DNA of 64,000 nt from Phaeosaccion multiseriatum (GCA_965112735.1 OZ218952.1:4278001-4342000); one strand, 5' to 3'; shown: positions 1 to 64,000, counted from the stretch's first letter. The notes: generated from the sequence alone by a model not told the origin. A program made the numbers and translations.

Positions 1-3000
1 TCCCCCCAACACCACAGTAATATCGTAGTGCAGCACTGCCCACTCGGTCGGCTGCGAGTCAACGTACAGACCCGCGAAGCTGCGAATGAACTCCCATAAC
101 GCACTGAGGACGAGGGAAGAGTCGTCATCGTCGAAGGCCGCTTGCAGTTGAGCCGCTCCATCTGTGGCGTCGGTTTCCGAGGCAAAGTCTTTCACTATGA
201 AGCTCACCACCATCACGGTGGTGGTGGTGGTGGTGCTGCTGCTGCTGTCACTCCTCACCGCGCTTGCGCTCGACGAGGTTATATTTGATGATGCAGTCTG
301 GAATATTGGCGATGATGCAGTCTGAAGTATTGGCGGTGCTGCCAGTGTCCCCCCCCTCCGCCGCTGCTGCTCGTCCCTTGGGTTGTAGTGATGGTTGCTG
401 TCGGCCTCTCTTCTGGCTGCTTGGCTCGACAGCGTCCGGAGCTCCCCCTCCTCTCTCTGCTCCTCCTCCTCTCTCTGCTCCTCCTGCTGCTCCTCCTCCT
501 CCTCCTCCTCCTCCTGCTCCTCCTCCTGCTCCTCCTCCTCCTCCTCCTCCTCCTCCTCCTCCTCCTCCTCCTCCTCCTCCTCCTCCTCCTCCTCCTCCTC
601 CTCCTCCTCCTCCTCCTCCTCCTCCTCCTCCTCCTCCTCCTCCTCCTCCTCCTCCTCCTCCTCCTCCTCCTCCTCCTCCTCCTCCTCCTCCTCCTCCTCC
701 TCCTCCTGCTGCTGCTGCTCCTCCTCCTCCTCCTCCTCCTCCTCCTCCTCCTCCTCCTCCTCCTCCTCCTCCTCTCCTCCTCCTCCTCCTCCTCCTCCTC
801 CTCCTCCTCCTCCTTCTCCTCCTCCTCCTTCTCCTCCTCCTCCTCCTCCTCCTCCTCCTCCTCCTCCTCCTCCTCCTCCTCCTCCTTCTCCTCCTCTTCC
901 TTCTTCTCCTCCTCCTCCTCCTCCTCCTCCTCCTCCTCCTCCTCCTCCTCCTCCTCCTCCTCCTCCTCCTGCCTTTGCCCGTGCCCATGCCTTGCGGCTC
1001 GCTGCTGTCGCGACACCACCATCCGTCTCCTTCTACTGGACCCACCCCCACCACCACTCCCTACTACCGACGACGAGGAGGAGAAGGAGGAGGAGCTGCC
1101 GTCCTCCACACTAATGATGGTCACATCCCCCGCCAAAGCGCCGGTGATGAGCGTAGTGATTGCCACCTGCATAGCGCCAAGCACGCCAGCAGTGTCCACA
1201 AAGCTCGCGTCTTCCCCACTCATACCAAAGCTCCCCAAAATGTAGCTTCCGCTAGTGGGCAGGGGGTAAGGGGTTGAAGCTACCGTCGGCGTCTGCACAG
1301 AGGGAGTGAGCGAAAGGTTGCACAGCCACACAAAGCAACGCAACGCGAGGGCAAGGGGCGGTGCGGTGGGGGAGGCACAGGGGGGAGGACGTAAGACAGG
1401 AAGGGAGCTGCTGCTGCTGCTGGCTGTATCACCAACTGCTGCTGCTGGCTGTATCACCAACTGCTGCTGCTGCTGCTGCTGCCGAGAGTCTTGATGTAAT
1501 CTATGAAGCTAGTGCCATGCAGTGCCATACACTGCCATACACGATCGTGCCATTACTATGTACAGCTAGGTGCCATACGGGGCGCGTTCAGCACGTCAGC
1601 AATCAGCACACATGAGGGCTCCCCCCCCTGGCCTCAGTGACTTACTGGCCTCACTGACTTACTGGCCTCATTACTGTCCTCAGTGACTTACTGCTGTCGG
1701 TGCTGGGCTCGGCGCAGCGGTAGGGGCCGATGTCGGTGCCTGAGAGCAAGTGATGGATGAGGGATGGCAGAGGATAGCAGCGGATGGCAGAGGATGGTAG
1801 AGGATAGCAGAGGATGGCAGAGGATGGATGAGGATGCAGTGGATGGCAGAGGATGGCAGAGGACGGATGAGGATGGCAGAGGATGGATGAGGATGGCAGT
1901 GGATGGCAGAGGATGGCAGAGGATGGCAGAGGATGAGTAAGAGATGCATAACACATATTTGAGGCGAGTCGAACAGATCAGAGGCGAGTCGAACAGATCA
2001 ATGGCAAGGGCCCCGCTCTCCCTCCTCTGTCTCGACTCTCACCCTCTCTCCCTCTCTCCCTCTCTCCCTCTCTCCCTCTCTCCCTCCCCTCTTCCTCCTC
2101 CTCTCCCTCTCTCTCTCCCTCCCTCTGCTCCTCCCTCCCTCTCCCTTTCCCATCCCCTCCATCTCTCCCTCCCCTCCCTTCCTCCCTCCTACTCTCCCTT
2201 CCCCCCTCTCCCTCATCCTCCCACCCCCTCCCCGCCCCCCTCCCTCTGCTCCTCCCCCCCTCTCCCTTTCCCATCCCCTCCCCCTCCCTCTCCCTCTCCC
2301 TTCGTCCTTCGAACCTGCGTCGGAGCTGCCGTCGGAGCTGTCGTCGGAGCCGCCGTCGGAGCCGCCGTCGGAGCAGGGGTAGGGGTCCACGTCGCAGTCC
2401 CAAAGTCCAAAGCCACGAGAGGGAGGTCTTCAGCCGCTGCACCAATCAGGGCTGATAAGCTGCCTATACCCGCTTGCCCACTGAAGTGCGGGAAGGAAGG
2501 AAACGTGGATGGGGGGGGCAGATCATGGAGGGGCCAGAGCACAAGAAAGCAATGGCGACAATGGGCGGCAACAGTAGAGAGTTGGGGGAAATGTATGTGA
2601 TTAGCAGAGTATCGAGCCGTAAGGTGGAGGGTAGAGGTTGGAACCTGCCTCCTGCCTGTTTTCCAGTGTACTCACAATCCATTATTGCCCCAGCAGGTAA
2701 TGTCGTCATTGTCCAGCACCTGACCGAGGTAGGGGGTACATGAAGGGGCGGGGGGTTTCACTTTCTTGGTTGGCTAGGAGTACAAGGAGTACGAGGAAGA
2801 AGAGAGGGAGAAAGAGGGCATGTAATGCGAACCTTGAAACCTTTTCTCATGTTTCAACAGCAGCAGCACAGTACAGTACGCAGAGCAGAACAGCGCACAA
2901 CCTAACCCAGAGCAAAGCAGACCAGTTGGTGATACAGCACAGCATATATACATATACATATATACAAAGGGTACATATAATTATATATATGTAAAGGGTG

Positions 3001-6000
3001 TGCAGCTTGCTTGCAACAATCGCCTTCCTTCTCCTTACCGCACAGTACCCCACGCCTTGCCCGCGAATGGACACGACAGTGCGGCCTGTTCCAAAGTCAA
3101 TAGGAGATAAGGCGTCCCCCATCTCTCCGGCATTGTCCCCAATGTGGTCGAGGTTACCCTGAGCGGGCTCTATTGGTCGTTATGTATGCGGCAGTTGGTA
3201 GGTAGGTAGGTAGGTAGGTAGGTAGGTAGGTAGGTAGGAAGGAGGTAGGTAGGTAGGTAGGTAGGTAGGTAGGAAGGAGGTAGGTAGGTAGGTAGGTAGG
3301 TAGGTAGGTAGGTAGGTAGGTAGGTAGGTAGGTAGGTAGGTAGGTAGGTAGGTAGGTAGGAAGGCAAGTAGGGAGTGAGGTAGGTAGGAAGGAAGGAAGA
3401 AGGGAGGTAGGTAGGTAGGTAGGTAGGTAGGTAAGTAAGTAGGTAGGTAAGTATGTAGGGGGGGAGGGGAGGGGAGGTAGATAGTTGGGTGGGTGGGTAG
3501 GAAGGAAGGAAGGAGAGAGGTAGGTAGGTAGGTAGGTAGGTAGGTAGGGAGGGAGGGAGGGAAGGAGAAGGGACGGAGGGAAGGAGGGAGGAAAGGAGGG
3601 AAGGAGGGAGGAAGGAGGAAGGAAGGAAGGAGGGAAGGAAGGAAGGACGAAAGGAAGGAAGGAAGGAAGGAGGGAAGGGAGGAAGGAGGGGAGGAAGGAA
3701 GGAAGGACGAAAGGAAGGAAGGAGGGAAGGAAGGAAGGAAGGAAGGAAGGAGGGAAGGAAGGAAGGAAGGAAGGAAGGAAGGAAGGAAGGAAGGAAGGAA
3801 GGAAGGAAGGAAGGAAGGAAGGAAGGAAGGAAGGAAGGAAGGAAGGAGGAAGGAAGGAAGGAAGGAAGGAAGGAAGGAAGGAAGGAAGGAAGGAAGGAAG
3901 GAAGGAAGGAAGGAAGGAAGGAAGGAAGGAAGGAAGGAAGGAAGGAAGGAAGGAAGGAAGGAAGGAAGGAAGGAAGAAAGAAGGAAGGAAGGAAGGAAAG
4001 AAGGAAGAAAGGGAGGGAGGAAGAACGGGGCGATACGTGAAGCTAGCTGGAGGGACGTCCGTGGTATGGAATCTCACACAGCTTGCTGTCGGTCCGCCAA
4101 CCTCCCAGCCCCCTCATACACTTTCAGTTTCTTAGGTGATTCCTAGTCAGTCAATAAATACCCCCCTCAGGGCCGAAAGGCGGCACCGTCATCGCCATTC
4201 TATTTGTTAGAGGCAGATGATGGCACTACGACGACATACAGGGGGAGATGAGAAGAATGTTCGCACTCACCTCCTTGACTTCCCCACCCCCAGCATTTGA
4301 CGTCTCCTGGAAGTGCGCAGGCATATGGGCAGGGCCAGGTATATGGGCAGGGGCAGGCAGGCGGCAACGAAGGGCCGAGGTAGGAAAGCAGGTGCCAGGA
4401 AGCAAGCAAGTGAGTGTGTGTGTGTGTGCGGATCCAAGAGCGCGTCTCGCTCGTACTGATTCGAGCATTAGTACTTGAGCAATGGGCTTGAGCACTGCAC
4501 TTGGGCAATGGACTTGCCTGTGTCCAGTATGGCACACTGAGAATACACCCCTGCCGCGAGGGCTATGGCGGTTCTGTTGGTGCCAAGGTCCACGGGACTC
4601 TAAGAGGAGGAGGGGGGGAGGAGGAGGACGACGACGACGAGGAGGAGGAGGAGGAGGAGGAGGAGGAGGAGGAAGAAGAGGAGCCATGAGTGTGGAAGCT
4701 ATTCAAGCCCTCTGACCCGTGTCCACATGATGCACTAAGCCGGCAAGAGACTGGCTGTGGCTAGTAGGCTCAGATTGGCTTCCTTCACCCCCTCCCCTCC
4801 CCCTCTCCCTCCCCCATGTGAGGTGGTAGAGTAGGTCGCTCACCCCGTTCCCCTCTTCGTACTTACTATGCCTGCAAAGTCGGCGTCGAGACTTATGTCA
4901 GTCGTGCTGCCTATGCCCAGCTGTGTGTGTGTGTGTGTGTGTGTGGGTGGGGGGGGGGGTCGAGGGACGAGAGGGGATAGTGCAGCAGCAGGAGGAGGGG
5001 TGAGAGAGGGGTGAGAGAGGGGTGAGAGAGGGGTGAGAGAGGGGTGAGAGAGGGGTGAGAGAGGGTTGAGAGAGGGGTGAGAGAGGAGTGAGAGAGGAGT
5101 GAGAGGGGTGAGAGAGGAGTGAGAGAGGGGTGAGAGAGGGCTGAGAGAGGGGTGAGAGAGGGGTGAGAGAGGAGTGAGAGAGGGGTGAGAGAGGGGTGAG
5201 AGAGGGGTGAGAGGCATGGACTGGACAGGCAGCACCCTCCGCCCACGAAGTTCGCAGTCAGGGAGTCTCACTGGCTGGCAGGAGGAGGAGTCAGTCAGAC
5301 GGCATCGGCAGCTACGCGCCTCACGGTCCCGTGGGTGTCTTTGGCGGTGTGCCCAGCCACAAGCCACACTTGAACACTTACCGTGCCTGTACAGGTGTGA
5401 CAGAAGGGTCGAGAGGGCGTCGTGAGGGCGAAAGCAGTAGAGTAGAGTAGAGAAGAGAAGATAAGAGTAGAGCAGAGCAGCTGGTGATTCGGAGCAGAGC
5501 AGAGCACAATACTCGTTACGTTAAAGGCAGTACAGACACTAACTGTGCAATATAATATGCATATGATGTATAGCAGAGCCGTTAAAGGCAGTACAGACAC
5601 TAAACTGTGCAGATGATACATACATAGCACAGTGCAGACGAGTAGAGAAGGACGCTTTGTGTTGTGAGTGAGGGTGGAAGGGATGCGCTTGTTGTACACA
5701 GAGGAAGCGACGCGAAGCAGATGAGTAGGAGGATTGCACACCCATGAAACAGAGGAGAGGTAGAAACCAAGTTGCTAAGCGGTCGAAAATCGAGGGCTCC
5801 ACCTCCCCTCCCCTCTCCTCCACTCCCCTCCCCTCCCCTCCCCTTCCCTGTCCTTCCCTTCCCTTCCCTTCCCTTCCCTTCCCTTCCCTTCCCTTCCCTT
5901 CCCTTCCCTTCCCTTCCCTTCCCTTCCCTTCCCTTCCCTTCCCTTCCCTTCCCTTCCCTTCCCTTCCCTTCCCTTCCCTCCCCTTTCCTTCCCTTCCCTT

Positions 6001-9000
6001 CCCTTCCCTCTCCTCTCCTCGCCTCTCCTCTCCTCTCCTCCTCTCCCCTCCCTTCCCCTCCCCTCCCCTCCCCTCCCCTCCTCTCCTCTCCCCTCCTCTC
6101 TCCCCTCCCCTCAGCTCCTCTCCCCTCCTCTCTCCCCTCCCCTCAGCTCCTCTCCTGTCCCCTCCCCTCTCCCCTCCTCTCTCCCCTCCCCTCCCCTCTC
6201 CCCTCCCCTCCTCTCTCCCCTCCCCTCCCCTCCCCTCCCCTCCTCTCACCCCTCCCCTCCTCTCTCCCCTCCCCTCCCCTCTCCCCTCCTCTCTCAACTC
6301 TCCCTCCCCCTCCCCTCTCCCCGCCCCTCTCCTCTCCTCTCCCCTCTCCTCCCCTCCTCTCTCCCCTCCCCTCCCCTCCCCTCCCCTCCCCTCCCCTCCC
6401 CTCCCCTCCCCTCCCCTCCCCTCCCCTCCCCTCCCCTCCCCTCCCCTCTCCTCCCCTCTCCTCTCCCCTCCTCTCTCAACTCTCCCTCCCCCTCCCCTCT
6501 CCCCGCCCCTGCCCTCTCCTCTCCTCTCCCCTCTCCTCCCCTCCCCTCCTCTCCCTTCCCCTCCCCTCCCCTCCTCTCCCCTCCTGCTTTGCACTTACCA
6601 TAGCTGTTTAATCCCCAGCAAACCACATCGCCGGTGTTTCGAAGCTTGGGGAGTGAAGAGGACGGGCACACGAACGTTACGGGGAAAGTAGAGGGAAGCA
6701 GCCAAACGAAAGTAGGGAGCGGAAGGAAATACCGTCAGACACGCCATATGTCATCTGTTAGGGCCACGTCTACGAACTTCAGAAAAGTTTCCTGCTCGTT
6801 GGAAGCACGCTGCTGCTGCCGCTGCTGCTGCTGCTGCTGCTGCTGCTCCTCCTCCTCCTCCTCCTCCTCCTCCTCCTCCTCCTCCTCCTCCTCCTCCTCC
6901 TCCTCCTCCTCCTCCTCCTCCTCCTCCTCCTCCTCCTCCTCCTCCTCCTCCTCCTCCTCCTCCTCCTCCTCCTCCTCCTCCTCCTCCTCCTCCTCCTCCT
7001 CCTCCTCCTCCTCCTCCTCCTCCTCCTCCTCCTCCTCGGTAGGTATGTATTCCCTCCACGAAGAGTGCCAAGCCCAAGCAAGGCTCAACCATCACTAGAC
7101 TATATCGTCGGACAAATCGTTGTCTTCGTTTTCTCGATACCTCGCACACACACGCAGCGCTCTCTTCTCCACAGCTCGAGCCCCCAGCCAGGAAGGCACG
7201 CCTTCCCGCCGAGAAGAAGCACGTACCGATCAGTGGCATGCGCTTGCTTCACCTCCCTTCGTGTCTCCTCCTCCTCCTCCTCCTCCTCCTCCTCCTCCTC
7301 CTCCTCCTCCTCCTCCTCGGTAGGTATGTATTCCCTCCACGAAGAGTGCCAAGCCCAAGCAAGGCTCAACCATCACTAGACTATATCGTCGGACAAATCG
7401 TTGTCTTCGTTTTCTCGATACCTCGCACACACACGCAGCGCTCTCTTCTCCACAGCTCGAGCCCCCAGCCAGGAAGGCACGCCTTCCCGCCGAGAAGAAG
7501 CACGTACCGATCAGTGGCATGCGCTTGCTTCACCTCCCTTCGTGTCTCACTCTTTGCAAACGCAAGTTCCGTACACGTGTGGGAAGTGCCTCTCCCCATT
7601 CCCTCCCCTCCCCTCCCCTCCCCCTCCGTGGCACTTCATTGACTTACACTCACCACACAGGTGTGAAGCACCCCTAGGGACAGGGCAGTGGCGGTATAGC
7701 CATCCCCTCCTATGTAGACGTAAGGCAATGAGTCGCCCATCTCCCCAACCGCATCCCCGACGATGGTCATGTTGGTGGCGTCTTGCCCTGTCTGTCCCTT
7801 CCAGTTCCACCCCCTTTGGTTGTTGTTGTGATGATGTTGTGTGGTGTTTTGTTCATGTGTATGTTGTTTGATAGCCGAGTGATGGAAGGAAGACAGCGCA
7901 ATGTAGCTAGTTAGTGGTGTGGGCAACAAGCCAAGAGCTGAGGACGGAAAACAAGACGTGCGACCGACTGTTGTATGAAGCCCACGATTGCCTATACCTG
8001 GGCCATTGACATGAGTGGCACACTATTGCCTACACCTGGGCCATTATTGACATACATGTCCCCTCCCCCGCCCCTCTACTTACAACACTACGGCAACCTT
8101 ACCAGCATTTCACTCCGCCCGCATCCGTGATCTGTAAGCAGGTAAGAGTGGTGTTGGCAAAGGGGGAGAGGAGGAGAGAAGGAGAGGAACGGTGAGCTCC
8201 GTGCTACTCTCTTCTCCTGTGGGCAATAGTGTCTTTCCTGCTCTACTGCCTGCCCCATCCACCACTGACATGCCACAATAGTCTATGTGCCGACTGGTGT
8301 TGTTCCCCCCTCTTGCTGCTGGACTGTCGATGGACTGGTGGTGCCTACCTCCTGCCATGCAAACTCTCCTCTCTCCTCTCTCCTCTCTCTTCTCTCCTCT
8401 CCCCTCTCCTCTCCTCTCCTCTCCTCCTCTCCTCTGCCATCTTTCCTCTCTTCTCTCTCCTCTCCCCTCTCCCCTCTCCTCTCTCTGCTCTCTCCTCTCT
8501 CCTCTCTCCCCTCTCCTGTCTCCTCTCCCCTCTCCCCTCTCCCCTCTCCCCTCTCCCCTCTCCCCTCTCCCCTCTCCCCTCTCCACTCTCCCCTCTCCCC
8601 TCTCCCCTCTCCACTCTCCCCTCTCCCCTCTCCCCTCTCCCCTCTCCCCTCTCCCCTCTCCCCTCTCCCCTCTCCCCTCTCCCCTCTCCCCTCTCCCCTC
8701 TCCCCTCTCCCCTCTCCCCTCTCCCCTCTCCCCTCTCCTCTCTCCCCTCTCCTCTTTCCCCTCTCCCCTCTCCCCTCGCTCCTTTCTCCTCTTTGCTTAC
8801 CACGCATCCATGTGCCCATCCGAGTTCAATTGCAACGGCGGACACGTTCGTTCCCAAGTCGATGGTTGCCTGCAGGAAAAGGGAGAGGCGAGAGAGGGAA
8901 AGAGCGACCGAGGCAGAGAGAAAGACAGAGAGGAGGACACACACAAACACACAGAGAGACAGAGAGAACACAAACACACAGAGAGAGCACGAGTGAGCAA

Positions 9001-11552
9001 GAGAGAAGCAAGGGTGTCGCAGGGAAGGCAAAGGCTCGAGGAGGAAGCCCAGCAGCTGCAGAGAGCAGAAGCAAGTGGTCAGGTCGGACCGCCGGCTAAG
9101 CAAAGCGAAGCATCGCTCTTCGCTCCGTCCAAAACGACCCGCGTGTGTCACGTCGGGCCGGCAGGGCAGAAGGTGACGCGGGTGATGAGGGACACAAGTT
9201 AGACATGCAGTCAGTCACAACAGGCAGCAGCAGAGAGGGAGCCCCAGTCCCAGTCCCAGCGGCGAGAGGCGAGTTGACTCGACGGAGGGCTCCTTTATTT
9301 ACTTGCTTCACGGGGAAATAAATCACTCTACTCTACACTCTACACGTCGTGTGGCTGCGCAAGCAAGCAAGCATAAGCAACAACTGCGCAAGTATGCACG
9401 CCCCCTGGCTGCCTGGCTACAGTATAGCAGTAATGGCAGTGGTAGTAGCAGTAGCAGTAGGAGTGTAAGCAGAAGTAAGACGCCCAGTCGCGTCCTGCAC
9501 CTCCCAAGCGCGTCGTCGTGTAAACATCCCCTCCCCCCCCCCCCTCTGCGCTCGATCGCTGACTCACCAAAGAGGCCATGTCGCCCGAGGCATATCCGAT
9601 GGTATTCGTGTGTCCCTGTCCCAGCTGTAAAGCTCCAACCGCCACGCACGCACCCACACGCCAGAGCAAGGCAGAGAGGCAGGCACATCAGCAAGCAGCA
9701 GCAGGCAGGAGAGGCAGAGCGAAAATGGGGGAAGAAGACGGAGGGTGAGAAAGAGTAGTAGGAACGAATGTACGGACGGGCACCGAGAGGAAGAAGGCGG
9801 AGCGAGACTACTACTACGAGTTCTGGCGATGGCAGTGATGTTGGTGATAGCCGTGGCTGCTGACGTGATGGGTGGGTACCCGCTCTACTCTGGCGCCATC
9901 TCTCGACACAGTCCGAAGGGCTGGAGGGGGGTGGGCCTTTGCATTCCGCGGCAGTATGCGTTGAGGGACAGTTCACTTCACTTCACCCCGGGCCCCTGAT
10001 GCCGATGCTGCTCACCTCCCCGTAGATGTTACTTCCCCAGCTGGAGCGAGGAACAAGCAGAGGAGGCGGGGAGAAGGAGGCAGGCAGGCAGGCCGGGAGG
10101 GAGGGGGGAGGGAGGGGGAGTGACCATGAAAGTCAGAGGGCGTGGGAGAGTAGCTCGGGCATTGGCGGGCTGTCAGCAATGCCGAGGAGGATGACAATCG
10201 AAGCTTGACCTCGGCCTCGGTTTTGAACGAGGAGGAAGGAACGCCGCTGCTGCCCCCCCCTGGACCTGTGGCGGCATGCTATGTATGTCGCACACGGTCA
10301 ATGGCTCGAGTAGTAGCTCTAAAAACGTCATGCGCCTCTGCCTGCCTGTTGTCTCACCATTTGACATCCCCCGTGCTCAGCAATGCACACATCGTGTTCT
10401 GGCCTGTGCAGAATATATATCAACGACGGCAGAGGGGATCGAGCGGGAGGGCATTGAAATAATGAGCCAAGAAGGTCAAAGAGAGGGAGGGAGGGAGGGA
10501 GGGAGGGAGGGAGGGAGGGAGGGAGGGAGGGAGGGAGGGAGGGAGGGAGGGAGGGAGGGAGGGAGGGAGGGAGGGAGGGAGGGAGGGCGAAGGGAGGGAG
10601 GGAGCCTTGAAGTGTTGCATATGCTGCTAGAGTTAAAGGACAGCAGGAGGGCATTTCGAACGTGGCTGCCTGTCTCCCTGCTGGTCGGAACTTACCTCCA
10701 CACACGTCGGTGGCAGTGGCGCCGAGGTTGAGTGCCGTCATATTGTCGCCCATATCGCCGCTCAAAAGGCCTCGGTTGATGTTGTCGTCCTGCTCGGTCG
10801 GCAGGTGCGTGACGATATAGATGTATACAGGCAGGGGCGTGCCATGTGGTCAACGTAGCGAACAAGTGATTCAACGACGCAAAAGCCTACCGCCGGTATC
10901 ATCTTATGGGGTGGGTTCCTCCTCCTCCTCCTCCTCCTCCTCCTCCTCCTCCTCCTCCTCCTCCTCCTCCTCCTCCTCCTCCTCCTCCTCCTCCTCCTCC
11001 TCCTCCTCCTCCTCCTCCTCCGCTTCCCTCCCACCATCACGCCAGTCCAGGCAGACGCCGAGCGCGCACAAGACTTACATATCCCAGCTGGCCAAAGGTA
11101 TTGTGTCCCCAGCATACCACGCTGAAGTCGTCCCGCACGGCGCACGCGGCATACGAGCTGGCACCGAGGGCGATGGCCGTGCGTCCTGTACCGATGTCGA
11201 CGAGACCGAGGTTTTCTCCCATCTGTGTGATGTTGGTTCCGATGTTCTCGCCGGGGTTAGAGCCGAGACCCAGCTGCCCGTACAGGTAGCTGTGAAGAGA
11301 AGTACACAGGCAGCAAAGTTTTCTTTAGGGGTGTTTATTCTGACGATAGTATTACTATCAGTAAAGCAAAACCGGGAAGGTAGCAGCCAGCACTTACCCT
11401 CCCCAGCACTTGAGGTTCCCATTGACACTCGCACAAGCGAAGTCCATGCCGTGTGTGAGAATGGCACCTCCTTGAGCGGCAGTGATGTACACAGCAGCCG
11501 CACTGATGGAAAGCACCGCATGCTTTCTCGTGGCTGGCTGGGGCCCTCTCAT
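1..11552 (-). CDS. Secreted RCC1-repeat (7-blade beta-propeller) protein with P/T/A-rich stalk, RRRR basic motif and poly-Glu tract; ~18 exons; 3' end runs off the window
   Basis: Exons pieced together by eye give seven RCC1-type blades: ACASVNGNLKCWG (~11400-11450), ACAVRDDFSVVCWGHNTFGQLG (~11080-11150), MCALLSTGDVKC/WGSNIYG (~10360-10400, ~10015-10040), GCV/ITDAGGVKCW/GWNWKGQTG (~8800, ~8100-8130, ~7790-7812), TCV/LRNTGDVVCWG (~7650, ~6600-6645), QCAILDTG/DVKCWG (~4520-4540, 4271-4306), YCA/VLDNDDITCWG (~3040, ~2675-2720). Linkers include MGDALSPIDFGTGRT and MGENLGLVDIGTGRT. These are followed by PTPAPTAAPT repeats (2315-2390, 1690-1740) and a long exon from ~1293 to the window edge. The N-terminus MRGPQPATRKHAVLSISAAAVYITAAQG looks like a signal peptide; an alternative in-frame ATG lies at 11660. 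One short exon between ~4270 and ~3160 was not located. Confidence 0.82.
490..968. repeat. (CCT)n trinucleotide array encoding poly-Glu on the minus strand, with a 1-nt phase slip at ~774
   Basis: Seen directly; 'cctctcctcc' at 771-780 breaks the CCT phase. Confidence 0.95.
1762..1935. repeat. Intronic (GGATGGCAGA)n decamer minisatellite
   Basis: Tandem 10-mers with variants, seen directly. Confidence 0.9.
3196..4022. repeat. Intronic compound (GGTA)n/(GGAA)n microsatellite
   Basis: Seen directly. Confidence 0.95.
5803..6585. repeat. Intronic (CCCTT)n/(CCCCT)n polypyrimidine satellite
   Basis: Seen directly. Confidence 0.9.
6847..7548. repeat. Long (CCT)n followed by a tandem direct duplication with period 281 bp (unique parts ~7038-7267 and ~7319-7548), each copy preceded by (CCT)n
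   Basis: Both copies begin 'ggtaggtatgtattccctccacgaagagtgcc' and end 'cacctcccttcgtgtctc'; the ORF track shows identical peptides offset by 281 nt. Confidence 0.92.
8365..8776. repeat. Intronic (CCCCTCT)n heptamer satellite
   Basis: Seen directly. Confidence 0.9.
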
Positions 11553-12133
11553 CCAGCTACTGTTCCGGATGCTCTTGCTACTGGTGATATTGCTTCTTCG
11601 CTCTGCTCCATTTAGCCAATTCCTGCTGCCTGCTGTTACAAAGTGATGGGAGACGATCATTTTTTATTTTATTTTTGTTTACAAAGTCTGAAACCGTAAA
11701 AAAAGCTGACCACAAGGGACAACGGGTCAGTGTGGGAGGAAAACCCCCAGACAAGCGAATGAAAAAACGTTCGAATGGGTCAGGTCCCTCCTCCAGTTTG
11801 TACTGGTAGAGAAAGCAGAGGGTGCGCCCGTGGGTGGACAGGTCCGTGCGAGAGGCAGCCCATTCTCCTTCTCCCTCTCTCCAGGCCCAGTTTTCGGGCG
11901 TCCGACCTACCTACCGACGAAACCCACACAGACAGGAGCGGGCACGACCGCTCCGCAGCCCAGGCCGGGGCCTGAAAGGGCCTGAAAGGGTGCCTTGCTA
12001 GACATGCTTCTGGTCCAAGACCATCGCTTTGTAGCGAGCGAATGCGATTATCACTCTGTAGCTGAGTGATCGAGATAAAAAGTCAGAGAATACCGGCCGC
12101 GTGTGCCACCAACGGTAAACACACCCAGTGTGT

Positions 12134-13412
12134 CTACTCCCCTCCACCGACCCGCATCACCACCCTCCCCGGGTTACGCTCATCTTCCCATACTTCGAGG
12201 CCCTGCCTCTCGTGCAAATAGGCCAGCACCACGGGCTTGAGAACGCTGACCCCGTCCCTACTGTCTCGGCCTCGGCCGGTGATGACTTTGATCTCAGCCC
12301 CCCGCCTTCGCCTCTGAGAGCACGTGACGAAGCGCTGCCTTGCTCGTTCCCCTGGTGAAGTCGTGCAAGTCCATATCCTGTCCCAGTTTCTTCCAGTGTG
12401 TGAAGACCCCTTGCGACACGGCCTTTCGTACAGCTCGTCAGCAGCCTCCTGCAAAGATTCAATGGTAGCTGTGTAGGTGATTTGATCGGGGGCAAACCCT
12501 TGCTCCTTCATCTCACTGAAGAGCTTCAAGGCCTCCACGTGGTTGTTGCCACATGCAGTGATGACTGCGTTATAGCTGATCACATTAAGCTTCAGTCCTA
12601 CCGCCTAAATCTCAAAGAGCTTCAGGGCCTCCACGTGGTTGTTGTCGTTGCCACATGCAGTAATGGCTGCACTGTAGCTGATCATATCAGGCTTGAGTCC
12701 TACGTCCTTCATCTCCTTTAAGAGCTTCAGGGCCTCCACGTGGTTGTCGTTGCCACATGCACTAATGGCTGCACTGTAGCTGATCACATTTGGCCTGAAT
12801 CCTACCCCCCTCATCTCTTTGAGAAGTTCAGGGCCTCCACGTGGTTGTTGTGGTTGCCACATGCAGTAATGGCTGCACAATAGCTCATCACATCAGGCTT
12901 GAGTCCTACGCCTTCATCTCATTCAACAGCTTCACGGCCTCCACTGGTTGTTGTCGTTGCCACATGCGGTACTGGTTTCATTGTAGCAGTGCCGATTTGG
13001 CTTGAGTCGTACCGTCTTCAGCTCACTGAAGAGCTTCATGGCCTGGGTACATTCTCGCCAGCTCTGCTACACGCCGTGGTGATAATTTTCTGAAGGAACT
13101 CCCTTCATCTCCCAAGGTCTCCACGTGGGTCTTACCGTTGGCTCACGCGGTAATGACTGAGTTATAGCTGTGCTCATATGGCTCAATGTCTTTCTTCTTC
13201 ATCTCTTCCAGAAGTATCAAAGCGCCAAAAAATGAAGCGCGGAAGTCACAGCATTGAGACAGTACAGATCGGGCTGCAGGCCCTCTAGCCGTGCGCGTTC
13301 CAGAGTAGGCACCACCCTATTCCAGTCCTTGGTTGCACCCTGAGCTTGGATCCCTCGCTTGTAGCAGGACACACACAAAAAACTTGGCGACCACGATCTG
13401 CAGGTGGTTCTT
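12134..13412 (-). pseudogene. Decayed PPR-SMR pseudogene, paralog of the 43.7-54.0 kb array
   Basis: Fragments VISYSAAITACGNDNNHVEALKL and C-terminal EIKVITGRGRDSRDGVSVLKPVVLAYLHERQGLEVWEDERNPGRVVMRV match the array genes. There is an in-frame TAG at 12605-12607 (EI* in place of EMK), several frameshifts, and deletions through the N-terminal region. A remnant of the shared upstream motif 'acttggcgaccac' lies at ~13382. Confidence 0.9.
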
Positions 13413-13495
13413 CAACCCGGGGGGGCTTGCCCCCCCCTCTTTTCTACTGCTCTGAAGCGAGAAGCGACACGGTCAGAACGCCCTACAGCTGCAGC

Positions 13496-14672
13496 ATGGA
13501 GGACGAGACGCCTTTATCGCAGCAGTTGCTCTGGCTGGGGCTGTGGCTCTCAAACAACATTGCGGTCACGCTGCTGAACAAGGCGAGTAGAGTGGGATGA
13601 AGGAGGGAGGGGAGGAGGAGAGGAAGAAAAGAAGGCAAGGGAGGGAGGGAGGACCAGCAAGTGAGGGGCTCGTGCATCCTGGTCCTCTAGTCCAGCCGTG
13701 TACTCATGCCCCCCATTCCCTCGGTTCCCTAACGATCTCTCTCTGTTCTCTTCCGTCCCCCTCCCACGATACCACCCGCCACACTCCAGGCCAGCTTTTC
13801 CAAGGTAGACTTTAACTACCCCTTTGTGCTGAGCGCCGCCCACATGCTATGTAACTGGATCGGAACCTACGTCTACATTGCACTCAGTCCCGATGCGCCT
13901 ATTCGGAAGAAACTGGACGCCAAGGGCCATCGAACCATTTTTCTCTTCAGCTTCGTCTTCTCGGCGAATATCGCAATCGGCAATGTCAGCCTTCAGTACG
14001 TCAGCGTAGCCTTCAATCAGGTACGATAGAGGTGAAAGAAGGGAAGCAAATGGGCGGGGAAGAAAGAGTCCCACCTGCTCGAACGGACATTGGGCGGGCA
14101 GGGATGAGTGCCTGCCTCGCATGTCGGAGAAGAGGCCAGGAGGAAAACCAAAAGTACGACAAGTAGTACCACCCGTAGATTATTTGAGAGATTCTTACAA
14201 GCACCTTCTCTCTTGGACAGGTCCCTTCCTCCCTCTCTAGGCCCATATACAGCGCGCACACACACATACGAGAGAGAGGGAGAGGGAGAATTCATCCCTA
14301 TTCTCCCACACACAAACACATACACACACACAGAGAGAGAGAAAGAATTCATCCCTGTTATCCGTTCAATCTGTCCCACTCAAAGCAAATTGCGTTTTTA
14401 ATACTGCTGCCCCACCCCACCCCCCAACCCCTCCCTTGTGTTTCCTTGCCTTACTACAGGTCATGCGAGCCCTAGTTGCGGCTGTGGTAATGCTCATCGG
14501 GTGGATGTTCTTCGGCAAGAGCCACTCTTTCCAGCGCAAACTGAGCATTCTGCCCGTGGTCGTAGGTGTGGCAATGGCCTGCTTTGGAGAGATGAGCTTC
14601 ACCAGCCTCGGCTTCTTCTTTACGGTTCTGTGTGTTCTCCTGGCCGCTCTCAAGGTATGCGTACACGTACGT

Positions 14673-14711
<39 letters not shown>

Positions 14712-15549
14712 GGTTTTGCACAGTATGTTGAACGATTCAAAGAGGCGCTCTCAAGCTTTTCTGTGTATCACTTCCGGCCTATATATTTGTGGTGGGAAAA
14801 GTGCTGGTACGGTCCAGAGAAAAGCGTTACAGCCACCCTCACATTGTTCCTCCACGCTCCTCCCCTCCCCTCTCCCATGCTTTTCTTTCGTCCCCTCCCG
14901 TCTCATGTCCCCTCCACCCTTTTCCCCTCCCTCCCCTCTACCCTCTCCTCTCCTCCCGTCCCCTCTCTCTCCCCTCCCCTCTCCTCTGTCCTCCCCTACT
15001 TTCCTCCGGGCCTCTCTTCTCCCCCCCTGTACACCCCCTCCCCCCTTCATTAAGGTGGTGCTTTCTGGAGAGATGTTAACGGGCGACATTAAGCTCCATC
15101 CTATGGACCTCCTTGGCCGTATGGCGCCCTTGGCCTTCTTTGAAATCTTTACCATCGCCCTTCTCAAGGGGGAGGTGATGGAAGTGGCGAGGAACTGGGA
15201 AGCCATCACTCACTCGGGCGCCTTTGTGGTGGTGGTGACCGGTGCAGTCTTGTCTTTCACACTCAACGTGTGCAGTTTGCAGGCGAACCGATTGACGTCG
15301 CCACTGACCTTGACCATTTGCGCCAATGTGAAGCAAGTGCTACTAATCGCGTTGGGGGCTCTTGTCTTTGCGACGCCCGTGTCTGGGCTCAACGCTCTGG
15401 GTATTGCCGTGGTGGTGCTGGGGTCGATGCGGTATAGCCAAGTATCTTTTCAGGAACAGCACGTCTTGTCAGGGAGGGGCGGAGGAGGGGGCTCCCCCAT
15501 TCCTACGCACCTCCCCCCCCCTCAGGGCCCATCCTCATCCTCGTCATGA
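13496..15549 (+). CDS. Triose-phosphate transporter family / SLC35E-like nucleotide-sugar or sugar-phosphate translocator; 4 exons (13496-13582, 13790-14020, 14460-14654, 15055-15549)
   Basis: TPT-family motifs: [73 protein letters not shown]. Exon phases are consistent. Intron 1 has a GC donor. Confidence 0.9.
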
Positions 15550-16824
15550 AAAGGCAGGGTGGGGAGCCCAGAGCCAAGAACCTTTGGCATCAAGGGCAAG
15601 GCGGAACCTTTGGCATAAGAGAGCATGGTGCGAACGTGACCCGCACCGTTGCTGAGAAGGCACCACCTGGTCTGCCTCGCCTCTCGCTGCGTTGGTGCAG
15701 ATGGAAACACACGGTAATGCCACACTGTGCAAGCGCTCGGACTGGGCTCTTATGTGCCCGCTGATGAGGGTTGCTTTGATCAATTGTTTCTGCCGGCAGC
15801 TTCGAGGGCGAGGGCACTACGTCTTGGGTGGCGGTGTGTGTGTGCGTGTGTGTGGGGGGGGTGGGGAGGCAGGAAAAGGGTGACCGGACCCCGCTCCCGT
15901 TCGAGATTTCCCACCCGCTGGTCCGGAGAAGTGTTCGTATGTATTGATTGGCCTTTGCTTCGGAGCAGCCTGCTGGATGAAGCTGTTGTTTCGACAGGCT
16001 TTGTAGGCACGTGGAGCTGTTTCGAGTTTCGAGAGGCCGTGGTCGATGGCAGACGATGGCAGAGATGGTGGGGGTCCGGCAGATGACGCAGATCACGGCG
16101 CAATTATGCATGTTGAAGCCCAGGGGCTCTGGAACCCTGCTTACTTCGCTTGAAGCAGAGAGTGCCGCCTGACAGCAGGCAGAGGCAACAGCAGCAGTTG
16201 GTGATACAGGAGCAGCAGGTGGCGCGGACGAAGAGAAAGCTGCCCCAAGTCCCAGATAGCAGCGGGCGGGGGCGGCCGGCCAGGGCAAGGGGAGGAGCGA
16301 GGAGCGAGGCAGAAGCACCAGCCAACAACCACCACCCGGTCTGAATTCAGAAGGAGCGATAGGCGTCAGTCTAGCAAAAGTACGACTTTTCACAGCCATG
16401 GCGCAACAACTTCAAAGGGAGGAACGGGCCGGGGACAGCAAGCCCAGGGGTCTTTGCCCTAGACTATCCCGCCCGGCGCCGTGCTCCCCCTTTGTTGGTT
16501 GTGGATGTGTTTATCTGTCACAAGACACCTAGTAGCCACTCACATCTCCAGTAAAGGGGGTGTTTCCCTGTAGTAGGCAGGCGGTGGCGAGGCAGCAACC
16601 GGGAGGCAGGCCAAGGTAGATCGACCGGAAGATCAGAAGAGGAGGGGGAATGAGGAGTGGGCAGGGAAGCAAGGGAATGAGAGAAGAGTATCAATGAGAG
16701 AGTAAGGAGCATTGATGCTTCGGCATTGCTTGCAGCAGGTCACGCTTAACGCTGCAGAACGTCTCCAATAGGTGCAGTACGTGTAGCTTCATTCATTCGC
16801 TACAGCTTCATCATGTGTCCGGCA

Positions 16825-19476
16825 TTATCGCGCCAGAGGAGGAGGCGGAGGAAAAGAGGAGGGCGACGAGGAGGCTCTCGGCCGCTCCTCCTCCTCCTCC
16901 TGCTGCTGCTGCTGCTGCTCCTTTTCCTCCTCCTCCTCCTCCTCCCCGTCCTCTCGCAGACGTTGCTGCTGCTCCCACCTGATGCACAGGACAGGCCACG
17001 TAGTGGCAACAGCAGGGACAGGGGCAGAGGCAGGGGCAGAGGCAGGGGCAGGAGATGACAGAGATTCAGGTTTCCGAGAGGTAGAGACTGAGGGACACTA
17101 TTCCCACATGTATTCCCTCTGTGAGATGAGAGAGAGGCACATATACATCGCGAGAGGCCCACACACACAGATAGAGAGAGCACGTCTACTACCTTGCTTA
17201 GAGAGAGAGAGAGAGAGAGAGCCACACCTTACCTCGCTGACAGACTGTTCTCCACGACCCTGAGCGTGGCTTCCAACTGCACAAGCTCCTCTGCCGTTAT
17301 ACCCTCGCGCAGCCCGCGTCTGAAGGGCGTGCGTGTGTGTGTGATGTGATGTTACAGAGCGGTGTAAAAGGAAAGAGGTCAGCTCGGATTGTCTCCTTGA
17401 CGTCCCCGTCAAACGGAGGCACTACATTCCACATGTTCTTTATGCCTGGTCTTCTCCCTCTAGAGGCAGCAGCAGCTATGGAAGCAACACTAGCTGCAGC
17501 AGTACCAGGAGCAACAAGGGCAGCAGCCGCTCTGAACCACACATCCTTCGTCGCTCTCGCCCCTCCCCCCCTCCCTCCCTTCTCCAACATGGTGCCCCAC
17601 CCTCACTCACCCCCTCCCTCCGCCTCCTCACTCACTCACCCACTCACTCACTCACTCACTCACTCACTCACGCACTCACTCACTCACTCACTCAACTCTC
17701 TCCCTCCCTCCCTTACTCACTCACTCACTCACTCACTCACTCACCTGAACATATCCTCAGCGTTGAGGCCGGTCTGCTGCAGTTTGAGTAGAGACTCGCC
17801 CTTGCCTAGGCTCCATCCTCCGGACCCTACTGAGGCCGAGCCCGAGAACGAACCAAGGCCAGAGCCGCCACCAGAAGCACCAGTAGCATCAAACGAGGGC
17901 CTCCCCTGGACAAAGCCTCCGCCGCCTCCTCCTCCTCCTCCACCACCACCACCACCACCACCACCACCACCACCACCACAATCACCACTGAAGCTGCCGA
18001 TGACCCTGCTTTCGCCGCCTTCGGGGAGCTCTCCCCGGAGGCTACGCTCGAGTATGTATGTGCACACGTACAAGAGCAAGGAGGGGCACAGAGAAAACCA
18101 GCAGTAAGAGGAGTAGAGTCAGCGCGAAGGAGTGGAACAGAGACGGGAGCAAGCAAGAGCAAGACGACCATCGACAACATAAGTCGACTGACACTACACA
18201 CCTGCTGAGGGAGGAGTAGGACTGGTTGACGTTTCCGTGACTGCCCTGCCTGTGACCACGGTCTTGCCGCTGCTGCCCCTGCTCCTCCTCCTGCTGCTGC
18301 TGTATCACCAACTGCTGCCCATTCGTCATTCTTGATTGCCTCTCTGCGTCCTGCAGGCTCTTATGCGTGACGCGGAAGCCCTCAATGACCACCCCCACCT
18401 GACGTAAGGGTACGTAAGTCAGTCAGTCAGTCAGTCAGCAAGGCAGTAAGGCAGTGAGATTGTCTGTTTGCGTCGGCAGTTTATGGCCATCATCCACGAG
18501 TGAGACTCACCAACACGTCCAGGAAGATGGTGCAACAGAGGAGCATGTACACCACAAAGTACAGCGCGTACCAGCGGTTGTTACCGAGCTGTGCACACGA
18601 GATGGCACCAGACGGATTGAGGGGGAGGTGGGGAGATGGCACCAGACGGATAGAGGGGGAGGAGGTGGGGAGATGGCGGGAGAGCCACAGGCGAGGGGAG
18701 GCCAGTCAGCACTTTCTCTTAAGAAAGACCAAACAGGTGCAAGCAAGAAGGCACCACAGAATCGTCTCGTCGAGGAGAGTGGAGTGGAGGGGGTGGAGCG
18801 AAGAGGAGTACCACGTCAAAATGTTAGGGTAAAGCACTTACCACGTCAATGTAAGGGTAAAGCATGTCGTTCCAGTTGTTGGTGACGGTGAGGAAGAAGA
18901 GGCTGAGCATCGCCTGAGGGATTGTCTCAAAGTTGAAGAGGTGCAGCATTGAGTCATCCTCCGGCCGCGCCCCTGGAGGGAGGGAGAATGGAGAGAGAGA
19001 GAGAGAGAGAGAAAGAGATGATGAAGAGAGAGGGAGAGGGAGAGGGAACGAAGACAAAGAGCAGATAGAGAGATCAGAGAAGAGGGGCATACAGAAAGAG
19101 AGAGAGACGGAGAGGTCGAAAGAGAGAGAGAGAAGAGAACGGGTGAGAGAGAGAGAGGGAGATAGAGATAAGGAAGGAAGAGGCAGGGGCAGGGGAGCAG
19201 GGGCAGCGATCAGAAAGCTACGCGTTAGGGGGGGGAGAGGTGAGGGGGCCTTCGTCGTTGAAGAGGTCGTTTCGAGTTATACCTTTGAAGAGGCGCATTC
19301 CGACGACGGCCCACGAGAAGGACACGCTGAAGTAGAGCAGGAGGAGTTGCGACAGCATGGGGAAGACGATGGACAGGCAGTTGGACAGCCGCCGGAGGGG
19401 GCCAAACACGAGTATCAATCTGGCGGGAGGGGAGCGGGGGGGGGGGACATGGCAGGTGTATGGGCAGGCAGGTACG

Positions 19477-19515
<39 letters not shown>

Positions 19516-22500
19516 ACAAAGGAAGCAGTTCCCTCCCTTCCCTCCTCTCCCCTCCCCTCCCCTCCCCTTCACCTCACCTGAGTACCCTGAATGCCCTCGG
19601 GAGCTCCAACACATCCTCGACCAGAGACCTCGTCACATCGCTGGGGACGGCATTCACCAGCCCAGCCGCCAGGAAGTTCACGGCAAGAGCGGGTAGGGAG
19701 GTGCATGCGATGAAGAGGTCGAGAGCGTTCCACAGAGAGCGGCGGCAGAAGCCGAGGGGGCCATCGTGGGCAATGAGACGAACGCCAATCTCCAGGGTGT
19801 ACAGCAGCTGGGGGAGGGGGTGGGGTAGTGGAGTGAGGATGATGATGATGATGAGGAGGATGATGAGGATGAGGATGAGGATGAGGATGAGGAGGAGGAG
19901 GAGGAGGAGGAGGAGGAGGAGGAGGAGGAGGAGGAGGAGGAGGAGGAGGAGGAGGAGGAGGGGTACATATGGGCGAGTAGGGGTCAATCGTCCTCTTTCA
20001 CTCGTTTCCTTTCCGTGCCTTCCCTCTGCACATCAGACACTCACTCACACACACACTCACGCACTTACTGACTTGATCACTTACCAGCGCCACCGCTTCA
20101 TACACCTGCTGAGTCATGACCGCTCTGCACATCGGGCTGAAGGGGGCACCCCCCCCGACGCATCGGGAGAAGGTGAGCTGCGTTGGAGAGAGAGAGAGAG
20201 AGAGGAGGAGGGGAAAGAGAAGGGGGGAGGGAGGGGGGAAGGGAGGGAGCGGGGGAGAGAGAGAAGGGAGGGGGGGGAGGGAGGGAGGGAGGGAGGCAGG
20301 GGCTCAGAGAGGGATGGATACCTATGGATACGGAAAGAAGGGGCGAAGGCAGGGAAGGAAGGGCAGGAAAGGAAGGGCAGGGAAGGAAGGGCAAGTACGA
20401 GAATGGAATCGCGGCCGTCGCGTTGCTTTTCCCCTCCTTCTTACGTTCCTTTCTAACCCCACCTTCCTCGCCTTTCGCCCCCTCCTCCCCGCCCCTATTC
20501 TCCATCTGTGAGCGAATTCCCTCGTTCCACCACCACACCAACCCCACCCCACCCCACCCCACCTGCTTACCTGCTTGTCCTGACTCCAACTGACCGACAA
20601 GAGTGCCAGTACCAGCGTCAGCGCTTGACTCATCGTGGTGAACCAACGCTGATGCACAACAAGCCGGGCCTTGCGACGGAGGGGGGTGAGAGGAGGAGGG
20701 ATAGGGTTTCCGCCTTGGCTCTTGCCAATACCCCATCTTCCTCCTCCTCCTCCTCCTCCTCCCTCTGATGAGGATCCTGATTCTGATCTTGATCCCAACG
20801 GGTCGGGGGTTCTATTCCTGCCCTCTCTTCTCCCAGCAACGCAACGCCGACACAGGAAAGTACCACACAATCACACACACACACACAAGTAAGGTTCACA
20901 AGTATCCAGAGCTGCTTGGGTAAACTCCAACCCCCAACTTACCCCGGGGGGTCTGCGGAGGAGAAGTCCATAGGGCCGTGCTTAGATGGGACCTTCCTTT
21001 GTACATAGCGCCGCGCCTGACACCAGGCCACAGACACAGATCGGGTAGAGCCATAGCAGTTGGTCATACAGCAGCGGCGAAACAACATATAGATTCCAAG
21101 TAAGTGAGTGAGCAAGTATGTTCACTGCATCTCAGTATGTCAGCAAGTGAGTGTATAAGTCCATGCATCCATCTTACCCAATGCAGCACGTCTGCGAGCT
21201 GTAAGAACCCGTCGATGCTCATGACCCCATCCGAGTCCTTCTCCGAGTGCTCCCACAGCGTCTCCGCCTGATGATGTAACGCCCCCCCCCCCCCCGAATA
21301 GAGTAGCAGGCAGGCAGAACAGAGCAGAGTAGAGCAATGTTAGAGCAGATGTAGAGCAGAGGAGGGGAAGAGACAAGAGAGTAAAGTAATGTTAGAGCAG
21401 AGGAGAGGAGGAGAGAAGAGAGTAAAGCAATGTTAGAGCAGATGCAGAGCAGAGGAGAGGAGGAGAGAAGAGAGTAAAGCAATGTTAGAGCAGATGTAGA
21501 GCTGAGGAGAGGAGGAGAGAAGAGAGTAAAGCAATGTTAGAGCAGATGTAGAGCTGAGGAGAGGAGGAGAGAAGAGAGTAAAGCAATGTTAGAGCAGATG
21601 TAGAGCAGAGGAGAGGAGGAGAGAAGAGAGTAGAGCAGATGTTAGAGCAGAGGAGAGGAGGAGACAAGAGAGTAAAGCAATGTTAGAGCAGATGCAGAGC
21701 AGAGGAGAGGAGAAGAGAAAGGAGGAGAGAAGAGAGTAGAGCAATGTTAGAGCAGATGTTACAGCAGAGGAGAGGAGGAGACTGAGGAGAGGAGGAGAGA
21801 CGAGAGTGTCCTCTATGTGCCATCGGAACTGCTCGCCTTGTAGGGCCGTGCAGACCAATCGCACGAAGGTCCTTGTTTTTTTAATGCCCCATCCACTGCC
21901 ATCCCCTCATGAACTCCTCCATCCACTGCCATCCATCCCCTACACCACAGGAACTGACTCGCCTTGAATGCCCTATCCTCCTTGCTTGTGTGCGAGGGGA
22001 GGGCCATACAGAGCAATCGCACGAAGTTGTCCTTATTGATGCCCCGCAGGCCTTCGTCATCCACAATGTAGTACGCAGCCAGGAGGGCCTTGCGTGCCTT
22101 GTAGAGTAGAGATCGACATAAGACATCGACACAGTGCGGTGAGGTGAGTGTAGTTTAGTGTGTTGAAGGAAGGAGAGGCGAGTGTGAGGTGAGTGAGGTG
22201 AGGTGAGGTGAGGTGAGGTGAGGTGAGGTGAGGTGAGGTGAGGTGAGAGGTGAGGTGAGGTGAGGTGAGGTGAGGTGAGGTGAGGTGAGGTGAGGTGAGG
22301 TGAGGTGAGGTGAGGTGAGGTGAGGTGAGGTGAGGTGAGGTGAGGTGAGGTGAGGTGCGGAGAGTGTGAGGTGAGGTGAGATGAGGGGGAGACGGGGGGG
22401 GGTTGAGATGAACAGAGGGCGAAACACAAAGCGAAGCACGAGCATAGCATTCTGACTCCTCCCTGCCTATTGACCATTGCTTTACCACTACATTTTCCAC

Positions 22501-22993
22501 TGCGTGGCCTTTGCTTGACCTTTGCTTGACCTCACCTTGGTATGCGAGCGCTCCACTTGCTTGCTGTGCCTGGTGGCGTAACTGTCGAGCACGATACCGA
22601 GCATGAGCGGCAGCACGACAACGATGAACACCACCACGAAGGACACGAAGAACGGGTATGCCACGTAAGGACGTTGCTCTGAGTACAAGTATAGACATAC
22701 ATACGGGTAGGGAGAAGACTGAGTTGCTGAGGTATACAGACAGACATACGGGTAGGGAGGGTTGAGGTACTGAGGTTTACAGAAATACAGAAATACAGAA
22801 ATACAGAAATACAGAAATACATACATACATACATACATACATACATACATACATACGGTTAGGAAGGTTTGAGCTATTGACGGAGGCGCTGGGTGAGTGA
22901 CTGAGTGACTGAATCACTCCCTCACGAACGTGCGCACACACACATACACACACTCGAGCCACACGCACCCGCACACACACACACACACGCACG

Positions 22994-23071
<78 letters not shown>

Positions 23072-23348
23072 GAAGGCAGGCTGTGCCGCCATGGGAAAGT
23101 TCTCTTCCGTGGTGAGGACATACAGCGTCAAGAGCGCGGGGCCGAAGGAGTTGAAGTTGTCGTTGGTGGGGCTGAAGCCCGACACCTGGTACCACCCATG
23201 TAGGCAAGGGAGGCGGGAACAGGGCAGGGCAGGGCAGAAGGAAGAGAGAGAGATAGAGAGAGAGGGAGGGATGATCGCGTACACCGAGAGGGGGAACGGT
23301 AGGGAGTGTGGATGGCTACTCAAGCACGTCGTTGTATATATATAATAG

Positions 23349-23415
<67 letters not shown>

Positions 23416-24957
23416 GTGATTGACAGATTGATTGACTGATGATACAGTGACTGAGTAAACCTACCTGTTCGTCGTTGAAAAGGCCAACACCCAATACGCT
23501 GTAGAACGTGAGCACCACGGCTCCGAGCAGGAGGATATCCCTCGTGCTTGCGATGGTGCGAAGGACGTTGGAGAACACTCGGCGGAGCACCTCCAGCTAC
23601 TCAGTAGGTGGGCGTTAGGGTGGGGGTGGGGGGTGCGTAGGTGGGTGGAAGGGGAACAGAGGAGACGGGAGGGAGAGAGGTACGTTAGGGAGGCCAATCA
23701 GAGAGCCAGCAAGAGAGCCTGGCAAGAGAGTCAGACAGAGCTGGAGAGAGTATCAGACCGAGAGCCAGACAGAGAGCCAGCAAGAGAGTCAGACAAAGCT
23801 GGACAGAGTATCAGACCGAGCGGGGACGGAGGAGGGCGGGTCCCATGTCCTTAACGTACCTGGGAGATGAGCATGTAGGGCCTCAAGAACTGGCTCATGA
23901 GCTGAATGTGGCACGCCTTCTCCATGTCCCTCGCCCTCGAGCCCGTTGCAAACACGAGCGCCAGGGCCATCACCCCGACCACAATCTGCATACGATACGT
24001 ACACAATTACGTAAGACAATACATAACGTTTCATTGCATACCACGTGGGATGGGTCAGAGCTTTGGGTCGAGAAGGGGAGGCACAGGTGGATGAATGGAT
24101 GGATAGGTGGATGGGTGGGTGGGTGGGTGGGTTGGTGGATAGGCTGCGAGACCTGTTAAGTCTTTTGCGTCCGTCATTTCGGCTCGGCTGACTGACCCAC
24201 CAACCCATTGACCGACTGACCGACTGACCGACCGACCGACCGCACCGCAGTATATATACCTGCGTCGCCGCCAGAGCCACAAAGGCGACGAACCACTTCT
24301 TATCCTTCATGACGGTCCTCCCATAGGCCACGCACGTGAGGCAGATATGTCCGACGTAGGCTGCCCAGATCAGGCACTTGGATAAGATCACCCACCGGGA
24401 GAAGGCGCACTCCCAGGTGGGTAGGATCATGTGAAACATTATGATGGCGCAGAGGATGGGCCTATAGATTGGGGCATGGTCACATCATCAGGCAGAAAGC
24501 AGGGTAGGTGCGTGTGTAGGTAGGTAAATAGTTAAAGTAAGGGGGGTAGGTAGGTAGGTAGGTGGGTAGGTAGGGAGGAGTGTAGGTGGGTAAGCTTTGA
24601 AGTAGAGAGGTAGAGGGTTCGTTTTTAAGTTTGCCAAACATGTACACAGGGATAGGTTTGGCGCGGTTATGGGCGGTCGAGAGGGAAATCCAATCCACAC
24701 ACAAGGGGAAGGGCACATAGTCAGAGCAGCACAAGGAAGGGAAGGGATGGGAGCGATGGCCCGTGTAGGTCGTGTTGTCTGATGGCAGCTTACGCACGTG
24801 TACATTCGGTGCTGTACAACGTCCAGCCACCACGTCTCCCTGTGTCTGAAGCTCTCGATGGCCGAGTCTACGTTGCGCCCTTCCATGGCGCAGGACACGA
24901 AGCGAGCCGCGAACTTGAGTCTGGAGGGCAGGGTATGTGTGTGTGCGTGTGCGTGTA

Positions 24958-24991
<34 letters not shown>

Positions 24992-25815
24992 CAGAGAAAG
25001 AGAGAGAGAGGCAGAGGCAGAGACATACATGGAGAGACTCACGAACCTGGCTACTTCTGGGTCATCTTTGATGTCCGACCTCCCGCCCTTGCTCTTGGAC
25101 CTCAGCATGTTACTGCTGCTGCCGATCCCTCCCCTCGAGCTGCTGAAGATGCCGCCGCTCCCGCCCAGCCCACCCCCCCCCCCATTTTCCTCGGAGGAGG
25201 AAAGATACCTCCGAACAGAGGTGGAGTTTAGCATAGGGTATACCAGGGGCGTAGTATGGGGAGGGCGGGGCGGTTGCCTAACCCCTCCGGCAGTTGGCGG
25301 TGCAGTATCGTCTTGTTCGGTCGTGTTCATGCGAAATCTTGCGAGTATGTCTTCGCCGACGTCGGTGCCAATGCTACCATCTCCATCCCCCCTGCTGAGT
25401 CCCCTCCGCAGTATTCGCCTCGAGCTAGTATGTTGATGCGACTGCGATGCATTTGCGCGAGTGTACACGTAGAGGGAACCAAAGGGAAAACCACGGTGTT
25501 CAAGGAGCAGCAGCAGCAGCAGCAGAGAAGGACGAAACCCCCCTCCTATCTACGAGGGACTGACCCCTGGCTTTGTTCTCTCCCTCCCTACCACTTCCTC
25601 CTGCCCGTCTTCCTTCGACACCAGCGCACCTCCATCCCTCTCCCCCTCACCTTTTGCAGCAAGGCTTGCCGAGGGTCCTTGACTGGTGTAGACGCTGGGC
25701 CAGACGCAGCGATAGCAGCATTCTCCCTCCCCCCTCCAGCGTCGGGAGAATCTACAGGTGGATGGGCTTGCTTTCCGCCCGCTCCTTCCCTCAGCAGAGG
25801 CGTCGTCTCGGACAT
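16825..25815 (-). CDS. TPC1: Two-pore cation channel (TPC family), ~20 exons
   Basis: Two 6-TM/pore units. Pore I is [29 protein letters not shown] followed by [27 protein letters not shown]. Pore II is [29 protein letters not shown] followed by [25 protein letters not shown]. Also an S4-like [11 protein letters not shown], an EF-hand-like linker and an N-terminal ETTPLL dileucine motif. Stop TAA inferred at 16825-16827; several internal exon edges are approximate. Confidence 0.85.
21312..21800. repeat. Intronic minisatellite, ~52-bp unit (AGTAAAGCAATGTTAGAGCAGATGTAGAGCAGAGGAGAGGAGGAGAGAAGAG)
   Basis: About 9-10 degenerate tandem copies, seen directly. Confidence 0.9.
22184..22381. repeat. 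Intronic (GAGGT)n pentamer; (CTCAC)n on the sense strand of TPC
   Basis: Seen directly. Confidence 0.95.
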
Positions 25816-26189
25816 AGCCAAAAGAGTTGACGTTGGTTGGAAGGGTCCCTTCTGATTCACCCCATGTGCCTCCCTCGAACGTCGGACATCTTCAGGCTCG
25901 AAGGATCAAAGTATTAGGTACTATGATGCTCCTGGTTGCTCGTAGGTCTCACTCTTGATAAGAAAGAGGGAGAACAAGGAGACCTAAAACATCATATCAA
26001 GGAGAGCAGCAAGTGGGCGCTCCGATGGCGGCGATGGCAGCTGATGGTCGGGTTTTAAACCTTCCCCACGTGCCGGCCAGAGGGAGGGAGAGGGAGGGAT
26101 CACTGTGAGGAAGGGGAGGAAAGGAAGGTGGTGGGCAGTCGAGGAGAAAGAGAGGGGGAGGGGGAGGGAGACGGAGGAGGAGAGAGAGA

Positions 26190-27633
26190 ATGAGTTCGCA
26201 CGTGGGCAAGACGCAGCACTTCGCAAGCTCGGAGCCCGTGCTCACGGCCGCGGAGCTGGAGTTTCTGGCGGAAGACGAGCTCATCTCGATCGACCCCAAG
26301 TTCCGCTCGGGAGTGCTCAACTTTTTGCAGGGAGACTTTGGGCCCTTCCGGCCCGCGCTGCCCACCAAGGTGCCTCTGTGGCTCGCGATATCGCTCAAAA
26401 CAAAGAACAGGTAACACATTGTGCTGCACGCGGAGGCCAGGATGCACGCATACCCTCGAGTGAAAGGATCGTGAAAGACAAGACCCTCCCCTTGCCTCCC
26501 CCCCTCCTCCCTCTCTCACCCTTCCTGGTCTGTGTGTCTCAGGTGTACCATCTTAGCCCCTGATTGGATGAGTGTGGAAAGCTTGGAGGGTATCTTACAG
26601 CAAGAGCGGAACAACGAGGTGTTCAACAAGGAGCTTTCCTTCCACTACTTGGAAGTGGCCTCGCTAGTGCTCACGGCAGCGGCCGATGACATCCAAGACG
26701 CCGACCAAATACGCACGCTTCTTGAGGTACGCAGCCGTCCCGTCCTTCCTTGGAAGCATAGGGGTGTGGTAGAAGCCTGAGCAACAGGGGAGAAGAGCCA
26801 GGGAGGGCTTTCTTTCCCTGCAGCTTGCTCCTGCTTTCTAAAGCCCCCCTTTCGACCCGGAGCGTCAAGGCGCTTCGGCACCTTTCACTGCCTCATTAGT
26901 AGCTCCATGTGTAGCCTCATCTGTAGCCACTACTCGGAAGGGCGTAGCCATGCTCCCGCGTGCGTCTGAGGCTATCCCAAACCCCCACTCCCCTCTCCCT
27001 CCCCCCATGTGTGTCTGTGCAGGACATCGAGAACATCCGCAAGTCCAAGATCTACAAGGGTGTGGGTGAGGCGGCGAGCAATCAGCTGCAGCTCGTCAAG
27101 GTCACTGGCATCGGAGGTGTGTGCGTACACGTAAAGTACCGTCGTGTTTGTGAGTCGTTAAGGGAGTGAGCACAGCGCATCGAGATGGGATCGCATCAGC
27201 GTGTGGTCGCCTCAGCGTGGGATCGCCTCACTCCTGATCTTGCTCCTGCTCTTTCTCCTTTTCCTTCCTATGCTCCTCCTCCTGCTGTCGCTACTAATGC
27301 TGCCGCTGCTGCTCTTGCCTGTACTGCTGCTGCTGCTGCTGCTGTTGCTGCTGCTCAGGTATCGAGCTGATGGTGGTGAGGTCTTTTTTTGCGGACGCCC
27401 TGGGGAAAATGTACGAGCTGAGCGGCAAGAAGGAAGAGGCGGAGCACCGGAGACTCTACGGCACGGGGGGGCGCGGGATGGGAGGGGGGATGGCAGGAGA
27501 CGGAGGAGGAGGAGGAGGAGGGGGGGGGGGGGGGGCAGGGTTTGGAGACGATGCAGCAGCCGCAGCAACAGCAGCATCTGTGACTCCGGGGGGTGCCACA
27601 GGGGGCGGCAGAAGACTACGGAGGTTTAGATGA
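26190..27633 (+). CDS. PSF2: DNA replication complex GINS subunit PSF2; 4 exons
   Basis: ELEFLAEDELISIDPKF...GDFGPFRPALPTKVPLWLAISLK..CTILAPDWMSVESL...HYLEVASLVL..AADDI.DADQIRTLLE-DIENIRKSKI is the Psf2/GINS2 signature. It has a Gly-rich C-terminal extension. Confidence 0.95.
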
Positions 27634-27865
27634 TGAGACTTACATCGAAAATAGAAAGAAACGTCAATAAAAAAAGTACGCCTCTTCAGTGTGTGTGTAG
27701 GCGCCTCCTTCGACCCCTGATACCATCAATAATACTAAGTAGCTGATAGCGTACCGGCTGACACCGGCAATGCACCTGAGTTTCTCTATCTATAGTGGCT
27801 GAGGGGGGGGTTTCGGGGGGAAGGGTGAAAGGGGTCGAGCCCATCGTCCCTCAGATATCCCCCTC

Positions 27866-28097
27866 GTCGGCCCCCCGCGGGGCTTCTCGGGCCCCCGATA
27901 AGCAGAAGCCTGAGGCGGCCTGCGGCCGAAAGCAAGAAGCCCGGGGCTGGCCTGCGGCCAAAGACCTGGTCTCCCATTTTTTTTCCCAGCCTGAGAAGCC
28001 CGAAGCCCAGACCTCTGGCCTGCGGCCAGAAGCCCGAAGCCTGGAGGGGGCTATGGCCTAGAAGCCCGGAGCCCGAGAAGCCCCGCGGGGGGCCGAC
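27866..28097. mobile_element. MITE-like non-autonomous DNA transposon (~232 bp) with 27-bp perfect TIRs and a target-site duplication
   Basis: 27866-27892 GTCGGCCCCCCGCGGGGCTTCTCGGGC is the exact reverse complement of 28071-28097. It is flanked by CCTC on both sides, or CCCTCG if the ends are trimmed by 1 nt. Internal GAAGCCCG and GGCCTGCGGCC repeats; no credible ORF. Confidence 0.8.
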
Positions 28098-28456
28098 CCT
28101 CGCTCCTCCTCGCTGTTCGGTTGTTAAAAATCGCGGTGCCCCGGGGGATCGAGCAAATTGATCACAGAGAGCGAAGAGGAGAGTGGAGTTTAGAGATAGA
28201 GAGCTTTTGAAGTGTGGAGGATCTCGCCGCACCTGGGCCAACTCCCTGCTGCAGCATGCTCTGCTATGTACTGGTTATTGTAGGCCCTCAGGGCAGCTTC
28301 CGCTCCTGAAGCAATCACTTGTACGGGATCGAGGAGGCAGCTCCAACCGCAGCTCCTTTCCAGACCTCTGCCAGCCCAGAAGGACGCCTGCTATCACCGC
28401 AGAACGTGGAAACGTCCGCTATCATCGCGTAGCCGCTTGTTAATAGCTGAAGCACC

Positions 28457-30252
28457 ATGAGCTTCGGATTCGGAGGTAAGGGCGGCGGTGATCGATCATG
28501 AAGGAGGAGAATTTTGATTTGCGATCCTGGAACCCTGGCAGTACTTCTCATGGCACAGCAGAGCAGACAAAGCCAAGGGGAGGGGGAAGAGCTTGCATCG
28601 AAGAGCACTAATGGACATGCTTCGGTTGGTTGCGTCCCCTTTTACCATGCCCTGTTTTCTCTCCTTTTTTTCTCTTTCGTGCACTGTTTTTCGTCCTCCA
28701 AAGGAAGCCCTTCTTTGAAGGGGGCGTGCTTCATTGCGTTTGCCCCTGTTGCACTATCCTCTTCTTCCTCATCCCATCCTTCCTTCTTCCCCTGCCATCC
28801 ACCCCAACCCTTTCTACTGGTTCTCCTTTCCGATTCCTCTTGTTCACCACTTCTCTCATCCGCAGCCTGCTTCTTCCCTCTCCACTCCTGCCCACCCTAA
28901 CCAAAAGTGACCACACTCTCTCAGCCAGGCCGACTCCCGCCTCACCGTATGTTCCTTTCCTTCCTCCATTTCGTCTTGTCTTTCCCATCCCCCCCCCCCT
29001 CCCCCAACCCAACCCTCCCCCTTTCTCCGTCCCTCTGTCTGTCTGTCTGTCGGTCTGTCTGTGCATCTCAGGCGGAACCAGCACGGGGGCTTTCGGCCAG
29101 AGTAAGCCAACCTTTGGGGGGGGATCGACCTTCGGAGGGAGTTCCACTGCGGGGGGCTTTGGCACGACGCCTGGGGGTGGGTTTGGGGCCCCACAGGCCG
29201 GAGGTGCCTTCTCGAGTGCCATGCCGTCTCAGAGTCCCTTCTCTAGCGCTGGGGGAGCACCGGGGGGAGGCGGTGGGTTTGGAGCGGCCCCAGGGGGAAG
29301 CACGTTCGGTAAACCGAGTGTAACTTTCGGCACCCCGGGAGGTGGAGGGGGTGGGGGCTTTGGGGCGCCGGCGGGGGGGCAGCAGCAGCAACAGCAGCAG
29401 CCGGGCTTCGGCGCGAGCACTCTGGGAGGAGGCGGCGCCGGGGGGGCTTTTGGTGGAGGGGGGGTGCAGACCTCAGCGTTTGGAGGTGGCGGAGGAGGGA
29501 GTGCCTTCTCCACAGGGGGGAGCACGACCTCAGGAGCCATTGTGCCATTTGGAGCGGCGTCGACGAACCAACAGGGCGGCGGGGGATTGTTCGGCTCCAG
29601 CACGAGCAAGACCACCCTTGGCGGTGGGTCGCAGTTTGGAGCACCCGCGGGCGGGGGGGGGGGTGCTTTCGGCGCGCCCACCACCGCGTTCGGCGGCGGC
29701 TCGACGAGTCTAGGGGGTGGGACGGGTGGTGCTTTCGGGGCGCCTCAGACAACGGCAGGAGGGGGAGGGTTGGGGGGTGGCTTTGGACAGGTCTTGACCA
29801 CAACGGGGACGGGCAATCCCCCGTTCCAAGAGACGCAGATGGACGGGACGGACAATAAGGGCAACCCCATGATTCTGCAGAGTATCACCGCCATGCCAGC
29901 CTACGCAGGCAAATCCTTCGAGGAGCTGAGAATGGAGGACTACCTTGCGAATAAGAAGACCAATGCCAACGCTAGTGGTGCCAGTGCCGCGGGGGGAGGA
30001 GGGTCCCTCTTTGGCGGGGGCGGGGGCGGTCTCAACGCCTTCGGAGGCGGCAGGTAAGATGGAGTACGCATACGATGCGGCGAGGAGAAGTGGAAGTGGA
30101 GAGCAAAGGGTTAGTGGAAGTGGAGAGCAAAGGGTTAGTGGAAGTGGAGAGCAAAGGGTTTGATGGAGGGGACTCGGCGGGCTTGTTTGTCGCTGTGCTT
30201 GGTTGCCTCTTTGAGACGGTGCGAGCGTGCAGCATCACCCCCAAGTCTCTCC

Positions 30253-30283
<31 letters not shown>

Positions 30284-33200
30284 CAACTACATCCCCTCCC
30301 CCCCCCCCCCCCACACACACACACATACACCTCACCTCACCTCACCCCCTCCTCCCCCTTCCGCACAGCACACTGGGGCAGCAGTCGAACACGGGCGGTG
30401 CGTTTGGAGCGAGCACGTTCGGAGCAGCAGGAGGAGCTGCCTCCGGCGGCGGCTTTGGTCTCAACCAAGCGGCCAAGCCAGCCGCTGCCACAGGGGGCTT
30501 CAGCTTCGGTGCTGGTGCGCAACCCACCACCAGCGGCTTTGGAGCAGCTCCTGCCTCGTCTGCCCCGGCTTCCAGCTTCAGCTTCGGTGGGGGGGGTGGG
30601 GGGGGCGGGTTGCAGAGCTCGACAGGGACGAGCAATTTGTTTGGGCAATCCAAGCCTGCGGGCTCCACTATGTTTGGGGCCACGGCTCCGGGTGAGTTGA
30701 GGGAGGGAGGGGAGGGAAGAGAGGGAGGGAGTGAGTGGCAAGGGAAAGAGGAAGAGGAAGGGTAGGAAAAACGGGGAAGAGAAGGAGAAAGGGGATGGCA
30801 CGCACTGATGTATCCCCCACACACACAATCGCACGCACACACACACACACACACACACATACGAATGTACAACATCACAGGGTCTACGAGTCTATTCGGC
30901 GCCTCCCCTGCTCCCACCAACACCGGTGGAGGAGGAGGAGGGGGCTTGTTCGGCACCCCGGCTTCCACCCCTGCGCCCGCATTTGGGTCGACAGCTGCCC
31001 CTGCAGGCGGGGGTGCCTTTAGCTTTGGCGGTGGTGGCGCGGCGGGACAGCAGCAGGCCGCGGGGGGGTTCGGTAGCACGACTTCGGCCTTTGGGGCTGC
31101 TCCTTCGACTGCGCCTGCAACGGGTGGCGGTGGTGGTCTGTTCGGAGCAGCGCCGACAACGGGAGGAAGCTCGAGCCTCTTTGGTTCCACACCAGGTAGG
31201 TTGTTTGGTGGTAAAGGGAAGGACGGACGGACGGAAGGAAGGAAGGAAGGATGGAACCAGGGAACAAAAGGAACGAGAAGGAGGGGAAGATTGCAAGATT
31301 GTGATGTGAAGCGCGATAAAGACTGTCGTTCTTGGGTATTCGTTGTCCTCGCCCCTGCCCCCTGCCCCCCTGGAGGAAGACTCCAGCGCCCCCCCCCTTC
31401 CCAAGCTTCTCACCACCTCTCTCCCTCTCTCCCTCTCTCCCTCTCTCCCTCTCTCCCTCTCCCTCTCTCCCCATTCCTTCGTTTGTCTGCTTGTCGTCCG
31501 TCTCAGCCCCTGCTTTTGGGTCCACCGCTCAGACCCCCGCCTTTGGGGCAGCGCCGTCAGCCTTTGGCGCGGCACCGGCACCAGCGGCAGGGGGCTTCTC
31601 GTTCGGAGGAGGAGCCGGTGCCTCCAATGCCTTTGGAAAGCCACCCGCTCCTGCCTCGTCCAGTGGCTTCAGCTTTGGAGCAGCGGTGAGAGAAGAGGGG
31701 GGTGGGTGGGGAGGTCGGAGAGAGGGAGTGAGAAGGAGAGAGGAGGGGTGTGCGAGAGAGGCACCGCGGTTACTGTGGGATGATGTATTTGTGTGGCTGT
31801 AACATACATGGAAGAGAAGGGCCTTCTCCGTGAAGCGCTTTTCCTATTGGGGGGGTCTGCACTTGATTTACATTTTTTATCGCTCCCCTCCACCCACCCA
31901 ACTGCGCGTACGAGTGCCTCTAACCCCCCTTCCCCCTTCCGTGTATATATATATACATTACATGTATTCACATGTCTATGTGTTGCTGTCCCCCCTCTGC
32001 AGCCGGCTCCCTCGACTGGACTCGGTGGAGGCAGCTTGTTTGGCGCTAGCGGAGGAGGAGGAGGAGGAGGAGGAGGAAGCTCATCTCTCTTTGGCGCTGC
32101 AGCAAAGCCGGCCCCGAGCTTCGGATCGACTTCCCTTGGAGGAGGGACGAGTGGTGGCGGCAGTCTCTTTGGCAGCACGGGGGGCACCTCTTTCGGGCTT
32201 TCGGGAGGCACTCAGCAGCAACCGCAAGGAGGAGGCGGGCTTTCCTCGTTCGGCTTCGGGGGTGGGGCAGGAGGTGGGCTGGGCGGGTCTGGTGTAAGCT
32301 CATTCGGTGGGGGGTTTGGAGGAGGAGCTCCGCAGCAGCAGGCCTTTGGACAGCAGCAGCAACAGGGATTTGGGCAGCAGCAACAACAACAACAGCAGCA
32401 GCAGCAGCAGCAGGCTGCCGCGCCGACCAACGCCTACGGGTTGCAGGATGTTCAGACCAAGCAACATCAACTCACGCTGCTGGAGAGCAAGGTCGGAGGG
32501 GGGCGATCTTCCTCCTCGGGAGGAGAAGGCGGGGGTGGGGCGGATGCATGCGGCCGAGAAGGAGGCGGGGGGGGTGCTCTCTCTCTCTACGGTGGCACAG
32601 GCTCGGCTCCCAAACTCGTCCTGCCCACCTATATTCCGCGGACGATGGCTCACGTGCGACCTCGAGGACTCCGTGGGACCACTCTGTATAGTGCCGAGGG
32701 GTTGGAGAGGGGATTGTCAGAGGGGGCGGCCGACCAACAGCTGACCAACGGGGCCGGGGGGGGCGGCTTGGGAGGGGGAAGCGGAGGGTTCCTGGGCTCT
32801 TCTTCCGCGGCGTCAATGTCCAGCGCGTTGGTTCTCTCGGGAGGGGGGGAGGGGGTTGGCACAGGGATGATGGGAGGAGGGGGAGGAGGAGGAGGAGGAG
32901 GAGGAGGAGGGGAGGTGACGTACCGGAGAACCACCAAACGGTTGAATATCAACCCAACGCCCCGGCAGCAGCGCCGCCTGACTGTGGACATTGCGCAAGC
33001 GAAGCCGAACGGCGCCGCCTCTGATGGAGCATCATCATCCTCCTCTTCTCTAGTCGCGGTGAATGGAGGAGGAGGAAACGGCGGTAGCGAAGGCCACGAT
33101 GGACGTGCGGAAGGATCGCCCGATTCAGCAGCCAATGGGGCCAATGGGGAGGGGGGCGGGGGTGGCATGGATGAGAGGAGGCGCTCGTTTTCCACGCGCT

Positions 33201-36200
33201 CCAACGGACGGGAGCGAGCCAACTCTGGCCCGGCTCCCAGCCCGCCTAGGTGAGTGAGTGAGTGGGTGGGTGGGGGGGGGTAGTTGGTTGGGTGGAACGT
33301 GGAGGCTCCCATGTCATGTGGATGTGGTACACATTCATTCGTGTTGAGTCTTTGTTGGCTTGTGCCTTGCCCTTACGTTCCTTGCTCTCCTCATTCTGTC
33401 AGCATCAGCCGCCTCTCTCTCTCACAAATCTCGCAACGAACGTCTTTTTTATCTCGCATTTTGTCTCGTCTTTTCTTGTCTTACATGTTGCTCATCTTCC
33501 GTCTCTCTTGTCCTGTCCTATTGTGTGGTGTATATATTCCAAATCCCCCTCTGCCTCTTTCCCTCCCTCCATGTCTCTGTAGCTCACTTACACCTGACAC
33601 GCTACACGCTACCCTCCCTCCCTCACCTTCCTGTCCCGCCTTGCGTCTCATCCCTCCCCCCCTCCACCCCCCCCCCCCCGTTGTTACGTAAGCAGGTTGC
33701 TAAGTCGGCGCTATGACGTCAATCCTTCCCTGTCGGCGCTGCAGAAGATGAGCGAGGACGAGCTTCGACAAGTGGAGAGCTTCACCATGACGAGAGAGGG
33801 ATACGGCAGGTATGTGTGTATGGCTGCAAACGAGCCACGAAACGGAAGCACAAACCACCACGACACACAAACACACATATACACACACGCGCATGCACAC
33901 AAAGGCACACGCACGCACGCAGCACGCACCCACGCACATACATACGGACACGCACGTACTTAATACGTACTCATACGCACAACCCCCTCCCTCGCTCCCA
34001 TCTTCCCTTCTCTCTCCCCTCCCTCCCTCCCTCCCTCCCTCCCTCCCTCGCTCGCTCCCATCTTCCCCCCTCCCTCGTCATCCGCACCAGCATTGAGTGG
34101 ATAGAGCCCGTCGACCTCCGAGGTGTGGACCTCGACGCCTCCGTGGTGATTGAGCTCAGAGATGTACGCGTATACGACGACCTTACAGATGGCGAACACC
34201 GACCGAGGAGGGGCGAGGCCCTCAACAAGCCAGCAAGGGTCACCTTTGAGGAGTGCTGGCCCAAGAAGGGGGGCCCTCACGCAAGTGAGGCGGCCTTCGA
34301 CAAATACGAGGTAAGTCAAGGGTCAGTGGGTGGATGGGTGGGTGAGGTGGGTTGGTGAGGTGGGTGGGTTGTGGGTGGGTGGATAGGAGGGTGGGTGTGG
34401 ATGAATTTAGGAGTGGGTGGGTGGGCGTGTGCGTGGGGTGGAGTGGTGAGAACCCGGGTGGGGGGGGTGGAGCTGGAGTTCGAAACCCTCTCTTTTGCTT
34501 TTTTTAAATTGCATACCACACATGCATCGGAGTGAGACTGACGAGGCAACACCCCATTCCCCCTTCCTTCCCTGTCCCTCTCCCCCTGTTCCTCCCCTCG
34601 ATTGTGTCCCCCTCCCTTGCCCTTGCCCTCCCTTCAGACAAAGCTCAAAGACAAGGCCGGGCAAATGGATGCCAAATTTGAGAGCTACGATAGAAACACG
34701 GGCACATGGTATGATGGACGACAAGGAAGAGCAACAGAGCATACTCTTCTTCGAGTATGCTTCCCCTACTTCTAGCTTTGCTGCCGAGGGAGGTTGGGAG
34801 GAGGGTGTTAATGTTGTCTTTCTTTTAATTGTTTTTTTTTTTCTCTCTCTCTGTCCTCTCTTGTGTCCAATCTCCATACACAGGGTTTTCCGCGTGGAGC
34901 ACTTCAGCCGCTACGCCCTCGACGACAGCGACGACGACGAGGATGAGGAGGGCGGAGGAGGAGGAGGAGGAGGGCAACGAGGGGGAGAGAGGGGGGACCA
35001 GCAACAGCAACAGAGGGCCCCTCCTCCTCGGCGCTCGACCCGATCTTCTACCCGCGCCGCCGCCTCCTCCTCGCGCAAGAAGGCTTCCGGCAGCAGGAGC
35101 AGCAGCAGTCGCAACCGTGCCGCAGCAGTTGACGGTACAGCAGACTCTGCGGCGCTCGCCAAGGCCAGGGCCAGCGCGGAGGCTGCGGAGAGGCTTGGCG
35201 TCGGAAAGGGCAGGACCTCCTCCTCCTCCTCCTCCTCGGGGGGGCGAATTCGGGGAGCGCCCTCTGGTACGAAGAGAGGGGAAGCAGCATGGTGTTTGGT
35301 TGGTCTTGTCGTCTCACCCCCCCCCCCCTCTCTCTCTCTCCTCTGGGTGTGTGCAGGGCGTCGCAGCCGACTGACCATGTCAGATAGTGACGAGGACGAC
35401 AACGACGACGACGAGGAGGAGGAGGAGGAGGAGCAAGGGCAGGGGGCGGAGGGTGAGGGGGGGGTGGAGGACCGAGGGCAGCAGCGGCGATGGCAGCAGA
35501 CAGGGAGCAGCGCATCCACGCAGCGGCGGAGGGGGTCGAGGGGGGGCACTTGGCAGCAGGAGGAGGAGGTGAGGAGGGTGTGGACGTCAGGGAGACCTCA
35601 TGGTGGTCGTGAGTTGGGGTGCATTGTGGAGCCAAGGACGGGCCAATGAGATTAGGAGAGATGGAGGTCTTTCATAGGAGAGGTCGATGAATGGTGTCAT
35701 AAGATAGAGGTAAAAAAGAGTCTCCAATGAATGACCTGCAGGTCTCATCCTGGCCCCTCCCCCCCCCCCCCCCGTATTTCTTTCTTTCTTTCTTTTGTGT
35801 CGGGCGTATCGTTCACCTCCTTCTTATCTTCCTCTTCATCGGCCGCCCTACCGACCGGCCGATGTGGTGTGTGTCGCCGCGGCAGGGGGGACTTGACGGG
35901 ATGGAAGAGGAGCAAGGAGAGGAGGAAGCGGAGGGTGATTCCGGGACGGGGATGGGAGAGAGGAGGGGGGAAGCTATGGATATGGACTCCACTCCAGCGG
36001 GTCAGGGGCTGGCTGCCTGGCACTCAAGCCGCAAAGGGGTAAGTTAGTTGAGTTGGTGAATGTCCTCCCTCCCCCTCTCTTCTTCTCTCTCTTAGGCTTT
36101 CTCTCTCTCTCCCTCGCGGTCGCGCGCGCGTACATCCTCCTCTTGTGTTCATTTATGCTTCGTGCTCTCGACTCCAAGGCTGAGTGTTGCTGTCATCATC

Positions 36201-38311
36201 GTGCTCGTGACTTGAATGTTGAACGCTGCTGTCCGTCGCGATGAGGCATGCGATGGTCCCCTACTCGCAGTCCAATTCCACGGTTTTGTTGCCTGTTGTT
36301 CTTTTTTTCTTCTCTCCTCTTGCTTGGCGAACAAACCAAATGGCAACTGAAGCGTCCCTTGGCTGCGCCTGTGATGGCCGCCGGGAGGAGAAGCGTGACC
36401 TTCACACCCATCCCTCCACAAGGGGGAGAGAGAATACCTTCAGGAAGAGGAGGGGAAGATCGCGGGGGATGGGATTATAGTCCGGAGGCCTCGGAGGCAT
36501 ATGCAATGGAGACGAGCCCTTCCCCTCCTCCCGCTGTGGTTTCGTCATCGCCATCGCCGCCCCCAGTCTCCAGTCAGCCTTCGCCCTACCACTCCTATTT
36601 GGTGTCGAAGGAGGCTTTGATGACGGTGGGACGGAGGCATTCCTTTCACCGCTCTCAGGAGGAGGAGGAGGAGGAGCAGGAGGAGGAGGAGAGGGAGCAA
36701 CAGGAGCATGAAGGAGACGTGCGTGATGACAGGCAACACCCGTCTTATAGTCGGGCGTCACAGAGGCGGCGTCTTTCTCTGCCACCGCCCCCGGGGGGGC
36801 TGGCCTCGCCTGTCTCGGTTATGGTGCCTCTCGGCGGCTCCGTCTCCTCGTCCAGTCAGGTGCAGGTGCCCCCCAACCTTCGCTCCTTCTACCCTGCCGC
36901 CCAGAGCAAGACCCTGCGTATGCTCAGCAAAACGAGGAATCACAAGGGTTTCCAACCAGGCATGTCTGCAACGGACCTGGGACTGCGGTTGGGGCGCAGT
37001 TTTCGAGCATCTTTTGGGCCCAGCGGCCAGCTTCTGACGCTGAAAAAGGGATGGGCAAAGCAGGGAGGGAGCGGTGGTGGTGGTGGCGGATTTGGGTGGT
37101 CGGTGGTCATCAAGAAGGTGGATGCTCTTCCAAGCCAAGCTGGAAAGCCGGTGCGGGCCCTCTTCGAGCCTCTGCTGCGTGTGCACGAAAAGACCTCAGG
37201 ATGCGTCCGAGTCATGGCATCGCCCGCTTCGAGGGAGGACGGGCAAGCAGCAGCAGCAGCAGCAGGAGGAGGAGGAGGGGAAGGTGAGGCTGCCCTCATG
37301 GCAGACACCGCCGTGGCGCCTCTGTGGCAGCTTCCTCGAGCAGAGTGGACCAAGACGGACGACTCTGCCTACGGGCTGCTCGTGCGAGGCATGCAGGCGT
37401 ACGGTCGAGCGCTGTCGTCGTCGTCGTCTTCTTCGTCGTCCTCGTCCTTCTCCTCCGTGCCGGTGGCTGTGGACTCACCGGAGTGGGTGGTGGGGCAGGC
37501 ATGGCGTTTGGCCAATGCCCTCTGGGGGCAGGAGGAGGGGAGCACCCCTTCGGAGAGCATGTGCAGAGGCAGTGCGGACCTGCCCAGACGGCCCGGCTTG
37601 GGGCAGCACGGGGGAAGCGGCTTGGGCGCCATGGAGCGCCGTCAGGCCTTCATCGCACAATGCCTCAAGCAGGCAATGAGTCCTTGCGTCAATGGCGGCG
37701 GTGGTTCTTCTGCTTCGTCTGGTGGGGACGCCACTACTGGCGACAGTGGCTATCTTGGTCATGGGGGGGCAACGACGACGGGGACAGGGACAGGGACAGG
37801 GACAGAGACAGGGGCTTCTGAGGTGATTTTGAAGCGGATTTTAGACCTCATGACCACTCAGCGGTCTGAGGAGGCGGCACTTGCGGCAGCGGCAGCGGGC
37901 CTCCTTCGCTTGGCCACTTTGCTCGCCTTGGGGGGGGGCACGACAAGGGACTCCTTCGTGCAGGACCAGCTCAGTCGACAGATTGCAGTGTGGAAGAAGA
38001 GCGCGGCGGCCAAGTTTATTTCCCCTACGCTGCTGCGCATTTACTCGCTTCTCTCCGGCCGGGTGAGTGAGTGAGTGAGTGAGTGAGTGAGGTCCCTTCC
38101 CCTGGTATCCTACTTTCCCCTCCCTCCCTCCCTCCCCTGGAGTAGCGGAAGGCGTATGTGTGTCTGTCTGGGTTGGGGTATTTTTGCCCCTTCGAATCAG
38201 CTGCTTGGTTGTTTTCCCTCCCCCCAACCCACCCACCCACCCTCCCATGCTGCCGTTCTGACCAACTCCCCCTCCACCTACTCTCTCCCTCTCTCTCTTG
38301 CACGCCCTCTA

Positions 38312-38376
<65 letters not shown>

Positions 38377-40942
38377 GTGCCCGCGTGTGTATGTAGGTGG
38401 AAGGCAAGGGGCTCGGTAACGGCCCTGAACTGCACCTGGCCGCCAGTCCTCTGGCCGCGGAGGGCGGGGGGGACCCCTCGTCCGCGCACCCCTCTCTGGA
38501 CTGGATCCGGCAAGTAGGCCTTTGCTTGACGGCCCAGCAGAGAGACGTGGGTCTGGACATTTCTCGGGCCATGAGCGGTTTTGAGGCAGCCCTACAGGAC
38601 AGGTCAGTCAGTCAGTCAGTCAGTCAGTCAGTGGGGCGGGGAGAGGGGAGACAGTTGAATTTATTCAAAGTCACTCTTTGTTCGTTCAGTTGTTTGATAT
38701 ATCATACGCCCTTGCTCCAGGGTCCATTGCCCTTAAAAGAAGGCGTGAGCCAGCACTGCTACACGCGTTGCTTGCTGCTGCTCCTGCTGCTGCTACTTAT
38801 GTCCTCTCCTCTCGCGTTGCTTCTCACTCTCCCTCTCTTCAGGAGTGGTCCCAGCTGTCGCCAGCCCTTTGCTCGTTACCTCATTGAGCCCACGCACAGC
38901 CAAGACTTGTCTGTCCGCCAGAGGCAGCGTGTGGACTGCGAGAGGCTCAGTCGTCGCCAACCCCGCCGCCTCCACTGCCTGTTGTACCAACTGCTGGGCC
39001 TCTACACGGAACAGCAGGGCAGCAGCCCGGCCGCGTGCCTGGACCCTCTGTGCGTGACGCCAGACGTGCTTGACTATCGCCACTCTTGGCACCTCATGTC
39101 CATGCTGGATGCCCTGCAGCTGCCCTACCCTGCACTGACGCCCATGCAGCGGTTTCAGGTGGCGGACAGTTTTGTGTTTAATCTTCTCGCCGCGGGGCTG
39201 TGGGAGTGGGCGGTGTACGTGCTCCTGCATTGGGATCACAGAGCAAAGAGGGAGCAGCGGATGGGCGTGGGGCGATGGAGGGGCGGCAGGGGTAGACGCA
39301 GAGGGAGGAGGGGTGGGGGTGGGGGGGGTGTTGACACGGAAGGCGGGTCCACCGACGAAGAGGAGGAGGAGGAGGACGATGACGACCAAGAAGAAGAAGA
39401 GTGGGCGGATGAGGCCCTCCGGCGGCAGCAGGCAGATGAAGACGAGGCGAGGAGCGCAGCGGTGAGGGAGGTGCTACTGCGACACGCCTCCGAGCTGGAC
39501 ATGAGTGGCGACAAGGCCCGGTGGTTGGTGAGAGACCTTGGTGTGCCCAAGGCGTGGCTGGAGGAGTCAGCGGCGCTGAGGGCTGGCTACGAGCATCGCG
39601 AGAAGGAGCACGTCATCAGGTTGTTGGGTGCTGGCCTGTGGGGTAGGGCGCACGACGCCATGATGAGCACCATCGCCCCCTGGTTGCTGAGCATGGGGGC
39701 CACCAAAGTGGACATGCTCCGAGACTGGCTCACCCTGCTTGAGCCGCACAGCGACGAGCCACTCAGAGCGGCGGCCCTTCCCTTCTGGCCCACGCGAGGA
39801 GGTGCGTGTGTGTGTGTGTGTGTGTGCGTGCGTGTGTGGGTGTGCGCATATGTGGAGGGGCGTGCGGTAGTTGGCACTTGCGGTCGTCTCGTTTTCCGCG
39901 CGCGTGTGTGCGTGTGTGTACGACATAAAGAACGCACGCACGCACGAACACCCATGTGGACAGCAATCGGAGAGGCTGAGGTGTATTCGTTTGTTTCCCT
40001 TCCCTCCGTCCCTCCACCGGCCCTCCCTCCCTCAACTGTTCAGAACATGCTCCCTACGCTTTGCCTCATTCGCACTCCTTCACCCCCTCCCCCGTCCTTT
40101 GCTCCGTTGCTCGACAACGACGTGTTGTGTCCGTATTGGGCTCTCGTTCTATGGACTATCAATCGTCTCCTCTCGGTTTATTTATGGACTATCCTCAGGA
40201 ATCGTGCTGGACTACTTGAGGCTCACAGAGAAGGTAGACGGACTCGCTGCCCAAGCCAGAGACATGGTAAGGAGGGAGGGAGGGAGGGAGGGAGGGGGGA
40301 GAGAAGACGAGAGAGAGGAGGACGTACGAGCACGATTAGGTACAGAAGAGGAGAAATAAACTGGAGTGCCCTCACGCTCACATTTGCTTGCTTGCTTGGT
40401 TTCCGTTTCTGTAATCTTCAGGATGAAGACGAGGCGGGGGAGGCGGTGTACGACCTGCAGGATGATGTGATGGACTTGGCAGAGCGCTTGAGGGAGGCCC
40501 CCGCGGTGCTGGTCAGCTCCTACCACACCACCTGCGTTACCAAGGCACAGGTAGGGGGAGGAGTGCTACTGACTGACTCGAGACAAAGCACCAACGCTGC
40601 GTTGAAAGAGTTGGCTACATTGGCAGGAATGCGCATCTCTTTCTCTCTCACATCTCTCTTTTGAAGTCTTTCATCCTCCTCTCTCCCTCACTCTCGTGAC
40701 TCCGTTTGTCTGTGTCTCTGTTGCCCGCGTCTGTCCATCCGTCCCTCCAGGAGCGAATGGCGTTCGTGTGTCGGCTCGAAATGGAGACGAACGTGGCGCA
40801 GATGCTTGTGCAGCTCGGAGGCACCTCGCTCAGGCAGCTCGCACAGACAACAATGGATGCCAGCAAGAGGCAGGAGCAGTTGCTCACATACACAGACAGC
40901 TTCATTGCACAGGCCAATCAAAGCATTGGGGCGGCACAGTGA
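28457..40942 (+). CDS. NUP98: Nuclear pore complex protein NUP98-NUP96 precursor, ~18 exons
   Basis: Starts MSFGFGG, followed by FG/SLFG repeats and a GLEBS motif (LQSITAMPAYAGKSFEELRMEDY). The autoproteolytic domain (REGYG-SIEWIEPVDLRGVDLD...LNKPARVTF...FESYDRNTGTW-VFRVEHFSRY) has HFS at 34900-34908. The Nup96 part includes GRSFRASFGPSGQL, LDWIRQVGLCL and GLWEWAVYVLLH. Confidence 0.95.
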
Positions 40943-41448
40943 GGGGAGGCGGGGAAATGCAGCTACCCTCTTAACGACTGTAGGATCATGCCGTACTGAG
41001 GAGGGGTAGGTGGGTGGGTGGAAGGGGGGGCAGCAGTCAACAGTAGAATGGAAAATAGGTAATTATGTTCGCATTTCTTACCTAAGTCTAATGAAGATTT
41101 TGATAGATTGACCATCTCTTCTTGCTGGCGCTGAAGGGAGGAGGGGCGGGGCCAGTATTTATTGTGCAGCAGCAGCAGCAGCAGCAGCAGCAGCGGCAAA
41201 GAAAGACGATGCGCTCCCTTGCCTCGCACCGCATCCACACCCAAGCAAGCGCCAGCCCAACCGGACGATTTAATTCCACTCTCTTCACATTTTTCAGTTT
41301 GTACATGCATTATTTTATTCTAGAGACCACGCTCAGCGGCAGGCGGCAACCGTTTTCAGCAGAGCCGCCTCCTTTGTATATAAACACTCTTCGACCTTCT
41401 CCCTTGCACTGGACCAGGGGATCGGGTAGACAACGACTAGACCACTGA

Positions 41449-42239
41449 CTAGACCATGGGATAGGAGGCACAATCCGCCAGACCGCACATGTTCTTCCCA
41501 CGCGCAATCTTAAAGTAACCGTCAAGGCCCCAATCCGCACCCCAAGAGTTCTTGACGAGCCAATAGTCCGTCCCCTCTCCTGCCTCCCCTCCTTCTCCCT
41601 CGGTGCCATAGCCCACCGCCAGCACCGCGTGGTTCACCTCCTCAGGCTCCGTGCCACAAGTTGGGTTGTCATACACGCCAAACGCGAAGGACTTAAAGTC
41701 CGGCGCCACTTGGAAGGCGATGCTCACCGGGCCGACAGTCCCCACAGCTTCGTACAGCTCCTCTTCCGACTTGTACGTGATATTCACAGATCTCTGCACC
41801 GTGGCACCAATGCCCTCTTCGATGAAAGCGCAGTCGCCGCCCACAGCATCGTAAGGGTATGCCTCTTCCGTGTCCAGGCCGGTGTTGTAGCGAACGTACT
41901 CAAACGCGTGCGAAGGGAGGCCTCCGTTGCACCCGTGATTGTCAAAGGCCTCGGCACAGTCCACCAGCTGCTGCTCGCTCAGGAGCACCATATCTCCCGT
42001 CTTGAGGAAGTGGTGGCTCTCCAGGCAGCCTGTGGTGGAGAAGGTCCAGCAAGACCCGCAGTGGCCCTGGTTCTTGACCGGTGATACCGCCCCCTGCTCC
42101 CTCCAGTCCATCTGCTGCGGCACCTGAGTAGGGTCGGGTCTCTGAAACTGACCCAAGGTGTGGGTGGCGGAGCAGTTCTGGGAGCTTGTGTGGATCATCA
42201 AGTAGGCATCCTTGAACTCGTCCCTGCGTGTACGTACGT

Positions 42240-42294
<55 letters not shown>

Positions 42295-42298
42295 GTGC

Positions 42299-42365
<67 letters not shown>

Positions 42366-43124
42366 GTGCGAGTGTGTGTGCGCGTGAGAGAGAGTCAGAG
42401 TGAGTATAGAGAGGGAAAGTGTGTATACTTGGGTGTGTACTACGTGCGGGCCCTTCCTCCCCGCTTCCCTCCCTCCTTACCTCCCTCCCACCCCCACTCA
42501 CCAGCTCATATCCGAGAACTTATTAAGACCCAGCCCGTAGCCCTTCGCCGGCGGGCCTCCCACGGCAACACCCAGGGGAGCAGCGCCCGCGCTTTCCCGC
42601 AAGTTGTGCTCAGATACCTCCTGCAGTGTCTCGCGGAAGATGGCGAACCGCTTCCTCTCCTCCGCCACGGAGCTGTAGCTCTTGCCGTGCGTCTTCTTCC
42701 ATTCATCAAACATGGCCGGGGCCGCAAGCAGCGTCTCTTTGAGCTGGAAATCGTGACTCCTCTCCTCCTCCTGCAAGCTCAGAGACGGCGTGAACATATC
42801 TCTCATCATGGCGTTGCGCGGGGCAGCCTCCCCATCAACCTCCGCGCCAGCCTTCCCCGCGGCGTCAGCACAGTGGAAGACACTCGGTGGAAGTTTCGAA
42901 GCCATGTCTGAAGGAAGGCACTCAGAGGGCACCGCACCGGCCTCGCACCAAACGCAGGCGACACCGGATGCGCTGTCGGTACTGCCCGCGCACGAACTGG
43001 CGCTTTCGGAGAGGCATGAGCTATCCAACACATCGCCAAGAACTTTTTGAAGCAGACCGCTCTCAGCACTGGTACTGGCCACGCATGACACTGCCAGCAC
43101 CTCAAGAATGTGAATGCCTCGCAT
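41449..43124 (-). CDS. CTSH: Cathepsin H-like papain-family (C1A) cysteine protease; 2 exons (43124-42502, 42223-41449)
   Basis: Signal peptide; I29-type prodomain (FDEWKKTHGKSY...RFAIF...LNKFSDMSW); minichain-like SQNCSATH; catalytic QGHCGSCWTFS, VNHAVLAVGYG and YWLVKNSWG. Confidence 0.93.
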
Positions 43125-43721
43125 GTTTCTCTTGGTGTGTTATGTTGATGTCGTGTTTTACTCTTTTCGTCAGGACAATGATTTGAAACTCACATTCACC
43201 CACTCACACACACCAAGCAAGTTGTTTACTTTAAGTACCCTTGCACCAAGCCTTGCACACACGCACCCACAGCATCGCTATTGAAAGTGAGGTCCCTCTC
43301 GTTCGTGCGTCGTAGTCCATGCAGCGCTTGCTCCAGGCCTGCGTCGTCTGGTGTATAAAGAACGAGTCCTATTTAAAGCCCCACAGCCCTTCGCTCTCTC
43401 TCGAAGGGCAAGCGAATTGTAGCGAGAGATGCATCCATGAGTACTTCTAGTAGTCATATCACGCTCTCCAGGTGCGCTGATCCATCGACACTCAAGGGCG
43501 CCACACTCGACACCCAACTCATCTGCCGAGGGGGGTGCGTCTCCCTCCCGAGGAGGCCAACAGTCTACCCCTGCTCAACAGACATTCTCGGGCGTCCAGT
43601 AGGAGCTGCAGACACCACAGCTTCACCATCAGCGCTCTACTCACACGGCGAGACAAGAGAGACAGACAAGACCCGTCCCCAGCCGCGATAGGACGGGAAA
43701 CCAATCACAACCCGGGTGTGT

Positions 43722-45311
43722 CTAATTCCCTCCATCGACCCGCATCACCACCCTCCCCGGGTTGTGTTCGTCTTCCCATACTTCGACGCCAGGCCTCTGC
43801 TGCAAATAGGCCAGCACCGCGGGCTTGAGAACGCTGACACCATCCTCGCTGCCTCGGCCTCGCCCTGTGATGACTTTGATCTCAGCTCCCGCCTGCTCCC
43901 CTGAGAGCACGTGACGAAGCGCTGCCTTGCTCGTTCCCCTGGTGAAGTCGTGCAAGTCCATCTTCCTCCCAGGCTCCAGCCAGTGTGTGAAGACCCCTTG
44001 CGATACGGCCTCTGCGTATAGCTCGTCAGCAGCCTCCTCGTCGCCACCCTCCTGCAAAGCATCAACGGTAGCGCTGTAGGTGATCTGATTGGGGGCAAGT
44101 CCTTTCTCCTTCATCTCTTTGAAGAGCTTCAGGGCCTCCACGTGGTTGTTGCCGTTGCCACACGCAGTGATGGCTGTGCTGTAGCTGATCACATCTGGCG
44201 TGAGTCCTACCGCCTTCATCTCATTGAAGAGCTTCAGGGCCTCCACGTGGTTGTTGCCGTTACCACACGCAGTAATGGCTGCACTGTAGCTGATCACATT
44301 TGGCGTGAGTCCTATCGCCTTGATCTCATTGAAAAGCATCAGGGCCTCCACGTGGTTGTCGCCACATGCAGTAATGGCTGCACTATAGCTGATAACATCA
44401 GGCCTGAGTCTTGCCGCCTTCATGTCTCTGAGGAGCTTCAGAGCCTCCACGTGGTTGCTGCCGTTGCCGCATGCAGTAATGGCTGCATTGTAGCTGATCA
44501 CATTAGGCCTGAGTCCTACCGCCTTCATCTCCTTGAAGAGCTTCAGGGCCTCCACGTGGTTGTTGTCGTTGCCACATGCAATTATGGCTGAATTGAAGCT
44601 GATAACATCAGGCTTGAGTCCTACCGCCTTCATCTCATTGAAGAGGTTGAGGGCCTGTGTACTTTCGCCAGCTCTGCTACACGCCGTGATGATAGTGCTG
44701 TAGGTCTTCTCGTTAGGGGCGATTCCCTCGTCCTTCATCTCATTGAATGTCTTCAGGGCCTCCACGTGGTTGTTGGCATTGGCACACGCAGTAATGGTGG
44801 TACTAAAGCTGATAACATCTGGCTTGAGTCCTTCCTCTTTCAAAACCCTGAGGAGATGCAAGGCCTCCACGTGGTTCTTGGCATTGGCACAAGCGGTAAT
44901 GACTGAGTTATAGCTGACAACACTCGGCTCAATGCCCTCCTTCTTCATCTCTTCCAGAAGTTTCAAAGCGCCCCTCCACCGCCCGCACTTCCCAATCGCG
45001 GAAATCGCAGCACTCAAACAGTACAGATTGGGCTGCAGGCCCTCTCGCCGTGCGCGTTCCAGAGTAGGCGCGACTCTCTTCCAGTCCTTGCTTGCACCCA
45101 GAGCTTGGATCTCCCTCATGAGCTGCTTCTGCCTCGCCTTGTCACCCCCCCCCCGTCCCCCATTCGAGTAGCAGGAGCATTGTGGGCATTGTGGAAGGGA
45201 GAGCGCAGTCTCTGCCCCACGTTCTGCAGCAGTGCTTCCTAACGGTCTTGCCCTCCTGCCAATGCAGGTCCTGACCACCCTCCTCAACGACATCACTCGC
45301 ATCATCAGCAT
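43722..45311 (-). CDS. PPR-SMR protein 1 (9 PPR motifs + cap + Smr domain), intronless, 529 aa from the MLMMRV start
   Basis: 35-aa P-class repeats (VISYSAAITACGNGNNHVEALKLFNEMKAVGLTPD). The C-terminal MDLHDFTRGTSKAALRHVL...VITGRGRGS...LKPAVLAYL...NPGRVVM is an Smr domain. Start chosen by homology with the paralogs. Confidence 0.92.
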   Translation of the reverse strand: MLMMRVMSLRRVVRTCIGRRARPLGSTAAERGAETALSLPQCPQCSCYSNGGRGGGDKARQKQLMREIQALGASKDWKRVAPTLERARREGLQPNLYCLSAAISAIGKCGRWRGALKLLEEMKKEGIEPSVVSYNSVITACANAKNHVEALHLLRVLKEEGLKPDVISFSTTITACANANNHVEALKTFNEMKDEGIAPNEKTYSTIITACSRAGESTQALNLFNEMKAVGLKPDVISFNSAIIACGNDNNHVEALKLFKEMKAVGLRPNVISYNAAITACGNGSNHVEALKLLRDMKAARLRPDVISYSAAITACGDNHVEALMLFNEIKAIGLTPNVISYSAAITACGNGNNHVEALKLFNEMKAVGLTPDVISYSTAITACGNGNNHVEALKLFKEMKEKGLAPNQITYSATVDALQEGGDEEAADELYAEAVSQGVFTHWLEPGRKMDLHDFTRGTSKAALRHVLSGEQAGAEIKVITGRGRGSEDGVSVLKPAVLAYLQQRPGVEVWEDEHNPGRVVMRVDGGN

Positions 45312-45917
45312 TGCAGAGGTGTGTACGCAGAACAGCTTCTCCTCGGTTTTGGTGGGTTGTTTGAGACAAGAAGTCCTTATACTTGGCGACCACCTACAGC
45401 AGCTGGTACTTCGTGAGCGGCTTTTCACACACACACCCACACACACACACACACACACATACACACCCACACCATACACCCACACACGCCCTCAACCCCC
45501 CGACCCACGGCATCGCTACTGAGCGTGAGATCCCTCTTGCTCGTGTGTCATAGTCTATGCAGCGCTTGCTCCAGGCCTGCTTCCTCTGGTGTATAAAGAA
45601 CGAATCCTATTCAAAATTGGGGTGGGGGCTCTTCCCCTGCCCAGCCCTTCTGTGAAAAGGGCAAGCGAATTGTAGCGAGAGATACATCCATGAGTACTTC
45701 TCGTAGTCATATCACGCTCTCCAGGCGCGCTGATCTATCGACACTCAAGGGCGCCACACTCGACGCCCAACTCATCTGCCGAGGGGGGCGGGCCGCGTCT
45801 CCCCCCCGAGCAGGTCAACAGCCTAGCTACCCCCGCTCAACAGACGTTCTCGAGCGTCCGGTAGGAGCTGCAGACACCACAGCTTCACCATCAGCGCTCT
45901 ACTCAGACGGCGAGACA

Positions 45918-46001
<84 letters not shown>

Positions 46002-46161
46002 CCCGTCCCCAGTCCAGAAGCGGGCCCAAAAGAATGGCCTGGCCAGGCATGGTTCCTCCCGAGGGAAAAGGAGCTACCACCAGGAAATGCACAGACAGAC
46101 AGACAGGCCGACACATCCCCAGAAGCGACAGGATGGCACGCCAAACACAACCCGGGTGTGT

Positions 46162-47970
46162 CTAACTCCCTCCATCGACCCGCATCACCACCCTCCCCGG
46201 GTTGTGTTCGTCTTCCCATACTTCGACGCCAGGCCTCTCCTGCAAGTAGGCCAGCACCGCGGGCTTGAGAACGCTGACGCAGTCCTCGCTGCCTCGGCCC
46301 CGGCCTGTGATGACTTTGATCTCACCCTCCACCTTCTCCACTGAGAGCACGTGACGAAGCGCTGCCTTGCTCATTCCCCGGGTGAAGTCGTGCAAGTCCA
46401 TCTTCCTCCCAGGTTCGAGCCAGTGTGTGAAGACCCCTTGCGACACGGCCTCTGAGTACACCTCGTCAGCAGCCTCCTCGTCGCCACCCTCCTGCAAAGC
46501 GTCAACGGTAACCCTGTAGCTGAACACATTTGGCTTGAGTCCTACCGCCTTCATTTCTTTGAAGAGCTTCAGGGCCTCCACGTGGTTGTTGCCGTTGCCA
46601 CACGCAGTGATGGCTGCGCTGTAGCTGATCACATTAGGCTTGAGTCCTACCGCCTTCATCTCATTGAAGAGCTTCAGGGCCTCCGCGTGGTTACTGCCGT
46701 TGCCACACGCAGTAATGGCTGCACTGAAGCTGATCACATTAGGCCTGAGTCCTACCGCCTTCATCTCTTTGAAGAGCTTCAGGGCCTCCACGTGGTTGTT
46801 GTCGCCACATGCAGTGATGGCTGTGCTGTAGCTGATCACATCAGGCGTGAGTCCTACCGCCTTCATCTCTTTGAAAAGGTTCAGGGCCTCCACGTGGTTG
46901 TTGCCGTTGCCACACGCAGTAATGGCTGCACTATAGCTGATCACATTCGGCTTGAGTCCTGTCGCCTTCATCTCATTGAAAAGCTTCAGGGCCTCCACGT
47001 GATTGTTGTCGCCACATGCAGTAATGGCTGCACTATAGCTGATAACATCAGGCTTGAGTCCTACCGCCTTCATCTCCTTGAAAAGATTCAGAGCCTCGAC
47101 GTGATTGCTGCCGTTGCCACACGCAGTAATGGCTGCGTTATAGCTGATCACATTTGGCTTCAGTCCTACCGCCTTCATCTTCATCTTCATCTCCTTGAAG
47201 AGCTTCAGGGCCTCCACGTGGTTGTTGTCGTTGCCACATGCAGTAACGGCTGCACTGTAGCTGATCACATCAGGCGTGAGTCCTACCGCCTTCATCTCCT
47301 TGAAGAGCTTCAGGGCCTGGGCACTTTCGCCAGCTCTGCTATACGATGTGATGATAGTGCCGTAGGTCCTCTCGTTAGGGGCGATTCCTTCCTCCTTCAT
47401 CTCATTGAAGAGCTTCAGAGCCTCCACGTGGTTGTTGTCGTTGGCACACGCAGTAATAGTGGTACTGTAGCTGATAACATTAGGCTTGAGTCCTACCTCC
47501 TTCATCTCCCTGAGCAGACGCAAGGCCTCCACGTGGTTCTTGGCATTGGCACAAGCGGTAATGACTGAGTTATAGCTGACAACACTCGGCTCCATGCCCT
47601 CCTTCTTCATCTCTTCCAGAAGTTTCAAAGCGCCCCTCCACCGCCCGCACTTCCCAATCGCGGAAATCGCAGCACTCAAACAGTACGGATCGGGCTGCAG
47701 GCCCTCTCGCCGTGCGCGTTCCAGAGTAGGCGCGACTCTCTTCCAGTCCTTGCTTGCACCCAGAGCTTGGATCTCCCTCATGAGCTGCCTCTGTCTCGCC
47801 TTGTCACCCCCCCCCTGTCCCCCATTCGAGTAGCAGGACCATTGTGGGCATTGTGGAAGGGAGAGCGCAGCCTCTGCCCCACGTTCTGCAGCAGTGCTTC
47901 CTAACGGTCTTGCCCTCCTGCCAATGCAGGTCCTGACCCTCCTCAACGACATCACTCGCATCATCAGCAT
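46162..47970 (-). CDS. PPR-SMR protein 2 (11 PPR motifs + cap + Smr domain), intronless, 602 aa
   Basis: Same architecture as copy 1, with a near-identical N-terminus and Smr domain. Confidence 0.93.
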   Translation of the reverse strand: MLMMRVMSLRRVRTCIGRRARPLGSTAAERGAEAALSLPQCPQWSCYSNGGQGGGDKARQRQLMREIQALGASKDWKRVAPTLERARREGLQPDPYCLSAAISAIGKCGRWRGALKLLEEMKKEGMEPSVVSYNSVITACANAKNHVEALRLLREMKEVGLKPNVISYSTTITACANDNNHVEALKLFNEMKEEGIAPNERTYGTIITSYSRAGESAQALKLFKEMKAVGLTPDVISYSAAVTACGNDNNHVEALKLFKEMKMKMKAVGLKPNVISYNAAITACGNGSNHVEALNLFKEMKAVGLKPDVISYSAAITACGDNNHVEALKLFNEMKATGLKPNVISYSAAITACGNGNNHVEALNLFKEMKAVGLTPDVISYSTAITACGDNNHVEALKLFKEMKAVGLRPNVISFSAAITACGNGSNHAEALKLFNEMKAVGLKPNVISYSAAITACGNGNNHVEALKLFKEMKAVGLKPNVFSYRVTVDALQEGGDEEAADEVYSEAVSQGVFTHWLEPGRKMDLHDFTRGMSKAALRHVLSVEKVEGEIKVITGRGRGSEDCVSVLKPAVLAYLQERPGVEVWEDEHNPGRVVMRVDGGS

Positions 47971-48324
47971 TGCAGAGGTGTGTACGCAGAACAGCTTCTC
48001 CTCGGTTTTGTTGTTTTGTTTGAGACAAGAAGTCCTTATACTTGGCGACCACCTGCAGCAGCTGGTACTTCGTGAGCGGCTTTTTGATGGGTGTTTGAAT
48101 TTTTAATTTAGGGCGGGGTGGGCAGGGGGGGTGAGACGCAATGGGTCTCACCCGGGGTGACACCTAGCACGCCCGCGGCTTTTCATCACGCTCGACCTCG
48201 AGGGCTAAGTTCCCCGGGGCGGTGAGACATTACTTTTAGACAACCATAGATGGCACTTAAGGGTGTAATATATAGACCATCACGCTCCACATCACGCACA
48301 CACACATGCACACACACACACATA

Positions 48325-48372
<48 letters not shown>

Positions 48373-49032
48373 ACCCACACCATACACCCACACACGCCCT
48401 CAACCCCCCGACCCACGGCATCGCTACTGAGTGTGAGGTCCCTCTTGCTCGTGTGTCATAGTCCATCCAGAGCTTAATCCAGGCCTGCTTCCTCTGGTGT
48501 ATATAGAACGAGTCCTGGTTCCGCTGGGGTGGGGGCTCTTCTTCTCGTCCACTTTCTCTCCAAGGCAAGCGAATTGTTGATACATGTGTCCAAAATTACT
48601 TTTAAAATCATACCGCGCCATCCCGCAGGCACGTTGATACATCAGCATTATCCCCGCTCGACAGGCGTTCTCGGGCGTCCGGTTGGAGCTCTGCACAAAC
48701 CATAGCTTCCCCATCAGCAGCAGGGCTCTGCTCACAGGGCGAGATAGGCAGGCAGACAAGACCCGTCCCCAGTTTTGAAGTGGGCCCGAAAGGGTGGCCT
48801 GGCCATCCATGCTTCCGCCCAGGGGGGGGCGGGGGGTAGGCCCACCCACCTCTCGCCGGCCCGCTGGCTCGAGCTGCCCGCCATGGATGGAGACGTCGAC
48901 TAGCTAGAAGCTACTGCCAGGAAATGCGATCATCCAGCTCACTCCCGTTCAGAGAAGAGTGCACAGACAGAGAGATAGGCCGACACGCCTCAGCATCACA
49001 CAAACATTAATACAAAAGCGGAGTTGGTCTAC

Positions 49033-50520
49033 TTACTTCCCCAAGTGAATTCGCATCACCACTATCCCCGGATTCCGCTTCTGTACCCACGCTTCCACAC
49101 CCGGCCTCTCCTGCAAATAGGCCAGCACCACGGGCTTGAGAACGCTGACACCGCCCTCGCTGTGTCGGCCCCGCCCCGTCATGATTGTAATCTCTGTCCT
49201 TGCCTTCGCCTCTGCGAGCACGTGACGAAGCGCTGCCTTGCTTGTCCCCTTGGTGAATGAGTGCAAGTCCATCGTCCGCACCTGCCCCATTTTCTTCCAG
49301 TGGTTCCAGACCCGTTGCGACACAGCCTCTGCGTACAGTTCGTCAGCAGCCTCCTCGTCGCCAGCCTCCTCCAAAGCGTCAATCGTAGCGTTGTAGGATC
49401 GTTTATCAGGGGCGAGTCCTTTCTCCTTCATTTCATTGAAGAGCTTCACGGCCTCCACGTGGTTTTGGCCGTAACCACATGCAGCAACTACTGCATTAAA
49501 GCTATACACATTCGGCTTGAGTCCTACTGCCTTCATCTCATTGAAGAGCTTCAGGGCCTCCACGTGGCTGTTGTCATTGCCACATGCAGTAATGGCTGCA
49601 CTATAGCTTAAAACACTTGGCTTTAGTCCTATCGCTTTCATCTCCTTGAAGAGTTTCAGGGCCTCCATGTGGTTGTTGTCGTTGCCACATGCAGTAATGG
49701 CTGCACTGTAGGTCCTCTCATCAGGCCTGAGTCCTACCGCCTTCATCTCACCCAACAGCTTCAGGGCCTCAATGTGGTTGTTGTCGTTGCCACATGCAGT
49801 AATGGCTGCACTGTAGCTGATCACATTTGGCTTGATTCCTACCGCCTTCATCTCATTCAACAGCTTCAGGGCCTCCACATGGTTGTCTTCGTTGCCACAC
49901 ACAGTAATGACTGCGTTGTAACAGCATACATCTGGCGTGATACCTACCGCCCTCATCTCGAAAAATAGCTTCATGGCCTGGGTACTTTCGCCAGCTCTAC
50001 CACACGCGGTTATGGCAGCACAGTACGTCCTCTCTTTAGGGGCGATTCCTTCCACCTTCATCTCCCTGAATAGCTTCAGGGCCTGGGTACTTTCGCCAGC
50101 TCTGCCACACGCCGATATGATTGCAGTATAGCTGTACTCATCTGGTTCAATACCCTCCTTCTTCATCTCTTCCAGAAGTTTCAAAGCGCCCTTCCACCGC
50201 CCGCACTTCCCAATCGCGGAAATCGCGGCATTGAGACAGTACAGATTGGGCTTTAGCCCCCCTCGCCGTGCGCGTTCCAGAGTAGGCGCGACCCTCTTCC
50301 AGTCCCTGCTTGCACCCAGAGCTTGGATTTCCCTCATGAGCTGCTTCTGCCTCGCCTTGTCAACCCCCCCCTGTCCCCCCGAGTAGCAGGACGATTGTGG
50401 GCAGTGTGGATGGGAGAGCGCAGCCCCACTTTGCGCAGCGGTGCTTCCGAACGGTCTTGCCCTCCTACCAATGCAGGTCCTGACCACCCTCCTAAACGAC
50501 ATCACTTGCATCAACAGCAT
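49033..50520 (-). CDS. PPR-SMR protein 3 (8 PPR motifs + cap + Smr domain), intronless, 495 aa
   Basis: PPR repeats; Smr domain with MDLHSFTKG and the complete TGRGRHS motif. Confidence 0.93.
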   Translation of the reverse strand: MLLMQVMSFRRVVRTCIGRRARPFGSTAAQSGAALSHPHCPQSSCYSGGQGGVDKARQKQLMREIQALGASRDWKRVAPTLERARRGGLKPNLYCLNAAISAIGKCGRWKGALKLLEEMKKEGIEPDEYSYTAIISACGRAGESTQALKLFREMKVEGIAPKERTYCAAITACGRAGESTQAMKLFFEMRAVGITPDVCCYNAVITVCGNEDNHVEALKLLNEMKAVGIKPNVISYSAAITACGNDNNHIEALKLLGEMKAVGLRPDERTYSAAITACGNDNNHMEALKLFKEMKAIGLKPSVLSYSAAITACGNDNSHVEALKLFNEMKAVGLKPNVYSFNAVVAACGYGQNHVEAVKLFNEMKEKGLAPDKRSYNATIDALEEAGDEEAADELYAEAVSQRVWNHWKKMGQVRTMDLHSFTKGTSKAALRHVLAEAKARTEITIMTGRGRHSEGGVSVLKPVVLAYLQERPGVEAWVQKRNPGIVVMRIHLGK

Positions 50521-51380
50521 CGCAGATCGCCCTCACGGCACGCACGCAGATGCAGGTCGATGCAGGCAAGGAGAACAGAAGGAACCGACTTGGCGACCAC
50601 CCGCAGCAGTTGGTACTTCGTGATTCCCGATACTCTGTCAACTCTGAGAAGTAACGTCTCTTTTCCTCTATGTATGACTCGTCAGTCCTCCCCATCGGAA
50701 CAAAGTTGATACCAGCCAGAACCCTGTGTCGAATCGATCGTTCGTGCCGGGCCCTCGAGGCAAGATGCAAGAAAAAGCACATACGCACGCACACACACAC
50801 ACACACACGTGCACACCATACACCCACACTTGAGAGTGAGGTTCCTCTCGCTCGTGTTTCATAGTCATAGAGAGTAAGACCTGCTTCGTCTGGTGTATAA
50901 AGAACGAGTCCTATTCAAAGCTGAGAAGGGCAAGCGAATTGTAGCGAGAGATACTTCCATGAGTACTTCTCGTAGTCATATCACGCCCTCCAGGCGCGCG
51001 CTGATCCATCGACACTCAAGGGCGACACACTCGACGCCCAACTCATCTGCCGAGGGGGGTATGTCTCCCTCCCGAGGAGTCCCGAGGAGGTCCACAGGAG
51101 GTCCACAATCTACCCCTGCTCAACAAACTTTCTCGAGCATCCGATAAGAGCTGCTGAAACTGCAGCTTCACCGTCCGGGAGAGGCAGATAGGCAAGCCCT
51201 GTCCGCAGCCCACGAGCGGGCACGAAAGGGTGGCCTGGCCAGCCATCACAGCCATATGCTTCCGGCCCAAGAACATCGCTCTGCAGGCAGGCTATGCGAT
51301 CATCCAAATCACTCCCATTCAGAGAAGAGTGTGCATCCCAGAAGACAGGATGGGAAGCCAAACACAACCCGGCTGTCTGT

Positions 51381-54029
51381 CTACTTCCCACCAGCAGCGA
51401 CTCGCATCACCACCAACCCTGGGTTGTGCTCATTTCCCAATGCTTCGACGCCAGGCCTCTCCTGCAAATAGGCCAGCACCGCGGGCTTGAGAGCGCTGAC
51501 GCCGTCCTCATTGCCTCGGCCCCAGCCTGTGATGACATTGATATCACCTTCCACCTTTTCCACGGAGAGCACGTGACGAAGCGCTGCCTTGCTCGTTCCC
51601 TTGGTGAAGGCGTGCAAGTCCATCTCCCTCCCCAGCACCGCCCAGTGTGTGTAAATACCTTGCGAGATGGCCGTTGCGTACAGTTCGTCAGCAGCCTCCT
51701 CGTCGCCACCGTCCTGCAAAGCGTCAATCGTAGCGTTGTAGCTTGCGAAGTCCGGCACGAGCCCTACCGCCTTCATCTCCCTCCACAAATCCAGCGCCTT
51801 TTCACTCTTGCCTGCTCTACCGCACGCTGTGATGGTAGCAGTGTAGACGAGTAGATTAGGGGGGCTTCCCTCTGCCTTCATCTCCTTCAATAAAGCGAAT
51901 GCCTCTGCGTCTTGGTTGGCGTTGGCAAACGCGGTGATGGTGGCACTGTAGCTGTAGGCGTCAGGACGAAGTCCCTCTGTCTTCATCTCCCTCAGCAATC
52001 TCAATGCCTCCTCACTTCTCCCAGCTCTGCCACACGCCATGATTGTGGCATTGTAACTGATAACGTTGGGGTCGAGTCCTTCCCTCTTCATCTCCCTCAA
52101 CAACGCCAATGCCACCTCATTCCGGCCAGCTCTGCCAGACGCCGTGATGGTGGTGTTGTAGGCGATTTCGTTAGGAGGGACTCCTACGGTCTTCATCTCT
52201 TTGAAGAGCTTCACGGCCTCCAAGGAGTTGTTGTCGTTGGCACAGGCAGTAATGGCGGCGCTGTAGCTCGTCACATCCGGCTTGAGTCCTTCCGCCTCGA
52301 TCTCACGGAGTAACTTCAGGGCCTCTGCACTTTGGCCAGCCCTGCCACATGCCGTGATGGTGGTGTTGTAACTTACAAGATCGGGGGCGAGTTCTACGGC
52401 CTTCATCTCCCTCAGCAACTCGATGGCCCGTAAGTGGTCCCTGGTGTTGGAGAAAGCTGAAATGGTGGCATTGTAGCTTTCCTCTGAAGGCTTGATCCCC
52501 TCCTTCTCCATCTCCCTCAGCAAGCTCAATGCCTCGGGACTACAGCCGACTCGGCTACACGCCGTGATTGCGGCATTGTAGCTGTAGACGTCTGGCTTGA
52601 GACCCTCTGCCTTTATCCGCTTGAACAAGCTCAGGGCCTCCTCACGGTTTTTGCCGTTGGCGCATGCTGTAATGGCTGCGTTATAGCACCGCACGTTCAG
52701 CTCGAAACCCTCCTCCTTGATTTCCTCCAGCAGGGCCAACGCGCCCTTCCAGCGCCCGCACTTGCCAAGCGCGGAAATCGCAGCACTCAAACAGTGCAGA
52801 CCGGGCTTCAGGCCTTCTCGCCGTGCGCGGCTCAGAGTAGGCGCAATCCTCCTCCAATCCTTCCTGCTTCCCAGAGCTTGGATCTCTTTCACGAGCTGCC
52901 CCTGCCGCAAAGTGTCATCCCCCCAATTAGAGTAGTAGGGCCATTGCTGCGGCAGCTGCTTCTGCTGAGGGAGAGTAGCCTCGATCCGCCGCAATTCTTC
53001 TCCCTCTTCAGTAGCGGTTGCATTGTAACAGTGCCCATTCGGCTTGATTCCAACCGCCTTCATCTCCTTGAATAGCTTCAGGGCCTGTGTACGTTCGCCA
53101 GCTGTGCTACACGCCGTGATGATAGTGCTGTAGGTCCTCTCGTTAGGGGCGATTCCCTCCTCCTTCATCTCATTGAAGAGCTTCAGGGCCTCCACGATGC
53201 TCTTGTCGTTGGCACATGCAGTAATGGCTGAAGTGTAGCTCGTAACATTGGGCTCGATGCCTTCCTCTTTCAGCTCTCTGAATAGCTTCAGGGCCTCTGC
53301 ACTCTTGCCAGCCCTGCCACATGCCGTGATGGTGGTGCTGTAGGTAATGACACTGGGGGGCAATCCTACGGCCTTCATCTCCCAAAAGAGCTTGATGGCT
53401 CCCATGTAGTCCTCCGCAGCGGAGAACGCTGAAAGGGTGGCATTGTAGCTTTCCTCCGTTGGCTTGATCCCCTCCCGCTCCATCTCCCTCAGCCAGCTCA
53501 ATGCCTCGGCACTATGGCCGACTCGGGCACATGCCGTGATTATAGCATTGTAACTGTATGCGTTTCGCTTGAGACCCTCTGCCTTTATCCGCTTGAACAA
53601 GTTCAGTGCCTCCTCACGGTTTCTGCCGTTGGCGCATGCTGTAATAGCTGCGGTATAGCACCGCTCGTCCGGCTTAAAGCCCTCCTTCTTCATCTCTTCC
53701 AGCAGGGCCAAAGCGCCCCTCCACCGCCCACACTTCCCAAGCGCAGAAATCGCAGCCTTCAAACAGTCCCGACTGGGCTTCAGGCCCTCTCGCCGTGCGC
53801 GTTCCAGAGTAGGTGCAACTCTCTTCCAGTCCTTGCTCGCACCCAGAGCTTTGATCTCCCTCATGAGCTTCATCTGCCGCAAATGTTTATCCTCTTTAGT
53901 AGAGAACTTCTGGTGAGGGAGGGACGAGTAGCAGGGTCTCGTCACCCTCCTCAACGACATCGTTCGCATCATCAGCATGTTTTGTATCCCTCTTATGACG
54001 AGAAGAAGAACTGTGAGTACCCCTTCCAT
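51381..54029 (-). CDS. PPR-SMR protein 4 (two PPR tracts of 7 and 10 motifs + Smr domain), intronless, 882 aa; homologous MLMM start at 53978
   Basis: Two copies of the N-cap (EIKALGASKDWKRVAPTL / EIQALGSRKDWRRIAPTL); Smr domain with ITGWGRG. Confidence 0.92.
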   Translation of the reverse strand: MEGVLTVLLLVIRGIQNMLMMRTMSLRRVTRPCYSSLPHQKFSTKEDKHLRQMKLMREIKALGASKDWKRVAPTLERARREGLKPSRDCLKAAISALGKCGRWRGALALLEEMKKEGFKPDERCYTAAITACANGRNREEALNLFKRIKAEGLKRNAYSYNAIITACARVGHSAEALSWLREMEREGIKPTEESYNATLSAFSAAEDYMGAIKLFWEMKAVGLPPSVITYSTTITACGRAGKSAEALKLFRELKEEGIEPNVTSYTSAITACANDKSIVEALKLFNEMKEEGIAPNERTYSTIITACSTAGERTQALKLFKEMKAVGIKPNGHCYNATATEEGEELRRIEATLPQQKQLPQQWPYYSNWGDDTLRQGQLVKEIQALGSRKDWRRIAPTLSRARREGLKPGLHCLSAAISALGKCGRWKGALALLEEIKEEGFELNVRCYNAAITACANGKNREEALSLFKRIKAEGLKPDVYSYNAAITACSRVGCSPEALSLLREMEKEGIKPSEESYNATISAFSNTRDHLRAIELLREMKAVELAPDLVSYNTTITACGRAGQSAEALKLLREIEAEGLKPDVTSYSAAITACANDNNSLEAVKLFKEMKTVGVPPNEIAYNTTITASGRAGRNEVALALLREMKREGLDPNVISYNATIMACGRAGRSEEALRLLREMKTEGLRPDAYSYSATITAFANANQDAEAFALLKEMKAEGSPPNLLVYTATITACGRAGKSEKALDLWREMKAVGLVPDFASYNATIDALQDGGDEEAADELYATAISQGIYTHWAVLGREMDLHAFTKGTSKAALRHVLSVEKVEGDINVITGWGRGNEDGVSALKPAVLAYLQERPGVEALGNEHNPGLVVMRVAAGGK

Positions 54030-54346
54030 ATTACCAACACGTTCGCCTGCCCGGTCATCACTCTCCTTTTTTTAGAACGCTTTTTTTCTTAGATTGTGGC
54101 TTCCTCGCCCTCCCAATCTCTATGTGACCCCCTTCCTTCACACCACTCCTGCCCTTGCTTTTCTATTTCCTCTTCTCTGTCTGTCTCTCTCCCTCTCTTC
54201 TCTTCTTCCATCCTTTCTCCCTCTTTTCTATCTTTCCTTCCGGTTTGCTCTCGCTGCACCTCTAATCCCACGACCTGGGAATATGCGACGGCGGAATCTG
54301 CTGCATCCCGCAGCGCGAAAACGAATGTCCTGAGGGCTGGTGTGGA

Positions 54347-56491
54347 ATGAGGGGCACCACAACGTCATGTCGACGAGCGCACCACTGCTGGATCGCTCTT
54401 CTGTTCGTCGTATGTCTCGTTGGATGGGTCAGAGGTCTCGAGGCCGACCATGCAGACGTTTCCCACGATTCCTCTCGCTTGCAGTCCCTTGGACGGTTGC
54501 ACGAGGAGCTTACGAAGCTTGCACACGGCGGAGATTACCCCGCGATGATGAGGCTCTTAATCGAGGAGGAAAGGAAGGTAGGTAGGCGTGATGATGATGA
54601 CGCGGCACCACATGTATTGCTTACAGGCCGGTGGATTTTCGTGCCTCCCTCTAACTGTATACTTCTACCTGCGCCACTTCCTCCCTCCCTCCCTCCCTCC
54701 CCGCTTATTCTCGCCACTTCCTCCCTCCCTCCCTCCCTCCCCGCTTATTCTCTCTATTGGGGGGGGGGGGGCAGTCTGGAAGTCTTGTTACTGCTTCTGA
54801 GGGACGAACGCCAAGCCTCTACTTCTTCCTGGGCCTCGCTCTCCACGGCCTCGGTAGCGTGGAGTCTGCAATCACCGCCTTCCGCGAGGCAGTTTCAGTC
54901 CAGTTAAGTCCTCGCCCCCAAGTCTTTTGTCACGCCCACTCACCTACTGCATCCATGAACGAACCACCCAGCCTCTCTCTGTGCGTCTCACCGCCTTGCC
55001 ATTCCTCTCCTATCCCCCTCTATCTGCAGACCTCGAGACATTGGGAGCTGGCTGAACCTGGGGGACAGTCTCTTACAATCGCAAGGTCCCGGCAGCGCTG
55101 TACAGGTAAGCATGGAAACCGTACTTGCCAGACTACCCTCCCCCCCCCCCCCCTTCACGAGCCTTCCCACTGTCCTGCCCTTCACCCTTCTTCCTCCCCT
55201 CCCATCAGGAGAGTTGTAAATATGTCTCTCGATGCGGTGTCCCCTTTATTTCGTTCATTCCCACCCACACGTCAACAGTCGTAACCCGGACACACACACA
55301 CGGAAGAGACAAGGAACCGACGAAACCTCTCGCCCTCTTCCTCTCTCGTCCTGCCCTTGCTCCATCTCCAGGTCTACGAGGGCATGCTTGCCCTGAATCT
55401 GCCCTTCGACATTAGCAAGCTCTACAAAGCACGCCAATGGGCGGCGGACTGGCGCGACGCGGATGTGATGGCCGCGCAACTAGTACAAGAGTTGATTGAG
55501 GCCAAGACCAAGGGACTCAGTGCACCCTTCTCACCGGCCGACTTTGCAGATTGCCATCCCTTATTATTGCGATGGATGACGGAGGGTATGCGGGTCTGCC
55601 GGAATCATACCTCGGCGACAGCGACTACAACAACGACAACAGCGACAATCCACGAAGTAGTGGCACCGCCACCAAGAGCCTTCAACAACGTCACCCTCTC
55701 CACCTCCCCCTCCCCAGGGCGGGGCAGCAGAGAACGACTTCGAGTGGGCTTTCTGTCGTCGGATTTTGGCGTGCATCCAGTGTCGCAGCTGTTACGAGGG
55801 GTGCTGGCAGGGGGCAATGGGGTGGGGCTCAATACCACTCTCGTCGAGGTCCACTGCTTTTCACTGGGGCAGCAGGATAGCTGGTGGAAGCGCAACATCT
55901 CCAGTCAAGTGCATCACTTTGAGGAAATGGGCGCCCTCAGCGTGCAGGACGCGGCAGCAAGGATTGGAACCTTCGATCTGCATGTGTTGGTGGACCTCAA
56001 CAGCCACACGCTCGGGACGGGCCTGCCTATTATGCGCCACTTAGCGGCGGCGGCGGCTGCTGCTGCTGCTGTTGTTTCGCCAACTGCTGCTACTACTGCT
56101 GCTGTATCACCAACTGCTACTGCTGCCGTGGTGCAGGTGTCCTGGCTTGGCCTGCCCCGCACGACCGGGGCTCCTTTCATTGACTTCTTCCTCTCCGACG
56201 CCGTCGCCTCTCCTCCTGCGGAGATGGCGCCTCATTTCCGAGAGAAGCTCATGCTGCTGCCCACGCCCATCTGCTACATGGCCAACGACTTCAATCAGAT
56301 GCACGGTAGCGCGGTGCTCGAGCCGAGGGCGAAGCGTATGGGCATCCCCGGTCTGCAAGACGTATCCGATGCGGCATTCCTCTTCGCAACGTTCAGCAAC
56401 TACCAGAAGATGAGCAAGGAGGCTTGGACGGCGTGGATGAACATCCTACAGCGCACTACTGCCCCTGCTGCGGAGAGCGTGCTGTGGATAC

Positions 56492-56529
<38 letters not shown>

Positions 56530-58331
56530 ATGGGGGTGAAGAGGCACGTAGATGCACGCCCCCAACGTTGTGTGTGTGTGCGTGGGTGTGTGTTTTCGTG
56601 TGTGTGCGTATGTGTGTGTGTGCGTATGTATGTGGGTGTGTGGGGGCGTTTTTCTGTAGTGTGTGCGTATGTCCTCTTGTGTTCACCAAGAGGTCCGTCG
56701 CTCATCTTTACCCCCCCCCCGCCCCACCCCCTCCCTTCCCAGAACTATAAAGGCTCCTCAGATGCGAATGTGAACTTGAGAACGGAAATGAAGGCAAGGG
56801 GTGTACATCCGCAGCGTCTCCTCACCGTTGAAATGCTCCCCTGGATTGAGGTGAGCTGGCTTGTCCCGCTCTCTTTCCTTCTTCCCCACCTTCCTCCCCC
56901 CTCTCTCTTCCTCCTTCTCCTCCCTTTCCTCCTTCCGAAATAATGTCACCACAACATCTCCTCCCATGAATTGGCTCATTCTCACTCTACTCCTTCGACC
57001 CCCCCCCCAAATAGCATGTGCATGCCAAAACGACGGCGGACCTGGTGCTGGACACGTTCCACAAAACAGGACACACCACCTCGCTGGACGCGCTATGGGC
57101 GGGGGTTCCAATCCTGACGTTACCCGGCGACCGTATGGACCGCCGAGCCACGGCCTCCATGCTCTCCTCCCTCGGCATTGAAGACACAATCGTCGCCAGC
57201 GCTAAGGAGTATGAGGACGTGGCGGTGCGACTCGCCTCGCGGCCGCAGGAGCTGGCGGTGTTGCGTAAGAGGTTTGAGGAGGCACGTACGAGGCAGGGGG
57301 GGCTCTTTGACACGTTTAGTTTTGCCGAGGCGCTACGGAGGGCAATGCAAGCTGCGGTGGAGGTTCGAGTGGCGGCAGAAGAAGGACGGCAGAGGCCAGC
57401 CATGCATGTTTTCTTTCCGGGTAGCACGGCAGCAGCAGCAGTAGGAGGAGGAGGGGGAGGGGGAGGAGAGAAGGTGGGCAAGCTGCCGTCCTTTCCGTCA
57501 CCTCTTCAGCCGGAGCTGCTGCAGCAGCAGCAGCAGCAGCAGGAGGAGGAGGAGGAGGAGCCAGAGCGATCGTCAGCAGCAGCAGCAGCAGCAGGAGCAG
57601 GAGCAGCAGCAGCAGCAGGAGCAGGAGCAGCAGCAGCAGCAGGAGCAGCAGCAGCACCAGAAGGAGTGACGGCACTTGCCCTCAACAAGGTTATTGCCCC
57701 GCTGCTGCTGCACATCGGGGGCCGCGTGGAGAAGGCCGGCTGGTCCATCGTGGATATTGCCGAGCACCCTCGTGTGGACCTCAAGGCTCCCATGCATCAG
57801 CTCCGAGGCGTGGAGAGCGGCTCAGTCACGGCCATCTACGCCTCCCATGTCCTCGAGCACAGCTCCCACAACCACCACCACCACCACCACCACCACCAGC
57901 ACCAGCAGCAGCAGCACCAGCAGGTGGAGCAGGAGGAGGAGCAACAAGAGGAGCAGTTGGGTTCGGGAGGAGAAGTAGTGAGTGTCCTGGCCACCTTGCG
58001 CGAGTGGCGCCGGGTCCTGACACCCAGCAGCGGCACCCTGTTTGTGGCGGTGCCTGACCTCGCGGCCCTTGCTCGCCTCTACGTAGACCCGGCCTTTGCC
58101 CAGGACAGATTCCTCATTATGCGCATCATGTTCGGTGGGCAGGTGGACGAGTACGACTATCACATGTGCGGGTTCGATTACGACACGCTCGCGGCCTTCC
58201 TCAAGGAGGCAGGATTTTGTGTGTGGGAGCGGGTGAACAGCTTCGGTCTGTTTCAGGACAGCAGCCTTGTGCACGTGAAGGGCCACCCCGTCAGCCTTAA
58301 CGTGATTGCCCATCCGTGTGCAGTCGTGTGA
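54347..58331 (+). CDS. OGT-like glycosyltransferase family 41 protein with N-terminal signal-like segment, short TPR region and C-terminal class I SAM methyltransferase domain; ~6 exons
   Basis: GT41 motifs: RLRVGFLSSDFGVHPVSQLL, VLVDLNSHT, VQVSWLGLPRTTGAPFIDFFLSD, FSNYQKM, ADLVLDTFHKTGHTTSLDALWAGVPILT. TPR-like segments: LYFFLGLALHGLG and SWLNLGDSL. Methyltransferase motifs LHIGG, IYASHVLEH and EWRRVL..GTLFVAVPDL are in the same exon and frame as the GT41 C-lobe. Confidence 0.87.
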
Positions 58332-58522
58332 TGCAGTCATGTATATGAATCAAATAGAGAAGGCTATAGATTAGTGATGCTCTGTGTGTTTTCTATGCTG
58401 GATCTTTATCCATCGTTCTTGTCTCTCGCGCACCCTCTCTCTCTCTCCATCTGACACTCTGCAAGCGTGGCTCTCTCCTCCAAGACAGTCAAGTCAGCTC
58501 AGCATTTGACCTGCGACATATG

Positions 58523-60262
58523 CTACCAATGATACTGCTCCAACAGCGGTAAGAAGGCCAGGACGAAGCCTTGGTCGAACACCTCGTTGCTAAACCTGCC
58601 CACGCTGTCCCGTGCCGCCTGCCGCATGCCCCTGATGTCTTGTTGCGCGTTGCCCTTGCCGGACGTCGTGTCAAACACCGCGGCCAGGAGGGTAGCGTAC
58701 TCCAATGGTGTCTCTGCCAAGCAGCCTGTAGGTCTCCCCGTAACAGGGTCGTCTACAACGATGTCCTCCTTGGGCCCGCCTGAGTTGTGCGCCACTGTCA
58801 CCAGCCCGGCTGCCATCATCTCAACCACTCCGATACCAAAGTGCTCGTTCCACATGGAGTGCATACCGACACTTGCCCGCCCCAGCCAGGCCTTTAGCTC
58901 GCTAAAGGGGCAGTTCACCACGAACTCAACGCTGTCTTTGATGCCGAGCTCTCGGGCGAGGGCCTGCAGAGATTGGAGTAAGCGCTCGTCGTCTTCGTTC
59001 CGGCAGCTGCCCAGTACCACCAACTTGACGTGGTCAAAGGAGCAAGAGGAGGAGCCCGACCCCTCCTGCTCAGTCGCGCCTTCAGCAGCAGTGCAGCGTT
59101 GTTCATTCGCATCGTCGCCACCACTACTACTGCTGCTGCCGCCGCTGCTGCTGCTGCCCCTGGCGCCTAGCTTCCTCAGCTCTGCCAAGGCATGAAGCTG
59201 TAAGGCTTGATCCTTCTCCGGTCTGAACTGACCAACGCTCAACACTACCGCCTCTCTCCCCCCCTGCCCACCACCTTCCCCTGCTCCTCCTCTTCCTGCT
59301 CGTCCTGGTGGTGGTGGTCCATCGATGGGTAGAGACGCAAGATCCCCAGTATCGCAAGGTGGGAACACAACAATGGGCTTGGGAGACAGCCTCCACATGG
59401 CTTCAATGTGCTTCCGTGTCCAATTCGAATTGACCATGACCACCTGCGCAAAGGCTCCTGCCAAGGCATAGAGCAGCGAGAAGAGCCAGTAGTATAGCAG
59501 CTTGGCCGACGAGGCGCTGCCCGAAGAGGTAATCCACCCCTTGTTGTTGTACGAGGGTCGCAGGGCGCGGACCCGTTGCAGCATGTCGGTGCTGATGGTG
59601 GGGTAGTGCACGTAGGCTCCCACTCTGCAGCCCGCGAGTAAGCGAGCGGGGAGGAAGGAGAAGGCGAAGCCGGTGCTGTCGAAGAAGACGTCCGGAGTGG
59701 CCACGAGCAGAGCCTCCAGCGCGAGAAAAAGCGACCCGAGCGATTGGCCCAGCATGGTGAAGACGGGATAGCGGCGCGCCTCCAGCAACCACCTCCCACG
59801 CATGTACACCAGGTCTAGCGGGACAGAGACGTCGGCAGCGTCGAGCTGGAATCGCTCCTGCACCCGCTGCAGTACCGCCTCTTTGCTGGCGCTACCGCCC
59901 GTGGCGGGGTCGTCTCCTGTGTAAATGAGAATGTGCAGGGGCCTTGGTGCCTTCCCCCCTCCTGAAGCCGTTGACTCTCCACTGTTGCCGTCCTCCTCTG
60001 TCTTCCTGGTGCTCACAGCAACATTGCTCTGCTTCGCCGGTGTACGATACGTTCTGGAGAGGGCATGCACGGCGCGCCAGAGCACTCTCTCTCCCCCTCC
60101 CCCGCTGTCTGCGTAAGGGTGAAAAAAAGCCACCACCCTGGCATCCTTGGCCACGCCCCAGCGCCGTCGAGTGCGCCACCTGCCCACCGCGGCAAGCAGC
60201 CGCAGCGCAACGAAAGTGTACAGGAGTACGGCCGGCACACTGGCCAGGAAGAAAGACGGCAT
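58523..60262 (-). CDS. ALG11: GDP-Man:Man3GlcNAc2-PP-Dol alpha-1,2-mannosyltransferase, intronless, ~579 aa
   Basis: VAFFHPYADSGGGGERVLW, FTMLGQSLGS, YVHYPTISTDML, VMVNSNWTRKHI, GQFRPEKD, MWNEHFGIGVVEMMAAG and AHNSGGP; N-terminal TM segment after the ATG at 60262. Confidence 0.96.
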   Translation of the reverse strand: MPSFFLASVPAVLLYTFVALRLLAAVGRWRTRRRWGVAKDARVVAFFHPYADSGGGGERVLWRAVHALSRTYRTPAKQSNVAVSTRKTEEDGNSGESTASGGGKAPRPLHILIYTGDDPATGGSASKEAVLQRVQERFQLDAADVSVPLDLVYMRGRWLLEARRYPVFTMLGQSLGSLFLALEALLVATPDVFFDSTGFAFSFLPARLLAGCRVGAYVHYPTISTDMLQRVRALRPSYNNKGWITSSGSASSAKLLYYWLFSLLYALAGAFAQVVMVNSNWTRKHIEAMWRLSPKPIVVFPPCDTGDLASLPIDGPPPPGRAGRGGAGEGGGQGGREAVVLSVGQFRPEKDQALQLHALAELRKLGARGSSSSGGSSSSSGGDDANEQRCTAAEGATEQEGSGSSSCSFDHVKLVVLGSCRNEDDERLLQSLQALARELGIKDSVEFVVNCPFSELKAWLGRASVGMHSMWNEHFGIGVVEMMAAGLVTVAHNSGGPKEDIVVDDPVTGRPTGCLAETPLEYATLLAAVFDTTSGKGNAQQDIRGMRQAARDSVGRFSNEVFDQGFVLAFLPLLEQYHW

Positions 60263-60361
60263 CCAGAGAACTTGTCTCGTTTCTCGTTTATTGTATCTTA
60301 CCATCCAGTGCCATCCGCTTCTTGCTTCCGTCCTTTTCTCTTTGTTATTCTCGCCACGAAC
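60263..60361. promoter_or_regulatory. Putative 99-bp bidirectional promoter between ALG11 and importin-alpha
   Basis: Divergent ATGs at 60262 (-) and 60362 (+), separated by a relatively AT/pyrimidine-rich spacer. Confidence 0.55.
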
Positions 60362-62599
60362 ATGTCGAGCTTTGCCAAGCACAAGGAGAAGTACCAGGAG
60401 ATCCATGGTCAGGGGGAAGCTGGGGCTGGGGCGCTCCAGAAGCAGGGCACGGAGCGGAGGAGAGCCGTCGCCAAGGAGCAGCGCTCCTTGAAGCGCAAGG
60501 GAGCACTGGCCAAGAGAAGGAATGTCGGGGGAGCTGCGGGGGAAGGGTTGGGGTCGCAACAGCTACAGCGGTGGACGGAGGCGGACGTGCAGCAGGCAAT
60601 GGAGGCGTTGACGGCGGCGGGAGGAGGCCAAGATCGTGTCCAATCCATCCTGGCCCCCTTGACCGCCGTGCGAAGGTTGCTGTCCGTGCAGGAGCAGGAT
60701 CCTCCCATCGACGAGCTCCTCGAGAGGGGCCTGCTGCAGCGCTTGCTGGTGCTGCTGAACCACCCAGACGATGGCGTCCAGCTGGAGGTGGTGTGGTGCC
60801 TGACCAACATTGCCAGTGGGGAGAGCTCGCACACCAAGATGGTGCTGGAGGCCCTGCCTCGGCTGCTGCAGCTTGTGGAGAGCGACAACCCTCCCCTGGT
60901 AGAGCACGTGCTGTGGGCGCTGGGCAATATTGCAGGCGATAGCGATGAGTGCAGGGACGTGCTTCTGCGGGCAGGGGCCATGCAGCCCCTGTGCAGGCAG
61001 CTGACGAGCTTCAACCAGCACCTGAAGGAGCAAAACCAGCAGCAGCAACAGCAACAGCAACCTTCTCAAGCACCAAAAGTAGCGGTGAACGCAGCGCTGG
61101 CCAAGCTGGCGGCCACGGCAGCGTGGGCTCTGTCGAATCTGTCTCGAGGCCATGGGGGCAGTGGAAAGCCCTTCCTGGAGAGCGGCGTATTGCCCACCTT
61201 GCTCGAGCTTCTGGCGGTCTGCGCAACTGCCAGCCCCACAACTACAGCGACGACACAGGGACAGGGACAGGAGGCGGTAGCGGAGGCAGCGCAGGACAAG
61301 CAGCAGCTGGCGCTAGAGGTGGCGTGGGTGTTCACCTTTCTGACGGCCAGGGAGGAGGACGTGGTAACAACCCTGCTTGAGATGGGCTTGGTGCAGAGCC
61401 TCCTACAGGCGCTGCAAGGCTTTGCGCAAGACGACTTTCGGGCTGGCGCCACCCCCGTCCTCCGAGCCCTGGGCAATGTGGTGAGCGGGCCGGACGAGTG
61501 GATCAACTTTACACTGAGCTTGCAAGACCCAGCCTTCTTGCCTCTGCTGGTTCGGCTGCTGCAGCTCGACCAAGCAGAATTCACGAGTGCGATGAGCTCC
61601 ATGGGTGCTAGCGACATGCGCAAAGCACAGCAGCACCAGCAGCACGGCCGTGCCCTGCTCAAAGAGGCGGCTTGGGTGGCCTCCAACATTGCCTCTGGAT
61701 CCCCTGCTGCCCGAGAGGCCCTCATTGCGGCAGGGGCCGTGCCGCAACTTATCCGCCTGCTGCTCTCGGGCCAGTTCGACTTGGAGAAGGAGGCGGCCTT
61801 TGGACTGTGGAACCTCGCCTCGGCAGATGCAAGCCCCGGGGCGGACGTTGCGCGGCAGTTGGTGGAGCAGGAGGGTATGCTGAGGGCCTTCATCGGGCTG
61901 CTGCGGGTACCCGATCCGGCGGCGGTCAAGTGCGCGCTGAGCTTTGTGCGGCTGGTGTGCGACAAGGTGCCTCAGGGGCCGCAGCTGGTGGAGAGCATGG
62001 AGGGTATCGACGCTCTTGACAACTTGCACTACGGGCAGGTAAGAACGAGAAGAACTGCCAATCGCGCGTTTACCCCCCCCCCCCCCCCCAAAAACTGAGA
62101 GCAAGTGGGGGCGGGACTGGATTTGATAGAGCAACCCGTTCTTCCCCCTCTTTAGTTCCTCTTTGGTGCGTGCTTCTGATGCTCTGTACCTGAGAAAGCT
62201 GCCTCCTCCTCCTTGTTGTCTCTCTCCCTTTCTTTTACTCTTAGCTCTCTTTCTTGCTCTGTCTCTGTGGCACTCTCTTTCTCTCTCTCTGTCCCGCTCT
62301 GTCCGCCCTCTCTCTCTCTTGTACTGTCTCTCTTTCTTGCTCTATCTCCGTCGCACCCTCTTTCACCCTCTTTCTCTCTCTCTCTCTCTCTCCTATGGCG
62401 CCTCATGCAGGTGGATCCTTTGCTCGCTGGAGAAGCCGCAGCGATGGTGGACAAGTTCTTCGGCGAAGACTATGGGGGTGAAGAGCAGGAGGCGGAGGAG
62501 CAGGGGGGCACGCCCTTTCCTGACGCTGCTGCTGCCGCGCCAGGCAGAGGCATGGGGAGGGGAAGGCAGATCAATCAACCTGCGTGGATGAAGGGATAA
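60362..62599 (+). CDS. Importin subunit alpha (IMPA9-like); 2 exons (60362-62038, 62411-62599)
   Basis: IBB-like RRRAV..QRSLKRKGALAKRR; ARM repeats QLEVVWCLTNIASG, WALGNIAGDS, AAWALSNL, KEAAWVASNIASG; C-terminal VDKFFGEDYG resembles the plant IMPA-9 tail. Confidence 0.92.
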
Positions 62600-63185
62600 A
62601 GGATGACTGTCCTCTAAGGTTATGTGTACATAATTTCGTCTTTTTTGAAGGTGGCCTTGCTTTCAGTATAGTATTCTACGCCTTGTCTCGAGAGGGCCGA
62701 GCAAAGTGTGTAGGTAGGGACGGACTGTATTGCGCTCTGCGAAAGAGCGTGCTTGTGAATAAGAGTATATATAGTTTTGTTTTGATGGGCACGCCATGTC
62801 TTCCTCCCCACCCTTTTCGAGTGAGGACGTCGTCTCTCCTCTGCGCCCACATAAAGACACGTACTCGAGTACTCAGTGACGCGATCTTCTCTACCCGCTT
62901 CACGCCACTGCTCACTCCACTCCATTGTTCTATCCTACCTGCCCCTTGATCCTTCGCCCCCCTCTATACAGTATCGAGACACTGCTATACAAATTTAAAA
63001 CTAAACAAGGCCCCCTTATCAACGAAAGACCACGTGAGTGTATCTTCCTCGGCCGCCTCTCGTTCAGCTATACCAATGTCAATAAGTGTTCGCTGCTGCC
63101 GGTCCGCGGAGACTGCCACATTTTTCTTGCCTTGCCATTCTTCGGCCGCGCGGTGCTGCGTGAGCCCAGCAACTCTGTCAAGCTC

Positions 63186-63891
63186 CTACTGCTTGTGGTA
63201 GGCATCTGCGAGCGAGGATGTGAGCAGCAGCGAGAGCAGGCAGGAGCGAGCGTGTAAGCACAAGTTCGAGCTGCAGAGTGCATTCAAGGCATGCCGGACA
63301 AGGTTACAGTGTGCGCCCGCCATAATCAGTAATCAGGCCGACTGGCGCCGGTCATAATCAGTAGTCAGGGCGGCTGGCGCCGGCCATAATCAGTATAATC
63401 AGGCCGGCTGGCGCCGGCCGTAGGGCGCCCGTATATGACGTAGGGCTGAAAGGCAGTGATCCCCCCTCCGCCGCCAAAGCTACGACTCACCGTACTTCTT
63501 CCTACGGCGGCTCCTCCATCCCTGCTTGTCGTCGTACTGGCGGTTGTACGTGATGCGTGCCGTCGCCTCACCTCCAGCCTTGTCTGTGCTAGGGACGGGG
63601 CCTCCAAAGGCGTACGCAATTACCTCTACCCAGTCGTTAAGGGAGTACTTCTCGGAGGAGCCCGTGCTCTCGCTCGCTGCTGGCGTCTTGGCCTCAGTCA
63701 CGGCAACAGTGGGCTTGGGCTCCGCGGCAGCCGCAGCGGGATCGACGAGGCGCATCATCTAAGGGCGGCGGAGGCGGAGGAGGAGGGGGAGAAGATAAAG
63801 ATACATGAGCGTGTGAATTGAAGACACGAGAGATGATGCGAGACAGCCGCTCTCTCGGCAAAAGCTATGAGGGACCGCAGGCAAGCGGGAG

Positions 63892-63927
<36 letters not shown>

Positions 63928-64000
63928 GCCGCTGCAGAAAGAGCCGCCGCAGCACAGGAGTCTTACCTCCATGCGCAATTTGCGAACGGCGATCAGATCC
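63186..64000 (-). CDS. 3' end of an unidentified spliced gene (exons ~64000-63967, 63758-63491, 63205-63186)
   Basis: Phase-consistent GT-AG introns give ...DLIAVRKLRME-MMRLVDP...NDWVEVIAYAFGGPVP...KQGWRSRRRKKY-DAYHKQ*. No family recognised. Confidence 0.5.
63316..63425. repeat. Intronic ~31-33 bp minisatellite (CATAATCAGTAATCAGGCCGGCTGGCGCCGG), ~3 copies
   Basis: Seen directly. Confidence 0.85.

What the first reader, a model, noticed from the sequence alone, without database searches (positions are those of the whole stretch)
43722..54029. Tandem array of intronless PPR-SMR genes: a candidate diversifying family of sequence-programmable organellar RNA endonucleases
Seen: four head-to-tail paralogs share an N-terminus, an N-cap and a C-terminal Smr domain (DLH...ITGRG...LKP..L..L...NPG) but carry 9, 11, 8 and 7+10 PPR motifs. 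A fifth, dead copy lies 30 kb away. Known: P-class PPR motifs read RNA one base per repeat. Plant PPR-SMR proteins (GUN1, pTAC2, SVR7, SOT1) are a small dispersed set, and the SOT1 Smr domain cleaves RNA. Clustered, fast-turnover PPR genes are typical of plant Restorer-of-fertility-like loci, which lack Smr. Inference: this locus combines Rf-like birth-and-death evolution with a built-in nuclease fold in a non-plant eukaryote, possibly a nuclear system that recognises and cuts changing organellar, selfish-element or viral RNAs.
Basis: partly seen in the sequence, partly recalled or inferred. Interest (0 to 1): 0.9.

Follow-up and report, generated by a model that had tools for sequence, protein, structure and literature searches.

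The report
Tandem PPR-SMR gene array, stramenopile alga
Four neighbouring single-exon genes of a brown-alga-related alga encode RNA-reading repeat (PPR) proteins with a small nuclease-type (Smr) tail; the family is real and reshuffles fast, but RNA cutting and a defence or conflict role are not shown.

Summary
[quoted passage not shown] The Smr motifs are intact (MDLH plus TGRG or TGWG). A fifth copy at 12137-13396 is a pseudogene with many breaks.

The copies are 66-92% identical in DNA, so they are not assembly or haplotype duplicates. Their Smr tails form one clade (100/100) away from all public relatives, which are at most 45% identical.

Turnover is visible in several ways:
- Repeat numbers differ between copies.
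- Copy 4 is an in-frame fusion of two former neighbours and is partly chimeric.
- Divergence between copies 1 and 2 is mosaic, which points to gene conversion.
- The base-specifying residues 5 and 35 change about four times more often than other positions. Their rate is about neutral (omega about 1), so positive selection is not proven.

The N-termini look like mitochondrial presequences. The host is an ochrophyte stramenopile that is not in the databases.

PPR-SMRs in heterokonts, uniform-repeat PPR(-SMR)s in dinoflagellates and heterokonts, and SOT1's programmable cleavage are already published. This scan has also reported the same family many times on other DNA of this genome. RNA cutting, targets, expression and any conflict or defence role remain untested. 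I class it as a new variant of a known kind.

The parts
43722..45311 (-). Copy 1: PPR-SMR gene, 529 aa counted from the conserved Met. Presequence-like N-terminus and N-domain, then PPR r0-r8 at 44088-45026, C-cap repeat at 43983-44087, and Smr at 43725-43982.
   Evidence: Predicted code for r1-r8 is U A G C U A G A.
46162..47970 (-). Copy 2: PPR-SMR gene, 602 aa. PPR r0-r10 at 46528-47688, including two 34-aa repeats and one 39-aa repeat. C-cap at 46423-46527 and Smr at 46165-46422.
   Evidence: It is 85-92% identical to copy 1 in DNA and has two more repeats.
49033..50520 (-). Copy 3: PPR-SMR gene, 495 aa. PPR r0-r7 at 49405-50244, C-cap at 49300-49404 and Smr at 49036-49299.
   Evidence: [quoted passage not shown]
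51381..54029 (-). Copy 4: fused double gene, 882 aa, or 865 aa from the inner conserved Met at 53978. Unit 1 PPR r0-r6 at 53037-53771; unit 2 PPR r7-r16 at 51750-52799. C-cap at 51645-51749 and Smr (TGWG) at 51384-51644.
52800..53036 (-). Fusion junction of copy 4. The C-cap of unit 1 is truncated after YNATAT and joins in frame to the presequence remnant and N-domain of unit 2 (LRRIEATLP..., QLVKEIQALG...).
   Evidence: local alignments to the N-termini of copies 2 and 4 (scores 194 and 171).
12137..13396 (-). Fifth copy: a PPR-SMR pseudogene with several stop codons and frameshifts. The DLH part of its Smr is out of frame with the TGRG part.
   Evidence: It is 76-83% identical in DNA to copies 1-3.
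45312..45426 (-). 5' flank of copy 1. About 115 bp are nearly identical to the flank of copy 2 (47971-48084), and copy 3 shares about 45 bp of it.
   Evidence: Together with dS 0.015 across the first 94 codons, this indicates recent gene conversion or duplication of the 5' end.

Best explanation
This is a lineage-specific, tandemly duplicated family of nuclear genes for organelle-imported, most likely mitochondrial, P-class PPR-SMR proteins in an ochrophyte stramenopile alga.

Shown:
- Each protein has a disordered Arg-rich N-terminus, an N-cap hairpin and 8-17 PPR repeats, most of which carry canonical 5/35 code pairs.
- A family-2 Smr domain with intact xDLH and TGxG motifs is packed directly on the last repeat.

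Inferred mechanism:
- The PPR tract binds a specific 8-17-nt stretch of single-stranded organellar RNA, N-terminus to the 5' end.
- The Smr domain, held just 3' of the bound site, either cleaves the RNA there as SOT1 does, or helps define or protect transcript ends.

Evolution:
- The family evolves by tandem duplication, unequal crossing-over within the repeat tract, gene conversion between paralogs, gene fusion and pseudogenisation.
- The base-specifying residues are the least constrained positions, so paralogs drift or are driven to different RNA words.
For: - Domains: Pfam PPR and Smr hits.
- Smr fold: the tail model has pLDDT 82. Its best Foldseek matches are the PPR-SMR protein in chain G of plastid RNA polymerase structures (E 3e-4), then the Smr domains of N4BP2, MutS2, YdaL and SmrB.
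- Motifs: MDLH plus TGRG or TGWG, matching the family-2 Smr LDXH/TGXG motifs (PMC3200294). By the motif criteria of PMC6662315 these predict nuclease competence.
- Whole protein: the full-length model best matches designer PPR-RNA complexes at 36-45% identity.
- Constraint: the Smr tail has dN/dS of 0.39-0.59.
- Lineage-specific clade: 100/100 support.
- True paralogs: 66-92% DNA identity.
- Recombination: mosaic dS (0.015 at the 5' end against 0.16-0.21 elsewhere); chimeric repeats in copy 4, where r5 and r6 are 87-90% identical to r2 and r3 of copies 1 and 2; the fusion junction; the pseudogene.
- Code positions: they differ in 10 of 22 cells against 64 of 361 at other positions (OR 3.9, p = 0.004, independent pairs), or 14 of 30 against 80 of 492 (p = 2e-4).
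- Targeting: each protein has 5-8 Arg/Lys and 0-2 acidic residues in its first 40 aa. Copies 1-3 have no hydrophobic core there.
- Indirect support for a mitochondrial role: a Hematodinium transcriptome (accession prefix identified via PMC6642578) has several proteins with this tail. That Hematodinium lacks a plastid is from my own knowledge.
Against: - No expression data, RNA targets or organelle genome could be examined.
- Smr Pfam scores sit at or just below the gathering threshold.
- Some plant PPR-SMRs, such as pTAC2 and PPR53, act structurally or as RNA barriers rather than as nucleases.
- Smr dN/dS of 0.4-0.6 indicates only moderate constraint.
- Mitochondrial targeting is a composition-based guess. 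The upstream ATG of copy 4 would add a hydrophobic, signal-peptide-like segment, which could mean plastid targeting.
- The repeat pairs for the code-position test were chosen by me after seeing the similarity matrix.
Confidence: 0.6

Rival explanations
1. The proteins are sequence-specific organellar RNA binders whose Smr domain is not a nuclease in vivo. They would act as barriers or stabilisers of transcript ends, translation activators or structural subunits, like maize PPR53 or plant pTAC2/PAP2. Everything else, including duplication and recombination, is as in the best explanation.
For: The closest structural match of the tail is the PPR-SMR subunit of the plastid polymerase complex, which is a structural subunit. 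PMC6662315 states that nuclease activity is demonstrated only for SOT1 among plant PPR-SMRs. Smr constraint is only moderate (omega 0.4-0.6).
Against: Both family-2 Smr motifs are intact in all four copies, whereas pTAC2 has degenerate motifs (VDVH and SVRG, Table 1 of PMC6662315). The tail is kept under purifying selection in every intact copy.
Confidence: 0.28
2. The array would be an arms-race system like plant Rf-like clusters, but with a built-in nuclease. It would be under positive selection to recognise and cut changing selfish mitochondrial ORFs, mobile elements or viral RNAs.
For: The genes are clustered and turnover is rapid. Code positions 5 and 35, with position 2, are among the four most changed positions. 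Omega at the code positions is 1.35 between the two units of copy 4. Unchecked earlier scan notes report many more clusters in this genome.
Against: Omega at the code positions is about 1.0 overall and 0.45 between copies 1 and 2, from tiny counts, which is compatible with relaxed constraint. No target, no selfish element and no polymorphism data are in hand. Comparable uniform-repeat PPR(-SMR) proteins occur widely in dinoflagellates and heterokonts with no known conflict (PMC12787238).
Confidence: 0.1
3. The family is largely a neutral by-product of a recombination-prone repeat gene. Copies are redundant or decaying, with little individual function.
For: There is one pseudogene and one fusion gene that has lost a Smr domain. 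Omega values are fairly high (0.4-0.8) in the N-terminal and tail regions.
Against: Four ORFs of 495-882 codons remain intact, with omega below 1 in every region that has enough substitutions. Both Smr motifs are invariant, and canonical code pairs are kept in most repeats.
Confidence: 0.1

Closest known systems
Plant PPR-SMR proteins (SOT1/PPR53, GUN1, pTAC2/PAP2, SVR7, PPR-SMR1)
   Same: Both have a P-class PPR tract followed directly by a family-2 Smr domain with LDXH-like and TGXG motifs. The tail model's best structural hit is the PPR-SMR subunit of the plastid polymerase. SOT1 shows that this architecture can be a sequence-specific, re-targetable RNA endonuclease (PMC6662315).
   Different: The plant proteins are a small, dispersed, conserved set with degenerate repeats. 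Here the genes form a tandem array with fairly uniform repeats and lineage-specific copies. The tails form a clade apart from the plant representatives. Targeting is probably mitochondrial rather than plastid.
Uniform-repeat ('SACEK'-type) PPR and PPR-SMR proteins of dinoflagellates and heterokontophytes (Safonov and Berdieva 2025, as summarised in PMC12787238)
   Same: Both have runs of near-identical 35-aa repeats with an (S/T)AC core at positions 9-11, with or without a C-terminal Smr. Public examples P0066, P0040, P0020 and P0013 show 71-87% self-identity at a 35-aa offset and DLH plus (T/A)GxG tails.
   Different: The repeat here reads TACGN...H rather than SACEK...W. Reported counts are 1-5 PPR-SMRs per dinoflagellate species, against four intact copies plus a pseudogene in 42 kb here. 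No tandem arrays or fusion genes are mentioned in the review I read.
Restorer-of-fertility-like (RFL) PPR clusters of flowering plants
   Same: Both are clustered P-class PPR genes that are probably mitochondrial. Both show unequal recombination, pseudogenes, and elevated change at the base-specifying residues (PMC5075784, PMC7380019).
   Different: RFLs lack Smr and are an angiosperm clade tied to cytoplasmic male sterility. Here positive selection is not demonstrated and no conflict partner is known.
Designer consensus PPR proteins (dPPR, cPPR)
   Same: They are the best whole-protein structural matches, at 36-45% sequence identity. Both have uniform repeats whose 5/35 pairs are the canonical SN, SD, ND and NN.
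   Different: The designer proteins are synthetic, have no Smr and have perfectly identical scaffolds. The natural repeats here are about 86% identical in DNA and also vary at positions 14, 15, 25, 30 and 33.
Chlamydomonas NCL cluster of OPR proteins (my own knowledge, Boulouis et al. 2015; not checked here)
   Same: It is a non-land-plant example of a clustered, rapidly diversifying family of helical-repeat organellar RNA-binding proteins.
   Different: It uses a different repeat type (OPR) and has a RAP domain, or none, instead of Smr.

Membership tests
P-class PPR proteins | Tandem 35-aa helix-turn-helix PPR motifs | tested here: met
   Pfam PF01535, PF13041 and PF13812 give E-values of 1e-56 to 1e-142. 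The repeat period is 35 aa. The AF2 model shows 20 helices forming a solenoid, and it matches PPR crystal structures.
P-class PPR proteins | Canonical base-specifying pairs at positions 5 and 35 | tested here: met
   All 8 central repeats of copy 1, 9 of 10 in copy 2 and most in copy 4 carry SN, TN, SD, TD, ND, NN or NS. Copy 3 has 5 of 8.
Smr domain (PF01713), family 2 | Smr alpha/beta fold | tested here: met
   The tail model has pLDDT 82. Foldseek gives probability 1.00 to the Smr domains of PAP2, N4BP2, MutS2 and YdaL. Pfam scores are 19.6-29.2 bits against a 25.7-bit cutoff.
Smr domain (PF01713), family 2 | LDXH-type and TGXG motifs | tested here: met
   MDLH is invariant. TGRG is present in copies 1-3 and TGWG in copy 4. 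The motif definitions come from PMC3200294 and PMC6662315.
Smr domain (PF01713), family 2 | Endonuclease activity | not testable with these tools
   This needs a biochemical assay.
PPR-SMR proteins | A PPR tract with a C-terminal Smr in one polypeptide | tested here: met
PPR-SMR proteins | Organelle targeting | tested here: inconclusive
   The Arg-rich, acid-poor N-termini are disordered in the model. No targeting predictor or localisation data were available.
PPR-SMR proteins | Orthology to a named plant clade (GUN1, SOT1, pTAC2, SVR7...) | tested here: not met
   The window's tails form their own 100/100 clade, separate from the plant tails included. Only four reference tails were included: three from plants and one from Symbiodinium natans.
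Restorer-of-fertility-like PPR | Clustered genes with excess change at base-specifying residues | tested here: inconclusive
   Clustering is met. Code positions change about four times more often than others (p = 0.004), but omega at them is about 1.0, so selection is not shown.
Restorer-of-fertility-like PPR | Membership of the angiosperm RFL clade, without extra domains | tested here: not met
   The host is a stramenopile and the proteins carry Smr.
SACEK-type uniform-repeat PPR | SACEK motif at repeat positions 9-13, with a downstream Trp | tested here: inconclusive
   The repeats here read T-A-C-G/A-N with His in place of Trp. The (S/T)AC core is shared, the rest is not.

The most novel reading that the evidence does not exclude
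The array is part of a genome-wide, natural system of re-targetable mitochondrial RNA endonucleases. Recombination among near-uniform PPR repeats would continually generate new RNA-word specificities, and the Smr tail would cut the bound transcripts. This would be a nuclear counter-measure to variable or selfish mitochondrial ORFs, functionally like Rf-like genes but with the nuclease built in.
Probability: 0.12. Interest if true: 0.8.

Novelty: new variant of a known kind. Interest (0 to 1): 0.45.

Why it matters
If the Smr tails are active, these proteins would be natural, compact, code-readable RNA endonucleases on a scaffold close to designer PPRs. That makes them useful for choosing Smr domains and scaffolds for RNA tools, a need stated in PMC6662315. 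In evolutionary terms, the locus shows Rf-like cluster dynamics (duplication, unequal crossing-over, conversion, fusion, decay) for organellar RNA-binding proteins outside land plants. The idea of nuclear-organelle co-evolution or conflict in stramenopile algae can be tested once the organelle genome and RNA-seq data are in hand. Without those data the locus is an interesting gene family, not a demonstrated system.

Tried and rejected
- Assembly or haplotype duplication: rejected. DNA identity is 66-92%, repeat numbers differ and the flanks are distinct.
- Chance ORFs: rejected by the strong Pfam hits.
- Smr as a false weak hit: rejected by fold prediction and fold search.
- Homolog search restricted to the Smr region: no hits at E <= 1e-3 in the 5.8-billion-sequence database.
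- Exact-sequence look-up of copy 3 in public assemblies: nothing found, so the species stays unidentified beyond 'ochrophyte near brown algae and Chrysoparadoxa'.
- Tandem arrays around public relatives: the Chrysoparadoxa homolog is single and has introns. A metagenomic uniform-repeat PPR-SMR has no annotated PPR neighbours.
- Strict TALE-like variation only at the code residues: rejected. Positions 33, 25, 30, 14 and 15 are at least as variable among the uniform repeats.
- Intergenic and antisense ORFs (45690-46268, 51294-51854, 53514-54092, 54347-54907, 48424-48849, 50492-50827): no Pfam family, so I treat them as spurious.
- Matching predicted RNA words to an organelle genome: not possible, because no organelle sequence of this organism was available to the tools.
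Full report
**What is there.** Region 43722-54029 holds four long minus-strand ORFs. Pfam scores all four as P-class PPR proteins, with E-values of 1e-56 to 1e-142. It also finds a C-terminal Smr domain (PF01713) with E-values of 1e-3 to 1e-6. The Smr scores are 19.6-29.2 bits against a cutoff of 25.7.

The translations share the following parts:
- an N-terminus, MLMMRVMSLRRV...;
- an N-domain, QLMREIQALGASKDWKRVAPTLERARREGL;
- a cap repeat, CLSAAISA.GKCGRW;
- a tract of 35-aa repeats;
- a C-cap repeat, YNATIDALQ.GGDEEAADELY;
- the Smr tail.

The conserved Met of copy 1 is at 45311. The ORF upstream of it runs through a (GT)n tract and is not coding. A fifth copy at 12137-13396 (-) carries many stops and frameshifts, and the DLH half of its Smr is out of frame with the TGRG half.

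**Not duplicates.** DNA identity is 85-92% between copies 1 and 2, about 78-80% between those and copy 3, and 66-72% to copy 4. Repeat numbers differ. Only short flanks are shared: about 115 bp upstream between copies 1 and 2, and about 60 bp downstream. These are paralogs, not assembly or haplotype copies.

**Host.** The window is nuclear eukaryotic DNA. It carries Nup98-96, a cathepsin L gene, a GT41 gene, ALG11 and an ARM-repeat protein. ALG11 is 50-54% identical to brown algae, 50% to Chrysoparadoxa and 48% to Nannochloropsis, and lower to everything else. The host is therefore an ochrophyte stramenopile near the brown-alga group. No protein of this genome is in the public collections by exact match. 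The best PPR homolog is 46% identical.

[quoted passage not shown] Foldseek against the PDB ranks chain G of plastid RNA polymerase complexes first (E 3e-4). From my own knowledge that chain is PAP2/pTAC2, a plant PPR-SMR protein. The next hits are the Smr domains of N4BP2, MutS2, YdaL and SmrB. By sequence, the best PDB hit is the N4BP2 Smr, around ITGRG...LKPAV..YL.

All four copies keep xDLH and TGxG: TGRG as in human N4BP2/B3BP, and TGWG in copy 4 as in GUN1. These are the two motifs that define family-2 Smr domains (PMC3200294). In SOT1 they are tied to DNA and RNA endonuclease activity respectively (PMC6662315). dN/dS of the C-cap plus Smr region is 0.39-0.59 in all pairs, which means constraint is present but moderate.

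The full-length model of copy 3 has pLDDT 84. Residues 1-51 are disordered, followed by ten helical hairpins, with the Smr packed directly on the last one. Its best matches are designer PPR-RNA complexes at 36-45% identity, then PAP2 and PPR10.

**Lineage-specific expansion.** A profile of the tail finds 3591 representatives at E <= 1e-3 among 1.84 billion proteins, so the tail type is widespread. The closest are only 30-45% identical to copy 2, whereas the window copies share 66-90%. In a maximum-likelihood tree of 79 tails, the four copies form a 100/100 clade on a long stem, apart from the plant PPR-SMR tails included. No one-to-one orthologs are visible, but close relatives of this alga are simply absent from the databases. 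The test therefore only excludes conservation at class level and beyond.

**Turnover and recombination.**
1. Copy 2 has two more repeats than copy 1. Some repeats are 33, 34 or 39 aa long.
2. In copies 1-3 the central repeats are about 86% identical in DNA (pS 0.27). They are as similar between genes (85%) as within a gene (87%), and they share non-preferred codons such as ACT, GGA and GTA. This is shared descent or conversion, not convergence. The repeats of copy 4 are ordinary, at 60% identity and pS 0.64.
3. Divergence between copies 1 and 2 is mosaic. dS is 0.015 over the first 94 codons and 0 in the cap repeat, but 0.21 in repeats r1-r3 and 0.16 in the tail.
4. The tail tree is (c3,(c4,(c1,c2))), whereas the PPR region places copy 3 nearer to copies 1 and 2.
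5. Copy 4 is an in-frame fusion. Unit 1 breaks off in its C-cap (…YNATAT) and continues into the presequence remnant and N-domain of unit 2. It has lost one Smr, the spacer and the first few codons of unit 2. Repeats r1-r4 of unit 1 pair with r8-r11 of unit 2 (75-92%), but r5 and r6 are 87-90% identical to r2 and r3 of copies 1 and 2. Unit 1 is therefore itself a chimera.
6. One pseudogene lies 30 kb away.

**Specificity residues.** In positionally matched repeat pairs, positions 5 and 35 differ in 14 of 30 cells, against 80 of 492 for the other positions (odds ratio 4.5, p = 2e-4). Positions 35, 22, 5 and 2 are the four most often changed. With independent pairs only, the counts are 10 of 22 against 64 of 361 (odds ratio 3.9, p = 0.004).

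At codon level, pN at the code positions equals pS of the same pairs. Omega is about 1.0 overall, 0.45 for copies 1 and 2, and 1.35 for the two units of copy 4, against about 0.43 elsewhere. The code residues are therefore the least constrained positions, and 8 of 10 changed between the two units of copy 4. Positive selection is not demonstrated on these small counts. I also picked the pairs after seeing the similarity matrix.

Among the uniform repeats, positions 33, 25, 30, 14 and 15 vary at least as much as positions 5 and 35. The 'TALE-like' picture is only approximate. Predicted words are copy 1 UAGCUAGA, copy 2 CA?AUAGAAA and copy 3 U??CG?AU. They could not be matched to any organelle genome.

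**Targeting.** The first 40 residues of each protein hold 5-8 Arg/Lys and 0-2 acidic residues. In copies 1-3 this stretch has no hydrophobic core, and it is disordered in the copy 3 model. That resembles a mitochondrial presequence and not the signal-peptide-first leader that heterokont plastid proteins need (general knowledge). Hematodinium has several proteins with this tail, including a PPR-SMR-PPR-SMR double protein. The GEMP01 accession prefix was identified as Hematodinium via PMC6642578. That Hematodinium lacks a plastid is from my own knowledge. This fits a mitochondrial role but remains an inference. The upstream ATG of copy 4 would add MEGVLTVLLLVI, which is hydrophobic, so plastid or dual targeting of that copy cannot be excluded.

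**Comparison with what is known.**
- PPR-SMR proteins were already reported in brown algae and diatoms (PMC3858433).
- Dinoflagellates have 1-5 PPR-SMRs per species. They and heterokontophytes have PPRs, including PPR-SMRs, with runs of near-identical 'SACEK' repeats (PMC12787238, citing Safonov and Berdieva 2025).
- I confirmed such proteins in public data. P0066, P0023, P0040, P0093, P0020 and P0013 show 71-87% self-identity at a 35-aa offset, and several have DLH plus (T/A)GxG tails.
- SOT1 is a sequence-specific PPR-SMR endonuclease that has been re-targeted by recoding (PMC6662315).
- Rf-like clusters show the same cluster dynamics in angiosperms (PMC5075784, PMC7380019).

Three things seem undescribed in the papers I could search:
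- a tandem array of PPR-SMR genes;
- fusion, chimerism and decay within that array;
- enrichment of changes at the code residues outside plants.

The Chrysoparadoxa homolog is a single gene with introns and is not in an array.

**Earlier scan notes.** Unchecked notes from this scan say the same family was reported many times on other DNA of this genome, including clusters 752 kb, 571 kb and 68 kb upstream and a copy 18 kb downstream. Those follow-ups reached verdicts similar to mine. I did not verify those loci.

**Verdict.** This is a real, fast-reshuffling, lineage-specific PPR-SMR gene array, most likely encoding mitochondrial sequence-specific RNA-binding proteins with a motif-intact Smr domain. 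Cleavage, targets, expression and any conflict or defence role are untested. I class it as a new variant of a known kind, of moderate interest.

Noticed in passing
window 53979-54029 (-): Copy 4 has an in-frame ATG 17 codons upstream of the conserved Met. It would add a hydrophobic segment (MEGVLTVLLLVIRGIQN) in front of the presequence. In a heterokont, a signal-peptide-like start could redirect the protein to the plastid or give dual targeting.
   Followed up: partly
P0002 (Hematodinium transcript, 998 aa): A public Hematodinium protein has the architecture PPR-SMR-PPR-SMR, with both Smr tails retained. It looks like a read-through or fusion of two tandem PPR-SMR genes, which parallels the fusion in copy 4 here.
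   Followed up: partly
window 45430-45485 and about 45960-46030: A (GT)n microsatellite lies just upstream of copy 1, and a (TGTC)n microsatellite lies downstream of copy 2. These are possible recombination-prone sequences between the units.
   Followed up: no
window 41449-43124 (-): A cathepsin-L-type cysteine protease is split over two ORFs: the I29 propeptide at 42498-43124 and the peptidase C1 domain at 41449-42501. This implies an intron or a frame change between them.
   Followed up: no
window 28630-40664 (+): A Nup98-Nup96 nucleoporin gene is spread over several ORFs: the GLEBS motif at 28630-30057 and Nup96 at 36248-38074 and 38397-40664. The region is the most GC-rich of the window, at 61%.
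   Followed up: no
window 54347-58331 (+): GT41 (OGT-like) glycosyltransferase pieces lie at 55357-56943 and 57018-58331, directly flanking the array. An earlier scan note calls this a GT41-methyltransferase fusion. I did not check that.
   Followed up: no
window 58523-60559 (-) and 60065-62098 (+): The mechanical ALG11 ORF overlaps the start of an ARM-repeat protein ORF on the other strand by about 500 bp. The ALG11 Pfam match begins near residue 208 at profile position 35, so its true start is probably near 60050 and the overlap is likely only apparent.
   Followed up: partly
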